This document shows, in pieces, positions 1 through 64,000 of a DNA stretch of 64,000 nucleotides (its first letter is position 1; each line of letters opens with the position of its first letter). Origin of the DNA: Phycisphaerales bacterium (GTDB taxonomy: Bacteria; Planctomycetota; Phycisphaerae; UBA1845). The stretch is from assembly GCA_020639115.1 (NCBI GenBank), contig JACKHG010000005.1, forward strand, positions 114,071-178,070, in the 5' to 3' direction. Under the pieces are notes generated by a model. That model was not told the origin of the DNA. It saw nothing but the letters and a program-made list of their open reading frames with translations, and searched no databases. Both the position numbers and the translations under genes were made by a program.

Positions 1-57
1 AGCGCCGGCGCCGCCGACCAGTCCCGCCACCAGCATGATGAGCATCGTCTTCGTCAT
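1..57 (-). CDS. partial CDS, N-terminus only (continues off left edge); hydrophobic start MTKTMLIMLVAGLVGGAGA
   Basis: ATG at 57 on the minus strand. Only 19 codons are visible, so the product is unknown. Confidence 0.25.
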   Translation of the reverse strand, partial: MTKTMLIMLVAGLVGGAGA

Positions 58-182
58 TATGATCAACCTCGCGTTCGAAGTTCAGTTGTACAGCCTTCAA
101 TGCAACAGCGTTGCATCGGTTTCGTCCCGCAGGGACGCCATGAATGCAGCCCGGCACTTCAGTGCTGGGTTTGTCCGCTCCC

Positions 183-2441
183 TCACGGTCGCGGCTCTGA
201 TTCGCGATACACCTTCACGTTGTCGAAGTACGTCTCCGGCCCGTCGCTCTTCGTCGTCGTGCCCACGCTGTACGCGTACAGCCCGGCGCTGCCCTCCCGG
301 TTCGGACACGGATCGAGCGTGTCGATCATCCAGTCCGCCGGCTCCGCGCCGTCACGCGGCCAGATCTTGCCCAAAAGCCGTGCCTGCTCCCCCTCGGGCT
401 GCACCGTGAACTTCATCGTGTACCACGTGTCCGGCTCGAACACGAACGGCACCTCCACCCGCAGCCGCGGGATCGCCGACCACGACTCCACCCGCAGCAC
501 CTTGCTCATCCCCACCGCCACGAGATCGTACCGCGCGTTCACCAGCCCCATGTCCGGCTTGATCCGCCCCTTCTTCGCTTGACTGAGCAGGTCGCATTGC
601 ACCGTGTACCCCGTCTCCAGCGGCATGGTCATGTACGTCTTCAGCCGCATGAACGGCGGCGACGGAAACTTCTTGTCCGCGATCTTGCGCAGCACCTTGC
701 TGCCGTCGTGCTCGTCGATCGTGACCTTCTTGCCGCACCCGATCCAGCCCGGTGGCACCGTGCCCGGCTTCATGTCCTCGAAATCGACGCTGATCGGCAG
801 CTTGGGAATCACCCGAACGCGTGCCTCGCCGCTGCAGTCCGGCGCCGCCACCTTGCCGCTCACCTTCCCCGCGCTGTAGGTCGCCGCGTCTGCGGCTGTG
901 AACGTCGTGCCGGACACCGAACCCGCTACGCCGCCCGCCGCCAGCTTGATCGCCCCCGCATCCGGCTGATCGCCAGAGCCTGCGGGCACCACGACGTCCG
1001 CGGTGTACTCCACGCTTTCGCCCGGGTGAACCGTGACTTCCGCCGGCCGGATGCGCAGCGTCGGCTCGAGGGCCGTCTGCGCGTCACCGTCGCCCGCCGC
1101 TGCGGCGTCGGCAACGGCTGCCGTCTTGCTGTCCCCGCTGCCCAGGCAGTACATCCCCGAGCGCACCTGGAAGTACACCCGCCCGTTCGCAATCGCCGGC
1201 GAGCCGTAGAACTCGTCCACGCCCTTCTCCGGCCGCATGGGGAATTCGTACGTGCTCAGCGACGTGCACTTGTCGCCCGCGTCCTTGAGGATATCGAAAA
1301 TCCCGGTCTGCTCGCCGACGTAGATCACGCCATCCGCGGTGATCACCGGCGACCCCTTGCCTACGCGGCCGAGGTCGTAGCTCCAGATCTTGCTGCCGTC
1401 CTTGCCGTCGAAGCAGATCAGCTCCGCATCGTTCGTCACCACGTACAGCCGGCCGTCGCGGATCGTCGGCGAACAGTAGCCCACCGTGTAGCCGTCGTTG
1501 CGCCACACCGTCCCCGACTCGGTGATGTCCCCCGTCTTCGAGCCGTCGATGCACAGCACCGAGCCCATCTTGCTGTTGCCGTAGTTCTCCTCGCTCTGCG
1601 TGACGTACACGTACTTGCCATCCACCACCGGCGAAGTGTTCAATCCGCGCTTGCTCAGCTTGTAGCCCCACACCTTTTCGCCGGTGTCCACCATCATCCC
1701 GTAGACCCAGCCGTCAGCGGCGGGCGCGATCATCATCCGCTTGCCGTCGATCACCGTCACCACCGGGCACGCGTACGTCGTGTCCAGCGGCGCTTCGCCC
1801 GGCGCGGCCCAGTAGATGACCTCGCCGGACTTCTTGTCCAGCGCCAGCCAGCGGTGCGTCGGCTTGGCCTGTGGGCCCCAGCTCGAATTGAGAAAACTGA
1901 TGATCACCTTGTCGCGATCGATGAACGGCGTGTGCAACCGGCCGCCGTACCCGCTGATCCGCCCGAACTCCTCGGTCAGCGAACGCGTCCACAGCCGCTT
2001 GCCGTCGCGGTTGTAACAGATGAACTCGCCGCCCGTCGCGTGCGTGTAGATGTTGCCCGTCTCCGGATCGGCCACCAGCGCGGTCCACCCCACGCGGTTT
2101 TCCACCATATCGGTGTGGAACACGTTGAAGCGGTCCTCCCAGATCGTCTTGCCCGTCTCGGCGTCGACGCACACCACCCGCTCCTGCAGGTTCAGCCCCG
2201 AACCCACCGGCGTGATCGTGTACACCCGGCCGTTCAGCACGATCGGCGTGGTCCGCCCGCCAATATCGTTTTTCCAAAGGAGGTTCTTGCCCTCCGGCGA
2301 CCATTCCATCACCGGCGCGTTCTCGCGGCTGAAGCCGTTCTGGTCCGGCCCGCGCCACGAAGGCCAGTCGCTGGCCAGCGCCGGCGCAGCCGCAACGCAC
2401 CCGAGAATCACCATCCATTGCCGCACGTTTCGCATCGTCAT
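183..2441 (-). CDS. secreted PQQ-like (BamB-type) beta-propeller protein with C-terminal DUF1080/LamG-like domain
   Basis: 752-aa ORF with signal peptide MTMRNVRQWMVILGCVAAAPALA. The 'DWPSWRGPDQNG' start and repeated blades are typical of this family, and the C-terminus ends ...YFDNVKVY. The antisense 851-aa ORF is R/P/A-rich and judged an artefact. Confidence 0.85.
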   Translation of the reverse strand: MTMRNVRQWMVILGCVAAAPALASDWPSWRGPDQNGFSRENAPVMEWSPEGKNLLWKNDIGGRTTPIVLNGRVYTITPVGSGLNLQERVVCVDAETGKTIWEDRFNVFHTDMVENRVGWTALVADPETGNIYTHATGGEFICYNRDGKRLWTRSLTEEFGRISGYGGRLHTPFIDRDKVIISFLNSSWGPQAKPTHRWLALDKKSGEVIYWAAPGEAPLDTTYACPVVTVIDGKRMMIAPAADGWVYGMMVDTGEKVWGYKLSKRGLNTSPVVDGKYVYVTQSEENYGNSKMGSVLCIDGSKTGDITESGTVWRNDGYTVGYCSPTIRDGRLYVVTNDAELICFDGKDGSKIWSYDLGRVGKGSPVITADGVIYVGEQTGIFDILKDAGDKCTSLSTYEFPMRPEKGVDEFYGSPAIANGRVYFQVRSGMYCLGSGDSKTAAVADAAAAGDGDAQTALEPTLRIRPAEVTVHPGESVEYTADVVVPAGSGDQPDAGAIKLAAGGVAGSVSGTTFTAADAATYSAGKVSGKVAAPDCSGEARVRVIPKLPISVDFEDMKPGTVPPGWIGCGKKVTIDEHDGSKVLRKIADKKFPSPPFMRLKTYMTMPLETGYTVQCDLLSQAKKGRIKPDMGLVNARYDLVAVGMSKVLRVESWSAIPRLRVEVPFVFEPDTWYTMKFTVQPEGEQARLLGKIWPRDGAEPADWMIDTLDPCPNREGSAGLYAYSVGTTTKSDGPETYFDNVKVYRESEPRP

Positions 2442-2453
2442 AGCGCTATCGCC

Positions 2454-3746
2454 TCACTCTTCCAACTCGCGTATCACCCGTTGAGCCTTCATCTCGAACC
2501 GCGCCAGCGTACCCGGCGCCACCGCGACCACCGGCGCGCTGAAGTGCAACAGATCGCGCACTGCCGCTGCCACGCGCCCGGTCAGCCCGTCACCGTCGGC
2601 GTCCGCTTCCGGCTCGATCTCGATCGCCAACTCGTCCATCGCGTCCCGCCGGCGCACCCGCAACCGGAACTCCGCCACCCCCGCGCACCCGCGAATGATC
2701 CCCTCCACCGCCGAGGGAAAAACGTTGTTGCCGCGAATGTACAGCATGTCGTCCACCCGGCCCGCGACGCCGCCCGCGATCCGCGCGAACGGCGTATCCC
2801 CGCCGTCCTCCGGAACCTCCAGGCGCACCCGGTCACCCGTGCGGTAGCGGATCAGCGGACTGCCCCACCGGCCCAGGTTGGTCAAAACCAATTCGCCCGC
2901 GCCGCCCTCCGCGACCGGCGCCCCGCTCGCCGGATCGATCACCTCGGCGATGAACTCGCTCTCCAGGATCCGGATGACGCCCGGCTCCGCCGTGGCCTCG
3001 AACCCCCACGCGCCGATTTCCGTCATGCCCACGTGGTCGTAGACCCGCGCCCCCCACGCCGACTCGATCAACCCGCGGATCGCCGGCACGCTCCCGCCCG
3101 GCTCACCCGCAACGATCAGCGCCCGCACGGCTGAGCCCGCCAGGTCGATGCCGTCCGCCCGCGCCCGCTCCGCCATCCGCAGCGCGTACGTCGGCGTGCA
3201 GCACACCACGCTCACCGCGTTGTCCAGGATGTAGCGCAACCGCGCCGCGGTGCTCATGCCGCCGGCGGGCAGGCACATGTTTCCCAACTCGGCTGCCGCC
3301 TCGAACGCCGCCCAGAATCCGATGAACGGACCGAACGAGAACGGAAACACGATCCGCTCGCCCACCGTCACGTCCGCGGCCCGGAAAATCTGCTGCCAGC
3401 AGCGCCGCCACCACGTCCAGCTCTCGCACGTGTCCAGCCAGCGCAGCGGCGTGCCGCTCGTGCCCGAAGTCTGGTGATAGCGCGCATAGCGCACCAGCGG
3501 ATAGGTGAGGTTGGTCCCGTACGGCGGATGCGCCGCCTGGTCGGCCTGCAGCTCCGCCCGCGTCGTCAGCGGCAGCACGCTCAGCGGATCACGCTGCGCG
3601 TCGAAGGCGATATCCCCCAGTCGCGCACGCTGGAACGGATTGCGCGCCCGAACCTCGTTCAGCATCGTGCCCAGCTTGTCCCGCTGCCGGCGCACAAGCT
3701 CGGCGCGCGACGTACAGCGCTCGGCGACGTAGGACGCAGGGGTCAT
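2454..3746 (-). CDS. phenylacetate-CoA ligase family adenylate-forming enzyme (CapK / F390-synthetase-like)
   Basis: AMP-binding motif 'TSGTSGTPLRW' and PaaK-like architecture. I place the start at MTPASYV (ATG at 3746) rather than at the ORF-track start 3833. Confidence 0.85.
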   Translation of the reverse strand: MTPASYVAERCTSRAELVRRQRDKLGTMLNEVRARNPFQRARLGDIAFDAQRDPLSVLPLTTRAELQADQAAHPPYGTNLTYPLVRYARYHQTSGTSGTPLRWLDTCESWTWWRRCWQQIFRAADVTVGERIVFPFSFGPFIGFWAAFEAAAELGNMCLPAGGMSTAARLRYILDNAVSVVCCTPTYALRMAERARADGIDLAGSAVRALIVAGEPGGSVPAIRGLIESAWGARVYDHVGMTEIGAWGFEATAEPGVIRILESEFIAEVIDPASGAPVAEGGAGELVLTNLGRWGSPLIRYRTGDRVRLEVPEDGGDTPFARIAGGVAGRVDDMLYIRGNNVFPSAVEGIIRGCAGVAEFRLRVRRRDAMDELAIEIEPEADADGDGLTGRVAAAVRDLLHFSAPVVAVAPGTLARFEMKAQRVIRELEE

Positions 3747-4003
3747 GCGCGCGGTGCAACCTCGCTGATATGGTTCGTGTCGATCGGGACCGGCGAATCC
3801 GATTCCGGTCCCGGCTGTGCCCGGAACGCCCACTTTAGCACGTCATGCCGCACCGTGCGCAGCCCCCCGCGTAAATAATTGTCGCAGCCGCCTCCGCCCC
3901 GTTGGCCCAGCCGTGACGTTGTCGTTACGATCCCCCACGCGGCGGGCCATACCATCCCCCGCACGTGGCCGATCTCCCTCGAGCGAACGACAACGGATTC
4001 ATC

Positions 4004-5287
4004 ATGCGCGTCGCGTACTTGGCAGCCGGTGCAGGAGGCATGTACTGCGGAAGCTGTCTGCGCGACAACCGCCTCGCCTCCGTGCTCATCGCCCAGGGAC
4101 GCGACGTCCACCTCTGGCCCATGTACACGCCGCTCAAGGTCGATGAACCCCGCGTCGGCGAACGCCGCGTCCGCTACGGCGGCATCAACGTCTTTCTCCA
4201 GCAGGCGTCCAGCCTGTTTACCCTTATGCCCGCCGTCATGGCGCGCATGCTCGACGCCGAAGTGCTGCTCCGCGCCGCCGGCCGCGCCGCCGGCAGCACC
4301 CGCGCCGAAAAACTCGGCCCCATGACCGTCTCCGTCCTCGCCGGCGAGGAGGGCCGCCAGAAGCGGGAACTCGACAAGCTCCTCGCGGACCTCCGCACGC
4401 TTAAGCCCGACGTCGTCAACCTGCCCAACCTCATGTTCCTCGGCCAGGCGCGACGCATCCGGCGCGAATTGAATATTCCCATCGTGTGCACGCTGAGCGG
4501 CGAGGACCTCTTCCTCGACGCCCTCCCCGAGCCCCACCGCACGCAAGCGTTCGAACTGATCGCCGAACGCAGCGCCGACGTCGACGCGTTCATCGCGGTC
4601 ACCGCGTACTTCGCCAAGCGCAGCGTCACGCACTTCGCCCTGCCCGCCGAGCGCATGCACGTCGTGCCCATGGGCATCCACGCGCACGAGTTCGCCCCCT
4701 CGGCCACGCCGCCGGCTGAGCCCTTCACCATCGGCTACTTCGCGCGAATCTGCCCGGAAAAAGGCCTCGATCGGCTCGCCCGGGCGTTCGTCGCCCTCCG
4801 CCGCGCCGGCTGCGACTGCCGCCTGAAAATCGGCGGCTACCTCGCCCGCGCCGACCGCGACTACCTCGCCCACGTGCTCCGCGAGATCCATGCAGCCGGC
4901 TTCGGCCACGACGTCGCCCACGTCGGCGAAACCGACCGCGCGGGCAAGATCGCGTTTCTTCAATCGCTCCACGTGCTCAGCGTCCCCACCGTCTATCCCG
5001 AGGCCAAGGGGTTCTACATCCTCGAAGCGCTCGCCGCCGGAACACCGGTCGTCCAGCCGCGCCACGGCTCGTTCCCCGAACTCCTCGAGGCCACCGGCGG
5101 CGGCCTGCTCTACGACCACGCGGACGAGTCCGCCCTCACCCGCGCGCTCGCGCAACTCGCCGACGACCGCGACCTGCACGCGCACCACGCGCGCACCGGA
5201 CGCGAAAACGTGGCCCGCGACTTCACCGCGGAAATCATGGCCGAACAAACCTGGACCCTGTATTCTCAACTGACCGGACGCACCTGA
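4004..5287 (+). CDS. GT4 (group 1) glycosyltransferase
   Basis: N-terminus MRVAYLAAGAGGMYCGSCLRDN and C-terminal 'E..KGFYILEALAAGTPVV' EX7E-type motif. ATG at 4004. Confidence 0.85.
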   Translation: MRVAYLAAGAGGMYCGSCLRDNRLASVLIAQGRDVHLWPMYTPLKVDEPRVGERRVRYGGINVFLQQASSLFTLMPAVMARMLDAEVLLRAAGRAAGSTRAEKLGPMTVSVLAGEEGRQKRELDKLLADLRTLKPDVVNLPNLMFLGQARRIRRELNIPIVCTLSGEDLFLDALPEPHRTQAFELIAERSADVDAFIAVTAYFAKRSVTHFALPAERMHVVPMGIHAHEFAPSATPPAEPFTIGYFARICPEKGLDRLARAFVALRRAGCDCRLKIGGYLARADRDYLAHVLREIHAAGFGHDVAHVGETDRAGKIAFLQSLHVLSVPTVYPEAKGFYILEALAAGTPVVQPRHGSFPELLEATGGGLLYDHADESALTRALAQLADDRDLHAHHARTGRENVARDFTAEIMAEQTWTLYSQLTGRT

Positions 5288-5310
5288 CGCAGCCACCAAG
5301 GAGCCGCGCC

Positions 5311-5976
5311 ATGCTCGACGCACGCGCCATCGAAAAATCTTTCGCCACCCGCAGCGGCACGCTTACCGTGCTCGCCGGCGTCACGCTCCAGCTCGAAAAC
5401 GGCGCGTCCGCCGCGATCATGGGGCCCTCCGGCTCCGGCAAGAGCACCCTGCTCAATATCCTCGGCACGCTCGAGCCGCCCACCTCCGGCGCGCTCCAGA
5501 TCGACGGCCGCGACCCGTTCACCCTCGACAACCGGGAACTTGGCGTTTTCCGCAACCGCACCGTTGGCCTGGTTTTCCAGGATCACCACCTGCTGCCCCA
5601 GTGCTCCGCGCTCGAAAACGTCCTGCTCCCCACGCTCGCCGGCGAAGCCGACCCCGCCGCCCCCCGCCGCGGCCGCGAACTGCTCGAACGCGTCGGACTC
5701 GCCGACCGCAGCGACCACCGCCCCGCGGAACTCTCCGGCGGCGAACGCCAGCGCGTCGCCATCGCCCGCGCCCTCGTCAACCGCCCGCGACTCCTCCTCG
5801 CCGACGAACCCACCGGCAACCTCGACCGCCGCACGGCTGACCGCGTCGCCGACCTGCTCGTCGAGCTCCACGCTGGCTCCGATCTCATCCTCATCGTCGT
5901 CACCCACAGCGAAACGCTCGCCGCACGCTTCGCCCAGCGCTGGGAACTCGCGGACGGCCGCCTGGAGCGCCAGTAA
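5311..5976 (+). CDS. ABC transporter ATP-binding protein (LolD/MacB-type)
   Basis: Walker A GPSGSGKST, signature LSGGERQRVAIARAL and Walker B LLLADEPTGNLD. AAGGAG RBS upstream. Confidence 0.92.
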   Translation: MLDARAIEKSFATRSGTLTVLAGVTLQLENGASAAIMGPSGSGKSTLLNILGTLEPPTSGALQIDGRDPFTLDNRELGVFRNRTVGLVFQDHHLLPQCSALENVLLPTLAGEADPAAPRRGRELLERVGLADRSDHRPAELSGGERQRVAIARALVNRPRLLLADEPTGNLDRRTADRVADLLVELHAGSDLILIVVTHSETLAARFAQRWELADGRLERQ

Positions 5977-5979
5977 CCC

Positions 5980-8900
5980 ATGAACCGCAGCCTGCTCCTG
6001 CGCCGCAGCCTCGTGTACCACTGGCGGGCCCACCTCGCCGTGACCCTCGGCGTCATCGCGGCTGGGGCCGCCCTCACCGGCGCCCTGCTCGTCGGCGACT
6101 CCATGCGCGCCAGCCTCCAGGCCAACGCCCTCGGACGCCTCGGACGCGTCGACCAGGTCGTCACCGGCCCCCGCTTCTTCCGCGAAGCCCTCGCCGACGA
6201 GCTGAACCCCTCCGTCCAGGCGCTCGCACCGATCATCATGCTCCGCGGCGGCGTCAGCCACGCCACCTCGCACGCCCGCGCCAACCAGGTCGGCATCCTC
6301 GGCGTCGACGATCGCTTCTGGGCCCTGCACGCGACCGGCCCGACCGCCGGCGAAATGCCGCGGGGCAGTAAGGCTATTCTCAACCGCGCCCTCGCCGACG
6401 AAATCGGCACCCAACTCGGCGACGCCGTCATCCTCCGCCTCGGCAAACCGCAGGACGTCTCCGTCGACACCCTGCTCGGCCGCCGCGACCAGATGACCAC
6501 CTCCGCGCGCCTCACCGTGGTCGGCATCGTTCCCGCCGAAGACCTCGGCGCGTTCGAACTCAACGTGCAGCAGCAGACCCCGCTGAACCTCTACGTGCCG
6601 CTCGAAGCGCTGCAGCGGATCCTCGATCAGCCCGGCAAGGCCAACGCCCTGCTCGTCGAGAACAAGCCTGCCGCTGGCCCGCTCGCCGACGCGCTCGCCG
6701 CCCATGTGAGCCTCGCCGACTACGGCCTCACCCTCCGCACCGACGCCCCGCAGGGCTACGCCGCGCTCGAAAGCGACGCGTTCCTCATCGCCCCCGCGTT
6801 CGAACAGGCCGCCCGGCAAGCGGCTGACGCGTGCGGCGCGAAGGCGGAATCGATCCTCGCCTACCTCGCCAACCGCATCACCGCCGGTGGGCGCTCGATC
6901 CCCTACTCCACCGTCGCCGCCATCCCGGCGGACGGCGAAACCATCACACGCCTGCGCACCCCCGACGGCGCCGCGGTCCATCTGCAACCCGGCGAAATCC
7001 TTCTCAACGCGTGGGCCGCCAGCGACCTCGCCGTCAACGCCGCCGCCCGCGTCGAACTCGCCTACTACCTCAGCGGCGCCTTCGGCCGGCTCGACGTCTC
7101 CACCAGCGCATTCACCCTCGCCGGCACCGTCGCACTCACCGGAGCAGCCGCCGACCCCGGCTTCACCCCGCCCTACCCCGGCGTCACCGACGTCCGCCAC
7201 CTCGCCGATTGGGATCCCCCCTTCCCCGTCGACCTCAAGCGCCTCCGCGACCGCGACGAACACTACTGGGACGAGTACCGCACCACCCCCAAGGCCTTCA
7301 TCACGCTCGCCGATGGCGAGAAACTCTGGGCCGCGGAGCACGAACAGCACGGCCGCACCACCAGCCTGCGCCTCTGGCCGCAGGGCGCGACCGACCTCGC
7401 CACCCTGTCAGCCGCGTTCCGCAAGGAGCTCATGAGCCGCATCACCCCGGCGGCGGCTGGCCTCGCCGTCGTCGACGTCCGCGCCGTCGCCAAGGAGGCC
7501 GGCCGCGGCTCCACCGACTTCAGCGGCCTCTTCATCGGCTTCAGCTTCTTCCTCATCATCGCCGCGATCCTCCTCGTCGCCCTGCTCTTCCGCCTGGGCG
7601 CAGAGCGCCGCGCCCACGAGATCGGCCTGCTCCTCGCCCTGGGATTTTCTCCACGCCGCGTGAGCCGCATGCTCGTCGCCGAGGGCGCGGTCAGCGCGGG
7701 AATCGGCGCCGCGCTCGGCCTGCTCGCCGGCGTCGGCTACGCGAAGTTGATGATCCTCGGACTGCGCACGTCGTGGTCCGACGCCGTCCACGCCCCATTC
7801 CTGCACTTCGCGGGCACCGCCCAGAGCTACGTGCTCGGCGCCGCAATCACCTTCTGCGTCGCGCTGCCCGCGCTGCTGTGGGGAATCCGCAACGTCCGCC
7901 GCCAGCCCGCGAGCCGCCTGCTCGCCGGCGCCGTCGAGGCCGCGACCACCCGCACCCGCCGACCCGCCCGCGGCGCCGCCCTCACCGCCTGGCTCGCCTT
8001 CGCCGCCGGACTCGCCCTCATCGCCGCAACCTTCTTCACCACCGCCGTCTCCGCCCCCCTCGCGTTCTTCGGCGGCGGGTCCGCACTGCTCGTCGCCGGC
8101 ATCGCAGCCGCCGCCACCCTGCTCGGCGCCGAAATCTGTGGGACCGGTTTTCAAACCGGTCTGCCCACCACGCACCACACCCGCGCCCTGCTCCGCCTCG
8201 GACTGCGCTCCGCCCCGCGCCACCCCGGCCGCAGCCTGCTCATCATCGCCCTGATCGCCTCCGCGACCTTCGTCACCACCGCGATCCAGGCGTTCCGCAT
8301 GGCCCCGGCTGACGACCTCACCGCCGAGCACGGCGGCACCGGCGGCTTCACCCTCATCGCCGAAGCCGCCACCCCGCTGCCCTACGACCTCAACACCCCG
8401 GCTGGCCGCGAAGACCTCAACCTCGCGCCCGAGACCCGCGACCTGCTGCAGCGCTCCACCTGCATGCCCTTCCGCCTGCGCGGCGGCGACGCCGCCAGTT
8501 GCCTCAACCTCTACAAACCGACCGAGCCGCGCATCCTCGGCGTGCCCTGCGCCATGACCCACCGCGGCGGCTTCACCTTCGCCGCCACCGAGGCCGCAAC
8601 CGCCGCGGAACGCGACAACCCCTGGACGCTGCTCGACCGCGACCTGCCCGACGGCGTCATCCCCGCGATCGGCGACGAGGCCTCCGTGATGTGGCAGCTC
8701 CACTCCGGTCTTGGCAAAACCTATACGGTCACCGACCAGTCCGGCCAGCCGCGCCGCCTCCGCTTCGTCGCCCTGCTCTCCGGCAGCATCCTCCAGGGCG
8801 AACTGCTCATCGCCGAGGACCGCTTTCGGACGCTCTTCCCCGCCGTCGCCGGACACGCGTACTTCCTCATCGAGACCCCGCCGGCGGACGCCGACCGCCT

Positions 8901-9372
8901 CAGCCACCTTCTCGAGACCGACCTGGAGCCGTACGCTTTCGACGTCACCAGCGCCCGCGAGCGTCTCGCCGACCTCTACGCCGTACAGAACACCTACCTC
9001 TCGACCTTCCAGCTCCTCGGCGGGCTCGGCGCCCTGCTCGGCTCCTTCGGCCTCATCGCGGTGATGCTCCGCAACGTCTGGGAGCGCCGCCGCGAGTACG
9101 CGCTGATGCAGGCCGTAGGCTTTTCCCAGCGGGCCCTCGTCACCGTCGTCCTCGCCGAGAACGCCGCGCTCATCCTCGGTGGACTCGCCATCGGTGTGGC
9201 CGCCGCCCTCATCGCCATCGCCCCGCGCATCGTCGCCGACGCCGCCCACGTCGCCTGGGGCCCCATGCTCCTGCTCCTCGCCGGCATGCCCCTCTTCGGC
9301 ATCTGCGCAGCCGCAGCCGTCCTCACCGCCGCCCTCCGCGCCCCCCTTCTTCCCGCCCTCCGCCGCGAGTAG
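5980..9372 (+). CDS. large FtsX-family ABC permease (two FtsX modules)
   Basis: 1130-aa ORF starting 3 nt after the ATPase stop. TM clusters are separated by large extracytoplasmic domains, as in MacB/FtsX-like permeases. Confidence 0.85.
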   Translation: MNRSLLLRRSLVYHWRAHLAVTLGVIAAGAALTGALLVGDSMRASLQANALGRLGRVDQVVTGPRFFREALADELNPSVQALAPIIMLRGGVSHATSHARANQVGILGVDDRFWALHATGPTAGEMPRGSKAILNRALADEIGTQLGDAVILRLGKPQDVSVDTLLGRRDQMTTSARLTVVGIVPAEDLGAFELNVQQQTPLNLYVPLEALQRILDQPGKANALLVENKPAAGPLADALAAHVSLADYGLTLRTDAPQGYAALESDAFLIAPAFEQAARQAADACGAKAESILAYLANRITAGGRSIPYSTVAAIPADGETITRLRTPDGAAVHLQPGEILLNAWAASDLAVNAAARVELAYYLSGAFGRLDVSTSAFTLAGTVALTGAAADPGFTPPYPGVTDVRHLADWDPPFPVDLKRLRDRDEHYWDEYRTTPKAFITLADGEKLWAAEHEQHGRTTSLRLWPQGATDLATLSAAFRKELMSRITPAAAGLAVVDVRAVAKEAGRGSTDFSGLFIGFSFFLIIAAILLVALLFRLGAERRAHEIGLLLALGFSPRRVSRMLVAEGAVSAGIGAALGLLAGVGYAKLMILGLRTSWSDAVHAPFLHFAGTAQSYVLGAAITFCVALPALLWGIRNVRRQPASRLLAGAVEAATTRTRRPARGAALTAWLAFAAGLALIAATFFTTAVSAPLAFFGGGSALLVAGIAAAATLLGAEICGTGFQTGLPTTHHTRALLRLGLRSAPRHPGRSLLIIALIASATFVTTAIQAFRMAPADDLTAEHGGTGGFTLIAEAATPLPYDLNTPAGREDLNLAPETRDLLQRSTCMPFRLRGGDAASCLNLYKPTEPRILGVPCAMTHRGGFTFAATEAATAAERDNPWTLLDRDLPDGVIPAIGDEASVMWQLHSGLGKTYTVTDQSGQPRRLRFVALLSGSILQGELLIAEDRFRTLFPAVAGHAYFLIETPPADADRLSHLLETDLEPYAFDVTSARERLADLYAVQNTYLSTFQLLGGLGALLGSFGLIAVMLRNVWERRREYALMQAVGFSQRALVTVVLAENAALILGGLAIGVAAALIAIAPRIVADAAHVAWGPMLLLLAGMPLFGICAAAAVLTAALRAPLLPALRRE

Positions 9373-9464
9373 GCCCGCCGCCGCACGTCAATGTCGTCCG
9401 CTTATCATGCGCATTTCGCCAAGCACCGCTTGCAGCCCGGAGCCGCCGCGCGGTAATCTTTCCG

Positions 9465-9662
9465 ATGATGCCGAAACCACGCGAGCCAGCGAAGTGGAAG
9501 CTCATCACCGAATACACGGTGACGCAGTACCGTTGCGGCTTGCGCGCTGGCGATCACCTCCGCATGGTTCGCGATCTGCCCATCACGAGAATTGCAACGG
9601 GGTTGGACATGTTCCCGATGGACAGAATATGGAGAGTCCGCTTCACCAGCACACAACCGTAG
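9465..9662 (+). CDS. small hypothetical protein (65 aa)
   Basis: ATG at 9465. The composition is balanced and non-low-complexity (MMPKPREPAKWKLITEYTVTQYRCGL...) and local GC is lower. No clear RBS. Confidence 0.35.
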   Translation: MMPKPREPAKWKLITEYTVTQYRCGLRAGDHLRMVRDLPITRIATGLDMFPMDRIWRVRFTSTQP

Positions 9663-9669
9663 GCTAATC

Positions 9670-10047
9670 ATGCTTCGAGTATCGTTCTACCTGGCGCTTT
9701 CGCTGTCGGCTATCATGCTCCTGAGTTGCCAAGTGAAGGACACGGCCCTTCACACACACTCCTCTGAGGTCGTGACGCAAGGGCCCACTGCTCCAGATAA
9801 TGGAGCAGATCCGTCAGCTTCTTGTGCTGGCCTGAATATGGACCACGCCATAGATATTGCGAAGGCGTACCTGGAAAAGAACAGAAACGCGGACCTGCGA
9901 GACCCTTCAACATACGAGACGGACGCGATGTGTCACGAAGGACAATGGCTCGTGACGATTTATGGGCTACCGGCACGTCCTGGTGGCCACGTACTCGTCA
10001 TCGTAGGTGTGTCCGGAGAAGTGTTGGGCATCGACGAGGGCCGGTGA
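9670..10047 (+). CDS. hypothetical lipoprotein with PepSY-like C-terminal half
   Basis: MLRVSFYLALSLSAIMLLSC lipobox. The end ...GGHVLVIVGVSGEVLGIDEGR is PepSY-like. Lies in a lower-GC islet. Confidence 0.55.
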   Translation: MLRVSFYLALSLSAIMLLSCQVKDTALHTHSSEVVTQGPTAPDNGADPSASCAGLNMDHAIDIAKAYLEKNRNADLRDPSTYETDAMCHEGQWLVTIYGLPARPGGHVLVIVGVSGEVLGIDEGR

Positions 10048-10106
10048 ATGACGGTACGTCTGGGAGCCCAACCGCAACGTCCACTCGCGGATAGAGCAGA
10101 CGTCCA

Positions 10107-10177
10107 GAGTCGTTCTGTGACTTCAAGTGGGTTGCGCGGAGGAGGCGCAAGGAAGCGCAACACGGTGAGAGCGATTC
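10107..10177. repeat. ~70-nt structured repeat, copy A (GAGTCGTT..GACTTCAA..CGGAGG..GCAAC..CGATTC)
   Basis: Shares its ends and core with copies B and C. Outer stem GAGUCG/CGAUUC and inner stem GUUGCGC (10131-37) / GCGCAAC (10155-61). Confidence 0.6.
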
Positions 10178-10223
10178 CTGACCCTTGTGATCTTCGCATT
10201 GTCCAGGCGGTCGAAGGGGTCGG

Positions 10224-10293
10224 GAGTCGTTTGTTGACTTCAATCCGTTGCCCGGAGGCGACACGAGGATGTGCAACGCCGCGAGAGCGACTC
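10224..10293. repeat. ~70-nt structured repeat, copy B
   Basis: Outer stem GAGUCG (10224-29) / CGACUC (10288-93) and inner stem GUUGC (10247-51) / GCAAC (10273-77). Conserved GACTTCAA and CCGGAGGCG. Confidence 0.6.
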
Positions 10294-10339
10294 GCGTCAC
10301 CCTTGATTGCCTCGCTGAGGAGCGGTTCGTTTGGTCACG

Positions 10340-10699
10340 ATGGAGACGTCGCCTGCAAACAGGCTGTTGAGATTAACGGTAATCATGAGGAGCAAGGGCT
10401 TCAGTCGCTGGACGATGCTGCACCTGATCGGTGTGTCCGTTACGCTTGTCGCGGGCTTCCTCTGGTTGACGTTGCCAGAGGGGATTGGAGGGACTACGGC
10501 GCCGCGGTACCGACTGATTGTAACACTGTGCGCTGCAATCGGCGGAGCCATGTTGGCACTTTACGCATGGCGACGTGTTCGCGACCGGCTGGCGGGGCAA
10601 TGCTGGAATTGCGGATACTGCTTGAAGGGAAACACGAGCGGCGTTTGTCCGGAGTGCGGTAGGCCGACAACGCCTGGGTCGAGCAAAGTTAACTCTTGA
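10340..10699 (+). CDS. small membrane protein with C-terminal zinc ribbon (CWNCGYCLKGNTSGVCPECG)
   Basis: Two predicted TM helices followed by a CxxCxYxLxGx5CPECG motif. The same motif occurs in 33884-34849, 40683-41393 and 42712-43047. The start is uncertain (TTG 10331, ATG 10340 or ATG 10385). Confidence 0.6.
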   Translation: METSPANRLLRLTVIMRSKGFSRWTMLHLIGVSVTLVAGFLWLTLPEGIGGTTAPRYRLIVTLCAAIGGAMLALYAWRRVRDRLAGQCWNCGYCLKGNTSGVCPECGRPTTPGSSKVNS

Positions 10700-10740
10700 G
10701 GAGTCGGCAGGGAGGAGGACGTGAAAAGAGAAAGAGCGCC

Positions 10741-10814
10741 GGGAGTCGTTCTTGAGACTTCAATTGATCCGCCGGAGGCGTCGCAACGACGCGCAGTGCG
10801 TGAATACGTCTCCC
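10741..10814. repeat. ~70-nt structured repeat, copy C
   Basis: GGGAGTCGTTCTTGAGACTTCAAT...CCGGAGGCG...GCAACGAC...CGTCTCCC. The terminal pairing GGGAG/CTCCC is retained. Confidence 0.55.
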
Positions 10815-10849
10815 GACGCCTTCGATCTGTCGTCGCCCGGGGGAAAGCA

Positions 10850-10977
10850 AAGGGAAAGCAAAGGGGCCGGGAAAGCAAAGGGGTCGGAAAGCAAAGGGGT
10901 CGGGAGTCGTTATTGCGTTATACCAAGGGAAAGCAAAGGGGTCGGGAGTCGTTATTGCGTTATACCAACGGTCAATA
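10850..10977. repeat. tandem repeat: GGAAAGCAAAG units plus two 42-bp units (GGGAAAGCAAAGGGGTCGGGAGTCGTTATTGCGTTATACCAA)
   Basis: Direct reading. The 42-bp unit carries the GGGGTCGGGAGTCGTT head of the 70-nt element. Confidence 0.8.
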
Positions 10978-11018
10978 AGGGGGCATACCAGGGAACTGCC
11001 TGCGCCGCGTGAGGGACA

Positions 11019-12626
11019 CTACTCCACGGCAACGTGACTACCCTTTTCGGCCACCGATCTGCGCATGAGCAGGACAAGCAACACCAGCACGATGGCCAGG
11101 GCGCCACAAATCCAGAAGACGTCGAAAAACGCCAGGGACGACGACTGCTGGGCGCGCAATCCCGCTATCGCTTCCAGGGTCATCTGCCGCGCTGCGACCG
11201 GGTCGCCGGTCTGGCCATAAAACACGGAACTGCCCTGGTGGAGTGCGTTCTGCACCTGGGCGTTTAGCACGCCAAGGTGCTCGCCGAGACGGAGCGTGTG
11301 AAACTGCTCGCGGCGTTCGTGAATGGTCTGGGCCATCGAGGTGCCGACGCTGCCGCCCTCGTTGCGCAGCAGCGCGAGGAGGCCGACAGCCGCACCCCGG
11401 AGCCTTGGCGGGATGTAGAGAAACGCAGCCACGTTGAGCGGCGCGAAGATCATGGACAAACCGGCGATCAGCACGACGCGCGGCCAGACGAAGTTCCAGG
11501 GACCAACCTGGAGATTGAGATAGGCCATCCAGAGGTTGCCGACTGCCAGAGTCAGCAGGCCCGCCGCCATCAGGTAACGCGCATCGACGCCCCGTCCAAG
11601 AAGGACCCCGACGATGAGCAACATGATGATGGCGCCGATACCGGCAGGCGAAAGGACCAGGCCGGAGGTGGTCGCGTCGTAGCGGAAGAGAGTTTGGAGC
11701 AGCGCAGGCAGACTCACGGTGTTGGCGTAGAGGACTGCAAAGGCGCAGAAAATGATGATGCAGCAGGAGCGGAAATTCCGATCGAGCAGCGTGCGGAAAT
11801 TGATCAGCGGGTTCTCATAGCGCAACTCGCGGCGGATCAGGAGTCCCGTGCAGATCATAAAAATCCCGAGCAGCGCGTGAATGCGCCAGAATGGATCGCC
11901 GAGCCAATCCCATTCCTGGCCCTTGCTGAGCATGATTTCCCAGCAGACCATGGCCGCGCTCAGGAGGCACAGGCCGACGGTGTCGAAGGGCATTGCCGAC
12001 TTACGCAACTGTTCGCGTTCAGCCCGGAGGTACTCGGGATCGTGGACGACCATATTGCACGTCCACAGGGCGAACAGGCCGATGGGCACGTTCAGGTAGA
12101 AGATCCAGCGCCAGCCGTAATTGTCGGTGACGTATCCGCCCAGCGTCGGACCAAACACCGGGGCGAGCAGCGCAGCGATGCCGAAGACCGTCATGGCGGC
12201 GCCCTGCTTCTCACGCGGAAACGTGTCGAGGAGAACGCCCTGGCTGGACGGCTGCAAGCCGCCTCCAGCGAGACCTTGGAGCACCCGCGCGGCGATGAGC
12301 ATTTCCAGATGGGTGGCCATGCCGCAGAGCGCGGAGGCGAGCGTGAAGACGGCGATCGAGAGCAAAAAATAGTTGCGGCGGCCGATGCGCGTCGCGAGCC
12401 AGCCGGAAATGGGAAGGACGATGGCGTTGGCTGCGAGGTAGCTGGTGATAACCCATTCGCTGTCGCTGAAGGGCGCGGAGAGTCCGCCCGCGATGTAGCG
12501 CAGCGCGACGTTGGCGATCGTGGTGTCGAGCACCTCCATGAAGGTGGGGATCACCACGGCGGCTGCGATGAGCCATGGACCGGTGGATCGACGCTCGAGC
12601 GGCAGATCGGCGGTCAGCGTGGTCAT
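11019..12626 (-). CDS. MFS efflux transporter, DHA2 (EmrB/QacA-like, 14 TMS)
   Basis: 535 aa with many TM segments and an 'ALRYIAGGL...' N-terminal region typical of EmrB-type pumps. Overlaps the upstream HlyD gene by 4 nt. Confidence 0.88.
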   Translation of the reverse strand: MTTLTADLPLERRSTGPWLIAAAVVIPTFMEVLDTTIANVALRYIAGGLSAPFSDSEWVITSYLAANAIVLPISGWLATRIGRRNYFLLSIAVFTLASALCGMATHLEMLIAARVLQGLAGGGLQPSSQGVLLDTFPREKQGAAMTVFGIAALLAPVFGPTLGGYVTDNYGWRWIFYLNVPIGLFALWTCNMVVHDPEYLRAEREQLRKSAMPFDTVGLCLLSAAMVCWEIMLSKGQEWDWLGDPFWRIHALLGIFMICTGLLIRRELRYENPLINFRTLLDRNFRSCCIIIFCAFAVLYANTVSLPALLQTLFRYDATTSGLVLSPAGIGAIIMLLIVGVLLGRGVDARYLMAAGLLTLAVGNLWMAYLNLQVGPWNFVWPRVVLIAGLSMIFAPLNVAAFLYIPPRLRGAAVGLLALLRNEGGSVGTSMAQTIHERREQFHTLRLGEHLGVLNAQVQNALHQGSSVFYGQTGDPVAARQMTLEAIAGLRAQQSSSLAFFDVFWICGALAIVLVLLVLLMRRSVAEKGSHVAVE

Positions 12627-14128
12627 GGATGAACCCCGACCGACGACTTGTTCGAGGCAGCGCCTGATGCGGCCGCCACTTGGGTCAGGAAAGGCTGCAA
12701 GACGTGGCCGGCGCCCTTCCCGGTCGGCTCCTGATCAAGACGAACGACCGGGGTGACCGACAAGCCGACGAAGAGAGGCCATTTCTCAGGATCGTAATCG
12801 AGCAGATCGATGCGGACCGGAAGGCGCTGAACGACTTTGACGAAATTGCCGGTGGCGTTCTCGGCGGGCAGCAGAGCGAGGGTGGAGCCGGTGCCCATGG
12901 TAAAGCCCGAGACCCGACCCTTGAATGCGTGTTTGCTGCCGTACATGTCGACTTCGATGTCCACCGGCTGGCCGATGCGGAGGCGCGCCAACTGGGTTTC
13001 CTTGAAGTTGGCGTCGACCCAGATCTCGTTCAACGAACGGACCGCCATCAAGGACTGGCCGGCGACGACGTTGTTTCCGGGGTTGACGGATCGACGCGTG
13101 ACGACGCCGTCAATCGCACTGATGACGCCGCAGTAGCGACGGTCGAGTTGGGCCTGGTCAAGTTTGCGCTGCGCCTCGGCCAGGGCCGCTTCGGCCTGTC
13201 TGATCTCGGGCGCGTTCTCCAGAAGAGCGGCAAAAATGTTGTTGATGTCACCCTTGGGATCGCGTTTGTAGAAGTCGGCGAGCATCTCCTTGGGCGTCTT
13301 GTCGAAGGAGTCCGAGACCCCGAGTTGAGCCGCCGCTTGGATCAGGTTTGCCTGTGCCTCGCGAACGGCTGAGAAGGTCTGGTCGATGTCCGGCGGCACC
13401 GTGGTCAGCGCTTCGCCGTCCTCGGGTTGGGGCAGCAGGCCGAGAGAGACGCGGATCTGGTGCACCTGTTCGAGGGTTTCGTCGACCTGCGCCTGGGCCA
13501 CGTGGAGGGCTTCGACGCGATCGTCGAATTCCTGCTTGGCGGCTTCATGGGTCTTGTAGAGCGCGGACACTCGGTCGTACTGATTCTGAGCGTTGACCAG
13601 CGTTGCATTTCGCGCTGCAAGCGTCGCGGCCTTCGATTTCAGCTCCGCGACCTGATTGTTGACGTCTTCGATGGCGCGCTGCAGACCAAAACGCAGGCTG
13701 CGGGCGTGCGCTTCGATACCTCTGACGTCGGCGCGGCGCGCGACGAGGTTCGCCCGCGCGGCATCGACCGCGGCCTGGGCGATGTGTACCTGCACATCAA
13801 ACGGCTCGGGGTCCAGTTGCACGAGCAGATCGCCCTTGTGCACGCGATTGTTGTCCTCGACGAGCACCTTGGCGACCTGGCCGGAAACACGCGGGGCGAC
13901 GAAGGTGACGTGGCTGTTGACGTAGGCATCGTCGGTGGAAACCGTGCGTGTCGCTTCGATGATCCGAGGCACGCCGAACCAGAGGGCGACCGCAAGCACG
14001 AGGAGCAGAATCACGCGTTTGAAGAAGGGACGGTAATGGGATCGCGGTGGGGACGTGGCTGGACCGGATCGATCGGACGGCCCGGACTCCCTTGTTCCGG
14101 AAACGGTCGGACTTTTTTCGTCTTCCAT
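12623..14128 (-). CDS. HlyD-family membrane fusion protein (EmrA-like)
   Basis: One N-terminal TM, long coiled coils and a beta-barrel C-terminus (..GQPVDIEVDMYG..). GGAGG RBS 6 nt before the ATG at 14128. Confidence 0.88.
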   Translation of the reverse strand: MEDEKSPTVSGTRESGPSDRSGPATSPPRSHYRPFFKRVILLLVLAVALWFGVPRIIEATRTVSTDDAYVNSHVTFVAPRVSGQVAKVLVEDNNRVHKGDLLVQLDPEPFDVQVHIAQAAVDAARANLVARRADVRGIEAHARSLRFGLQRAIEDVNNQVAELKSKAATLAARNATLVNAQNQYDRVSALYKTHEAAKQEFDDRVEALHVAQAQVDETLEQVHQIRVSLGLLPQPEDGEALTTVPPDIDQTFSAVREAQANLIQAAAQLGVSDSFDKTPKEMLADFYKRDPKGDINNIFAALLENAPEIRQAEAALAEAQRKLDQAQLDRRYCGVISAIDGVVTRRSVNPGNNVVAGQSLMAVRSLNEIWVDANFKETQLARLRIGQPVDIEVDMYGSKHAFKGRVSGFTMGTGSTLALLPAENATGNFVKVVQRLPVRIDLLDYDPEKWPLFVGLSVTPVVRLDQEPTGKGAGHVLQPFLTQVAAASGAASNKSSVGVHP

Positions 14129-14691
14129 TCGAATGCCTCCGGCGCAACGCAACGCTTGTGTTCGGGGTGGGGAGCGCTAAGCGCGTCTGCCTGGCGACCC
14201 GGTGCCAGACGATGCCGGGATGGATGATAGTCGGCCCCGCGTTTCCGACCCGTCGGTCTGCGACCCAATCGGGCGCCTCAGTCGAATCGGGCATGGGCGG
14301 CGCACGCACGGATTGCTGACCTGCCCCCGAAACCGGCACCACGACCTACGCGAGTCTGCCACACCGGCTGCCGGGGGGAGGAGCGCAGCGAGGCAGCCCG
14401 GGCGGAACAGGGGGGCGTCGACAGGAAAGGCGGGTTGGAAAGCGGTCGGAGGGACAGCAGTCGAGAATCGTCTTTGACTTCAGGAAGCGAAACGGGGCAG
14501 CGGCTAATTTTCCAGAGGAGGGAGTACGCCGTCGGGACTTTGGCAAGACGCATCCCGGCAGCGGCTTTGCCCCAGGGCTTCGCGCCCCGCGCTCTGATCG
14601 GCACACCCGCCGCAGCACCACCCGCAAGCGCGACACCGGCGCCGCACCATCACCGCCCGTGAACTCCCCGCCCGTCACTCCGGCAGGGCCC

Positions 14692-14726
14692 ATTCATCAT
14701 TCCGCATTCCGCATTCATCATTCATC
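14692..14726. repeat. heptamer array ATTCATC/ATTCCGC x5 (family R1)
   Basis: Direct reading. Near-identical arrays at 21358-21392 and 31661-31688 are all preceded by a (G/A)CA(G/C)GNCC context. Confidence 0.8.
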
Positions 14727-14831
14727 ATCCCCCCTCCCTCCCCTTGCCCCCGGGCCCGCTCGCCTCTACCCTTCATCCGCACCGTCGGGCGTGCCGGAAC
14801 AATACTGGACGACAACCTTCAGACTGCGGAG

Positions 14832-16082
14832 ATGACCATGCACTCGCTGCGGAACCGCTGCATCGTGACCACGGCCCTCGCCAGCGCCCTCACAGCCACC
14901 CTGACCCTCACCCTCGCCGCCGCACCGGCCGCCGCCGACTGGCCCAACTTCCGCGGACCCGAGTACGACGGCATCCGCCACGACGCCAACATCCAGCAAC
15001 AATGGGATAAACCCATCCCCCTCGTCTGGGATCGCGAAATCGGCTCCGCCTTCAGCTCCTTCGCCGTCGTCGGCGACCGCCTTTACACCTGCGGCACGAA
15101 GGACAAGCACCAGGTGCTCGTCTGCCTCAACGCCGCAACCGGCGCCGTCATCTGGGAAAACCCATTCGGACCCGAGTACCGCGACGAACACGGCGACGGC
15201 GCCCGCGCCACCCCCACCGTCGCCGACGGACGCGTCTACATCCTCGGCGCCCACGGCCGCCTGCTCTGCGCCGACGCCGCCACCGGCAAGGACGTCTGGA
15301 GCAAGCAGTTCAACCACGTCCCCCAGTGGGGCTACAGCGGCTCCGTCCTCGTCGAGGGCGACCTCGCCATCAGCACCGCCGGCAACGAACAGGGCACCCT
15401 CGTCGCCTTCGACCGCCGCACCGGCGAAAAACGCTGGCAGTGCGGCGAGGACCCGCCCGGCTACGCCACCCCCTACCCCTTCACCTTCAACAACCACCGC
15501 TACGTCGTTGGCTTTTCCGGTAACTCCGCCATCATCGCCGACCTCGCCACCGGCGCCCTCGCCTGGCGCCAGGAGTGGAAGACGTCCTGGGACGTCAACG
15601 CAGCCGCCCCCATTTTCCACGACGGCTACCTCTTCCTCACCTCCGGCTACCACACCGGCTGCGGACTGTACAAGCTCTCGACCTCCGGCGACGGCCTCGC
15701 CGCCGAGGAGATTTGGAAAAGCCAGGTGCTGCTCAACAAGTTCCAGTCGTGCATCCTCCACGACGGGGCCCTCTACGCCAGCGACCAGAAGTCGCTCGTC
15801 TGCGTCGACTTCCTCACCGGCAAGGAACACTGGCGCATCCGCCGCATGCCGGACGCCAGCCCCGAAAACGGCACGCTCGTCCTCGCCGACGGCGCCCTCA
15901 TCATGCTCACCGAGGACGGCCACCTGCTCATCGCCCCCGCCTCGACCGCGGGCTTCGAACCGGTGACCTCTGCGGAGATCCTCTCCGGCCGCTGCTGGAC
16001 CGTCCCCGTCCTCGACGCCGGCCGCCTCTACGCCCGCAACCTCGAACGCATGGCCTGCTTCAAGTTGAGCGCGGGAGAGTGA
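14832..16082 (+). CDS. secreted PQQ-like beta-propeller protein
   Basis: Signal peptide followed by 'ADWPNFRGPEYDG'. Repeated blade motifs (..G.VYI/..DG.LY..). Confidence 0.85.
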   Translation: MTMHSLRNRCIVTTALASALTATLTLTLAAAPAAADWPNFRGPEYDGIRHDANIQQQWDKPIPLVWDREIGSAFSSFAVVGDRLYTCGTKDKHQVLVCLNAATGAVIWENPFGPEYRDEHGDGARATPTVADGRVYILGAHGRLLCADAATGKDVWSKQFNHVPQWGYSGSVLVEGDLAISTAGNEQGTLVAFDRRTGEKRWQCGEDPPGYATPYPFTFNNHRYVVGFSGNSAIIADLATGALAWRQEWKTSWDVNAAAPIFHDGYLFLTSGYHTGCGLYKLSTSGDGLAAEEIWKSQVLLNKFQSCILHDGALYASDQKSLVCVDFLTGKEHWRIRRMPDASPENGTLVLADGALIMLTEDGHLLIAPASTAGFEPVTSAEILSGRCWTVPVLDAGRLYARNLERMACFKLSAGE

Positions 16083-16135
16083 GAAGGTGAGAAAGTGGAA
16101 AAGTGAAAAAGTGAGAAAGTGAGAAAGTGGGAACG
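16080..16135. repeat. octamer array GTGAGAAA x~7 starting at the stop codon of 14832-16082 (family R2)
   Basis: tgaGAAGGTGAGAAAGTGGAAAAGTGAAAAAGTGAGAAAGTGAGAAAGTGGGAAC. TGA triplets fall in all three frames. Confidence 0.8.
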
Positions 16136-16361
16136 TAAGCAGGCGGGTACGGCGGCGCTACCGCAAACAGCGTCTGAGGGCTCCAAACGTGAGCGTGTAA
16201 CCGCTGCGTGACCACGCTGGGGGCCGGCTTATCAGGCGCGTTACTCCCTTGCCGCGGCCGCCTGCGCCGTCCTATCATCAGCACTCGGGATTGACTGCAT
16301 CCCGGACCCGCGCCTCCATCGTATTCGGGCGTCAGCGGTCCGGCGGGGCCGGGGAACAACC

Positions 16362-17888
16362 ATGGGAACAATCCGATTCGTACGGCGCGCCGTGATCGCG
16401 GCCGCCATTGTCGCATCGCTCGCGGTTCAGTCCGTCCGCGCCGACATCAGCGAAAACCAGGTGCTCGTCGTCTACAACTCCGCGTCCGCCGACGGTACCG
16501 CCCTGCGCACGGCCTACCTCGCCGCCCATCCCGGCATCCCCACGACCAACATCCTCGACCTCAACGACGCCTCCCTGCTCGTCCCCGACCTCACCTACGC
16601 CAACTTCGTCAGCAAGCTGCGCACGCCGATCCGCAACCACCTGAACGCAACCGGCACGGCCCAAAGCATCGTCGCCATCGCGCTGCTCCGCCCCATCCCC
16701 CACCGCATCCAGGACACCGACAACCCCACGGTCGGCGATGCACCCTCCGCCGCCGTCAACGAACTCAGCGCCGGCGACGCCACCTACGCGTCCGTCGACA
16801 CCGAACTCGCCCTCCTCTGGCAGAATCTCGACACCGGCGAGGCCGGCGGAACCATGGACAGCCTCTCCGACAATATGATCGTTAACCCCTACCACACCAG
16901 CACCGTCGGCATCGACGCTTTCTCCCGCGCCAACATCACCACCGCCAAGACCTTCGCCAACCTCGGCAACGCCGCGTGGGGACTCGCCGGCTCCGGCGCT
17001 GCCCGCCTCACCGCCGGCGATATCTACCTCGTCTGCCGCGTCGACGGCACCAACCTCATCGACGCCGAGGCCCTCATCGACCGCGCCGCCGACAACCGCG
17101 TCGATCGCCGCCACGCGCGCATCCTCCTCGACGAGTACGACCTCGCCGTCCGCGCCGACCTCGACGACGACCCGCTCTTCGCCTCGAACGACCCCTTCCT
17201 CGCCGGCGACGACTACGAGGACACCCGCGACCTGCTCACCGCCGCCGGCTGGGACGTCCGCTACGACGACACCTTCAACTTCATCTCCTCCGCCGAAGAG
17301 ACCCACCCGCTCATCGCCTATACCTCCTATGGAGAAAACCACGACGTGGGCGGCGCCGGCGAGGATCCCCCCGGCGTGGGTAGCTACATCAACGGCTTCA
17401 ACTTCCTGCCCGGCGCCATCTTCAGCTCCCTCGAGTCCTTCAACGGCCGCGCCCTCAACGGACTCGGCACCGCCGCCGGCCAGGAACAGGCGGCTGACTT
17501 CATCACCGCCGGCGGCACCTTCGCAGCCGGGAACGTCTACGAACCCTTCAGCTTCAGCATCCCCGACAGCGAATTCCTCATTGGCAATATGCTCGTCGAC
17601 CACCAGACCTTCGCCGAGGCCGCCTACGCCAGCTTCCCCGCGCTGAGCTGGCAACAGATCGCCATCGGCGACCCCCTCGGACGCGTCAACCTCCTCGGCG
17701 ATCTCGACGACGACGGCGACATCGACGCCACCGACACCGCCACCCTCCTCGATTGCCTCGCCGGCCCTGGGGTACTCACCCCACCCACCAGTTGCAGCAC
17801 GACTGACTTCGCCCGCGCCGACCTCGACGCCGACGGCGACGTCGACCTGGCCGACTTTTCAATCTACCAGCCCCTGTACGGCGGTTGA
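16362..17888 (+). CDS. secreted TIGR03790-like protein with two C-terminal dockerin/EF-hand-like repeats
   Basis: Signal peptide. 'VLVVYNSASADGTALRTAYLAAHPGIP' resembles the TIGR03790 signature as I recall it. The C-terminus has GDLDDDGDIDATD and ADLDADGDVDLAD. Confidence 0.7.
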   Translation: MGTIRFVRRAVIAAAIVASLAVQSVRADISENQVLVVYNSASADGTALRTAYLAAHPGIPTTNILDLNDASLLVPDLTYANFVSKLRTPIRNHLNATGTAQSIVAIALLRPIPHRIQDTDNPTVGDAPSAAVNELSAGDATYASVDTELALLWQNLDTGEAGGTMDSLSDNMIVNPYHTSTVGIDAFSRANITTAKTFANLGNAAWGLAGSGAARLTAGDIYLVCRVDGTNLIDAEALIDRAADNRVDRRHARILLDEYDLAVRADLDDDPLFASNDPFLAGDDYEDTRDLLTAAGWDVRYDDTFNFISSAEETHPLIAYTSYGENHDVGGAGEDPPGVGSYINGFNFLPGAIFSSLESFNGRALNGLGTAAGQEQAADFITAGGTFAAGNVYEPFSFSIPDSEFLIGNMLVDHQTFAEAAYASFPALSWQQIAIGDPLGRVNLLGDLDDDGDIDATDTATLLDCLAGPGVLTPPTSCSTTDFARADLDADGDVDLADFSIYQPLYGG

Positions 17889-18116
17889 TTTACCTGCCCC
17901 TCATACCTTCACCACGACTTGACCCCCACGCCAGCTTCCCCGCGTTCTGGGCGGCTGCGCAACAGCCCCCAAGTAGCGTTTGATCGCAGTGCCGCAGCAC
18001 CTAACATGGCAGTTGAGCCATGCGTCAACCCGATACGATCGCGCCGTAGGTATTGCCGATGTTAAGTAAGCGGGCGAAACAGTAGTTCCGGGCCAAAAAG
18101 CGGAGTTCCACCTGTC

Positions 18117-21100
18117 ATGCTGAAGACCCGGCTGAGTGTCGCCATGGTCTCCCTGGTCATCCTCACCGCAGGCGCGGTGGGCTGGACCTCCTACCACTAC
18201 CTCGAAGCCGCCACCCTCCCCGGCGAACTCAAGCGCCTCGCCGCCCACGCCGAACTCGTCGGTCACGAATTCAACCACCACGTCCGCTCCTGCTGCGCCG
18301 ACGTGCTCGCCACCAGCGGGTCTGCCGCCATCGCCGGCATCGTCCGCGCCCGCGCCGCCGACGGCGTCGACCCCGAGTCCCACCTGCCCGAGTCGGCCTG
18401 GTGCGACGACCTCACCGCTCTGTTCGTCGCCGAACTGCAGGCCAAGCCGCACTACCTCCAGATGCGCCTCATCGGGATCGCCGACGGCGGCCGCGAAATC
18501 GTCCGCGTCGACCGCCCCTGGACAGCCGAACCCATCCGCATCGTTCCCCGAAGCGAACTGCAGCAAAAGGGCAACCGCGACTACTTCACCGCCGGCCTCG
18601 CCCGTGCCCGCGGCGATGTGTATGTTTCCCCAATCAACCTCAACCAGGAGCAGGGCGTCATCCAGGACCCGCCGCTGCCGGTCATGCGCGCCGCCACGCC
18701 CATCTTCAACGCGGACGGCAGCAAGTTCGGTATCCTCATCATCAACATGGACATGCACATCGTCCTGGGCGCCCTCAATCCCCTGCACGACCCCCAGGGC
18801 GCTCTCTACGTCCTCAACGACAACGGCGACTTTCTCGTTCACCCCGACGCGAACCGCACGTTCGGCTTTGACCAAAACCGGCCCCATCGGTGGCAGGATG
18901 AGTTTCCCAGCGTCGCGAGCCTGGCCGGCATCTCCTCCACGGAGGTCCGACCTTTTCGAAACAGCGCGGGCCACAAGGTCTTCGCAGCCGCCGCCGCGAC
19001 CCAACTGGCCAGTGGACCCCGGATTGTCGCGATTGAAGTCGCCCCCGAGAGCACGCTGCTGGCCCCCGCCCGGTCCATCCGTCGCGCAGCCATCTACGCC
19101 GGCCTCGCCGCCGTGATCGGCGCCCTCATCCTCGCCCTCGTCATCGCCCGCTCGCTGTCCAAACCCCTCGCCCGCATGGCCAACGCCGTCCAGAGCTTCG
19201 CCCGCGAGGAATCGCTCGACGTGCCCGTCGAGGCCTCCGGCGAAATCGGCATCCTCGCCCGCACCTTCGCCCGTATGGTCGATGACGTCTCCGACAAGAC
19301 CGCCGCCCTCCGCGCCGAAATCGAGGAACGCCGCCGCGCCGAATACGAACTCGCCCAGCACGCCGAACGCGAACGCCTCTTCATCGCCGTGGTCGAGTCG
19401 TCCGAGGACGCCATCATCGCCATGACCCTCGACGGCGTGATCACCGCCTGGAACCCCGCCGCCGAACGCCTCTTCGGCTACACCGCCCATGAGGCCATCG
19501 GCCGGGAAATCTCCATCATCGCACCCGAGAACCGCAGCGACGAACCCCTCGCCCTCCTCGACCGCATCTGGCGCGGCGAACGCATCGATCAGTTCGAAAC
19601 CGTCCGCGTCACCAAGGACGGGCGCCAGCTCGACGTTGTCCTCAGCGCCTCACCCGTTCGCTCGCCAAGCAACGAGATCATCGGCGCGTCGAAGATCATC
19701 CACGACATCACCGAACGCAAACAGGCCGAGGAACGCTTCCGCCTCGTGCTCGAGAGTTCCCCCAACTGCATCGTCGTCCTCGACCGCGCCGGCTGCATCC
19801 AGTTCGTCAACGCCGCCACCGAGCAGACCTTCGGCTACACCCGCGAGGAGATCGCCGGCCAGCACATCGAACGCCTGCTGCCCCAGTTGTCCAGCGACGA
19901 GGAACTTCCAACTGACGCGGTGACGATCGACGGCGACGCCGAACATCTCGGCCACCGCAAGAACGGCACGACCTTCCCCGTCGAATTCGCCCTGCGCCCG
20001 CTCGTCACCCCCACCGGACCGCAAGTGCTCTGCACCATCGTCGATATCACCCAACGCAAGCTCAACGAGCAGGAACGCGACCAGCTCGCCGCCCGCCTGC
20101 GCCGCTCGGAGAAAATGGAAGCCGTCGGCCAGCTCGCCGGCGGCGTCGCCCACGACTTCAACAACATCCTTACCGCCATCCTCGGCAACGCCGACTTGGC
20201 CCGGGGACTCATCAACCGGCCGGAGCAGGTCGACCACGCCGCCCTTGCCGATTACCTGCAGCAGATCGAAAAGAGCGCCACCTCAGCCGCCGACCTCACC
20301 CGCCAGCTCCTCGCCTTCGGCTCCCGCCAGGCCGCCCAGCCACGCCCGCTCAACCTCAACGACCGCGTCGCCGGCATGCAGAAGATGCTCCGCCGCCTCA
20401 TCCCCGAAAACATCCAGTTGGAATATCCCGAAAGTCCTGATCTGCCCGCGATCATGGCCGACCCCAGCCAGATCGAGCAGATCCTCGTCAACCTCGTCGT
20501 CAACGCCCGTGACGCCATGCCCGACGGCGGCACCATCCTCATCGAAACCACCACCGCCACCATCGACGAGTCCGCCACGCACCTGGACCCGGACGTCGAG
20601 CCCGGCAACTACGTCCTGCTCACCGTCAGCGACACCGGCACCGGCATGGACGAAGCGACCCAGGCCCGCCTCTTCGAACCGTTCTTCACCACCAAGCAAC
20701 GCGGCCAGGGCACCGGCCTCGGCCTCGCCACCGTCTACGGCATCGTCAAACAGGCCGAAGGCCACATCCACGTCTACAGCGAGATCGGCCACGGCTCGAC
20801 CTTCCGCGTCTACTTCCCCGCCATCGCCGCCACGGTACCCGAACCGGAAACGCCCGCGCCCGCCCCGGCACCCGAGGGCTCCGGAACCATCCTCCTCTGC
20901 GAGGACGACGAAAGCGTCCGCCTGCTCATGGAGCAACTGATCGCCGGCGCCGGCTACACCGTCATCACCGCCGGCAACGGCGAGGAAGCCCTCAACCTCG
21001 CGAAGGCCCAGCGCCGGCCCATCGACCTGCTCGTCACCGACGTCGTCATGCCCGGCATGCACGGCCGCGCCCTCGCCGAAAAACTCCGCGCCCTCCGCCC

Positions 21101-21272
21101 CGCACTCAAGGTCCTCTACGTCTCCGGCTACACCGCCAACGTCATCGCCCACCACGGCCTCATCGAAAACGAAATCGAACTCATCGAAAAACCCTTCACC
21201 CGCGCCGCCCTCCTCCAACGCATCCACCACATCCTCCACGCCACCAGCACACCCACCCCCGCCAACCCCTGA
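18117..21272 (+). CDS. hybrid sensor histidine kinase / response regulator (periplasmic sensor, HAMP, 3 PAS, HisKA, HATPase, REC)
   Basis: H-box [16 protein letters not shown]; N box [10 protein letters not shown]; G boxes DTGTGMD and GTGLGLA; REC domain [14 protein letters not shown]. Confidence 0.92.
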
Positions 21273-21357
21273 TCAAGACGCAGCGCCACGACCCAAGATT
21301 TTCCCGTAGCCCTGCCACACCCCCGTGCCCGGCACACCCGCCAAGCCGACAGGGCCG

Positions 21358-21392
21358 ATTCATCATTCATCATTCCGCATTCATCATTCATC
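21358..21392. repeat. heptamer array ATTCATC/ATTCCGC x5 (family R1)
   Basis: Direct reading. Lies about 40 nt upstream of the selB start. Confidence 0.8.
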
Positions 21393-21433
21393 TTTCCCCG
21401 CCCGCCATTGTCCCAGCCCGCCCATCCCCGATA

Positions 21434-23371
21434 ATGCCCGCAATGTCCACCACTCCCACGCATCACCTCATCCTCGGAACCGCCGGCCACATCGACCACG
21501 GCAAAACCTCCCTCGTCCGCGCCCTCACCGGCGTCGACACCGACCGCCTCCCCGAGGAAAAACGCCGCGGCCTCACCATCGAACTCGGCTTCGCCGAACT
21601 CGCCCTCGACGGCGTCACCTTCGGCGTCGTCGACGTGCCCGGCCACGAGCGCTTCGTCCGCACCATGGTCGCCGGCGCCACCGGCATCGACGTCGCCCTC
21701 CTCGTCGTCGCGGCGGACGACTCGATCATGCCCCAGACCGTCGAACACGTGGAAATCCTCGATCTGCTCGGCGTCCGCTCCGGCGTCGTCGCCGTCACCA
21801 AGTGCGACCTCGTCGACGACGAACTGGCGGAACTCGTCGCCGTCGAAACCGCCGAACTCCTCGCCCACACCCGCCTCGCCGACGCCCCCATCGTCCGCGT
21901 CTCCGCCACTACCGGCGCCGGGCTCGATACGCTCCGCCACGAACTCTGCATTGCCGCCCGCGCCGTCGAACGCCGCCGACTCGATCACCCCTTCCGCCTC
22001 TCCATCGACCGCGCGTTCTCCGTCCCCGGACGCGGAACCGTCGTCACCGGCTCCGTCCACTCCGGACAACTATCCGCCGGTGACCCCGTCGAGGTCTGGC
22101 CCGGCGGGCACGCCGCCCGCGCCCGCGAAGTCCAGACCCACCACCGCGGCGCCGACCGCGTCGAAGCCGGCCAGCGCGCCGCCATCAACCTCCAGGGCCT
22201 CGACCTCCGCGACGTCGATCGCGGCAGCGAACTGGCCGCCCCCGGCACCCTCACGCCGACCCGCTGGCTCGACGTCGAACTGCACTGCCTCGCGTCGCAC
22301 CCGCACGCCCTCCGCGCCCACGCGCGCCTGCGCCTCTGTCTCGGCACCCGCGAACTGCTCGTGCGCTGCGTCCTGCTCGACCCCACCGAACTGCTGCCCG
22401 GCCAGCGCGCCCTCGCCCAACTGCGCTGCCGCGAGGAACTCGTCGCCTCCTACGGCCAGCGCTTCATCGTCCGCGACGAGAACGCCGCCCGCACCGCCGG
22501 CGGCGGCACCGTCCTCCGCGCCGCCCGCCGCCGCATCAGCCCACGCATGACCGACGACGTCGCCGGACTGAACACCCTCCGCGACGCCGCACCCGTCGAC
22601 CGCCTCGAGGAAACCCTGCGCTACCTGGGCTCCGCCGCCCCCGACCCCGCGACGCTCGCCCTCGCCGCCCACGTCGACCAGGCAGCGCTCCCCGACCTGA
22701 CCGCACAACTCCTCGACGCCGGCCGCCTCATCGCCCTGCCCGGACTTTCCCAACCGGTCAGCGTCCGCTGGCTCGAGCGCATCCAGCGCCGCGCCGCCGC
22801 CTGGGTCGCGGCCCGCCACCAACAGCACCCCGACGAACCCGGCACCCTCCTCGACGCCTGCCTCGGCTTCCTCGAACGCCGCAGCCACCGCGCCGCCGCC
22901 CGACCCATCCTCGACCGCATGCGCGCCGCCGGAACCGTCCGCATCGTCGGCCGCTACGTCTGCCTCGCCGAGTTCGCCCCGTCCCTCTCCCACGAGGATG
23001 AACGCGTCCTCGCGGCTGTCCTCTCCGCCTGTGCCGACGCCGCATTCCAGCCCCCCTCCGTCGAGGAACTCGCCGCCCGCGTCGGCGCCAAACGCCCTCG
23101 TGTCGAAAAAGTCGTGAAAATCGCCACAGCCGTCGGCCAGCTCGTCCGCATCGACGCCGCCACCGTGCTCCACGCCGACCGCGAAGCGGAAATGCGCACC
23201 CGCACCCAGGCCCTCTTCGACGCCTCCGGCCCCTTCACCCTCTCCCAGCTCCGCGAAACGCTGGACACCTCCCGCAAGTACGCCGTACCCTTCGCCGAGT
23301 ACCTCGACCGCATCGGCTTCACCCGCCGCCAGGGCGACCAGCGCGTCGTCGTGCCTCAGGAGAAACCATGA
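21434..23371 (+). CDS. selB: selenocysteine-specific elongation factor SelB
   Basis: [16 protein letters not shown] and TKCD G-motifs, followed by a long C-terminal winged-helix extension. Overlaps selA by 4 nt. Confidence 0.9.
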
Positions 23372-24758
23372 CCACGCCAGCCCACGATCTGCTCCGCAAA
23401 CTTCCCGCCGTCGACCGCCTCCTCAGCAGCGACCGCGTCCAGGCCTGGCTCGCCACCCACCCGCGCACGCTCGTCGTCACCGCCGTCCAAGCCGCGCTCG
23501 ACGCCACACGCGGCGCCATCCGCGCCGGCGAGACCGCCGCCACCGAGGCCGCCGCGCTCCTCGACCGCGCCGAGCAGATGCTGAAAACCCAGTCGACCCC
23601 CTCCCTCCGCCGCGTGATAAACGCCACCGGCGTCGTGCTCCATACCGGCCTCGGCCGCGCCCCGCTCGCACCGGCTGCCCTGGCTGCCATCGCCGAGTGC
23701 GCCGCCGGCTACTGCAACCTCGAACTCGACCTCGACACCGGCGCCCGCGGCCGCCGCTCCGACCACGTCGCGGAACTGCTCTGCGAACGCACCGGCGCCG
23801 AGGCCGCGACCGTGGTCAACAACAACGCAGCCGCCACCCTCATCATCCTCAATACGCTCGCGCGCGGCGCCGAAGTCATTGTCTCCCGCGGCCAGCTCGT
23901 CGAAATCGGCGGCTCCTACCGCCTCCCCGAAATGATGACCGCCAGCGGTGCCGTCCTCCGCGAGGTCGGTACCACCAACCGCACACGCCTCGCCGACTAC
24001 GAACGCGCCATCGGCGAAAACACCGCCGCCCTCCTCCGCGTCCACACCAGCAATTACCGCGTGGTTGGCTTTACCCAGGACGTGCCCCTCGCCGAACTCG
24101 TCGCCCTCGGCCGCCGCACCAACCTCCCCGTCGTCGACGACCTGGGCAGCGGCGCCCTCGCCGAGCTACCCGCGGGCGCCCTCGCCGACGAACCCCACGT
24201 GCGCGCCGCGCTCGCCGCCGGCGCCGACCTCGTCTGCTTCTCCGGCGATAAATTGCTCGGCGGACCCCAGGCCGGCATCATCCTCGGCCGCCGCGACCTC
24301 GTCCGCCGCATCGAGGCCAACCCCCTTATGCGCACCTACTCGCACCGGCAAGCTCACCCTCGCCGCCCTCACCGCCACCTCCGCCTCTACCGCGACCCCT
24401 GATCAGGCCCTGCGCGAACTCCCCACGCCCGCTCTCTGCTCACCACGCCGGTCGCCGACCTCCGGACCGTCGCGCGCCCAGCTGCTGGCCGACTAGCTCC
24501 GCACCGCCGCGCTCCGACGAGATTCGCGGTCGTCCCTGACCACCTGTCGCCGGCGGCGGCCCATGCCCGCAACCTCGAAACCCGCTGCGTCGCCTGGCAA
24601 CCCGCCCGCGCCACCCTCGACGAAACCTCACCCGCCTCCGCGCACACCCCCCGGTAATCGCCCGCGCCCAGGCTCACTGCATCCCTCTTCGACGCCCGCA
24701 CCTCACCGACCAAGACCTCCTGATCCTGACCGCCGCGGTCGTCCAGCCCCACCCTTAA
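23368..24758 (+). pseudogene. selA: L-seryl-tRNA(Sec) selenium transferase SelA, 3' third broken by multiple frameshifts
   Basis: Intact up to ...SGDKLLGGPQAGIILGRRDLVRRIEANPLMR (~24335). After that, recognisable SelA segments (KLTLAALTAT / LRLYRDP / DQALRELPT / LLTTPVADLRTVAR / VAGGG / PPVIARAQ / LTDQDLLILTAAV) alternate between all three frames. Confidence 0.75.
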
Positions 24759-24838
24759 CGCCGCACAGCCCACCCCACCGCTGCACTGCAGCGTTGCCCC
24801 CACGCGCTGCCCCCCAAGCACTGACCTGCCCATCCCCT

Positions 24839-24890
24839 GTTCTCACTTCTTCACCTTTCACTTTCTCACTTTTTTCACCTTCCTACCACC
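24839..24890. repeat. octamer array TTTCTCAC-type (family R2, opposite orientation)
   Basis: ttctcacttcttcacctttcactttctcacttttttcaccttcc, read directly. Confidence 0.75.
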
Positions 24891-25130
24891 ACGTCCTGAC
24901 ACTTGCTCCCTGCATTACAATGCTCGGCCGCTGCATGGAGACCTTTATGAGCATCACGCGTCCCTCCGCCGTCGCCGTTTCAAACTAGCCCTGTTCACCT
25001 GCCTGCTCGCCGCGTTTACGATCCGTGGCGTTCCCTACATCGGCTACGACGGGCTGGATATTCACGCGCAGCTCGTCGCCGCGGACGGACATGCTCCGCT
25101 CGCCGACGCGTTCGTCAACATGATCCCAGC

Positions 25131-26564
25131 GTGCGACGGCGAGCCCTATGGCGAGAGATACCACCTACTCGTACGACGAGGCACCACGGTCTAATCGCCT
25201 ACGCTGACTTCGGATATACTGACTCGACCGGCCTCATCACCCAACGCGCACTCGAGCGCACCAGCTCGTTCCGGTCCGAAGGCGGATGCCTCTCCGGCCC
25301 CTACGTGCCCGACCCCCTCGGGCCACCCCCGACCACGCTCGACATCCTCGTGCGCACCGGCGACGCCATCGGCCGCGCCACCGTCGCGATCGCGCCCACG
25401 GACGTCCAGGGCTACAAGAACGTCGATGATATTCCCGCCATCGGCTACCTGGACATCGGTTCCGTCGCCGTGAATTTGCACCCGCAGCCGCCGGTATCCA
25501 CCCACCCGGTAATCGCCGCGGCCCGCACGCTGGCCCACGCCGACGTCGATGGCGACGGCCGCGACGACCTGCTCGTGGTGTCCGCATATCGCATCATCGT
25601 CATGCACAACGAGAACAACGGCGCGTTCGCCGATGGCCAGCAGCTCCGGACGGACGTGGAGATTGACCAGGTCCTGCCCGGCGACATCGACGACGACGGC
25701 GATATCGATCTCGTCGTAATGGGATACCCCAACTACGAGGCGGGTGGAGTTACCCTCGACACCTACACCAACACCGCGGGCACCTTCGGCAACCGCACCA
25801 CCCGCACGCTTCCCACCGATTACTGGGCCAGCGCGTACCACCTCCTCGATGTCGATGCCGATGGCGATCTCGACGTGCAGCTGGGCGCAGACGTATTTCT
25901 CAACGACGGTACCGGCCGATTCGCAGCACCGGTGCGACTGCCGCACGGTTCCGCAAGCCTCATCCTCGCCGACATCGACGGCGACAGCCGCCCCGACCGC
26001 ATCACCACCGACCGCGAAGACGACACGCCCTTCCTGCGCGTCTCGCTCAACAATGGGTTCAACGCGTTCGAATCGACGCAGGCCTACCCGATCGCTCACC
26101 AAGCTGCCGTCCTCGCGGCCAACGATGTCGACGCGGATGGCGACCTCGACGTGATCTACTGGGAAAACGGATACGACGCCGGAGGGGCGCCCCACCGGAT
26201 CGGCGTCCTCCACAACGACGGAAATGGAATCCTCAACGACCCGGTCACCTACGGTATGATTCCCGGCGCCGACGCCCTCGCGGTTGGCGACTTCGACCAG
26301 GACGGCGACGCCGATGTCGCGACCGTGATGCCCGGCAGTCCGTTCAACATCGCCATCCACCGCAACGACGGCGCCGGCCACTTCGCCGACTACTACTTCG
26401 TTCCCCTCACCCCACCGGGAACACCCACCGAAGAAGACTACCTCGCCGACGTGCTGATCGCCGACCTCGATGGAATCGCCCCCCTCGACCTGGCCGGCCT
26501 CTACAGCAACTTTGCCGCCGTCAACGAAACAATCGTCCTCCTCAACCCCACACCGCCCGACTAA
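25131..26564 (+). CDS. FG-GAP/VCBS repeat protein
   Basis: Six Ca-binding-type repeats: DVDGDGRDDLLV, DIDDDGDIDLVV, DVDADGDLDV, DIDGDSRPD, DVDADGDLDVIY and DFDQDGDADVA. The true 5' end probably lies at ~24948 (MSITRP.. and the signal-like KLALFTCLLAAFT) but is split by 2 frameshifts. Confidence 0.8.
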   Translation: MRRRALWREIPPTRTTRHHGLIAYADFGYTDSTGLITQRALERTSSFRSEGGCLSGPYVPDPLGPPPTTLDILVRTGDAIGRATVAIAPTDVQGYKNVDDIPAIGYLDIGSVAVNLHPQPPVSTHPVIAAARTLAHADVDGDGRDDLLVVSAYRIIVMHNENNGAFADGQQLRTDVEIDQVLPGDIDDDGDIDLVVMGYPNYEAGGVTLDTYTNTAGTFGNRTTRTLPTDYWASAYHLLDVDADGDLDVQLGADVFLNDGTGRFAAPVRLPHGSASLILADIDGDSRPDRITTDREDDTPFLRVSLNNGFNAFESTQAYPIAHQAAVLAANDVDADGDLDVIYWENGYDAGGAPHRIGVLHNDGNGILNDPVTYGMIPGADALAVGDFDQDGDADVATVMPGSPFNIAIHRNDGAGHFADYYFVPLTPPGTPTEEDYLADVLIADLDGIAPLDLAGLYSNFAAVNETIVLLNPTPPD

Positions 26565-26592
26565 CCGCGAGCCGCGATACGCCGCAAAATCC

Positions 26593-26622
26593 CTTTCTCA
26601 CTTTCTCACTTTCTCACTTCTC
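26593..26622. repeat. octamer array CTTTCTCA x3-4 (family R2)
   Basis: Direct reading, between convergent genes. Confidence 0.75.
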
Positions 26623-26739
26623 CCCCGCCACAGCGCCTTGAATAACCAATTGCGGTTTTAGTCATATATACCGCACCGCCAACCCAACCGCACCGGGCGC
26701 GATATGATCTGCCAAGGCGATACCATGGGCGCGCGATCG

Positions 26740-27246
26740 TCAGAACTCCACGCGTAGCATGTTCGCCTGCCCCATCCGCACGACGCACGCGATGTCCGTG
26801 CACTGCTCAAAATTCGGACCGGTCACCATGAGCCTGTCCGCAAACACCAGGATATAGCCCGCCTCGAACGCCCTCAGACCGACACCCCACCCTGGAAACT
26901 CGCGGAGCGTCGTCATCAGAGCCCTCAGCCAATCCTCAGTGAAATATCTGGCATGATACAACTCAATGTAGATGTACTGCTCATCATTGAGTTGATCATC
27001 AAGCACAAAGTACTCACAGGGATTGTCGCCCAGCTCCCATCCATCCAACGGCTCTTCAGCGTCACCTGTGATCGGAGCCTCGGCCATCGGCCCCGTCGGC
27101 CCAAACCGTCGGCAACACTTCACGACGGCGTTGCGCACCGTGTGATAGACCTGCCAGGGCAGGTGCCCGCGCGGGTACGGATTGTCGATCCTATGCGCCG
27201 TGTAGTGCTCAATGCGCGGCGAATACTTCGGTAGCCGTTCTGTCAT
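26740..27246 (-). CDS. hypothetical protein (168 aa), lower GC
   Basis: MTERLPKYSPRIEHYTAHRIDNPYPRGHLPW... has a balanced composition. It starts 4 nt after the stop of the upstream gene. I recognise no motif. Confidence 0.6.
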   Translation of the reverse strand: MTERLPKYSPRIEHYTAHRIDNPYPRGHLPWQVYHTVRNAVVKCCRRFGPTGPMAEAPITGDAEEPLDGWELGDNPCEYFVLDDQLNDEQYIYIELYHARYFTEDWLRALMTTLREFPGWGVGLRAFEAGYILVFADRLMVTGPNFEQCTDIACVVRMGQANMLRVEF

Positions 27247-27250
27247 GAGG

Positions 27251-27913
27251 TCACTGCCTACAGAAGCCCGCTGCAACCAACCGCACCGCCTGCCGCGCCA
27301 CCGCCGGACGCGGGTTCTTCACCTGCCGCTTCACGAACACCCGCACCGCCCGCTGATCACCCACGCGAGCCCACATCCCCTCCAACGCCGTCAACACGTG
27401 CCCGATCGCCACATTCCGGCACTCAGCCGTGGCATACCTCGCCCGCTCCACGCCCAACAGCGCCGGCACAATCCGCTCGGTGAGCTCCGGCTGATCGACC
27501 GCGATCCGTCCGGCACCCGCGATCGCGTTCGCCGCACTGATCAGATTGCCCTCTTGAATAACCCCCAGATACTTATCCAGCACGCCCGCGATCCGCCCAG
27601 CCTCGTCCACCGGCCCGAGCCAGCCCAGAATCTGCAGCGCATTCCACCGCACCACCTTGCTCGCACTGTCGATCAAACCGGCAATCGCCTCGAAATGCGG
27701 ATACACCCGCGCCGGATCCCGCTCGGCCGTCACCGCCAGCGCCTTGCCCGCAGCAAACCGCGCCGTACCCGCCGGCGCAGCCATCACCGCGACCGCACCT
27801 GCCACCCGCGCCCGCGGTAACATCCGCACCGCCGCCCTCTTGGATTTCTTGGAACCGACCCCCGACCTGCCGCCACCCGCCCGCTTTCGCCGCGTCGTCC
27901 GCACACCCGCCAT
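27251..27913 (-). CDS. hypothetical HEAT/ARM-like repeat protein
   Basis: Basic N-terminus followed by helical repeats (..VVRWNALQILGWLG.., ..NVAIGHVLTALEGM..). ATG at 27913. Confidence 0.55.
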   Translation of the reverse strand: MAGVRTTRRKRAGGGRSGVGSKKSKRAAVRMLPRARVAGAVAVMAAPAGTARFAAGKALAVTAERDPARVYPHFEAIAGLIDSASKVVRWNALQILGWLGPVDEAGRIAGVLDKYLGVIQEGNLISAANAIAGAGRIAVDQPELTERIVPALLGVERARYATAECRNVAIGHVLTALEGMWARVGDQRAVRVFVKRQVKNPRPAVARQAVRLVAAGFCRQ

Positions 27914-27980
27914 GACGCCACCTCGCAATGAAGTTCAGAAATGCCCCCCCATCAGCCCCCGCCACAACCGCCCCCCCAAC

Positions 27981-28087
27981 CTCAATCCCTCAATCCCTTA
28001 ATCCCTCCACTCAATCCCTCAATCCCTTAATCCCTCAATCCCTCCACTCAATCCCTCAATCCCTCCACTCAATCCCTCAATCCCTCC
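27981..28087. repeat. octamer array TCAATCCC/TTAATCCC (~11 units, with TCCAC inserts); GGGATTGA on the minus strand
   Basis: Direct reading. It begins 3 nt after the stop (28091-93) of the minus-strand kinase gene, and TGA/TAA triplets fall in all three minus-strand frames. Confidence 0.85.
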
Positions 28088-28090
28088 CCC

Positions 28091-29281
28091 TCACCTCGTC
28101 ATCCGCAACACCAACACCAGCCCCAGCACAAACCCCAGCACCCACGGCAACGCATTCAACGCCGCCACCCCCAACATCACCAGCGGATGCGCCGAAACCT
28201 CCTCCGGCTGCCCTCGCCGACCCGCCGCCGCCTCCCCGAACAACGCGTCGTACGACCACTCCCGGCACGACTCCAACTCCTCCCGCATCCGGTCCGCCGT
28301 CGAAAAACGATCCGCCGACTGCGCAGCGCACGCCCGCGCAATCACCTCCTCCAGCCGGCGCGAATCCCACTTGTCCGCCGACTCGTGCACGAACGCCGGC
28401 AACTTCGGAAACGTCGCACCCGCCGGACCCGCCAGCAACTCGTGCAGCATCCGCCCCATCGCAAACGTGTCCGCCGTCAGATCCATGCACGCGTCCGGCG
28501 GCATGTACTCCGGCGTCCCCACGTGACTTGGCGTGTCCCCCACCGTCGTGATCATTCCGATGTCGCTCAGCTTCGGCTCGCGATCCACGAAAACAATGTT
28601 CGCCGGCTTGATGTCCCGATGCGCCAGCCCCACCCGGTGCAACCGCGCCAACCCCTGCAAGAGCCGCAGCACCACCTCCACCGCCACCCCCACCGAAACC
28701 GGTTTGCCGTGGATCACCTGCCGCAACGTCAACGCCCGGTACTTCGCCGGTAACGCCTCCCGCACCGGCCGCCGCGTCACGTCGTCGTCCGCCAGATCCA
28801 TCGTGTAGTAAAGTCTTTCCCCATGGATGCCCACGTGGTACACGCGCACCAGGTTCGGATGCGGCTCCACCTGCCGGCAGTAGATCTCCAGCGCCGCCAG
28901 CTCCCGGCAGGTCACGTCCGCCTCCGACAACCGCCGCAGATCGATCACCTTCAGCGCCCGGAACACCCCCACCCGGTCACGCACCGCCCACACCGTGCCG
29001 AACGCTCCCTCCCCGCACAGATGCACGCACGTGTAATCCGGAATATCCCATTCCGCCTTCGAGACCGTCGTGCCCGCACCGACCGTCGCCCCCACCGGCG
29101 CGTCCCGCACCGCCCGCCGCAGGATCCGCGCATCGAGGTCCGCATGCTGCAGCCGCGACAGCAACTCCCGGCACAGCACGCACGCCTCCACGTGCGCCAG
29201 CAACGCGTCCGCCTGCGCATCCGCGAGCCCCCCCGCCTCCAGCGCCCGCAACTGCGCCGGCTCCGGACACGGACCCGTCAC
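28091..29281 (-). CDS. Ser/Thr protein kinase with N-terminal ZAS-type (HxxxCxxC) anti-sigma-like domain and C-terminal TM anchor
   Basis: GEGAFGTVW, ALKV, HRDIKPANI and GTPEYMPPD, with N-terminal LAHVEACVLC. The GTG at 29281 overlaps the sigma stop (GTGA). The ORF-track extension to 29788 overlaps the sigma gene and is rejected. Confidence 0.82.
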   Translation of the reverse strand: MTGPCPEPAQLRALEAGGLADAQADALLAHVEACVLCRELLSRLQHADLDARILRRAVRDAPVGATVGAGTTVSKAEWDIPDYTCVHLCGEGAFGTVWAVRDRVGVFRALKVIDLRRLSEADVTCRELAALEIYCRQVEPHPNLVRVYHVGIHGERLYYTMDLADDDVTRRPVREALPAKYRALTLRQVIHGKPVSVGVAVEVVLRLLQGLARLHRVGLAHRDIKPANIVFVDREPKLSDIGMITTVGDTPSHVGTPEYMPPDACMDLTADTFAMGRMLHELLAGPAGATFPKLPAFVHESADKWDSRRLEEVIARACAAQSADRFSTADRMREELESCREWSYDALFGEAAAGRRGQPEEVSAHPLVMLGVAALNALPWVLGFVLGLVLVLRMTR

Positions 29282-29847
29282 GCCAGCCCGTCCGTCAGCT
29301 CTGCCCACTGCTGCTTCAGCTTCGCCAGCACCCGCGACTTGGCCACGTAGATCTGATTGGCTGTCATTCCCAGCGATTCGCCGATCTCCCGCACCGACCG
29401 CTCCTCCAGCACGTACATCTCGAACGCCCGGAATGTCATCGGCGCCACCTCGTGCCGGATCCGACTCAGACAATACAACAGATGCGTCCGGTTCCACTCC
29501 CGCTCCCACGAAAGCCCCGGCTCCTCCTCCCGCTGCTGCTCCCGCGCAAAATCCACCGTCCGCGCCCGCACCTCCCGCCCGTGCTTGCGCAACTGGTCGC
29601 TCACCTTGTGCTCGATCATGCCCCGCAGCCAGCCCCGGAAGCTCACCTGCCGGCGGAAACTCTGAATCCCCGTCGCGATCGCCGTCATGCACTGCTGCGC
29701 AACGTCCTCCGACTCCTCCGGCGTCAGCCCGCGCACCACCGCGTACTTCAGCAGCATCGGCCGGTATACCCGGTCGAACTCCTCCCATGACAACGCATCT
29801 TCAGGGTTCTTGATCCGGCTGAGCAGGCTCGTCCGTGTGTCGTCCAC
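29278..29847 (-). CDS. ECF-type RNA polymerase sigma factor
   Basis: Region 2 (FRGWLRGMIEHKV) and region 4 HTH (SVREIGESLGMTANQIYVAKSRVLAKLK). GTG at 29847 with a GGGAGA RBS 5 nt upstream. Confidence 0.85.
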   Translation of the reverse strand: MDDTRTSLLSRIKNPEDALSWEEFDRVYRPMLLKYAVVRGLTPEESEDVAQQCMTAIATGIQSFRRQVSFRGWLRGMIEHKVSDQLRKHGREVRARTVDFAREQQREEEPGLSWEREWNRTHLLYCLSRIRHEVAPMTFRAFEMYVLEERSVREIGESLGMTANQIYVAKSRVLAKLKQQWAELTDGLA

Positions 29848-29892
29848 CAGAGTCTCCCGGCTGACTCGCGCGCAGATTGGTCTTTGCCTTAG

Positions 29893-29901
29893 ATTATAGC
29901 A
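29893..29901 (-). promoter_or_regulatory. extended -10 promoter element TGCTATAAT upstream of the ECF sigma gene
   Basis: The minus strand reads ...gggtgTGCTATAATcta, about 46 nt upstream of the GTG start. The -35 is weak. Confidence 0.4.
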
Positions 29902-30426
29902 CACCCGCCCGCTCCCGCCGAACCCTCAATTCCAATCCCTTTCCCGCGCAGCCAATCAGATGCGCAAGATGGGAGCGCAATATCGGAGCGGGGGGGGCAA
30001 AGCCCCCCGACACCACCGCCCGAAAACCGAGGCCCGCCCGACCCCACCCGCCCCGGCCAAAACTTTTTTTCGATTCCCGTGTAAGAAATACCGCCCGACC
30101 CGCGACTCCAGGGTGGGGTGAGCGAGACAGCCGCCAACCGGCGGCCTATTCGACTCCGCGCGTCGCGAGCGTCCGGGGCGCATACCCGACCTGCGTCCCC
30201 CGCTCCGGCGCCAACCCTGCGCGCCCGACTCCTTCCCAGCCGGCGGCGCATGCGCCAGTGCCTATCCATCAGCTCGCAACTCCTCCGCATGCGCCCGCCG
30301 GCCGGACTCCCCCCGTCAGCGGGCGATTTGCAACGCACGCAGCACCTTGGTATTATTCAACCTGGACATTTAAACCCGGCGAATAACGGGGAAGAGAGAG
30401 ATGCAACCGGAAAGGAGACAATCCCA

Positions 30427-31083
30427 ATGGCATCTCGCATCCTCTTCACCATCGCCGTCGCGTCCTTCGCCGCCACCACCCACGCCGCCACCGTCAGCAT
30501 CCAGTGGCTGACCGACACCGCGTCGCAGACCATCACGACGCCGCCCAACAGCACGGTCACCGCCCAGGTGTCGCTCGACCTGATCGCGGGCGAGTCAACT
30601 GCGGGACTCATCTCGTGGTTTACCGACACCACCCCAGACCTGGAGATCGGCCAGCAGCGCACGAGCGTTCCCGGTTGGCAGACTGGCCAATATCCCGGCG
30701 ACCTCGCCGTCGCCCAATTGGCGTTCGCTGCAGACGTCCCTCTGGAAACTAATCTGAACGGGCCGCTCAGTCTCGTCCTCGGAGAGTTCGACATCATCGT
30801 CTCCGGCTCCCCCGGCACGACGCTGCCGCTCGCGCTCGATGCCTCGGGCTCGCCCTTGGGCCTGATTGATGAGGTTGGTCAGAGCTACACCTGGGATGCC
30901 CGCTACAACACCACCGTGCCGGGCTACGTGGCCTACGGCGATTTCGGAAACCCGGGCTGGGGCCACAACATCAGCTCGGGCCATCAGCCCGACCCCAACC
31001 CCCTGTTCGTCACCGTTTCCCCCGAGCCAGCCTCTGCCCTGCTGCTCGCCTGCGGAGCACTCGCCCTCATGCGCCGACGTTGA
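30427..31083 (+). CDS. PEP-CTERM sorting-domain protein
   Basis: GGAG RBS. Signal peptide MASRILFTIAVASFAATTHA. C-terminus VSPEPASALLLACGALALMRRR. Confidence 0.82.
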   Translation: MASRILFTIAVASFAATTHAATVSIQWLTDTASQTITTPPNSTVTAQVSLDLIAGESTAGLISWFTDTTPDLEIGQQRTSVPGWQTGQYPGDLAVAQLAFAADVPLETNLNGPLSLVLGEFDIIVSGSPGTTLPLALDASGSPLGLIDEVGQSYTWDARYNTTVPGYVAYGDFGNPGWGHNISSGHQPDPNPLFVTVSPEPASALLLACGALALMRRR

Positions 31084-31144
31084 GCCCCCTCGCCCCCCCC
31101 ACGGCGCATGTCCAACCACGCTGGCGTCGGGTACAATCGCCCCC

Positions 31145-31597
31145 GCAGCGAAGCGGGCGGCGGCGATCGCTCGGTGCAGCGCAAGCTGCACCGGGAGGAA
31201 AGTCCGAACTGGACAGGGCACGGTGGTTGGTAACACCAACCCGGCGCAAGCCGCGGGAAAGTGCCACAGAAAAGATACCGCCCTCGACACGCCGCAGCCC
31301 CGACATGGTCGGGGCCGACCGCGCAGCGGGCGGTTCCGCCCAGCGGAACGCGGCGAGTCAAGGGTAAGGGTGAAATGGTGCGGTAAGAGCGCACCGCGCG
31401 ATCGGTGACGGTCGCGGCAGGGTAAACCCCACCGCCAGCAAGCCCAAGCAGCAGCCGCAGGACGGCCCGTCCATTACCGGCTGCGGGTAGGGCGCTCGAG
31501 CCGGCAGGCAACTGCCGGCCCAGATGAATGATCGCCCGCCCGGCGGTCACGCGGTCGCCGGGCGAACAGAATTCGGCTTACCCGCCCGCTTCGCTGC
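31145..31597 (+). ncRNA. rnpB: RNase P RNA, bacterial type A
   Basis: Universal elements GGAGGAAAGTCCGAAC, ACAGGGCA, GGGAAAGTGCCACAGAAA, GGGTAAGGGTGAAATGGTGCGGTAAGAGCGCACC, GGTAAACCCCAC, AGATGAATGATCGCC and ACAGAATTCGGCTTA. P1 pairing is GCAGCGAAGCGGGCGG / CCGCCCGCTTCGCTGC. Confidence 0.92.
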
Positions 31598-31660
31598 CTT
31601 GATACTCCCCCCCCCCGACAACCATGCCTGTGATCTCCCCAACCGTCGCCGGCACGCCCC

Positions 31661-31688
31661 ATTCATCATTCCGCATTCATCATTCATC
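31661..31688. repeat. heptamer array ATTCATC/ATTCCGC x4 (family R1)
   Basis: Direct reading. Overlaps the stop and last codons of the minus-strand gene 31680-32234. Confidence 0.8.
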
Positions 31689-32234
31689 ATTTAGCTTTTC
31701 CCCATCACCCGCCGCCCCCGCGTCCAACCCGACGCCGTAAATCTGCCGCACCATCTCGTCAAAATAACCCGGCACCGGCCGCAGCGTACCATCGTACGCC
31801 GCCCCCTTCCCCTTCTGCGCCAGCGCCGCCAACCGCACCGCCAGGTCCACCCGCCGGCTCGCCGTCTCCGCCCTCCGCTGCTCCGCGATGATCTTCGAAA
31901 CCCGCGTGATCTTCGCCAGCGGCAGCGCATTGACCGCACCCCGCAACGCGTCGAACAGGTCGCAGAGCACGCAGTAATACGCTCCCTGCCCCACCCGATC
32001 GCCTTCACGCGGCGCCTGGTTCAACGCACCCAGCGCATCATTCAGCACCGCCCCCACGAGCTTCAGACACGCCCGGTGCGCCTGCGTCTGCTTCAACGTC
32101 GGACCGCGGCGTGAACGCTTCTCCTCCCGCCCGGTGTGCGCCTCGCACCCCGTCGACTTCCCGTCGCCGCGCGCCGCCGTAGGACCCTGCGCCTCCTGCG
32201 CCTCGACCGGCTCCTCACTGCGTTGCCTGCTCAT
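31680..32234 (-). CDS. hypothetical protein P5 (184 aa): charged disordered N-terminus plus helical core
   Basis: MSRQRSEEPVEAQ...ACLKLVGAVLNDALGALNQ...YYCVLCDLFDALRG. ATGA overlap with the upstream gene. G3-rich codons like other minus-strand host genes here. Confidence 0.7.
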   Translation of the reverse strand: MSRQRSEEPVEAQEAQGPTAARGDGKSTGCEAHTGREEKRSRRGPTLKQTQAHRACLKLVGAVLNDALGALNQAPREGDRVGQGAYYCVLCDLFDALRGAVNALPLAKITRVSKIIAEQRRAETASRRVDLAVRLAALAQKGKGAAYDGTLRPVPGYFDEMVRQIYGVGLDAGAAGDGEKLNDE

Positions 32235-32548
32235 GGGTTCATCGCCGGATCGTCGATCAGGTGGTCCGCCAGCTCCACGCCCCGGCTCGTCAACCGGAAC
32301 CACCGCTGCCGCCACGGCGTCAACCGCTCGTCCGCCTCACGCTCCGCCACCACCCGCTGGAGATATCCCTTCTCGCACAGGTACGCCAGGTCCCGCCGGA
32401 AATACTCCCACTCCAGCGCCGGAAACAAGCCCAGCAGGCTGCGCATGAGCTGCTCAGCCGGCAACGCCGTCGGATACAGCATCTTCAGCGCCACCACCGC
32501 CTCGTTGCGGATGCTCTTGATCTCCCGCGCCGTTCGCCCGTTCGCCAT
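32231..32548 (-). CDS. hypothetical protein P4 (105 aa), winged-helix-like
   Basis: MANGRTAREIKSIRNEAVVALKMLYP...EWEYFRRDLAYLCEKGYLQRV. Its ATG shares 1 nt with the upstream stop (TGATG). Confidence 0.7.
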   Translation of the reverse strand: MANGRTAREIKSIRNEAVVALKMLYPTALPAEQLMRSLLGLFPALEWEYFRRDLAYLCEKGYLQRVVAEREADERLTPWRQRWFRLTSRGVELADHLIDDPAMNP

Positions 32549-32886
32549 CACTCCCGCTCCTTTCCCCCCGCGCCGCGCACCCGCGGCTCCCACCGCGCGT
32601 CCGCCTGCAACTCCGTCACCAGCGCCGCCATCTGCTCGATCCGGCCCCGCGCCCACATGCTCTCCCGCAACCATTCCTCCTTCGTCGCGTAGTCCCGCCG
32701 CACCTCCGTCACCTCGTCGCGCAACCGCTCCATTGTGGATTCCACAATCGCCGCCCGCGCCCCCGCCTCGGCCCGCGCCGCCCGCAACTGCTCCCGCAGG
32801 CCCTTCACGTACAGCACCAGCATCGCCAGCGGCGCCCCCGCGACGGCGGCCAGCACCCCGGCGTCGTATCCCGCGCCCGCGACCAT
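32548..32886 (-). CDS. hypothetical protein P3 (112 aa): N-terminal TM helix plus coiled coil
   Basis: MVAGAGYDAGVLAAVAGAPLAMLVLYV followed by heptad-like LREQLRAARAE...RRDYATKEEWLRE. The ATG at 32886 (or GTG at 32889) overlaps the upstream stop. Confidence 0.7.
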   Translation of the reverse strand: MVAGAGYDAGVLAAVAGAPLAMLVLYVKGLREQLRAARAEAGARAAIVESTMERLRDEVTEVRRDYATKEEWLRESMWARGRIEQMAALVTELQADARWEPRVRGAGGKERE

Positions 32887-33152
32887 CACGCCGGCCCCCG
32901 CCCCGCGAGCACCACGTCCAGCACCTGCCCCACCAGGTCCAGAAAACCCCGCACGGTCACCGCCTCGACCCGGCCTGCCGCGAGCTCCTGCCGGAAACGC
33001 TGCATCACCGCGTCGTCCGCGAGCCGCCGCACCGCCGTCTCCCGCGGCGGCCCACTTAAGACTTCCCCAATCGCGTCCTCACCGCCCGCCACGCCGGGAA
33101 CCGCTCCGTCCAACCGGCTCAACAACGCGTCCAACTCCGCCAGCGCACTCAT
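32886..33152 (-). CDS. hypothetical protein P2 (88 aa), acidic and helical
   Basis: MSALAELDALLSRLDG...VMQRFRQELAAGRVEAV. ATGA overlap with the upstream gene. Confidence 0.65.
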   Translation of the reverse strand: MSALAELDALLSRLDGAVPGVAGGEDAIGEVLSGPPRETAVRRLADDAVMQRFRQELAAGRVEAVTVRGFLDLVGQVLDVVLAGRGPA

Positions 33153-33700
33153 GACCTGCCCTCCTCCGCACTTCCCGTCACCATGCTCCGCCCGACCGCA
33201 GGCTCCGCCGCCTGCCCAGCCGCCTCACCCGCCTGCGCGTCGCGCCGCGCCTCCAACACCCGCCGCAGGTACGCCCGCGCCTCCTCGTCCAGCGCCAGAC
33301 CCTCCAGCGCAAAGCCCCGCAGATCCCGCGCCACCTCCTGCGCCAACCCCACGTTCTCCCGCGCCGCGTCGTACCGCGCCCACGCCACCCGCCGATCCGC
33401 ACGCACCCGCGCCAGCGCCGCCCCGAACGCATCCGCGTGCGCCGCCATCGCCGCGTCGTCCGCATGATCCCGACGCGTCCGCGCAACAAAGGCCGCCACC
33501 ACCGCCTGCTCGCGACCGTCATCCGCCCGCTCCAGATCCTCCCGGTACTCCGCGAGCGCCCGCCCCAACTCGCCCGCGAGCGCATCCAACGCGTCAGCCG
33601 CCGCCAGCTCCACCCGCGCCCGCCCGGCGCAGCCCAACGCTTCAGACCCCAACACACCCGCCACGACCACCGCCAACCATCTCGTCCGCCCCGTTCTCAT
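33149..33700 (-). CDS. hypothetical lipoprotein P1 (183 aa), all-helical and A/R/D/E-rich
   Basis: MRTGRTRWLAVVVAGVLGSEALGC lipobox. GGAGGG RBS 4 nt before the ATG at 33700. Confidence 0.65.
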   Translation of the reverse strand: MRTGRTRWLAVVVAGVLGSEALGCAGRARVELAAADALDALAGELGRALAEYREDLERADDGREQAVVAAFVARTRRDHADDAAMAAHADAFGAALARVRADRRVAWARYDAARENVGLAQEVARDLRGFALEGLALDEEARAYLRRVLEARRDAQAGEAAGQAAEPAVGRSMVTGSAEEGRS

Positions 33701-33883
33701 CGCACCCTCCATTCCCCGCGGGCAGCATCGCCCCCAACACGCAACAGCACCCCTACTACTTGACGGGCGCTTCACGTCTGCCACGGTCCTGCGCGAGAAA
33801 CCTCCCAAAAAACTCCGCCTCCCCCCGCTCCGCCCCGTCTGCTATCATGTCTCCCGCCCCAATGGAGCCCTCGGACCCGCAGC

Positions 33884-34849
33884 ATGCCCGCCCCCGACCC
33901 CCAATCACCCGACGCCCAAACACCCGACGCCCTGATGCCCGACGCCCCAACACCCGCAGACCAAGCCCCCGACGCCCAGGCGCCAACCACCGCGGCCGAC
34001 GGCGTGCCCGCAGACGTCCCGCCCGATCAGCTCCTCTGCCCCGCCTGCGACTACCGCCTCTACGGTCTCCGCGAACCCCGCTGCCCCGAGTGCGGTACCG
34101 CCTTCACCTGGGACGACGTCCGCTCCGCCGCACGCGCCGGCTCGGACATGTTCGAGCACCGCTTCCGCACCCAACCCCTCCGCTCCCTCCTGCGCACCTG
34201 GTACCGCGCCGCCTTCTGGCCCGAACGCGTCTGGCAGCGCCTCCGCGCCCTCAACCGCCCCGTTGCCCTCCCCCTCATCCTCTTCATCGCCCTCCAGGTC
34301 GTCGTCTTCACCCACGGCTACGAAGCCGTCGCCCGCGGAATCGAACCCGCCATGAACCACGTCAGCCGCTGGATGAGCGGCGCGCACGCCACCCCCCTTT
34401 GGGTATTCACCTACCGCATGGCCGTCGACTTCGACTTCTTCCCGCGCATGCTCGCCTGGTACGTGTTTACCCTCACGTTCATGCTCATCCTCGGCCGGTC
34501 CGCCTCCTACGCCGGCAGCTACTGGCGCCACGTCCTGCGCATCTACGCCCACGCCACCGCCTTCGCCGCCCTCTGCCCCGCCATCTGGTGCCTCCTCGAA
34601 GCCTGCGTCGACGCCAGCCTCTTCTTCCGCACGCCGGGCGCCGGCGCCCCCTTCACCCTCCCCTTCAACCCCCGCGCCTACTACTACCTCGCCCAGGGCA
34701 TCTTCGTCGTCGCCGTACTCGTCACCTGGTACCACCTCCGCATCGCCTACCGCGACTACCTCCACGTCCGCTACGCCGCCTTCGCAGCCGGCCTCGTCAT
34801 GCTCTCGGGCTACATCTTCGCCGACCTCACCCTCACCGTGATGCTGTAA
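33884..34849 (+). CDS. polytopic membrane protein with N-terminal zinc ribbon (CPACDYRLYGLREPRCPECG)
   Basis: P/A/D-rich leader, then the CxxCxYxLxGx5CPECG motif, then at least 5 TM helices. Divergent from the P1-P5 operon. Confidence 0.72.
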   Translation: MPAPDPQSPDAQTPDALMPDAPTPADQAPDAQAPTTAADGVPADVPPDQLLCPACDYRLYGLREPRCPECGTAFTWDDVRSAARAGSDMFEHRFRTQPLRSLLRTWYRAAFWPERVWQRLRALNRPVALPLILFIALQVVVFTHGYEAVARGIEPAMNHVSRWMSGAHATPLWVFTYRMAVDFDFFPRMLAWYVFTLTFMLILGRSASYAGSYWRHVLRIYAHATAFAALCPAIWCLLEACVDASLFFRTPGAGAPFTLPFNPRAYYYLAQGIFVVAVLVTWYHLRIAYRDYLHVRYAAFAAGLVMLSGYIFADLTLTVML

Positions 34850-34957
34850 CCGCCCGCGCCCCGCCCCCCGCGGAAATCCTGCGGCCTTCACCCGTCAATT
34901 TCCGATAAACACGCGTCAATCCGCGCGCCGATCGGATCGCCGCGCCAGGAGCCGTGC

Positions 34958-36187
34958 ATGCGTATCGCCGCCTTCCAACGCCGCCGCTGGCCCGCCGCCG
35001 TCAAGGCGGCTGGCTACGACTGCGTCACCCTTCCCGCGCCCCCCAACAGCGCGTACTTCCAGGCGACGCTCGACGACCTCATCGCCCACGGCCGCTACGT
35101 CCGCGACCTGCTCGAAGCCGAGCCCGTCGACCTCATCGTCGACGCCCACGGCGACGGCATGCTCTTCGTCGACGACCCGCGCGAACGCGGCCGCGACGCC
35201 CTGCTGCACCACCACCTGGGCGTCCCGCTCTTCTCGCACTTCAGCGAGACCCTGCGCATCCTGTTTCGGCGCATCGAACCCGCGCTGCTCTTCGAGATGC
35301 TCCAGAGCCCCACCTGGCACAAGGGCCTCTTCGTCCGCGCCCACGTGGCCGAGATGGCGTTTTTTGGTATTCCCAACTGCTGCTACCTGCCCCTCGCCGC
35401 CGACGACGACCTCTACCCCACGCAACCGCCCGACGTCGACCACGCCGGGCCGCTCGTCTTCTTCGCCGGGCACCAGCAGTCCCGCTACTTCGCCCACGCC
35501 GACGGCGCCGACACGCGCCTGCAGCGCAGCGGAGCGCTCGCCCTCGCCGCCGTCGCGGACGCGTCCGCGGGCAGCTTCCTCGAGGCCTACCGCTGCTACG
35601 CCCTCGGACCCGAACCGGCGCCCGACGCGCCGCCCGCGGACCGCGCCGAGTGCGCCCGCCGCTACTACGCCCACAAGCTCTTCTACACCGCGGCCCGCAA
35701 CCTCGGCACCCGCGACCGCTTCGTCGTCCGCCTCGCCCGGCAGCTCGGCGACCGCTTCCTGCTGGTCGGCGACGAGCGCTGGCAATCCCAGTACGGGCTC
35801 GAGCCCACGCCGCGCCTCGCCGACGACGACTACTACCGCCGCCTGCGCACCACCCCGCTGTGCCTCAACGTCGTCAACGGCGACAACGACACCGGCCTCA
35901 ACCTCCGCCCCTTCGAAATCACCGCTTGGGGCGGACTGTTGCTCCACTACCACCAACCCGAACTGCCCGAACTCTTCGACATCGGCGAGGAGTGCGTCTC
36001 CTTCCGCAACGAGGCGGAACTGTTCGACCGCATCCGCCACCTCGCGGAAAACCCCCGCCAGCGCGACGAAATCGCCCGCGCCGGCCAGGAACGCACCCTC
36101 CGCGAACACCTGCTCCACCACCGCCTCGCCACCATCCTCGACCAGGTATTCCAGGAGACCCGCGTTGAAAGCTGCCAGCCAAGCTGA
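34958..36187 (+). CDS. CgeB-family glycosyltransferase-like protein (DUF3880 / Glyco_trans_1_2)
   Basis: C-terminal ...FEITAWGGLLLHYHQPELPELFDIGEECVSFRNEAELFDRIRHLAENPRQRDEIARAGQERTL, typical of CgeB-like proteins. Confidence 0.72.
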   Translation: MRIAAFQRRRWPAAVKAAGYDCVTLPAPPNSAYFQATLDDLIAHGRYVRDLLEAEPVDLIVDAHGDGMLFVDDPRERGRDALLHHHLGVPLFSHFSETLRILFRRIEPALLFEMLQSPTWHKGLFVRAHVAEMAFFGIPNCCYLPLAADDDLYPTQPPDVDHAGPLVFFAGHQQSRYFAHADGADTRLQRSGALALAAVADASAGSFLEAYRCYALGPEPAPDAPPADRAECARRYYAHKLFYTAARNLGTRDRFVVRLARQLGDRFLLVGDERWQSQYGLEPTPRLADDDYYRRLRTTPLCLNVVNGDNDTGLNLRPFEITAWGGLLLHYHQPELPELFDIGEECVSFRNEAELFDRIRHLAENPRQRDEIARAGQERTLREHLLHHRLATILDQVFQETRVESCQPS

Positions 36188-36836
36188 CCGCACCTTCGAC
36201 ACCACCAACAAGTGGGAGGACTGCAAACGCCTCTGCCGCGCGCCCCGCGTCGTCCTCGACTGCGGCGCCAACCGCGGCCAGGCCGCGCGCAACCTCCGCG
36301 AGGCCTACCCCCACGCGCGCCTCTTCTGCTTCGAACCCGTCTCTTCGGTGATTCCCCACCTCGAACCGGTCGCCCGCGAGCTGAACGCCGAGATCGTCGA
36401 GGCCGCGGTGAGCAACCGCACCGGAACCGCCGAGATCAACCTCACCGAGTCGCACGAGTCCAACTCGCTGCTCGGCTTCCTCGCGGACAACAACCCCCTG
36501 GAGAAATACCACCGCGTCCGCGGCACCGAACAGGTCCGCACCTGGCGGCTCGACGACTGGTGCGCCCAAGCCGGCGTAGCCCCGGCTGAGGTGGATGTGA
36601 TCAAGCTGGACGTGCAGGGCGCCGAGCTCATGGCCCTCGACGGCGCCACCCAGATCCTCGCCCACGTCCGCGTGGTGATGCTCGAGGTCGCCTTCGTCCC
36701 CTACTACGCCGCCTGCCCCCTCGACACCGACGTCCACGCGTACATGCGCGCCCGCGGCTTCACCCGCCGGCACCTCTACGCAGCCCCCATGCCCGAAATC
36801 TGGGCCGACGCCATCTACACCCCCTCCGCGTTCTGA
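36165..36836 (+). CDS. FkbM-family methyltransferase
   Basis: VVLDCGANRGQAARNL (SAM motif I) ...VIKLDVQGAELMALDGA. The start is provisional (TTG at 36165, overlapping the end of the previous gene). Confidence 0.78.
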   Translation: MKAASQADRTFDTTNKWEDCKRLCRAPRVVLDCGANRGQAARNLREAYPHARLFCFEPVSSVIPHLEPVARELNAEIVEAAVSNRTGTAEINLTESHESNSLLGFLADNNPLEKYHRVRGTEQVRTWRLDDWCAQAGVAPAEVDVIKLDVQGAELMALDGATQILAHVRVVMLEVAFVPYYAACPLDTDVHAYMRARGFTRRHLYAAPMPEIWADAIYTPSAF

Positions 36837-36940
36837 GCGAAATGCGGCGTGCCGCTGCTCATGTGGTGTGCCCCTGCTGATGCGGTGTGCCCCTGCTCTC
36901 GAGCAGTGCCCGACATCCGGTCCGCGCAGGGCGCCGCCAA

Positions 36941-36991
36941 GCCGGAGGGTATCTGCGTTTTGCCGAATCTCGGCATTTTCACGCGTAATCC
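36941..36991 (-). repeat. ~50-nt element X, copy 1 (inverted relative to copy 2)
   Basis: The reverse complement GGATTACGCGTGAAAATGCCGAGATTCGGCAAAACGCAGATACCCTCCGGC aligns by eye with 37393-37444 and 44473-44524. Confidence 0.55.
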
Positions 36992-37172
36992 CTTGTCCTC
37001 AAAGGACTTGGTATTCGCGCCGCGAGTGCGCTCGTGTGTGCGCTGGACCGACGGCTGCGGGGCTCACACAGAGCCGCTGCGCACGCCGAGACGGCAATCA
37101 TGGATTCGGAACAGAAGAAAACAGAGAGAACGGAGAACGGCGGGTTGGGGAGTGGCGAACAGCGGGCCGGGT

Positions 37173-37214
37173 GTCGCAGGTCGCAGGTCAAAGGTCGCAG
37201 GTCTCAGGTCGGGA
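37173..37214. repeat. heptamer array GTCGCAG-type x6
   Basis: gtcgcag gtcgcag gtcaaag gtcgcag gtctcag gtcggga. This is the inverse orientation of the array at 44742-44797. Confidence 0.8.
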
Positions 37215-37392
37215 GAACCCCGAATGAACGTCGGGAGAACCGCGAATGAACGCGAACAACGCGAAGAACGGCGTTTCTTGAATGACCTCTCTCCGTGAGC
37301 TCTGCGTCCCTGCGTGAGACCGGCTGCCCGCTGCCGGGCGACTGCGCAAACTGCGCATTCGCCGCGTGAGCCCTAACTGCAGTGCGGCAGAG

Positions 37393-37444
37393 GGTTTACA
37401 GTTGAAATTGCCGATTTCCTGGCAAAGTGACATATCCCCCGGGG
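37393..37444 (+). repeat. ~50-nt element X, copy 2
   Basis: GGTTTACAGTTGAAATTGCCGATTTCCTGGCAAAGTGACATATCCCCCGGGG. Confidence 0.55.
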
Positions 37445-37695
37445 GGGCGGAGTCTGGAGGCACTCAGTCCGGAGTCCGGAGGCGCGCGGCCCGCAGGTGG
37501 CCGTGGCCGGTCCGCGGGTGGCTCAGCCGGAGACGCGGAGCCGCTGAGGCAAGTTCTCCCAAGCGAGGCAGCCGTTCTCCGTTTCCTCAGTTAACTCCTG
37601 TTCTGCATTGATCGCCACAAAGCGCGATGAATCCTCCACCAGACCACACCCACTGGGCGCCATTTCCCCTCCGCCCCAGCGAACTCCTACCGATC

Positions 37696-37737
37696 CTATT
37701 TAATAACTAAGAGTATTAGTAGATATGTAGTGGTATA
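37696..37737. other. 42-nt AT-rich patch (~26% GC) in a ~70% GC context
   Basis: ctatttaataactaagagtattagtagatatgtagtggtata, counted by hand. Confidence 0.8.
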
Positions 37738-38448
37738 CCCGGGGTAGCTGCCTGACTGCTGACGCACCGCACGTAGCACCAGCCACCCCTGCGGTAAAGT
37801 GCCGCACGCGGGGAGCTGCCGTTTTGCAGTCGCCCAGCCCCCGTGCCCGTACCAGCCGGTACGGATCACGCCATGCCAGTAGCGCCCGGCCTCCTGGACG
37901 ACCGCGGCTGGGGAGGTAAGTACGCGTTTGCTGGAATCCTGCAATCCAGCGCGTAACCCTTGCCCGAGCCCACCTTGGCGTTCGCCGCCCGCAACGTGAA
38001 CTTCGCGCTCTCGGCGATCTGCCGTCAACCGACAGCTGGCGGCCAACCGCCGGCGGTAGGCTTTTACTTTAGAGCGTGCCAGGAACAGCGAGCCCTTATA
38101 GAACACCCTCACGCCGCCGGTGTGCCGGCTCTCCGCCTGCCTGCCCAAAAACGTTGCGCCGCAAGGCCCGGGGTTGCCGGGCAGCGGCTACCCTGGGTAA
38201 TCCCGTCCATTGCGAAACCCTACTCCAACGGAGTTGCCGCGCCGTGCCCGCAGACCGCCAGCCCGCGCCGCACCGAACCCTCATGATTGTTCGACCAGGT
38301 AATCGCCCGTCAGCAGCGAGCCCGCGGACGCGCCGTGTCGCGGCAGCGGCTGCCGAGCGGGGAGATCGAAGTGCTCATCGAGGGATACCGCTGACTCCGT
38401 CGTGCACACTTCGGCACCTGATAGCTAAAGAAAAGAAGGAGGCTGAAC

Positions 38449-38655
38449 ATGCCCAGAGGCAAGCACCTCAAGGTCATCATCGCCATCGACGGATCATGCA
38501 GCGTCGATGCGCTCAACTTCACCGGGTCCGCATGCCGCGTCGCCACGCTGGAGATCACCTCCATGCTGGGCGGCGATATCACCGAACAGCACGACAGGCC
38601 CGAGGCCCGGCTGCGTGAGCGGGCCAGCCAGGCTGAGCGAGAGGGGGCACGATGA
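38449..38655 (+). CDS. small protein (68 aa), DUF2997-like by pattern
   Basis: Strong AAGGAGG RBS 6 nt upstream. MPRGKHLKVIIAIDGSCSVDALNFTGSACRVATLEITSMLGG fits the I.I..DG....v.G..G..C...T..le..LG pattern as I recall it. Confidence 0.55.
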   Translation: MPRGKHLKVIIAIDGSCSVDALNFTGSACRVATLEITSMLGGDITEQHDRPEARLRERASQAEREGAR

Positions 38656-38975
38656 CCAGGATCAGGATCGCGTCCGACGGCACGGTGCGAGGGCTGTGGA
38701 CGGACGACGTGGTCTGGCGGGCGATCGGCCAGGTCGCAGTACGTCGGGCATCGCACGTGGAATTCTCCACGCGCCGTCAGCTTTGGTACGTCCGCGACGG
38801 CCGTGTGCGCAACGCGCTTACAGCGATCGTCCAGTTCGTGCTTCGGCGGCCGTGCGGTAAGATCCTGCATTGGGCCAGCAGCCGATCGGACGCATTGGCC
38901 TGGGAGGCGGCGCACTTCGGCGTCGGCGGTCCCGGCTGGGCCCATCGTTCGCGGCAGCGCAACGCAGTGAGCTGA
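38652..38975 (+). CDS. hypothetical protein (107 aa), mobile-element-type
   Basis: ATGA overlap with the previous gene. MTRIRIASDGTVRGLWTDD...RRASHVEF...WYV. Confidence 0.5.
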   Translation: MTRIRIASDGTVRGLWTDDVVWRAIGQVAVRRASHVEFSTRRQLWYVRDGRVRNALTAIVQFVLRRPCGKILHWASSRSDALAWEAAHFGVGGPGWAHRSRQRNAVS

Positions 38976-38980
38976 CCCGC

Positions 38981-39244
38981 TTGTTTCCCACGAGACTCAA
39001 TGAAGCGTCAGGAGTCGAAGAGACGCCGCTCACGTCGAAGCAACGACAAGCCCACCTCGCTGGAGGCGGCTGCAATTGTCCTTTTTGCGGATGTCCCCAG
39101 CTCGACGGCGGACCGGTCGACGTCAACGCAGGTACTGCGGGCCAGGACATCACCCGCCTCGGCTGCAGCCGCTCCTGGCGAGACTGCTACCGGTTGGTCG
39201 AGATAGTCCTCGAACGCGAGCACGCCGGACCAGGCACGAAGTAG
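38981..39244 (+). CDS. possible small zinc-ribbon protein (87 aa, TTG start)
   Basis: In-frame TTG 6 nt after the upstream stop. ..GGCNCPFCGCPQLDGGPVDVNAGTAGQDI..W.DCYRLVEI. There is no ATG, so this is weak. Confidence 0.3.
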   Translation: MFPTRLNEASGVEETPLTSKQRQAHLAGGGCNCPFCGCPQLDGGPVDVNAGTAGQDITRLGCSRSWRDCYRLVEIVLEREHAGPGTK

Positions 39245-39689
39245 ACACGCCCCGGGCCGCCGCACGTCGTGCCCACCCGTGGGGATCGGGTTCTGATACC
39301 TGGGCGCTTCGGCCACACCAGTTCATCCCCACCATGCCCACCCTGCAGGTCGCTGGGGCCTGCCCAAGGAGAAGCGATCAGCGGCGTTCCGCCGCCCGAC
39401 CGGCAGGCCGAATCAGATCCCATCCGCTGCCGGAGATTTCTCGGTGGATTGCTACGTCATTACTACCGCGTTGCCGCGTGAGGTTCTGTCGTCGGGGCGG
39501 CTCACCCCTCCGCACAGTTCTGCTCGCCGACTGGCGACGACTCTGCTATCATGCGCGCGGTCGCGGATGGTCGGCAAAATCAACCCTGCTGCGCCGCGCG
39601 ACCACGCCTTTACGCCGCTCTCCCAAAACTCCAGACTTTGGATGGCCGGGACGTCTACATTCTGGACCCGGTCTACGTGGACCTGCACG

Positions 39690-39762
39690 GGTAAAGATAC
39701 ATGGTGGTGCCATCGAGATCACCCGAATTCGTCACGACCTTCTTCACCCGCCGGCCCAGGCC
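39690..39762 (-). pseudogene. Rhs core fragment (..GLGRRV..VVTNSGDLDGTTMYLY), truncated next to the IS
   Basis: The DNA is nearly identical to 44166-44220 of Rhs gene 43056-44507. The reading frame ends in a stop right after YLY. Confidence 0.6.
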
Positions 39763-39798
39763 TCGTTGAAGGCGAGAGGGTGGTTTGCACGCCCCCCT

Positions 39799-40642
39799 GA
39801 CTAGAACCTATCCCTTTACTTGGTTTCCCATCATGAGCTGACTATCCTACTGCATGCTTAAACTCACGGACGAGCAGTTGGATTGGCTGACGGAACGGAT
39901 TCCGGATCATCAACCCAGCCCGAAGGGCGGACGACCGGCACTCGACAAGCGTCGGGCCATGCAGGGCATTTTCTGGATCCTGGACAACGGCGCCAAATGG
40001 AAGGACCTCCCCAAACGCTTCGGATCCAAGAGTGCCGTGCACCGCTGGTTCAAACGCTGGGTCGAGGACGGCGTATTTGAAAACATCATGCGTGACGCGG
40101 GTCGGCTGGTCGAGGAGCGCGACGGCTACCGGCTCTACGAGTGCTTCATCGACGCCACGTTCAGCAAGGCCAAGGGTGGTGGTGATGGCATCGGGTGCAC
40201 ACGCGCCGGAAAAGGCGTGAAAATCATGGTTCTCGTCGATGCCCGCGGCTTGCCGGTGGCGGTCGATACAGCTTCCGCGAGCCCGCATGAGTCGCAGCTG
40301 GTGCAGCGGCTCTTCGACTTCATGCTCACCAACGACGCGCCCGAGCGCATCGTCGGCGACAAGGCCTACGACAGCGATGGGCTCGATGCAGAACTCGACG
40401 CCGCGGGGATCGAACTGATCGCGCCGCATCGCCGCGATCGCAAGAAGAAGCACAAGACCCAGGACGGCCGCAGCCTGCGCCGGTACAAGCGCCGGTGGAC
40501 TGTGGAACGCACGATCGGCTGGATTCAGCACTTCCGTCGCCTGTGCATCCGCTGGGAGAAGTCGACTCTGATGTTCCAGGGTTTTCTGCATATTGGCTGC
40601 ACGCTACTATTACTCAAAGAGGTTTTGGGATAGCTTCTAGTC
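39799..40642 (+). mobile_element. IS5-family insertion sequence (844 bp)
   Basis: Terminal inverted repeats GACTAGAACCTATCCC (39799-39814) and GGGATAGCTTCTAGTC (40627-40642) match at 15 of 16 positions and enclose one transposase ORF. Confidence 0.85.
39854..40633 (+). CDS. IS5-family DDE transposase
   Basis: MLKLTDEQLDWLTERIP...GGRPALDKRRAMQGIFWILDNGAKWKDLP..FGS...VHRWFKRW...DATF...GDKAYDS...RWTVERTIGW, the classic IS5/IS427-group sequence. Confidence 0.92.
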   Translation: MLKLTDEQLDWLTERIPDHQPSPKGGRPALDKRRAMQGIFWILDNGAKWKDLPKRFGSKSAVHRWFKRWVEDGVFENIMRDAGRLVEERDGYRLYECFIDATFSKAKGGGDGIGCTRAGKGVKIMVLVDARGLPVAVDTASASPHESQLVQRLFDFMLTNDAPERIVGDKAYDSDGLDAELDAAGIELIAPHRRDRKKKHKTQDGRSLRRYKRRWTVERTIGWIQHFRRLCIRWEKSTLMFQGFLHIGCTLLLLKEVLG

Positions 40643-40682
40643 GGAAGCCAACCGAGGTCAAACTCGTCGAAATGTCCCGCAA

Positions 40683-41393
40683 CTAATGCTCGTGCATACT
40701 CTGGCGTAGGGCAAGGGTGGAAATACTCGAGACGACAATTGTAGTAGACACAACGAGGAAGAACCCCATCGCTAGGAGGCGTAGGTTCGGCGCGAGCAGT
40801 GGAATGCCCTGAGCAACGTGCCGGCCTATTACTGCAGTTGCAACGAGGCCCCCAAGCAACGCGCCAAACGCTGTTCGATTTCTCCGTGCTCGTAATCGCC
40901 AAAATGTAGTATGCGTTGGCATAGGCCGATACAAATCTCTGCCACACTCGGGACACACGCAGCTTTGGTTCCCCAGTAGACAATAGCCACACTGACAAGT
41001 GGGCTCATTAGGTCGCGACCGAGGCCAATATCCTGTGGCGATGAGGCAGAAACCTGATAGCAGAAACGGCCATAGGGGGTAAGAGTCGATCCATCCACGA
41101 CCCTGCTCTCCAAGCCTTGGCCACCAAACTGTGCTTTCCCCATCGACCCAGCCTGCCCAAATGTGCTTGCCATTCCAACCAAAAGAACCGTGGGCAATCA
41201 TCACTCCTCCAGGAACAAGTCCCACAACAACTCCATCAGGCACTTGGACATACCCGAAGGTAATGAAAAAACTGCTGGCGAACAGCAAGCAGAGAAAGAG
41301 AAAGGCGGTAATTCGTACGACGCCCTGCGCACGGGGTTCGACATGGGTCTCTTTCCGAACGAACGAGTTCATAGATGCAACCGATCGTAGCAA
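40683..41393 (-). CDS. membrane protein with internal zinc ribbon (CQCGYCLLGNQSCVCPECG); candidate immunity partner of the upstream Rhs-CT
   Basis: Lies 93 nt downstream of Rhs cassette 41487-42740. GC is about 50%. TM helices flank the motif. Confidence 0.6.
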   Translation of the reverse strand: MLRSVASMNSFVRKETHVEPRAQGVVRITAFLFLCLLFASSFFITFGYVQVPDGVVVGLVPGGVMIAHGSFGWNGKHIWAGWVDGESTVWWPRLGEQGRGWIDSYPLWPFLLSGFCLIATGYWPRSRPNEPTCQCGYCLLGNQSCVCPECGRDLYRPMPTHTTFWRLRARRNRTAFGALLGGLVATAVIGRHVAQGIPLLAPNLRLLAMGFFLVVSTTIVVSSISTLALRQSMHEH

Positions 41394-41486
41394 TATCGAT
41401 ATTTCCTCTTGTTTCTACAAATACACCGGTTCGTCGCCCGTGCGAGACTTATTGAGTTCGGCTGTACAGTTTGTATCCATCGCAGA

Positions 41487-42740
41487 TCAGACCCCTGGAG
41501 GAAAGCTTGGTGGCGTAGCTGGAGAGGTCTTGTTTGGCGTATTGTTATCGTTGAAGCAGCTCCATGCCCCTGGACAATTCCAGCTTGTAGGGGCTGAATC
41601 CCTCCACTCGGTGCTCTCTTCGCATCCGCAAACGGTCACGTTCTTTTGCTTGCATTTGCTGTTCCTGGCAACATGTTCGGCTTGCCCATTCGTGCCTCCT
41701 GGACCATCTCTCCCCGACTGACAACTCAGGAAATTGATCGTACCGCCGTCCTTCATCTTTCCACATAATGTGCCCGCTGGAATAGTGCTGGGAGGTCGTG
41801 AGTTCCCGCACCTTACGTACCCTCCGCCGCCAGTGCAACCGTGGGCCCCAATGTCAAGTCTGTCGGCCGAGTCATCCGTTATCTTATTTAGATAATCTTG
41901 GCACTTTGCGCACTTATCGAAAGGCCAAGATTGATCGTATCCAGAGACCTGTCCGAAACCAGGCGTAGAACCTTCATCATAGAATAGGATACTTGTGTGC
42001 CCAGACCAATCGGTTCGGGCAAGTGGACTGGCTGCGGTGGCGACATACAAGTTTTGACCGTCGGCGTATCCGCTACGGGCTACGTGAGATTCGATCAGTG
42101 GATCCCTCTGCATAAAACGCTTCGCCCGCGGCGAATACTGCCGCGCCCGGTTCTGATACGACCCGATTTCCGGATCGAGCACCAGCCCTTGGTGGGCAAA
42201 GAGGTTGCTGCGGCGGCTGTGGGTGGCGGCGGGGACGCGCTGCAGCTCGGTGTCGCTGTTGAGGGTGGCAATGTAGGCGGCGATGGCCGTCTGATCGGCG
42301 CTGTCCACCACGCCGTCGGCATTGGCGTCCAGCCGGCGGCAGTCGCCGCTTGCGGCGCCAGAGCACGTGCCATTTGTCGTCACAGCGTAGTCGTCGTCGT
42401 CCACGTCGCCGTCGTCGTCGTAATCGAACGGGTGGGCCGCCACGACCGCCTCCAGCTCGCCGTACGGGCTGTACCAGTAGCGCTCGATCACCCGGCCGGT
42501 GAGGTCGGTCAGCGCGGTGACGTTCCAGTTGGCGTCCTGGGACGCGTACAGCCGGCCGAGGTCCTTCACCCTCAGGCCGACGACCTCGTCGATGTAGCGC
42601 GTGCCATGGTACACCTGCACCTCCACGTTCCCCAAGCCGTCGAAAGTGCCATGACCCCACTGAGCATTCGGTTGGCCATTGTCAGAGCTCAGAACCATAC
42701 TGCGCCAGTGGTCAGGTTTCCCGATCGATCGGCGTTCCAC
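41487..42740 (-). CDS. orphan (5'-truncated) Rhs repeat-associated core plus variable Cys-rich C-terminal domain (CT1)
   Basis: YD repeats, then ..YWYSPYGE.., then the core end FAHQGLVLDPEIGSYQNRARQYSPRAKRFMQRDPL, then a low-GC unique tail. At 417 aa it is far shorter than full-length Rhs. Confidence 0.78.
   Translation of the reverse strand: MERRSIGKPDHWRSMVLSSDNGQPNAQWGHGTFDGLGNVEVQVYHGTRYIDEVVGLRVKDLGRLYASQDANWNVTALTDLTGRVIERYWYSPYGELEAVVAAHPFDYDDDGDVDDDDYAVTTNGTCSGAASGDCRRLDANADGVVDSADQTAIAAYIATLNSDTELQRVPAATHSRRSNLFAHQGLVLDPEIGSYQNRARQYSPRAKRFMQRDPLIESHVARSGYADGQNLYVATAASPLARTDWSGHTSILFYDEGSTPGFGQVSGYDQSWPFDKCAKCQDYLNKITDDSADRLDIGAHGCTGGGGYVRCGNSRPPSTIPAGTLCGKMKDGGTINFLSCQSGRDGPGGTNGQAEHVARNSKCKQKNVTVCGCEESTEWRDSAPTSWNCPGAWSCFNDNNTPNKTSPATPPSFPPGV
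42110..42633. repeat. 524-bp Rhs-core duplication, copy 1
   Basis: Collinear with 43613-44136 at equal length and roughly 90% identity by eye. Confidence 0.8.
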
Positions 42741-43047
42741 ATTCTGGACAGATCCCGCTCACATTCCCTACCAGACTGTATTGACAAGTTTGACAGTACT
42801 GGCCGCGCGAGCACAAGTTCTTCCATCGAAGCGCTACATATACTCTACGTGAAACAAGGTATGCGATCGGGACAGCGACGAGGGGGCTAACCACCGCAGC
42901 GATATCAAAACGAACCTCCAAGCTGCCAAGTACGACAAGTGGAATGCCGACAATCAGCCAACAGCTCACTGCGAATACGATAATGGAACATGCAGCTGAC
43001 ACATGTCTCGAGAGTCGGGATTGCTTGGCTGTATCGCGTGTCGACAT
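42712..43047 (-). CDS. small membrane protein with C-terminal zinc ribbon (CQTCQYSLVGNVSGICPECG); candidate immunity partner
   Basis: Starts 9 nt after the stop of Rhs gene 43056-44507. Two TM helices. Its 3' end overlaps the annotated start of the next Rhs cassette by 29 nt. Confidence 0.62.
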   Translation of the reverse strand: MSTRDTAKQSRLSRHVSAACSIIVFAVSCWLIVGIPLVVLGSLEVRFDIAAVVSPLVAVPIAYLVSRRVYVALRWKNLCSRGQYCQTCQYSLVGNVSGICPECGTPIDRET

Positions 43048-43055
43048 AATTCAGT

Positions 43056-44507
43056 CTATTCCATGCAGCACCTATTCATAACGTCCTCCGCAGCATTAAT
43101 GCAATTCCTCCAGGGACGCCAACTTTGGTGCTCGTCCCACCACGCCATCTCCCAGCCAACGCAAGTCGCAATCTCGTTGCAGCTCATACTGTTGCAGGGC
43201 TTACCTGCACCTTGATGTGGACTACTTGATCCAGTATTCCTGACCTTCAGCGTGCGACAAGTCGTAAGCGCATTGTGAGTACATGAAAACCACCCAACGG
43301 GAAAACTGTAGCACGTAACGCCGCCACCAGGCTCGTCGGCTTCAAGCCAAGTATGTCCGACGATGAGGGTCTCAATCGCGTCTGCCCACCTTCGACACTT
43401 CCTAATGCCGCATTCGCGCCGTTGATCCGGAAGCCCATCTCCATTGACATCATCGGCATCAGATTGCTGCTGGTCCGAATTGACCGACGTAACTGAATAC
43501 GTTCTGTCATACCCATTCGCAATCCACCCATCAGATCGGCCGCTTGCAGCGACGGTGGGCTGGCTCTCGAGAGTCTGTCCCGCCTTGGTTGCTAGGGCCC
43601 AAGTATGGCGTTGCATAAACCGCTTCGCCCCGGGCGCATACTGCCGCGCCCGGTTCTGATACGACCCGATCTCCGGATCGAGCACCAGGCCCTGGTGGGC
43701 GAAGAGGTTGCCGCGACGGCTGTGGGTGGCGGCTGGCACGCGTTGCAGCTCGGTGTCGCTGTCCAGCGTGGCGAGGTACGCGGCGACGGCCGTGCGGTCG
43801 GCACCGTCCAGCACGCCGTCGGCGTTGGCGTCCAGCCGGCGGCAGTCGCCGGTGGCTGAGCCGCTGCACGTACCGTTGGTGGTCACGGCGTAATCGTCGG
43901 CGTCCACGTCGCCGTCGTCGTCGTAATCGAACGGGTGGGCCGCCACGACGGCCTCCAGCTCGCCGTACGGGCTGTACCAGTAGCGCTCGATCACCCGGCC
44001 GGTGAGGTCGGTCAGCGCGGTGACGTTCCAGTTGGCGTCCTGGGACGCGTACAGCCGGCCGAGGTCCTTCACCCTCAGGCCGACGACCTCGTCGATGTAG
44101 CGTGTGCCGTGGTACACCTGCAGCTCCACGTTCCCCGAGCCGTCCCGCGTCTCGATGATCTGCTGCCCATGGTAAAGATACACGGTGGTGCCATCGAGAT
44201 CACCCGAATTCGTCACGACCTGAGCGCTCCCGCCTTGGTCGCGTTCAGTCACCCGCCGGCCCAGGCCGCCGAGAGCGACTATCTGGATGACCACCTCCTT
44301 CACGCTCCCGCCTTGGTCGGGTTCAGCATTCAGTGTGGCTTTTGACCCACCCCAGACACTCCGTCCTCCTTTGCCTCCTTGTTCAAGCCATGCCGTTGCC
44401 GCCTCAGCGTACTCTGCGTGACGCGGACAACAGGTGCATTCCGGATGCGAGGCGCAAGCCCGGCGCCGGCAACGATTTACGGTGAGAAATGCCGGATTGG
44501 TGGCCAA
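43056..44507 (-). CDS. orphan (5'-truncated) Rhs repeat-associated core plus different Cys-rich C-terminal domain (CT2)
   Basis: Same core as 41487-42740 up to ..AKRFMQR, then a divergent tail (HTWALATKAG...NRCCME). The N-terminal ~60 aa are of doubtful coding quality. Confidence 0.75.
   Translation of the reverse strand: MATNPAFLTVNRCRRRACASHPECTCCPRHAEYAEAATAWLEQGGKGGRSVWGGSKATLNAEPDQGGSVKEVVIQIVALGGLGRRVTERDQGGSAQVVTNSGDLDGTTVYLYHGQQIIETRDGSGNVELQVYHGTRYIDEVVGLRVKDLGRLYASQDANWNVTALTDLTGRVIERYWYSPYGELEAVVAAHPFDYDDDGDVDADDYAVTTNGTCSGSATGDCRRLDANADGVLDGADRTAVAAYLATLDSDTELQRVPAATHSRRGNLFAHQGLVLDPEIGSYQNRARQYAPGAKRFMQRHTWALATKAGQTLESQPTVAASGRSDGWIANGYDRTYSVTSVNSDQQQSDADDVNGDGLPDQRRECGIRKCRRWADAIETLIVGHTWLEADEPGGGVTCYSFPVGWFSCTHNALTTCRTLKVRNTGSSSPHQGAGKPCNSMSCNEIATCVGWEMAWWDEHQSWRPWRNCINAAEDVMNRCCME
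43613..44136. repeat. 524-bp Rhs-core duplication, copy 2
   Basis: See 42110-42633. Confidence 0.8.
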
Positions 44508-44524
44508 GTGTGATATCCCCGGGG
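44473..44524 (+). repeat. ~50-nt element X, copy 3
   Basis: CGATTTACGGTGAGAAATGCCGGATTGGTGGCCAAGTGTGATATCCCCGGGG, about three-quarters identical to copy 2 by eye. Confidence 0.55.
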
Positions 44525-44525
44525 A

Positions 44526-44567
44526 AGCTATCAGCTGTCAGCGGTCAGCTTTCAGCCTTCAGCCAAC
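44526..44567. repeat. heptamer array AGCNNTC x6
   Basis: agctatc agctgtc agcggtc agctttc agccttc agccaac. Confidence 0.8.
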
Positions 44568-44741
44568 GACCGCCAGCCGCTGCGCGGCTGGGGCCCCCAC
44601 TGGCGTGGGGGTTCGGACGTGCAGCCGGAGGTGGGCAGGCTGGAGTCCGGAGGCACGGCGGGCACTGCGTGGCCCGGCCCCCCGTTGGCGTGGGGGGTTC
44701 TGAAGGACCCGGCACGGCAGGCAATAGCGGGCCCGACGGCG

Positions 44742-44797
44742 TGCGACCTTATGCCTGCGACCTTGGACCTTCGACCTGCGACCTGCGACCGTCGACC
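44742..44797. repeat. heptamer array TGCGACC-type x8 (reverse complement of the 37173 array type)
   Basis: tgcgacc ttatgcc tgcgacc ttggacc ttcgacc tgcgacc tgcgacc gtcgacc. Confidence 0.8.
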
Positions 44798-44846
44798 GGC
44801 TATCAAGAACCGCCGTTCTCCGCGTTATCTGCGTCTCTGCGGTTGT

Positions 44847-45977
44847 TCACAACAGGCTGCGCAAGGTTCTTACCACCCGGTCGACGTCCTGCTCGGTGAG
44901 GAAGGCGTGGAACGGGAGGGCGATCGTGCGGTTCGCGACCGTCTCGCAGATGGGGAAATCTCCAGCGCGGCAGCCCAGGTCCGCCTGGTAGAACGGCTGG
45001 AGGTGGATGGGCGAGAAGTAGTTGTTGCACCCGATCCCCGCGGCGCGGAGGCCCGCCATGATCTCGTCCCGCGCTCCCACCGGGTAGTCGTCCGCCAGCT
45101 TCACCACGTACACGAACCAACTCTTCGTGCTCCCCGGCGGCGTCGCCTGCTGCGTGAGCCGCGGCTCATCCTTCAGCCGCGCGTCGTACAGCGCCGCCAC
45201 GCGCGCCCGGGCGGCCAGGATTTCCGGCAGCCGCGCGACCTGCACCACGCCGATGGCGCAGTTGATGTCGGCGAGGCGGAAGTTGTAGCCGAGGCGCTCG
45301 TGCGCGAGCCAGCCAGCCGTCGCCGCGCGGCCCTGGTTGCGAATCGACCGGCAGAGCGCGGCGATCTCCGCGTCGTCGGTGACGACCATGCCGCCCTCGC
45401 CCGTCGTGATCTGCTTGTTGGGATAGAAGCCGAACACCCCCGCGTCCCCGAGCGAGCCTGCCACGGCGCCGCCCCGAGTGGCGCCGGCTGCCTCGCAGGA
45501 ATCCTCGATCACGCGCAGGTTGTGCCGGCGGGCGATGGCGCGGATGGCGTCCATATCGGGGATGATGCCGAACACGTCGACGGTGAGAATCGCCTTGGTG
45601 GCGGGCGTGATCGCCGCCTCGATCCGCGCCGGGTCCAGGCACCAGTACTGCGGATCCATGTCCACGAAAACCGGCTTGGCCCGCTCGAACAGGATGCAGT
45701 TCGCCGAGGCCACGAAGGAAAACGGCGTCGTGATCACCTCGTCGCCCGGGCCGAGCCCCATCGCCCGCACGACCATGTGCAGGGCGCTCGTGCCGCTGTT
45801 GCAGGCCACGGCGTGCTCGGTCCCGCACAGCCGGGCGAAGTCCTCCTCGAACTCGGGCACCTTGGGGCCCAGCGAGAGGTTGGGGCTGCGCAGCACCGCC
45901 ACGACAGCCTCGATTTCCTGGTCGGTGATATCCGGACGGGCGAGGGCGATTTCGCCGGGACGGGTCGAATGGCTCAT
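44847..45977 (-). CDS. DegT/DnrJ/EryC1/StrS-family PLP-dependent sugar aminotransferase
   Basis: ..GDEVITTPFSFVASANCI.. and the PLP-Lys region FGFYPNKQITTGEGGMVVTDD. Start MSHSTRPGEIALARPDI (ATG at 45977). Confidence 0.9.
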   Translation of the reverse strand: MSHSTRPGEIALARPDITDQEIEAVVAVLRSPNLSLGPKVPEFEEDFARLCGTEHAVACNSGTSALHMVVRAMGLGPGDEVITTPFSFVASANCILFERAKPVFVDMDPQYWCLDPARIEAAITPATKAILTVDVFGIIPDMDAIRAIARRHNLRVIEDSCEAAGATRGGAVAGSLGDAGVFGFYPNKQITTGEGGMVVTDDAEIAALCRSIRNQGRAATAGWLAHERLGYNFRLADINCAIGVVQVARLPEILAARARVAALYDARLKDEPRLTQQATPPGSTKSWFVYVVKLADDYPVGARDEIMAGLRAAGIGCNNYFSPIHLQPFYQADLGCRAGDFPICETVANRTIALPFHAFLTEQDVDRVVRTLRSLL

Positions 45978-46216
45978 GCGGCGGCTCACGGAGGGGTGCG
46001 GTTCAGCCGGGTCCGGCACCTGCCGATACCAGCGCTGGCAGGCGCATCTGCGCTGCGACCGATAAGGCGCACCCCGAGCGCCCTGGCGGTCGCGAAGCGG
46101 CGATGATAGGGATACGACCGGCGCGTGGCAACGGTTCGTCTTGCACGGGCCACCGCCGCTCCTATCATGGCCCGACCGTTTCGAGGAAAAAGACACCGCA
46201 CCGGGAGATCCCACAC

Positions 46217-47536
46217 GTGCTACATCGCCAGCAGATCGAGCGCATCAACGACCGTTCCTTCGTCGTCGGTATTATCGGGATGGGTTACGTCGGCCTGCCG
46301 CTGACCCGCTCGTTCTACGACGCCGGCTTCAAGTGCGTCGGCTTCGACGTGGACGAACGCAAGATCAAGATGCTCAACGCCGGCAAGAGCTACATCAAGC
46401 ACATCACCTCGGAGTTCATCGCCAAGGCGCGCAAGGAGGGCCGCTTCCGCGCGACCTCCGATTTCGCCGAGCTGAAGAAGGTGGACGCGATCATCATCTG
46501 CGTGCCCACGCCGCTCACCAAGATGCGCGAGCCGGACATGTCGTACGTGCAGAAGACGTGCGAGGTGGCTGCGAAGTACCTGCGCAAGGGGCACCTCGTT
46601 GCGCTGGAGAGCACGACCTATCCCGGCACGACGCGCGAGCTCATGCTCCCGCTGCTCGCCGCCGGCGGGCTCAAGGTGGAGCGCGACTTCTTTCTTGCGT
46701 TTTCCCCGGAGCGCGAGGACCCCGGCCGCAAGACGCACACGACCACGACGATTCCCAAGGTGGTCGGCGGTTACGGTCCGAAGAGCCTCGCCGTGGCCAA
46801 GGCGCTCTACGGCGCCGCGCTCGAGACCGTGGTGCCCGTCTCGAGCTGCGAGGTGGCGGAGGCCGCGAAGATCCTCGAAAACGTCTACCGCTGCGTGAAC
46901 ATCGCGCTGGTCAACGAGATGAAGGTGCTCTTCGACCGCATGAACATCAACGTCTGGGAGGTGATCCAGGCGGCGGCCACCAAGCCGTTCGGCTTCCAGG
47001 CCTTCTACCCCGGCCCGGGGCTCGGCGGCCACTGCATCCCCATCGATCCGTTCTACCTCACCTGGAAGGCCCGCGAGTACGGCATGAACACGCGGTTCAT
47101 CGAGCTGGCCGGCGAGATCAACACGGACATGCCCGAGTACGTGGTGCACAAGACCGCGGAGGCCCTCAACACCCACAAGAAGCCGCTGAACGGCTCGAAG
47201 GTGCTCGTGCTCGGACTCGCCTACAAGAAGGACGTGGACGACCTGCGCGAGTCGCCCTCCATCGAGATCATCGAGTTGTTGCGCGAGCGTGGCGCGAAGG
47301 TCGCCTACAACGACCCCTTCTTCAAGCAGACCCACAAGCAGCGTGAGCACGACCTGCGGATGAAGAGCACCCCGCTCACGCCCGCGTCGGTCAAGGGCTT
47401 TGACTGCGTCTTGATTGCAACCGATCACTCCTCGTACGATTATCAGTGGATCGTGGATCACGCCCAGCTCGTGGTCGACACCCGCAACGCGACGGCGGGC
47501 TGCAAGCGCGTCGCGCGCAAGGTGGTCAAGGCGTAG
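46217..47536 (+). CDS. UDP-N-acetyl-hexosamine (nucleotide-sugar) dehydrogenase (WecC/TviB/WbpA-like)
   Basis: Rossmann motif GIIGMGYVGLP and catalytic Cys region GPGLGGHCIPIDP. GTG at 46217. Confidence 0.9.
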   Translation: MLHRQQIERINDRSFVVGIIGMGYVGLPLTRSFYDAGFKCVGFDVDERKIKMLNAGKSYIKHITSEFIAKARKEGRFRATSDFAELKKVDAIIICVPTPLTKMREPDMSYVQKTCEVAAKYLRKGHLVALESTTYPGTTRELMLPLLAAGGLKVERDFFLAFSPEREDPGRKTHTTTTIPKVVGGYGPKSLAVAKALYGAALETVVPVSSCEVAEAAKILENVYRCVNIALVNEMKVLFDRMNINVWEVIQAAATKPFGFQAFYPGPGLGGHCIPIDPFYLTWKAREYGMNTRFIELAGEINTDMPEYVVHKTAEALNTHKKPLNGSKVLVLGLAYKKDVDDLRESPSIEIIELLRERGAKVAYNDPFFKQTHKQREHDLRMKSTPLTPASVKGFDCVLIATDHSSYDYQWIVDHAQLVVDTRNATAGCKRVARKVVKA

Positions 47537-47587
47537 AGGTGGTCAAGGCGTAGAGGTGGTCAAGGCGTAGAGGTGGTCAAGGCGTAG
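47520..47587. repeat. 17-bp tandem repeat x4 (AGGTGGTCAAGGCGTAG) that includes the gene's stop codon
   Basis: Four perfect copies. Copy 1 encodes the last residues (K)VVKA* of 46217-47536. Confidence 0.9.
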
Positions 47588-47616
47588 CTGCGCCGAGAGG
47601 CCCGGTCGAGGACGCA

Positions 47617-49056
47617 TTGAGTATTCACAGGTCGAGGACGCCGCGCCGGACGCTGCATGCGCTCGCCGCCGCCCTGCTGGCGGCTGCGCTGCCGGCCCCC
47701 GCGCGCGCGGCTGAGGCGGCGGATCCAGCCGACGTCGGCAGCATCAGCCTGCCCGAGACCCGCCGCGACGTGGTCCGCATGATCGACGACGGCGCCGCGT
47801 GGAGCGCCTGCGCCCGGCGGCTCGAGGCGGACCTCGCAGCCGCCACCGACCGGTCAGCGGCCCCGCCGTGTGAGGCGTTGCTCGCCAGCATCCGCCTGAA
47901 TCTCGCCGACGCATCCACGACGGGCGTCGCCGCCCCGGCGGACATCGACGCCCTGATCGCCAACCTCTCCGAGGCCCGCGTCAATCCCGGCCTGCTGATG
48001 GCGCCGCTGCAGACCATCACCTTCGAACCGCAGCTCGCCTGGACCGTGCTCGCCCAGCGGGCCATCCCCGGTGCGTCCGCGTCGGCGTACGACCTGTTCC
48101 GGCAGGGCCGCCGCGCGATCCCCGCGCTGATCGCGGCGCTGGACGATCAGCGGGCCACGCGCACGACGGTCTCCGACCTGCGGACCGGCGACGAGCCGCT
48201 GGTCTTTCGCGTGGGCGACGTGAGCCTGGCGCTGCTCCAGGCCATCACGTTGTGCCGCTTTCAGCACCCCCTCAACGGCTACAACCTGCGCGCCGCGGAT
48301 CAGCCGCTGTTTTCCCAGTGGGCCGCCGACCGGCACGCCGCCCAGAGCGCGGTCGTCCGCGACTGGTGGGACGCCACGCACGGCATGTCCGCGGACGACG
48401 CGGTGCGCTGGTTCCTCGAGCGACCCGACACGGACCGGCCCCAGCAGCTCGACACGGCCGACGCCCTGATTGCCTTGGGCCAGAGCGGCGTCGTCCGACC
48501 CTTCCTCGAGACCCGTTTCCAGAACGGCCGCCTCATCGATTACTCGATATCCCAGCGGCTCGTCCGCGCCGGCTCGCGGGCGCCGCTCGATTTCGTCCAG
48601 GAGATCATCCGCAACGGCGAGCCGACCACGGAGGAGATGGTCCGCCTCATCGCGGAGTTCGGCGAGATCGACGACTTCAAGCTGCTCCGCGACGCGGTCC
48701 TCGACCCGGCGCGGTTTTCCCAGCCGCTGAACAATCGCATGGTGACCAACCAGATGCTCTCGACCGACCGCCCCCTCGCCATCCCCGTGCTCATCGCGGT
48801 GATCGAGCGGCGTGAGGGGCCCGAATTGCCGGCCTCGGCGCTGGCGGCCTCCGGTGCGGCTATTCCCTCGCACCTGCTCCGCGCCGGCGAGTGGATCCAG
48901 GAACTGAGCGGCAAGGACTTCGGCTTCGGTGAGGACCGTTCACCCTACTTCCTCGCCCGCGCGTTCGACGACATCCTGCTCTGGTGGAAGCGTGAAGGCC
49001 AAGCCGCCTGGGACTACGACCAGAACCGCCCGCAGGCCACCAGCGGCATCCGCTGA
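47617..49056 (+). CDS. secreted hypothetical protein, HEAT/ARM-like helical repeats
   Basis: Signal peptide ..LAAALLAAALPAPARA. Contains ..IPALIAALDDQRA... No catalytic motif recognised. Confidence 0.62.
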   Translation: MSIHRSRTPRRTLHALAAALLAAALPAPARAAEAADPADVGSISLPETRRDVVRMIDDGAAWSACARRLEADLAAATDRSAAPPCEALLASIRLNLADASTTGVAAPADIDALIANLSEARVNPGLLMAPLQTITFEPQLAWTVLAQRAIPGASASAYDLFRQGRRAIPALIAALDDQRATRTTVSDLRTGDEPLVFRVGDVSLALLQAITLCRFQHPLNGYNLRAADQPLFSQWAADRHAAQSAVVRDWWDATHGMSADDAVRWFLERPDTDRPQQLDTADALIALGQSGVVRPFLETRFQNGRLIDYSISQRLVRAGSRAPLDFVQEIIRNGEPTTEEMVRLIAEFGEIDDFKLLRDAVLDPARFSQPLNNRMVTNQMLSTDRPLAIPVLIAVIERREGPELPASALAASGAAIPSHLLRAGEWIQELSGKDFGFGEDRSPYFLARAFDDILLWWKREGQAAWDYDQNRPQATSGIR

Positions 49057-49154
49057 GCGGCGTATTTCCCCCATTCAAAACGCCACGCGGCTGTGTAATC
49101 GCGAAATCCCGTCACCCCCGCTAGGCTGAGCGTCGTGAATTCGGAGCGGGATGG

Positions 49155-50318
49155 ATGAGCCCCAGGAATCGCAAGAGACCCAAGAAGCTGACGCCCCAGC
49201 AGCGCGTTGCCACGCGCGTGATCGCGGGCTTTCTGGCGGTCTGCCTGCTCGCCGGCGTCGCCGTGGCGGGCTGGGCCGGCGTGCGCATCCACCACGCCTG
49301 GACGACATCCCACTGGCCGTCGGTTATCGGCGAGGTGATCCGCTCCTCCGTACGGCAGCGCGCCGACCACACGCCCCCGGTGCACCACGGCGTGGCTGCC
49401 GGCACGTGGACCTACGAACCGGAAATCACCTACTGCTACACCGTGGAAGGTACGGAATACACCGCGAGTGGCGTTACGGCCACGCGGGTATCCACCAGCC
49501 GCTCCGCCTCCGCCGAGTCGGTCGTCGCCCGCTACCCCGTCGGCCGCCGCGTGAAGGTGCACTACAACCCGGCGGACCCGGGCGAAGCACTGCTCGAGCC
49601 CGGCCTCTCCTGGACCGCGACCGCCCCGCTGCTCTTCGCGGGCCTCGCGTTCTGCGTCGTCCCCATCGCCCTGGGGGTGCCCGTCGTGCGCCGGCTGCGC
49701 GACAGTCAGCCACGGCGCCGCCCGACTGCTGCGGGCACCGCGCCGCCCGGTCTGCCGCGTGACAGCGGCATCCGTGAACTGGAGGCGTCGCCGGCACGCG
49801 TCGTGCTCCACCTGCCCGCCGGCCGGACCGGCGTGAGCACGACCGGGTGGCTGGGAGCCATTGGCGTCGGTTTGGGCCTCTTCTACGCCGCGTTTTTCCT
49901 GCCCGATCTCTTCGTGGCGGGCGCCCGCTGGTCGCTGAGGGACATCGTTCTGACGAGTGGATTCGGCGGCGCCGGCGTTGCGGGTATTGCCCTGCTCGCC
50001 TGGTGGGTCAGGCTCAAGTACGAGTCCACGCGGCTGCAGGCCGACGCCGAGGAACTGCGCATCGAACGCCGCCTGGGTCCGCTTCGCCGCGGGCAGCGGA
50101 TCGTGCTGGCGCCCGGCGCCCGCGCGGAACTCGTGCACCATCACGACGACAACGGCGCGCCGGTCTTTGCGGTCGGCGTGGCGGGCGCGTCGCCGCAGCC
50201 GGTGCTGGGCGTCACGCTGGAGGACGCGGAGAAGACCTGGCTGGTGGACCGGCTGAACGCGCTCATCGCCCCGGAGGCCGGCCCGTGTGAATTCCCAACC
50301 GACCATCGGCCGGATTGA
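49155..50318 (+). CDS. DUF3592-domain membrane protein with extra C-terminal TM/soluble region
   Basis: WPSVIGEVIRSSV...YEPEITYCYTVEGTEYTASG...YPVGRRVKVHYNPADPGEALLE is the DUF3592 signature. Confidence 0.72.
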   Translation: MSPRNRKRPKKLTPQQRVATRVIAGFLAVCLLAGVAVAGWAGVRIHHAWTTSHWPSVIGEVIRSSVRQRADHTPPVHHGVAAGTWTYEPEITYCYTVEGTEYTASGVTATRVSTSRSASAESVVARYPVGRRVKVHYNPADPGEALLEPGLSWTATAPLLFAGLAFCVVPIALGVPVVRRLRDSQPRRRPTAAGTAPPGLPRDSGIRELEASPARVVLHLPAGRTGVSTTGWLGAIGVGLGLFYAAFFLPDLFVAGARWSLRDIVLTSGFGGAGVAGIALLAWWVRLKYESTRLQADAEELRIERRLGPLRRGQRIVLAPGARAELVHHHDDNGAPVFAVGVAGASPQPVLGVTLEDAEKTWLVDRLNALIAPEAGPCEFPTDHRPD

Positions 50319-50401
50319 GCTGGCCCACAATGGCAACGGGTCCGGCGAAGTGAGCTTCGCCGGACCCGCGTATGGGCTCTCTCTCTCGTGATTCGGTGGG
50401 C

Positions 50402-51925
50402 TCAGAAGCCGCGATGCGACGCCGTGCGCACCTTGGCCACGTCCGCGCCCTTGGGCGCGAAGAGCGTGCCCTGGCTCTGCAGGCGGACGGTGAGCAGCGC
50501 GTCGCGGGCGATCGCCTGGCGGATGTTGAACGGCACGTCGTTGCCGATCACGCCGGCGGCCAGCACGCGGGCATCGCTGCTGCGGTGCAGCACCTGGCTC
50601 GCGTCACGCAGCTTGCCGAGCGCGACGCGGTTGTCCTGCAGGTTGGTCAGGCGCGCGTCGAGCTGCTCGATCGCGCGGGCGTAGCGCTGCCGGGCGGCGG
50701 CGAGGTCGACGCGTTTCGGCGTCTCGGCGCCGGCGGCTTCCCACATCGTGTCGAGCCGCGTCTTCTCCGCGGCGAGCATCGTTTTTTCCTGCTCGAGGTC
50801 GTACTGCTCGCCGTCGAGCGAGGTATACGGCTGATCCGGTGCGGTCAGGCCCGCGGCGTAGGCCAGGGCCACGCGGCGCTCCGACAGATCGTCGAGCTGC
50901 TCGTTGACCATCGCGATCGCCGACAAGGCCGCCTGGAGCTGCCACTCGTTGTTCACGAAGGCCGCGTCGTTCTTGTAGAGGTGGTCGGTGATGTCGAGGA
51001 TGCGTTTGCGGCGCTCGTAGCGGTTGACCTCTTCCCACATGACGTTCTTGCACGCGGTCAGCTCTCGCCAGAGGCCGTCGACGATCCGCGTTTTCCAGCG
51101 GGTGGTGTCGAAGTCCGCCACGACGAGAACCTTGGTGAGCGGGTCACCCGTGCGGACGTTGGCGATGTCCGCCGAGCAGAACGCGGCGCGCGTCCGCGGA
51201 TCGATCTGCCGCTCGTCGCCCGGCAGCACCAGCACGATCGCCTCGTTGACGAACTGCTCGTACTTGGGCTCGTACTGCTTGTGCCAGTTCTCCTGCCACC
51301 ACACGGCGCGGTTGATCTTGTGCGCCAGGCGATCGAGCGCCCGCAGCTCGCGCTGGAAGCTCTTGAACGCCTCGGGATCGGTGTTGGCGCGGCCGGCCAC
51401 CTCGGCCTCGTAGGTGAGCTGCTGCTTGAGCTCGGGCACGCGGGTCTGCCACTGGTGCAGCACGTCGAGCAGCACGCTGTTCGGCGCGTTGACGGTGAGG
51501 TTGCCCTGCACGGTCGTCGCCGGATCCTGCTCCCACAGGGCGAACGTGTAGTCGCCGGGGACCAGGTCGAGATCGTTGTACGTCACGTCGTTGCCGTCGT
51601 AGGGGCCGCCCCACATCGTGACGAAGTAGCGCTCGGCGTGGGCCAGCGCGTTCATCTCGTCGTAGTTGGCGGTCGCCATCTCGGTGAACTCGACCGCCGG
51701 CGCGTTGGGATCCTGCGCCTGCGCGGTGTTTTCGCCCTGGGCGTAGGTGTCGCTCGCGTTCTGGACATCGTCCACCGGCGCCAGCGCATACCGTGCGTTG
51801 CTGGGCGGCATGGCGAAGCGCAGCGAAACGGTCGACACGCGCTCCTGCGCCTTCTGCTCGTGGCACCCGGCCAGCAGCAGAACCGCCGCAACCGAGGACA
51901 TCGTCACCGACAATCGATTCATCAC
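50402..51925 (-). CDS. hypothetical lipoprotein (507 aa)
   Basis: MMNRLSVTMSSVAAVLLLAGC lipobox. Long helical regions. No family recognised. Confidence 0.7.
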   Translation of the reverse strand: MMNRLSVTMSSVAAVLLLAGCHEQKAQERVSTVSLRFAMPPSNARYALAPVDDVQNASDTYAQGENTAQAQDPNAPAVEFTEMATANYDEMNALAHAERYFVTMWGGPYDGNDVTYNDLDLVPGDYTFALWEQDPATTVQGNLTVNAPNSVLLDVLHQWQTRVPELKQQLTYEAEVAGRANTDPEAFKSFQRELRALDRLAHKINRAVWWQENWHKQYEPKYEQFVNEAIVLVLPGDERQIDPRTRAAFCSADIANVRTGDPLTKVLVVADFDTTRWKTRIVDGLWRELTACKNVMWEEVNRYERRKRILDITDHLYKNDAAFVNNEWQLQAALSAIAMVNEQLDDLSERRVALAYAAGLTAPDQPYTSLDGEQYDLEQEKTMLAAEKTRLDTMWEAAGAETPKRVDLAAARQRYARAIEQLDARLTNLQDNRVALGKLRDASQVLHRSSDARVLAAGVIGNDVPFNIRQAIARDALLTVRLQSQGTLFAPKGADVAKVRTASHRGF

Positions 51926-52298
51926 TCAGCTCCTGATTCGGACCCGGTCGCCACGGCGACGCGCAGCGGCGAGTTGGAATGAATACGAGCCCGGCGTGAG
52001 CTCACGCCGGCTGCGCGGGGACCGCGCGGGCTACTCCGGTATTCACTATCCAATACGTCGGCGGAACGGACCACCCACGTAAACAAGTTGGCGTTCGAAT
52101 TCGGACCTGCGCTGGGGCTGGAGATTATCGGTCTTTCGGCGTGGCCGGGGGATGGATCGGCAGTCTTTGCCGCAACCGCGCCGGCGTGGATGCATATATT
52201 GTAACGTCGAACCGGGGACGAGAGCGGAATTGCGACGCCGGACGGCAGCCGGTCGAGCTTTCACGTCCGCATCCGGGCACCCCGGGAGTGCAGCCGGT

Positions 52299-52406
52299 AT
52301 GAACAATGCGCAGATCCTCGGACTGATTCTGGTGACGATCGTCGGGCTGATCGGGTTCACCGACACGTGCCTGTGGCTGACGCGCCGCGAGCGGCGGCGC
52401 GACTGA
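52299..52406 (+). CDS. possible 35-aa single-TM peptide
   Basis: MNNAQILGLILVTIVGLIGFTDTCLWLTRRERRRD with a GGGAG about 10 nt upstream. Lies 130 nt upstream of the GTPase pair. Confidence 0.35.
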   Translation: MNNAQILGLILVTIVGLIGFTDTCLWLTRRERRRD

Positions 52407-52539
52407 GCCGCGTTTGCCCCGTTTTCCACATTTCGCCTCCCGCCCGCCTCGGAAATAACCTCCGCTGCGCGTCGAACTGGAAATGCGCCGGTGCTTGGCG
52501 TACAAGCACGGCAAACCGGCGCGAACGCGGCAGGTAACG

Positions 52540-54174
52540 ATGGCCCATCACGACGATCAACTGGCGAAGTTGGCTGATCCCCACACGCGCGCCGCGCTGG
52601 GCGGCGCCGCGTTGGGCTGGTCGGTGCGCGACGCGCACGCGTGCTCTGCGCTGCGCTTCCTGCATCACGCCACCGACGCCCCCGCCGTGATCGGGCTGGT
52701 CGGCGGCGCGTCCTCGGGCAAGAGCACGATCTTCAACGCGCTGGTTGGGCGGGAGCTCAGCGCGATCAGCGCCCACGCGCACGAGACGCTCGGACCGATC
52801 GTGGCGGCGACGCCGGACGGAGTCGAGGGCGTCCGGCAGTGGATGGCGGCTGACCTGCTCTTCGCCGAGTACCGGGCGGAGGCATTCACCGAGGGTCAGC
52901 CGACGACCGGCAGCGCCGACGCAGTGCACCTCGCTGCGCACGCCGGCTCCGAACTTGCCAACGTCGTGCTCTGCGACCTGCCCGACGTCACCAGCCGGTC
53001 CGCAGCGGACGAGGGCGCTGTCACCCGCAGCCTGCTGCCTTACTTCGACGCGTTGATCGTGGTCGTGGACGAGGAACGCTGGTTCGACGCGGCGATCTTT
53101 GAGGACTTTCTGGCGACCGCGCGAAACTACGGACCGCGGGTGTTCATCGTCTTCAACCGAACGGAGCAGGCTCCGGCGCTCGGCGCGGAGGAACGCGAGC
53201 GCGTCGCGGGCGTGGCGGAGCAGAATGGGGCGTCGGGCCACTGCGTGAGCGAATTTCAGCCCGGCAGCGGGTATCGGCCCGTAACCGACGCGACGCGGCA
53301 CGCGCTGCTCGAGTGGATCCGGGCGAAAGCGCATCCGGATCGCCGCAAGGCGCTGGCCAATCACCTGGCCCAGCGGGCGAGCGCGGTCATCGCGGAGAAC
53401 GTGTCGCGGGCCGAGCGCTACGATGCGCTGCAGCGGGCTGTGCACAACGAACTCGCCCAGATTGCGCGGGACACGAGCCTCACGCTCGACCTGCTCACGC
53501 CGGACGAACGTGGTTTTCTCGGGCTCGGCCATCGGTTCGTGCCGTTGTACGACCTGGCCCGGCAGGTGGGCCGGCGGCTGGGCGGGTTGATGGGCCGCAA
53601 GGCAGCCGGCGAGGTCGAGTTCGACAAGCGGCAGGATGCGCTCGCGGAAACGCTGCGGCACAACCTGGAGATCCGCTTCGGGCGTGCGACCGCGCGGATC
53701 GACGAGCAGGTGGCAGCCAACGACTACCTGCCCGCCGCTGCCGCCTGGCAGAACCAGTGGTCGCCGCCGCCGATTGATGCGAACGAGTGGGGCCGGCGGA
53801 TTCGCGCGCACATCGACGCGTGGCGCGATGAAGCAAAGGCCCAGAGCCGCCAAGGCGACATCGCAGCCATGTCGATCGGCACGCCGCTGCTGGTCGCGGA
53901 CCTGCTCTTTCTGGGCGGTGCGGGATTTACCGTAGCGTGGGTGGCGGCGTCCGTTGCGGGTTTTCTGGGGGGCAAGGGCATCAGCCGCCTGGTGCAGCGT
54001 TCGCCGGCGTACGCGGCGTACCAGACGACGGTGCGGGCGTACCAGTCGCTGCTGCGCGAGTCGCTGGCGGAGCAGTGGGAGGCGAACCTGCAGCGCATGC
54101 CGCGCCGACACCTCAAGATGACCGATCCGATCCTGACCGCGCTGATGCACGTGTCCACCCCGGGGAGGGCGTGA
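52540..54174 (+). CDS. dynamin-like/P-loop GTPase 1 with C-terminal hydrophobic hairpin
   Basis: G1 GGASSGKST; G3-position LCDLPDV; degenerate G4 FNRTE; helical stalk; TM-like IGTPLLVADLLFLGGAGFTVAWVAASVAGFLGG. Confidence 0.78.
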   Translation: MAHHDDQLAKLADPHTRAALGGAALGWSVRDAHACSALRFLHHATDAPAVIGLVGGASSGKSTIFNALVGRELSAISAHAHETLGPIVAATPDGVEGVRQWMAADLLFAEYRAEAFTEGQPTTGSADAVHLAAHAGSELANVVLCDLPDVTSRSAADEGAVTRSLLPYFDALIVVVDEERWFDAAIFEDFLATARNYGPRVFIVFNRTEQAPALGAEERERVAGVAEQNGASGHCVSEFQPGSGYRPVTDATRHALLEWIRAKAHPDRRKALANHLAQRASAVIAENVSRAERYDALQRAVHNELAQIARDTSLTLDLLTPDERGFLGLGHRFVPLYDLARQVGRRLGGLMGRKAAGEVEFDKRQDALAETLRHNLEIRFGRATARIDEQVAANDYLPAAAAWQNQWSPPPIDANEWGRRIRAHIDAWRDEAKAQSRQGDIAAMSIGTPLLVADLLFLGGAGFTVAWVAASVAGFLGGKGISRLVQRSPAYAAYQTTVRAYQSLLRESLAEQWEANLQRMPRRHLKMTDPILTALMHVSTPGRA

Positions 54175-54175
54175 G

Positions 54176-55984
54176 ATGGCTGATATCGCCCGCCGTGAGG
54201 AACTCGCCCTGCAGCACGTCAACACCGAGCTGGCGGAGCTGCTCGACGTCGCCGCGCTGCCCATGGAGCACGGAGGCGGCCGGGCGCTGGCGGACACGCT
54301 GTGGGTCTGGGGCATCGTCGGCGGGAAGGATGTTGGGAAAAGCACATTGATCAACGCGCTCGCGGGGGGCGACGTGGTCGATCGCGGCGTGGACTACGGC
54401 GAGGGGACGTTCGCGCCGTCGGCGTACCTGACCAGCCGCGACCGGCCGGCGCTGACCGCACGATTCGCGGGGCTCGAGGAGCTGGACATCCGCTACGTGG
54501 ACGCGGCGCCCGATACGATGCGCGGACTGGTGCTGGTGGACCTGCCCGATTTCGACTCGCTCTTCACCGATCACCTGGCGGCGGTCCGGAGGATCGCCGG
54601 CGTGCTCGACGGGATCATCTGGGTCACGACGCCGAAGAAGGTGGGCGACGTGCGGGCGATCGACGAGGTTGAGCGAATTCTCAAGGCGCGGGCGAACTTC
54701 GCGTACGTGGTCAACAAGATGGACTGGCTGATCGCGCAGAGCAATCAGCCGCCGCAGGTGGAGTTGGCGCGGGCGGCGGAGGCGCTGCGCCGCCAGGTGT
54801 CGTGCTGCGATGCGGACGACGGCCGGGCGCGATCGTTCCTGGTCTCGGCGCGCTACCGCACGCACGACGACATGCTCGCGGCGATCGCCCGAAGCCGGGC
54901 GGTGGACGCAGCGCGGCTCAATGGGGAGATGGCGCAGGCGGTCGATGAGCTGCTGGGCCGTTTCACGGCGCTGCGCGAGCGGCTGACCACGGCGCCCACC
55001 AGCGACGTCGCCGAGGCGAACAAGCAGGCCAACCTCACCTTCCAGTTGCGCACGCAGGCCGAGCGGTTGCGGCAGCACTATCAGCCGGAAGCCCTGCTGG
55101 CCCGGTTGGAGCGGGCGCTGGACGAGGAGACGCTGAACGATCTGGCCGCGCGGTATTTCTCGCCGGAATACTGCGCCGCGGTGCTGCGGCGGTTGAACGG
55201 CGCCGACATGCTGTTTGCGACGTGGTCGGCGAGCCTGTTCCGGCGGAGGGTGGCGCGCTGGCCGCTGCTGGGTGCGGTCGCGTCGCCGCTGATGGCGATC
55301 GGGGCGGCGCTGGCGGGGATGCGGGCGCTGCTGCCTCGATTGGGTTCGCCCGAAGCGCCCGATCCGTTCCGCCAGGACGGGGTGGGGATTCGCGAGCGGG
55401 CGGATGGTCTGGTGGCGGCGATTCGGGCACGGCTTGCGGGCCTGTCGCCGCGGGCAGCGGCTGACCTGCCGGACGCCGACGAAATCGCTCGCACGTTCGC
55501 CGCGGACGCGCGCGGCCTGGCGGAGACGCAGCGCGAGACGATCGCCGCGACGCACATGCAACGCCGCGCGGGTGCGTTCGGCCGCATGGTGCGCGGCGCG
55601 ATCACGCTGAGCGTGCTGTTGTGGTTTCCACTGGTTCAGCCGCTCCTCGCCGCCTGGCTTGCGACGGCTGGTGCGGATGGCGTCAACGTCACGGAGAGCC
55701 TGAAACTGCTCGTGCACACGCTGTCGGGCGGCGCGGTGCTCTCGGGGCTGTGCGTGTCGCTGCTGCTGCTCGCGGCGCTCACCGGCGCGGTGTATTCCCG
55801 AGCGGTGGCGGACACCTACCGAGCGCTGGACCGGCTGCGGACGCTCGCGGACGAGGGCGGCACCGATACGCTCAATTCCGGCCTGTTGGCAGCCATCACG
55901 CAGGCGCCGCGGGCCCTGCGCAGCCGCTTGGCGGAAATCATCGAGCGGCTGGAAGCACTGGCGGACACGTCCGGAGGCGGTTGA
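54176..55984 (+). CDS. dynamin-like/P-loop GTPase 2 with C-terminal TM segments
   Basis: G1 GGKDVGKST; G3-position LVDLPDF; G4 VNKMD. Starts 1 nt after the GTPase-1 stop behind a GGGAGGG RBS. Two C-terminal TM stretches. Confidence 0.78.
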   Translation: MADIARREELALQHVNTELAELLDVAALPMEHGGGRALADTLWVWGIVGGKDVGKSTLINALAGGDVVDRGVDYGEGTFAPSAYLTSRDRPALTARFAGLEELDIRYVDAAPDTMRGLVLVDLPDFDSLFTDHLAAVRRIAGVLDGIIWVTTPKKVGDVRAIDEVERILKARANFAYVVNKMDWLIAQSNQPPQVELARAAEALRRQVSCCDADDGRARSFLVSARYRTHDDMLAAIARSRAVDAARLNGEMAQAVDELLGRFTALRERLTTAPTSDVAEANKQANLTFQLRTQAERLRQHYQPEALLARLERALDEETLNDLAARYFSPEYCAAVLRRLNGADMLFATWSASLFRRRVARWPLLGAVASPLMAIGAALAGMRALLPRLGSPEAPDPFRQDGVGIRERADGLVAAIRARLAGLSPRAAADLPDADEIARTFAADARGLAETQRETIAATHMQRRAGAFGRMVRGAITLSVLLWFPLVQPLLAAWLATAGADGVNVTESLKLLVHTLSGGAVLSGLCVSLLLLAALTGAVYSRAVADTYRALDRLRTLADEGGTDTLNSGLLAAITQAPRALRSRLAEIIERLEALADTSGGG

Positions 55985-56412
55985 TGAGAAGCGCATGGCT
56001 ACCGGTCGTCGCGGTCGGACTTCTGGCCCAGGCGGGGTGCGCGCAGAACAGCGCGACGATTCGATACAGCCAGGAGACCGGCAGGCTCTGGGGGATTCAA
56101 ACGGTCGCGTTGCACGCGAACGGCACGGTAACCTTGGTCGATGCGGAGACGGGCGACCACGGCCCGGCCCTGACGATGCTCGACCATCAGCGCCGAGCGG
56201 TCCAGCAAGTCACATTGTCCGCTGGTGACCGCTGCAGCCTCTCGGACGGCCATCACGTCAGCCTGGTCTACACGTTGCGAGGTGTCCGGAATGGACAAGC
56301 GCTCGTGCGCATCCACGAACGTACCGACACGCGAGCGATGGGCGGCATCACAAACGACGCGAGCCGCACGGTCGCGATCGACGCATACACCGAACAACCG
56401 AAGTCCGAATAG
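55984..56412 (+). CDS. small lipoprotein (142 aa)
   Basis: MRSAWLPVVAVGLLAQAGC lipobox. Its ATG shares 1 nt with the GTPase-2 stop (TGATG). Confidence 0.62.
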   Translation: MRSAWLPVVAVGLLAQAGCAQNSATIRYSQETGRLWGIQTVALHANGTVTLVDAETGDHGPALTMLDHQRRAVQQVTLSAGDRCSLSDGHHVSLVYTLRGVRNGQALVRIHERTDTRAMGGITNDASRTVAIDAYTEQPKSE

Positions 56413-56458
56413 CGCTGCTCGCGATGGACCGGATTACCGGTTGCGCGCCGAGGCGCGA

Positions 56459-58063
56459 TCACTTCTGCTCGGGGTCCGTCCATACCGACACGGCGCACCA
56501 CGCTGCCCCGGCGCGCTTCGTGCTGAAACGGCTCTCCAGCAGCGTCGTGAGCGCTTCGGCGCGGGTCGCGGCGAAAGCGGCGGTAACGGCGTTGTTGCCC
56601 GGACGCTCGTCGACCTGGGCCAGGGTCCAGGCGTCGCTGATGGAATCCCCCTTGTTGTAGCGCCCGTAGAAACGCCAACCCGAGCGATCCAGCGAAGTGT
56701 GTTCGCCATCGGTGCCGCAGATCGTACGTATGCCGCCGATGAAGCCGCTCAGCGCCCACGCGTCGAAGAGCGTGCATTTATTGGGCTCCGCCACGTACGC
56801 CATCGTGCTGCAGCCCTCGAGGAACAGGTGGCGTAGGCGGCGCTGACCGAGCGCAGTTCCGGGCGGCGGGTCGAACTTCACCCACACGTCGAGCTGGCGC
56901 CGGAACCGAAAGCGCGTCCCGACGCTGCCGCCGTGCGTGAAGACGCAGGCGACGTCGCACTGCTCGAGATCCACGTAGAACGGCGGCTCGAGCTGCGCAC
57001 ACTCAGCGAACGGGTACTCGTACTCCTTCCCGTCGGACTTTTGCCGCCGCCGCGTCTCGCGCGGCTCGCCGCCGACGAGCGGATAGCTCGCCAGGCTGCG
57101 ATGAAAGCGGACCTCCACGCCGGGATGTTCCCAACCGTGCGTGCGCGGATCCCAGTTGCCGCGCACCGCTCCGACGCCCCCGTACCGCTTCCACCAGACC
57201 CAGCACCAGTGGTGATAGTCCGTGGACCGGCGATAGTCGGCGGCGTCGACGAGGTCGCGGTGCCCTAGGTCGTAATGATCGCGGCCGAAGGGATCGGTGC
57301 GCTGCGCGACGTTGATGAACGGCTCGCCTTCGTGGGAATACGCCTGCAGTTCGAAGCGATACTCGTCGGGGTCGAAGAACGTACCCACGCGCAGGCGGCG
57401 CGGCGTTTCGCGCCAGGTGATGGCCCCCGCGTCAGATGGCGGAACCGCGAGTTCATCCACCAGCGACGTCAGACGCGGGCTCTGCACGTTGGTGTCGACG
57501 CGCACCGGCGCACGATCGGCCGAGAAGACAGCCACGAAGTAACCGCCGCCGGACAGGTCGGACAGGCGCACGAGAAAGCGACCCGCGTAACGCTCGACGG
57601 TGCCGTCGGAACGGCGGCAGAGCAGCAGGACTTCCTGCTTGACGTGCACGGGTGTGCCGTCGGCTCGCTCGACGTCAGCCAGTTCACCGGCGAGCCGCCA
57701 GGTGGTATCGATCAATTCGCTGCGGACCGCGGACGCCATTGCCGGCTTGACATTGGCGCCGGCGACGCGATGACGCTCAAGGTCCGCACCCCCGGCGGGC
57801 GAACGGGCCGGACGAAAGGTGCGGTTACCAGCGCAGTCGATGACGAGGACCCACGCATCATCCGCAACTTCAATCCAGGTCGGAGCGCGACGAAGCGTTC
57901 GAGCCGCAGATGCCTTCGATCCGACGGCGGCGACAAACCGGTCGAATTCCTCGTCGGTGCCAGCCGGCACGCCGGGCGGTGCCCCCTGCGCGACACTGAC
58001 TGCGCAGGCGCCAATGGACGCCAGGATCCAGGCAGCTCGCGTTGATCTCCGCCATCCGCACAT
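56459..58063 (-). CDS. secreted hypothetical protein; C-terminal half has a clan-CD-like His-Gly...Cys dyad
   Basis: Signal peptide. ..ACVFTHGGSVG..(35 aa)..HLFLEGCSTM, with each catalytic-type residue at the end of a hydrophobic strand. Confidence 0.65.
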   Translation of the reverse strand: MCGWRRSTRAAWILASIGACAVSVAQGAPPGVPAGTDEEFDRFVAAVGSKASAARTLRRAPTWIEVADDAWVLVIDCAGNRTFRPARSPAGGADLERHRVAGANVKPAMASAVRSELIDTTWRLAGELADVERADGTPVHVKQEVLLLCRRSDGTVERYAGRFLVRLSDLSGGGYFVAVFSADRAPVRVDTNVQSPRLTSLVDELAVPPSDAGAITWRETPRRLRVGTFFDPDEYRFELQAYSHEGEPFINVAQRTDPFGRDHYDLGHRDLVDAADYRRSTDYHHWCWVWWKRYGGVGAVRGNWDPRTHGWEHPGVEVRFHRSLASYPLVGGEPRETRRRQKSDGKEYEYPFAECAQLEPPFYVDLEQCDVACVFTHGGSVGTRFRFRRQLDVWVKFDPPPGTALGQRRLRHLFLEGCSTMAYVAEPNKCTLFDAWALSGFIGGIRTICGTDGEHTSLDRSGWRFYGRYNKGDSISDAWTLAQVDERPGNNAVTAAFAATRAEALTTLLESRFSTKRAGAAWCAVSVWTDPEQK

Positions 58064-58266
58064 ATTGAATCACCGATTCGACGAACCACGATACCCGACC
58101 CGCCAAGGCCGCAACAACCCTCAGCCGCTACAGAGGGTCAGGGGCGGCTGTGCTGCCCGCGGATGAAAAGGCAGTGGCAAATCTTGCGGTGGGCACAAGA
58201 ATAGGAATGATGCGGAAGACTGGCTGGTGCCTCGGCATCAATGCCCCAGAGAGGTGTTAAACGCCC

Positions 58267-59109
58267 GTGCGACCTTTCAAGAAGAAAAGCAGCGTGATGC
58301 GGATGACGCCAGCCGACGAGGCGGCGGCCTACGACGCCGCGCAGTGCGTCGTGGAGACGCACCGGCGGCTGGCGGGGTGGCTGCACGCGGGTCTGACGCT
58401 GGAGGCGGTGGACGCGTTCGTGGCGCAGACGCTGGAGGCGTTGGACTGCCGCTCATGCTTTCTGGGGTACCAGATTCCTCGGCATCAGCCGTTTCCGAAC
58501 CACGCGTGCCTGAGCGTCAACGCGTGCGTGGTGCACGGAACGGCGGAGGCGCACACCGCGCCGCTGCAGGCCGGGGACGTGCTGAAGATCGACATCGGCG
58601 TGCTGCACAAGGGCTGGATTGGGGATGCGGCGTGGACGTACGTGTTCGGCGCGATGAGTCCGGAGGTGAAGCGGCTGACCGATTGCGGCAAGGAGTCGAT
58701 CCGCAAGGGGCTCGAGCAGTTGCGACCGGGCAAGCGGCTGATCCATTGGGCGCGGGCGGTGCAGCGCTACGTCGAGGACCAGCAGGGGTTTTACCTGGTT
58801 CGCGGCCTCGGCGGGCACGGCTACGGCCGGGTGCTGCACGCCGCCCCGCACATCGCCAACAACGTGCCCGACCGGCCGGGCGAGTGGCCCGAGGCGCAGG
58901 CCGACATCGTCCCGGGGATGCTGCTCGCGGTCGAGCCGATGATCGCAGCCGGCACCGCGCAGGTGATGCAGCGGGGGCGGGGTTGGCCGGTGTACAGCGT
59001 GGACGGTTCGCAGACGGTGCACTACGAGCACGACGTGCTGATCACGGAGGAGGGGCACCGGTTGCTCACGGCGGGTCTCGAGGACGTGGCGGACGTGATC
59101 ACGCGGTAG
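58267..59109 (+). CDS. map: type I methionine aminopeptidase
   Basis: M24 metal-ligand regions: ..VLKIDIGVLHKGWIGDAAWTY.., ..GHGYG.., ..LAVEPMI.., ..YEHDVLIT... Confidence 0.9.
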   Translation: MRPFKKKSSVMRMTPADEAAAYDAAQCVVETHRRLAGWLHAGLTLEAVDAFVAQTLEALDCRSCFLGYQIPRHQPFPNHACLSVNACVVHGTAEAHTAPLQAGDVLKIDIGVLHKGWIGDAAWTYVFGAMSPEVKRLTDCGKESIRKGLEQLRPGKRLIHWARAVQRYVEDQQGFYLVRGLGGHGYGRVLHAAPHIANNVPDRPGEWPEAQADIVPGMLLAVEPMIAAGTAQVMQRGRGWPVYSVDGSQTVHYEHDVLITEEGHRLLTAGLEDVADVITR

Positions 59110-59207
59110 GTTGGACATTCCTCGCGATCGGTTTCATCTCGCGATCGTTTGACCGTTGGGAAATAAGTAATATCGGCGCCGGGCCGGCTTGGTGGGCGGC
59201 GCCCACC

Positions 59208-59903
59208 CTACAGCAGGCCGCGTTTGCGCATGACGGCCAGGATCATCTCGACGGTTTCATCCACCGACAGGCTGGCGAGATTGGCGACAAGGTCGAAGCG
59301 ATCGGGCGCGTCGGGCTCCTCGTGAAAATGGCTGCGGATGAAGCGGCTGCGCTGCTGCTCGATCCGCTCGATCTCGCGTGCCGCATCGATCGCGGACATG
59401 CCGGTGCGTTCGGCGAACGCCTGGGCACAGAGTGCGGGCAGCGAGACCACGCGCACGCGCAGGCCGCAGCCACGGGGCAGGACGAGGTCGGCGCCGCGGC
59501 CCAGGAAGATCGCGTGTCCGTGGCGCACGAGCGCGAGCATCGTCTCGGTGAGGCGGCGGAAGTAGTCGTTGCGGCGAAACTCCGCGGTCGTGAAGCTCAG
59601 TAGGGATTCCTCAATGAAGCTCTGGTCGCGTTCGTCGAGCGTTTCATAGATGCGCTGGCGCACGCCGTCGTCGCCGGACATGTGCAGGAGCAGTTCGCGG
59701 TCGAAGAGCGGCCAGTCGATCGCCGCCGCCAGGTGGCGGGCGACCTCGGTGCCGCCGCTGCCGACCATGCGGGAGATGGTCACGAAGGGCTGGGTGGCGG
59801 CGGACGTTTCGGGAGCGGTGATCTCCTGCTGGCGGGCGAGTTCCCAGTTGCGCATCTGGCGTTCGACGGCGGCGCTGACGGACTTGCTGCGGATGGTCGA
59901 CAT
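59208..59903 (-). CDS. cytidylate kinase-like family protein (Cytidylate_kin2 type)
   Basis: FVTISRMVGSGGTEVARHLAAAIDWPLFDRELL matches the family's N-terminal signature. Confidence 0.78.
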   Translation of the reverse strand: MSTIRSKSVSAAVERQMRNWELARQQEITAPETSAATQPFVTISRMVGSGGTEVARHLAAAIDWPLFDRELLLHMSGDDGVRQRIYETLDERDQSFIEESLLSFTTAEFRRNDYFRRLTETMLALVRHGHAIFLGRGADLVLPRGCGLRVRVVSLPALCAQAFAERTGMSAIDAAREIERIEQQRSRFIRSHFHEEPDAPDRFDLVANLASLSVDETVEMILAVMRKRGLL

Positions 59904-60366
59904 GGCTGCGGCTCCTCTCTGGGGCGCCGGAGGGGATGCCCGTGGGCGGAGTGCGCCCCAGTAATTCTAGGCGCCGTCGGGCATTCCGTTGGGGGGCGGA
60001 CAGGGCCGCGGGTCTGCGTATTTTCACGACCCGGGGCCGCCGGCAGCAGGACGGTGGGAAAACATCCGCAAGCGCCTGAGGATCGTTCCGCAGCACGGGA
60101 AGTCGCGGGGTGCGGGTGCGGGATACGCCCTGGAAGCTGGTGAAGATTCAGTGGCTGTGTACACGCGAGGCGGCTGCGGTGCAGCCCCGCACCGCCCCTG
60201 CAGGCTCGCCAGGGCGGTTTCCCGGGCTCGATGACGCCTTCGGGACCGCGGCACGCGGTTTGCAACGGAAGGAGAGGCGGATAGGGCCGTCGCCGCATGC
60301 GCCCCCTCAAGAGGCGGTGCAGCACCTGGACAAGTTTCCCGAAGTGGCTGGAGCAGGAATCGAAGG

Positions 60367-63933
<3,567 letters not shown>

Positions 63934-63945
63934 GTCGCGGTGACG

Positions 63946-63975
63946 GCGCCCCAGCCGGTATGCCGGTTGGGGCGC
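63946..63975 (+). terminator. 13-bp GC-rich hairpin 13 nt after the PFOR stop (no U-tract)
   Basis: GCGCCCCAGCCGG-tatg-CCGGTTGGGGCGC. Confidence 0.4.
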
Positions 63976-64000
63976 TGCGCGCGGCAGGCACGGAACAGGA

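What the first reader, a model, noticed from the sequence alone, without database searches (positions are those of the whole stretch)
52299..56412. Membrane-anchored tandem dynamin-like GTPase module with Gly-to-Asp G3 motif (DLPD), flanked by a mini-TM peptide and a lipoprotein
Two adjacent, tightly coupled genes (stop-g-ATG, then TGATG) encode 544- and 602-aa P-loop proteins with G1 motifs GGASSGKST and GGKDVGKST. At the position of the dynamin 'DLPG' G3 motif both carry DLPD (LCDLPDV and LVDLPDF), so the gamma-phosphate-sensing glycine is replaced in both paralogues. G4 is canonical in the second protein (NKMD) and degenerate in the first (NRTE), which suggests an active/regulatory heterodimer. 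Each has a long helical stalk-like region and C-terminal hydrophobic hairpins. A 142-aa lipoprotein is translationally coupled downstream, and a possible 35-aa TM peptide lies upstream. Paired bacterial dynamin-like proteins are known (DLP1/2, IniA/IniC, LeoA/LeoBC = Eleos defence). These proteins are shorter, the shared DLPD substitution is unusual, and I do not recognise the four-gene arrangement.
Basis: partly seen in the sequence, partly recalled or inferred. Interest (0 to 1): 0.6.

Follow-up and report, generated by a model that had tools for sequence, protein, structure and literature searches.

The report
Paired membrane dynamin-like GTPases, DynAB type
Two adjacent genes in this Phycisphaerae (Planctomycetota) genome encode a pair of membrane-associated dynamin-like GTPases, distant relatives of the Streptomyces cell-division proteins DynA/DynB. 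The unusual Asp-for-Gly change in their nucleotide switch is a fixed hallmark of that whole family, so this is an uncharacterised member of a known kind and not a new system.

Summary
Genes A (52540-54174, 544 aa) and B (54176-55984, 602 aa) are real and 1 nt apart. Both carry a P-loop, a switch-I Thr and D-L-P-D where dynamins have D-x-P-G.

- **Fold.** AlphaFold models (pLDDT 83 and 91) match BDLP, Cj-DLP1/2, IniA, mitofusin, SynDLP and LeoA.
- **Motif.** DxPD is not a sporadic decay. It occurs in about 170 A/B homologues, in 102 of 103 further representatives, and in Streptomyces DynB orthologues. One DynA orthologue has DAPD.
- **Link to DynAB.** I identified the Streptomyces dynAB locus through published primer sequences. 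G-domain profiles match DynB at 99.4-99.7% probability.
- **Pairing.** The A-then-B pair is conserved in about 70 of 80 loci from Planctomycetota, Omnitrophota and Desulfobacterota.
- **Asymmetry.** B keeps NKxD. A has N-R-T-x and lacks the guanine-specifying Asp.
- **Other genes.** The four-gene arrangement is not conserved. The putative lipoprotein is unique to this genome, and the 35-aa membrane peptide recurs in only three related loci.
- **Defence.** No PADLOC (Eleos) match, and the neighbours are housekeeping genes.

Verdict: an uncharacterised DynAB-type bacterial dynamin pair, of moderate interest. The interest comes from the family-wide G3 variant, which I did not find discussed, and from the host class, which is reported to lack FtsZ.

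The parts
52540..54174 (+). Gene A: 544-aa dynamin-like NTPase (upstream partner). N-terminal helices, G domain at about residues 45-245, helical bundle, a Gly-rich hydrophobic hairpin at about 445-480, then C-terminal helices.
   Evidence: ORF. Pfam Dynamin_N 32.6 bits (P-loop region only) and MMR_HSR1 29.7 bits. About 50 full-length homologues at 44-64% identity in Phycisphaerae/Planctomycetota MAGs. AF2 pLDDT 83. Foldseek hits IniA, Drp1, OPA1, Cj-DLP and BDLP.
52702..52728 (+). A G1/P-loop, GGASSGKST (residues 55-63).
   Evidence: Conserved in A homologues; G55, G60 and K61 are invariant.
52975..52986 (+). A G3 variant, D-L-P-D (residues 146-149), followed by an almost invariant Ser152.
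   Evidence: D146, P148 and D149 are invariant over 53 sequences. D[LMTV]PD occurs in 61 of 71 A-like ORFs across phyla by regex scan, which found no G3 match in 4 and left the rest unscored for want of a P-loop match.
53155..53166 (+). A degenerate G4, N-R-T-E (residues 206-209). The guanine-specifying Asp is absent.
   Evidence: The family pattern is FN[RQ]T-x, with the fourth residue varying among E, Q, R and A.
53872..53979 (+). A hydrophobic Gly-rich hairpin (residues about 445-480). Presumed membrane-insertion element.
   Evidence: Kyte-Doolittle peak of 1.91. The AF2 model shows two short helices (447-458 and 465-474) with low pLDDT.
54176..55984 (+). Gene B: 602-aa dynamin-like GTPase (downstream partner), the closest relative of Streptomyces DynB.
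   Evidence: ORF. More than 150 homologues. AF2 pLDDT 90.9. Foldseek hits BDLP 2j68 at E=2.5e-9, plus Cj-DLP1/2, MFN1/2, SynDLP, IniA and LeoA. hhalign against the DynB profile gives 99.7%, E=1.1e-25.
54320..54346 (+). B G1/P-loop, GGKDVGKST (residues 49-57).
   Evidence: G49, K51, G54 and K55 are invariant over 101 sequences.
54539..54550 (+). B G3 variant, D-L-P-D (residues 122-125), within an invariant DLPDFDS.
   Evidence: D122, P124, D125 and S128 are invariant. The motif aligns to DLPG of SynDLP. DxPD occurs in 102 of 103 further library representatives.
54713..54724 (+). B canonical G4, N-K-M-D (residues 180-183).
   Evidence: NKxD is conserved in both similarity tiers of the B family; K181 and D183 are invariant.
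55265..55333 (+). B hydrophobic segment 1 (residues 364-386).
   Evidence: Kyte-Doolittle 1.84; helix 365-385 in the model.
55589..55792 (+). B hydrophobic segments 2 and 3 (residues 472-539). They include the invariant W483 and Q488-P489 and the nearly invariant F484-P485 (window sequence WFPLVQP).
   Evidence: Kyte-Doolittle 1.83 and 2.32; conserved columns.
52299..52406 (+). 35-aa single-TM peptide ORF (MNNAQILGLILVTIVGLIGFTDTCLWLTRRERRRD), 134 nt upstream of A. Probably a real small gene, but restricted to a subclade.
   Evidence: 77% amino-acid identity in L081, with 8 synonymous-only and 8 non-synonymous codon differences. Homologous peptides lie upstream of A in L013 and L014, where A is only about 50% identical. 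Absent from the other loci.
55984..56412 (+). 142-aa secreted protein or possible lipoprotein whose start overlaps B's stop codon. Probably co-transcribed here, but NOT part of the conserved module.
   Evidence: No homologue next to the pair in any of 81 loci, including L081. No significant Pfam, NCBIfam or PADLOC hit.

Best explanation
Genes A and B encode a heterotypic pair of membrane-associated bacterial dynamin-like proteins (BDLPs). They belong to the clade that contains Streptomyces DynB, and more distantly DynA. The sequence signature of this clade is a switch-II/G3 motif D-x-P-D-x-x-S in place of D-x-x-G.

Proposed working (inferred by analogy with solved BDLP pairs and with DynAB):
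1. Both proteins sit on the cytoplasmic face of the inner membrane, held by their hydrophobic hairpins.
2. Their G domains bind nucleotide and pair with each other. Nucleotide turnover then drives hinge movements of the helical bundles that tether, bend or stabilise membrane.
3. B keeps all guanine-specific contacts (NKxD) and is the GTP-specific subunit.
4. A keeps the P-loop, the switch-I Thr and the DxPD motif but has lost the guanine-specifying Asp (N-R-T-x). It probably binds nucleotide with relaxed or changed base specificity and acts as the regulatory or asymmetric partner.
5. The Asp that replaces the G3 glycine is under strict selection. Its backbone NH could still contact the gamma-phosphate. 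Its side chain is a candidate ligand for a cation or for a residue of the partner.

The physiological role is unknown. The context points to a housekeeping function in the cell envelope or in division, not to defence. The downstream 142-aa protein is a lineage-specific passenger, and the 35-aa peptide is an accessory found only in a subclade.
For: Shown:
- ORFs and motifs.
- Dynamin-superfamily fold for both proteins, from confident models.
- The G3 Asp aligns to Gly of DLPG in SynDLP.
- A and B are G-domain paralogues.
- An A-like gene lies directly upstream of a B-like gene in about 70 of 80 loci from 204 species-level hits, across Phycisphaerae, Planctomycetia, Omnitrophota and Desulfobacterota. 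No other neighbour is conserved.
- DxPD is universal.
- L080 in Streptomyces boninensis is the dynA/dynB locus. Published S. venezuelae and S. coelicolor dynA(K74A), dynB(K129A) and dynA-3' primers match it, and the GTG start puts the P-loop Lys at residue 74.
- That DynB has LVDLPDFDS and that DynA has LLDAPDIDS. All but one of the 120 listed DynB homologues carry DLPD[HFY]DS, and many are annotated 'YfjP family GTPase'.
- hhalign of B against DynB gives 99.7%, E=1e-25 over 355 columns. Phycisphaerae-only A against DynB gives 99.4%, E=6e-22.
- B keeps NKxD; A-like proteins have NRT-x.
- Hydrophobic hairpins.

From the literature:
- P-loop Lys mutants of DynA and DynB change phenotype, so nucleotide binding matters in DxPD proteins (bioRxiv 10.1101/2025.06.23.661029).
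- DynB has two TM segments and binds SepX (PMC8748795).
- Most bacterial DLPs are operon pairs that act heterotypically (PMC6104087).

Context: the neighbours are housekeeping genes (PFOR, Met-aminopeptidase, UDP-glucose dehydrogenase), and there is no PADLOC hit.
Against: - Outside the G domain, sequence homology to DynB is weak for B and undetected for A. Orthology with DynA/DynB is therefore not established; only clade membership is.
- Foldseek TM-scores are low (0.2-0.37). Flexible multi-domain proteins would give this, but it is no proof of equivalent architecture.
- No heterodimer model, nucleotide-binding test or localisation data exist.
- Membrane insertion rests on hydropathy alone. 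A's hairpin helices are short (about 10-12 residues) and modelled with low confidence.
- Replacing the G3 Gly is known to cripple switching in Ras-like GTPases (textbook knowledge), so catalysis may be atypical or absent.
Confidence: 0.7

Rival explanations
1. The pair is part of the FtsZ-independent binary-fission machinery of Phycisphaerae: a membrane-anchored dynamin pair that constricts or stabilises the division site, as DynAB does at Streptomyces sporulation septa.
For: - G-domain homology to the divisome proteins DynB and DynA.
- Phycisphaerae divide by binary fission and lack FtsZ (PMC8882080; bioRxiv 10.1101/817700).
- The pair is widespread in the class, with no assembly represented twice among the 80 retained loci, and sits in housekeeping context.
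Against: - DynAB works through FtsZ, SepF2, SsgB and SepX, which are absent or unknown here.
- The same pair occurs in Desulfobacterota and Omnitrophota MAGs. Those groups are not known to lack FtsZ (my knowledge), so the pair is not tied to FtsZ loss.
- Other BDLP pairs (Cj-DLP1/2) show no division phenotype (PMC6104087).
- No division genes lie nearby.
Confidence: 0.12
2. The proteins are pseudo-GTPases, that is nucleotide-binding scaffolds. Loss of the G3 glycine abolishes gamma-phosphate sensing and hydrolysis, and the pair acts only as a static membrane scaffold.
For: - Gly-to-Asp at G3 in both proteins.
- A also lacks the G4 Asp.
- In Ras-like GTPases the G3 Gly is needed for the switch-II transition (textbook knowledge).
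Against: - The P-loop, switch-I Thr, Walker-B Asp and the replacing Asp plus Ser are strictly conserved over hundreds of sequences and several phyla. This pattern indicates an active site under selection, not decay.
- P-loop mutants of the DxPD proteins DynA and DynB are functionally defective.
Confidence: 0.12
3. The pair is an anti-phage or stress-defence dynamin system of the Eleos (LeoA/LeoBC) or B. subtilis DynA kind.
For: - LeoA (4aur) is among the structural matches.
- Bacterial DLPs are known to act in phage defence and membrane repair (titles and abstracts).
- The genomic context of the pair varies between genomes.
Against: - PADLOC gives only a P-loop-level LeoA match for A (E=0.03, 11 bits) and nothing for B.
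- There is no third Leo-like gene.
- The neighbours are housekeeping or secreted-protein genes, with no defence or mobile-element genes.
- No assembly appears twice among the 80 retained loci, and similarity follows taxonomy, which looks vertical and not island-like.
Confidence: 0.05
4. They are Era/EngA/EngB-like ribosome-assembly GTPases, as some database names suggest ('50S ribosome-binding GTPase', 'EngB').
For: - MMR_HSR1 hit for A (29.7 bits).
- Sequence-profile hits to Der and Era in the PDB.
- Source annotations.
Against: - The hits cover only G1-G2 or the bare G domain.
- NCBIfam Era scores about 20 bits against a cut-off of 237.
- The full-length models match dynamin-superfamily structures.
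- The proteins have more than 300 residues of helical bundle plus hydrophobic hairpins and no KH or other RNA-binding domain.
Confidence: 0.03

Closest known systems
Streptomyces DynA/DynB (sporulation and cross-wall dynamin-like pair: Schlimpert et al. 2017, cited in PMC6104087; Bush et al. 2022, PMC8748795; Liu et al. 2025, bioRxiv 10.1101/2025.06.23.661029). DynB orthologues are annotated by NCBI as 'YfjP family GTPase'.
   Same: - Adjacent, co-oriented, tightly coupled gene pair.
- G domains are homologous: B is 40% identical to DynB over 144 residues (E=1e-18) and A is 29% identical. Profile comparisons give 99.4-99.7% probability.
- The same D-x-P-D-x-D/T-S switch-II motif.
- The downstream partner carries C-terminal hydrophobic segments.
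- Nucleotide binding is needed for function in DynAB.
   Different: - Only the G domain aligns confidently, so A-to-DynA orthology is not shown.
- A has a hydrophobic hairpin, whereas DynA shows no C-terminal hydrophobic segment.
- A's G4 is N-R-T-x. DynB's is NQ[IV]D and B's is NKxD.
- The host class is reported to lack FtsZ, and whether the other DynAB partners (SsgB, SepF2, SepX) exist here was not examined.
Campylobacter jejuni Cj-DLP1/Cj-DLP2 and Nostoc BDLP (solved bacterial dynamin-like proteins, PDB 5owv/5oxf and 2j68/2j69).
   Same: - Best structural matches, with Foldseek probability 1.00 and E from 2.5e-9 to 1e-7.
- Operon-paired heterotypic DLPs.
- Same plan: G domain, helical neck and trunk, and a membrane-binding tip.
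   Different: - About 12-15% sequence identity.
- They have the canonical DxPG G3 motif (SynDLP shown; the others from my knowledge).
- They are peripheral paddle binders and not proteins with long hydrophobic hairpins.
- They are larger, at about 600-700 aa or more.
Mitofusin/Fzo1 and mycobacterial IniA.
   Same: - Structural matches over the G domain and first helical bundle, with TM-score up to 0.5 on the target.
- Mitofusins are likewise anchored by a hydrophobic hairpin between helical regions and act as isoform pairs (PMC6104087 abstract).
   Different: - Eukaryotic or actinobacterial proteins.
- Canonical G3 and G4 motifs.
- No detectable sequence-profile relationship beyond the G domain.
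Eleos (LeoA/LeoBC) defence system.
   Same: Dynamin-like fold; LeoA 4aur appears among the hits.
   Different: - The PADLOC models do not match.
- There is no three-gene leoABC layout.
- The locus is not in a defence context.

Membership tests
Dynamin superfamily / bacterial dynamin-like proteins (BDLP) | G1 P-loop GxxxxGK[S/T] | tested here: met
   A has GGASSGKST and B has GGKDVGKST. Both are conserved across homologues.
Dynamin superfamily / bacterial dynamin-like proteins (BDLP) | G2 / switch-I threonine | tested here: met
   A T83 is invariant (HETLGP). B T78 is at least 90% conserved (GEGT..P).
Dynamin superfamily / bacterial dynamin-like proteins (BDLP) | G3 DxxG (usually DxPG) | tested here: not met
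   Both proteins have DLPD. The profile aligns DLPD to DLPG of SynDLP. Asp is fixed family-wide.
Dynamin superfamily / bacterial dynamin-like proteins (BDLP) | G4 [N/T]KxD | tested here: inconclusive
   Met in B (NKMD; K181 and D183 invariant). Not met in A (NRTE; the family pattern is NRT-x).
Dynamin superfamily / bacterial dynamin-like proteins (BDLP) | Overall fold: enlarged G domain plus helical neck/trunk bundles | tested here: met
   AF2 models have pLDDT 90.9 and 83.1. The top Foldseek PDB hits are all from the dynamin superfamily, with probability 1.00. TM-scores are low (0.2-0.37), consistent with hinge differences.
Dynamin superfamily / bacterial dynamin-like proteins (BDLP) | Pfam Dynamin_N (PF00350) at or above the gathering score | tested here: inconclusive
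   A scores 32.6 bits against a cut-off of 27, but the match covers only profile positions 1-27 of 168. B scores 20.6 bits, below the cut-off.
Dynamin superfamily / bacterial dynamin-like proteins (BDLP) | Membrane-binding element (paddle or TM hairpin) and nucleotide-dependent G-domain dimerisation with stimulated hydrolysis | not testable with these tools
   Hydrophobic segments are present. Binding, dimerisation and catalysis need experiments or a multimer model.
Streptomyces DynA/DynB-type pair ('YfjP family GTPase' in NCBI naming) | Adjacent co-oriented gene pair of two paralogous large GTPases | tested here: met
   There is a 1-nt gap between A and B. The pair is conserved in about 70 of 80 loci. 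L080 dynA and dynB overlap or abut.
Streptomyces DynA/DynB-type pair ('YfjP family GTPase' in NCBI naming) | G-domain homology to DynB | tested here: met
   blastp gives B against DynB 40% over 144 aa, E=1e-18, and A against DynB 29%, E=3e-11. hhalign gives 99.7% and 99.4%.
Streptomyces DynA/DynB-type pair ('YfjP family GTPase' in NCBI naming) | Switch-II motif D-x-P-D-x-[D/T]-S | tested here: met
   Window A has DLPDVTS and B has DLPDFDS. DynB has DLPD[HFY]DS in 119 of 120 listed homologues. The S. boninensis DynA has DAPDIDS.
Streptomyces DynA/DynB-type pair ('YfjP family GTPase' in NCBI naming) | Full-length orthology (stalk and TM regions alignable; upstream partner soluble, downstream partner with two TM segments) | tested here: not met
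   The A-core profile aligns to DynB only over 150 G-domain columns. B aligns over 355 columns, with weak confidence beyond the G domain. A carries a hydrophobic hairpin, unlike DynA.
Streptomyces DynA/DynB-type pair ('YfjP family GTPase' in NCBI naming) | Function at FtsZ rings through SepF2, SsgB and SepX | not testable with these tools
   Phycisphaerae are reported to lack FtsZ (PMC8882080). No partner genes were seen in the window.
Eleos (LeoA/LeoBC) anti-phage system | Match to the PADLOC LeoA/LeoB/LeoC models and the three-gene layout | tested here: not met
   A matches LeoA at E=0.03 with 11.4 bits, in the P-loop only. B and the neighbouring genes have no hits. No third GTPase gene is present.
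Era/EngA/EngB ('50S ribosome-binding GTPase', MMR_HSR1) | Equivalog-level match to Era, Der or YihA models and RNA-binding accessory domains | tested here: not met
   The best NCBIfam hit is Era at 20.9 bits against a cut-off of 237. MMR_HSR1 passes for A (29.7) but not for B (19.8 against 21.9). There is no KH domain, and the C-terminal 300 or more residues are a helical bundle.

The most novel reading that the evidence does not exclude
The DxPD clade, including this Phycisphaerae pair, may be a mechanistically distinct subclass of dynamins. In it an acidic residue replaces the gamma-phosphate-sensing glycine, and a GTP-specific subunit (B) pairs with a base-promiscuous or ATP-using subunit (A). 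In FtsZ-less Phycisphaerae this membrane-anchored pair may be a core part of the unknown binary-fission machinery.
Probability: 0.12. Interest if true: 0.8.

Novelty: new member of a known kind. Interest (0 to 1): 0.4.

Why it matters
1. **A family-wide change in a defining motif.** A whole clade of bacterial dynamin-like proteins, including the genetically studied Streptomyces DynB, has a fixed Asp where nearly all P-loop GTPases have the switch-II glycine. A full-text search for 'DLPD' with 'GTPase' found no paper that discusses it. A D-to-G or D-to-A test in DynAB, or in this pair, would show how dynamin-type catalysis tolerates or uses the change.

2. **A candidate for an open question.** How Planctomycetes divide without FtsZ is unresolved. 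This conserved, membrane-anchored pair is a relative of a divisome-associated dynamin pair. It is a concrete candidate that can be tested in cultured Phycisphaerae, although the link is only a hypothesis at present.

3. **Annotation.** These proteins are currently labelled '50S ribosome-binding GTPase', 'EngB' or 'hypothetical'. 'DynAB-type dynamin-like GTPase pair' would be more accurate.

Tried and rejected
- **Defence models.** PADLOC and NCBIfam scans gave no defence or equivalog match.
- **Lipoprotein as part of the module.** Rejected. tblastn over 80 loci, inspection of ORFs downstream of B, the gene list of the 82% relative and an ORF-versus-ORF comparison found no homologue.
- **DUF6345, DUF3592 and the 507-aa upstream gene as conserved partners.** Rejected.
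- **Mini-peptide.** An HMM over six-frame translations of all loci found it only in L081, L013 and L014.
- **Promoter and terminator scan of the locus.** Nothing above the shuffled expectation.
- **Circular comparison discarded.** hhalign of A1 against the DynB profile is not usable, because A1 already contained Kineosporia DynB-like sequences. I repeated it with Phycisphaerae-only sequences.
- **Literature searches.** Searches for 'DLPD'+GTPase, 'YfjP', and BDLP+Planctomycetes returned nothing on this family.

Full report
**Source and anatomy.** The window is about 68% G+C. Proteins identical to genes A and B are recorded from Phycisphaerae MAGs (P0001 and P0061). On the + strand lie:
- a 35-aa ORF (52299-52406);
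- gene A (52540-54174, 544 aa);
- gene B (54176-55984, 602 aa), one base after A's stop;
- a 142-aa ORF (55984-56412) whose ATG overlaps B's TGA.

An upstream ATG at 52483 would add 19 residues to A. Homologues of about 547 aa cover A from residue 1, which supports 52540.

**Checking the motifs.** A has GGASSGKST, LCDLPDV and NRTE. B has GGKDVGKST, LVDLPDF and NKMD. A profile of the B family aligns 'vLVDLPDfDS' to 'VLVDLPGIDA' of the solved cyanobacterial dynamin-like protein SynDLP.

**Is DLPD a sporadic decay? No.**
- D-[LMT]-P-D-[VI]-T-S is present throughout the A homologues, and D146, P148 and D149 are invariant.
- DLPD[FVI][DE]S is present in 120 B homologues of two similarity tiers.
- In the ORFs of 81 fetched loci, a regex scan finds DxPD in 61 of 71 A-like ORFs and in every B-like ORF it could score (72 of 74). 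It found no G3 match in four A-like ORFs, and the remaining ORFs lacked a recognisable P-loop and were not scored. The loci include MAGs labelled Omnitrophota and Desulfobacterota.
- An exhaustive HMMER search of 1.84 billion cluster representatives finds 240 B-family proteins at E<=1e-30 and 1289 at E<=1e-10. Of 103 new representatives with a P-loop, 102 have DxPD and none has DxPG.
- The switch-I Thr is also conserved: A T83 is invariant and B T78 is at least 90% conserved.

**Asymmetry.** B keeps NKxD in both tiers. In A-like proteins the motif is FN[RQ]T-x, with the fourth residue varying among E, Q, R and A. The Asp that reads the guanine base has been lost across the A family, while the phosphate-binding elements are kept. 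That A has altered base specificity is an inference. YchF, an NxxE protein that prefers ATP, is a precedent from my own knowledge.

**Fold.** AlphaFold2 with family alignments gave confident models: B has pLDDT 90.9 and pTM 0.80, and A has pLDDT 83.1 and pTM 0.79. Each model has an N-terminal helix, an alpha/beta G domain, long helical bundles and hydrophobic helices. Foldseek against the PDB returns only dynamin-superfamily proteins at the top.
- For B: BDLP 2j68 (E=2.5e-9), Cj-DLP1/2, mitofusin 1/2, SynDLP, IniA, Drp1 and LeoA.
- For A: IniA, Drp1, OPA1, Cj-DLP2, BDLP, dynamin, Mx and EHD.

TM-scores are low (0.2-0.37). That is expected for hinged multi-domain proteins, but it means the architecture is similar and has not been shown to be identical.

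Sequence libraries see only the G domain.
- Pfam Dynamin_N matches A at 32.6 bits over the P-loop segment only, and B at 20.6 bits, below threshold. MMR_HSR1 matches A.
- PDB profile hits are Der and Era for A and SynDLP for B.
- A and B are paralogues over G1-G4 (hhalign 99.3%, E=8e-21).

**Membrane association.** Hydropathy peaks lie at A 445-480, a Gly-rich stretch modelled as two short helices with low confidence. In B they lie at 364-386, 472-493 and 509-539. The second B segment holds W483, Q488 and P489 (invariant) and F484 and P485 (at least 90% conserved). Membrane insertion is inferred. Whether the segments span the membrane or are re-entrant is open.

**Neighbourhood conservation.** A scan of one genome per GTDB species found 204 loci that encode a B relative, of which 80 were fetched.
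- tblastn shows an A-like gene directly upstream of the B-like gene in almost every locus that has enough upstream sequence.
- All-against-all clustering of ORFs finds A (71 loci) and B (72 loci) as the only widely shared families. A ClpC-like gene is shared by 11 loci.
- Gene junctions are tight or overlapping in other phyla too.
- The 142-aa protein, DUF6345, DUF3592 and the 507-aa upstream gene have no counterparts next to the pair elsewhere. The 507-aa gene recurs only in L081.
- In L081, where B is 82% identical, the downstream gene is an unrelated 609-aa protein.
- The 35-aa peptide is conserved in L081 (77% identity; 8 synonymous-only and 8 non-synonymous codon changes). Recognisably homologous peptides (MNTxQWIGIG...TD...RRRR) lie upstream of A in L013 and L014, where A is only about 50% identical. 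It was found nowhere else.

So the conserved unit is the A-B pair. The peptide is a subclade accessory and probably a real small membrane protein. The '142-aa lipoprotein' is a local passenger, and its lipobox (LAQAGC) is non-canonical.

**Link to a characterised system.** Weak hits of A were actinobacterial 'YfjP family GTPases' that also carry DLPDVDS. The last genome hit, L080 (Streptomyces boninensis), has two adjacent GTPase genes. Primer sequences published for S. venezuelae and S. coelicolor dynA(K74A), dynB(K129A) and the dynA 3' end (Table S2 of bioRxiv 10.1101/2025.06.23.661029) match these ORFs:
- the DynB primers match at 89% over 38 nt (E=4e-8) at the second P-loop;
- the dynA 3' end matches 22 of 22 nt;
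- the encoded peptides STGAG(K)STLVNSLVG and TV(I/V)AIAGATGSG(K)S(T/S)LFNALAG agree;
- the GTG start at 7648 puts the P-loop Lys at residue 74.

L080 therefore carries dynA/dynB. Its DynB has LVDLPDFDS and NQIDR, and its DynA has LLDAPDIDS. Of the 120 listed DynB homologues, 119 have DLPD[HFY]DS, and many are named 'YfjP family GTPase'.

Window B is 40% identical to DynB over 144 G-domain residues (E=1e-18) and A is 29% identical (E=3e-11). Matches to DynA are weaker. Profile-profile comparison gives 99.7% (E=1e-25, 355 columns) for B against DynB. A Phycisphaerae-only A profile gives 99.4% (E=6e-22, 150 columns). The earlier A1 comparison was circular and is disregarded.

DynA/DynB are dynamin-like proteins of the Streptomyces divisome. 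DynB has two TM segments and binds SepX, and P-loop Lys mutants are defective (PMC8748795; bioRxiv 2025; PMC6104087). The DxPD motif is thus shared with an experimentally studied, functional pair. I found no paper that discusses the substitution, and the 2017 PNAS paper is not held.

**What it most likely is and does.** It is a heterotypic, membrane-associated BDLP pair of the DynAB-type clade.
- Shown: homology, fold, motif conservation and pairing.
- Inferred: cytoplasmic G domains pair in a nucleotide-dependent way and drive movements of the helical bundles that tether or shape the inner membrane. B is GTP-specific and A is an asymmetric partner with relaxed base recognition. The fixed Asp, together with the Ser three residues later, has a positive role in catalysis or in the dimer interface.

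The physiological role is unknown. Three observations argue against a defence island:
- The neighbours are housekeeping genes: PFOR, Met aminopeptidase, UDP-glucose dehydrogenase and a cytidylate-kinase-like gene.
- There is no PADLOC hit.
- No assembly appears twice among the 80 retained loci.

Phycisphaerae divide by binary fission and lack FtsZ (PMC8882080). A role in division is therefore an attractive hypothesis. It is weakened because the pair also occurs in MAGs of phyla not known to lack FtsZ, and because other BDLP pairs have no division phenotype.

**Verdict.** The sequence observation is confirmed and the dynamin-like interpretation is supported. The 'four-gene module' is not supported. 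The 'unusual' motif is a clade hallmark already present in known proteins. This is a new, uncharacterised member of a known kind, of moderate interest.

Noticed in passing
window 40001-42000 (ORFs 39842-40591 -, 40683-41393 -, 41487-42740 -): G+C drops to 0.555 against about 0.67 for the rest of the window. The ORFs there have no Pfam match. This may be a foreign island.
   Followed up: no
window 50402-51925 (-): A 507-aa protein with a lipoprotein-like N-terminus (…LLLAGC) and no significant family match, transcribed divergently from the mini-ORF and A. It is conserved only in the closest relative, L081.
   Followed up: partly
window 56459-58063 (-) and 49155-50318 (+): A DUF6345 protein (35 bits) and a DUF3592 membrane protein (61 bits) flank the pair. 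Neither is conserved next to the pair elsewhere.
   Followed up: partly
window 60367-63933 (+); 58267-59109 (+); 59208-59903 (-); 46103-47536 (+): Housekeeping genes near the pair: pyruvate:ferredoxin oxidoreductase, M24 methionine aminopeptidase, a cytidylate-kinase-like protein and UDP-glucose dehydrogenase.
   Followed up: yes
B residues 483-489 (window 55622-55642): A W-F-P-x-x-Q-P motif inside the second hydrophobic segment of B. W483, Q488 and P489 are invariant and F484 and P485 at least 90% conserved over 101 sequences. Prolines within a hydrophobic helix suggest a kinked or re-entrant membrane element.
   Followed up: no
L021-L071 (second-tier loci), e.g. L034 750-3269 (-): A ClpC-like 839-aa gene lies near the GTPase pair in 11 of the more distant loci. 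This is probably subclade synteny.
   Followed up: no
L080 5288-7216 (+): In Streptomyces boninensis a large ORF that looks like a serine recombinase lies just upstream of dynA. This is my reading of its sequence; no family scan was run. It may be an integrated element beside the dynAB locus.
   Followed up: no
window 14001-36000: Strong negative GC skew, from -0.15 to -0.36, in contrast with about 0 to +0.1 after 44 kb.
   Followed up: no
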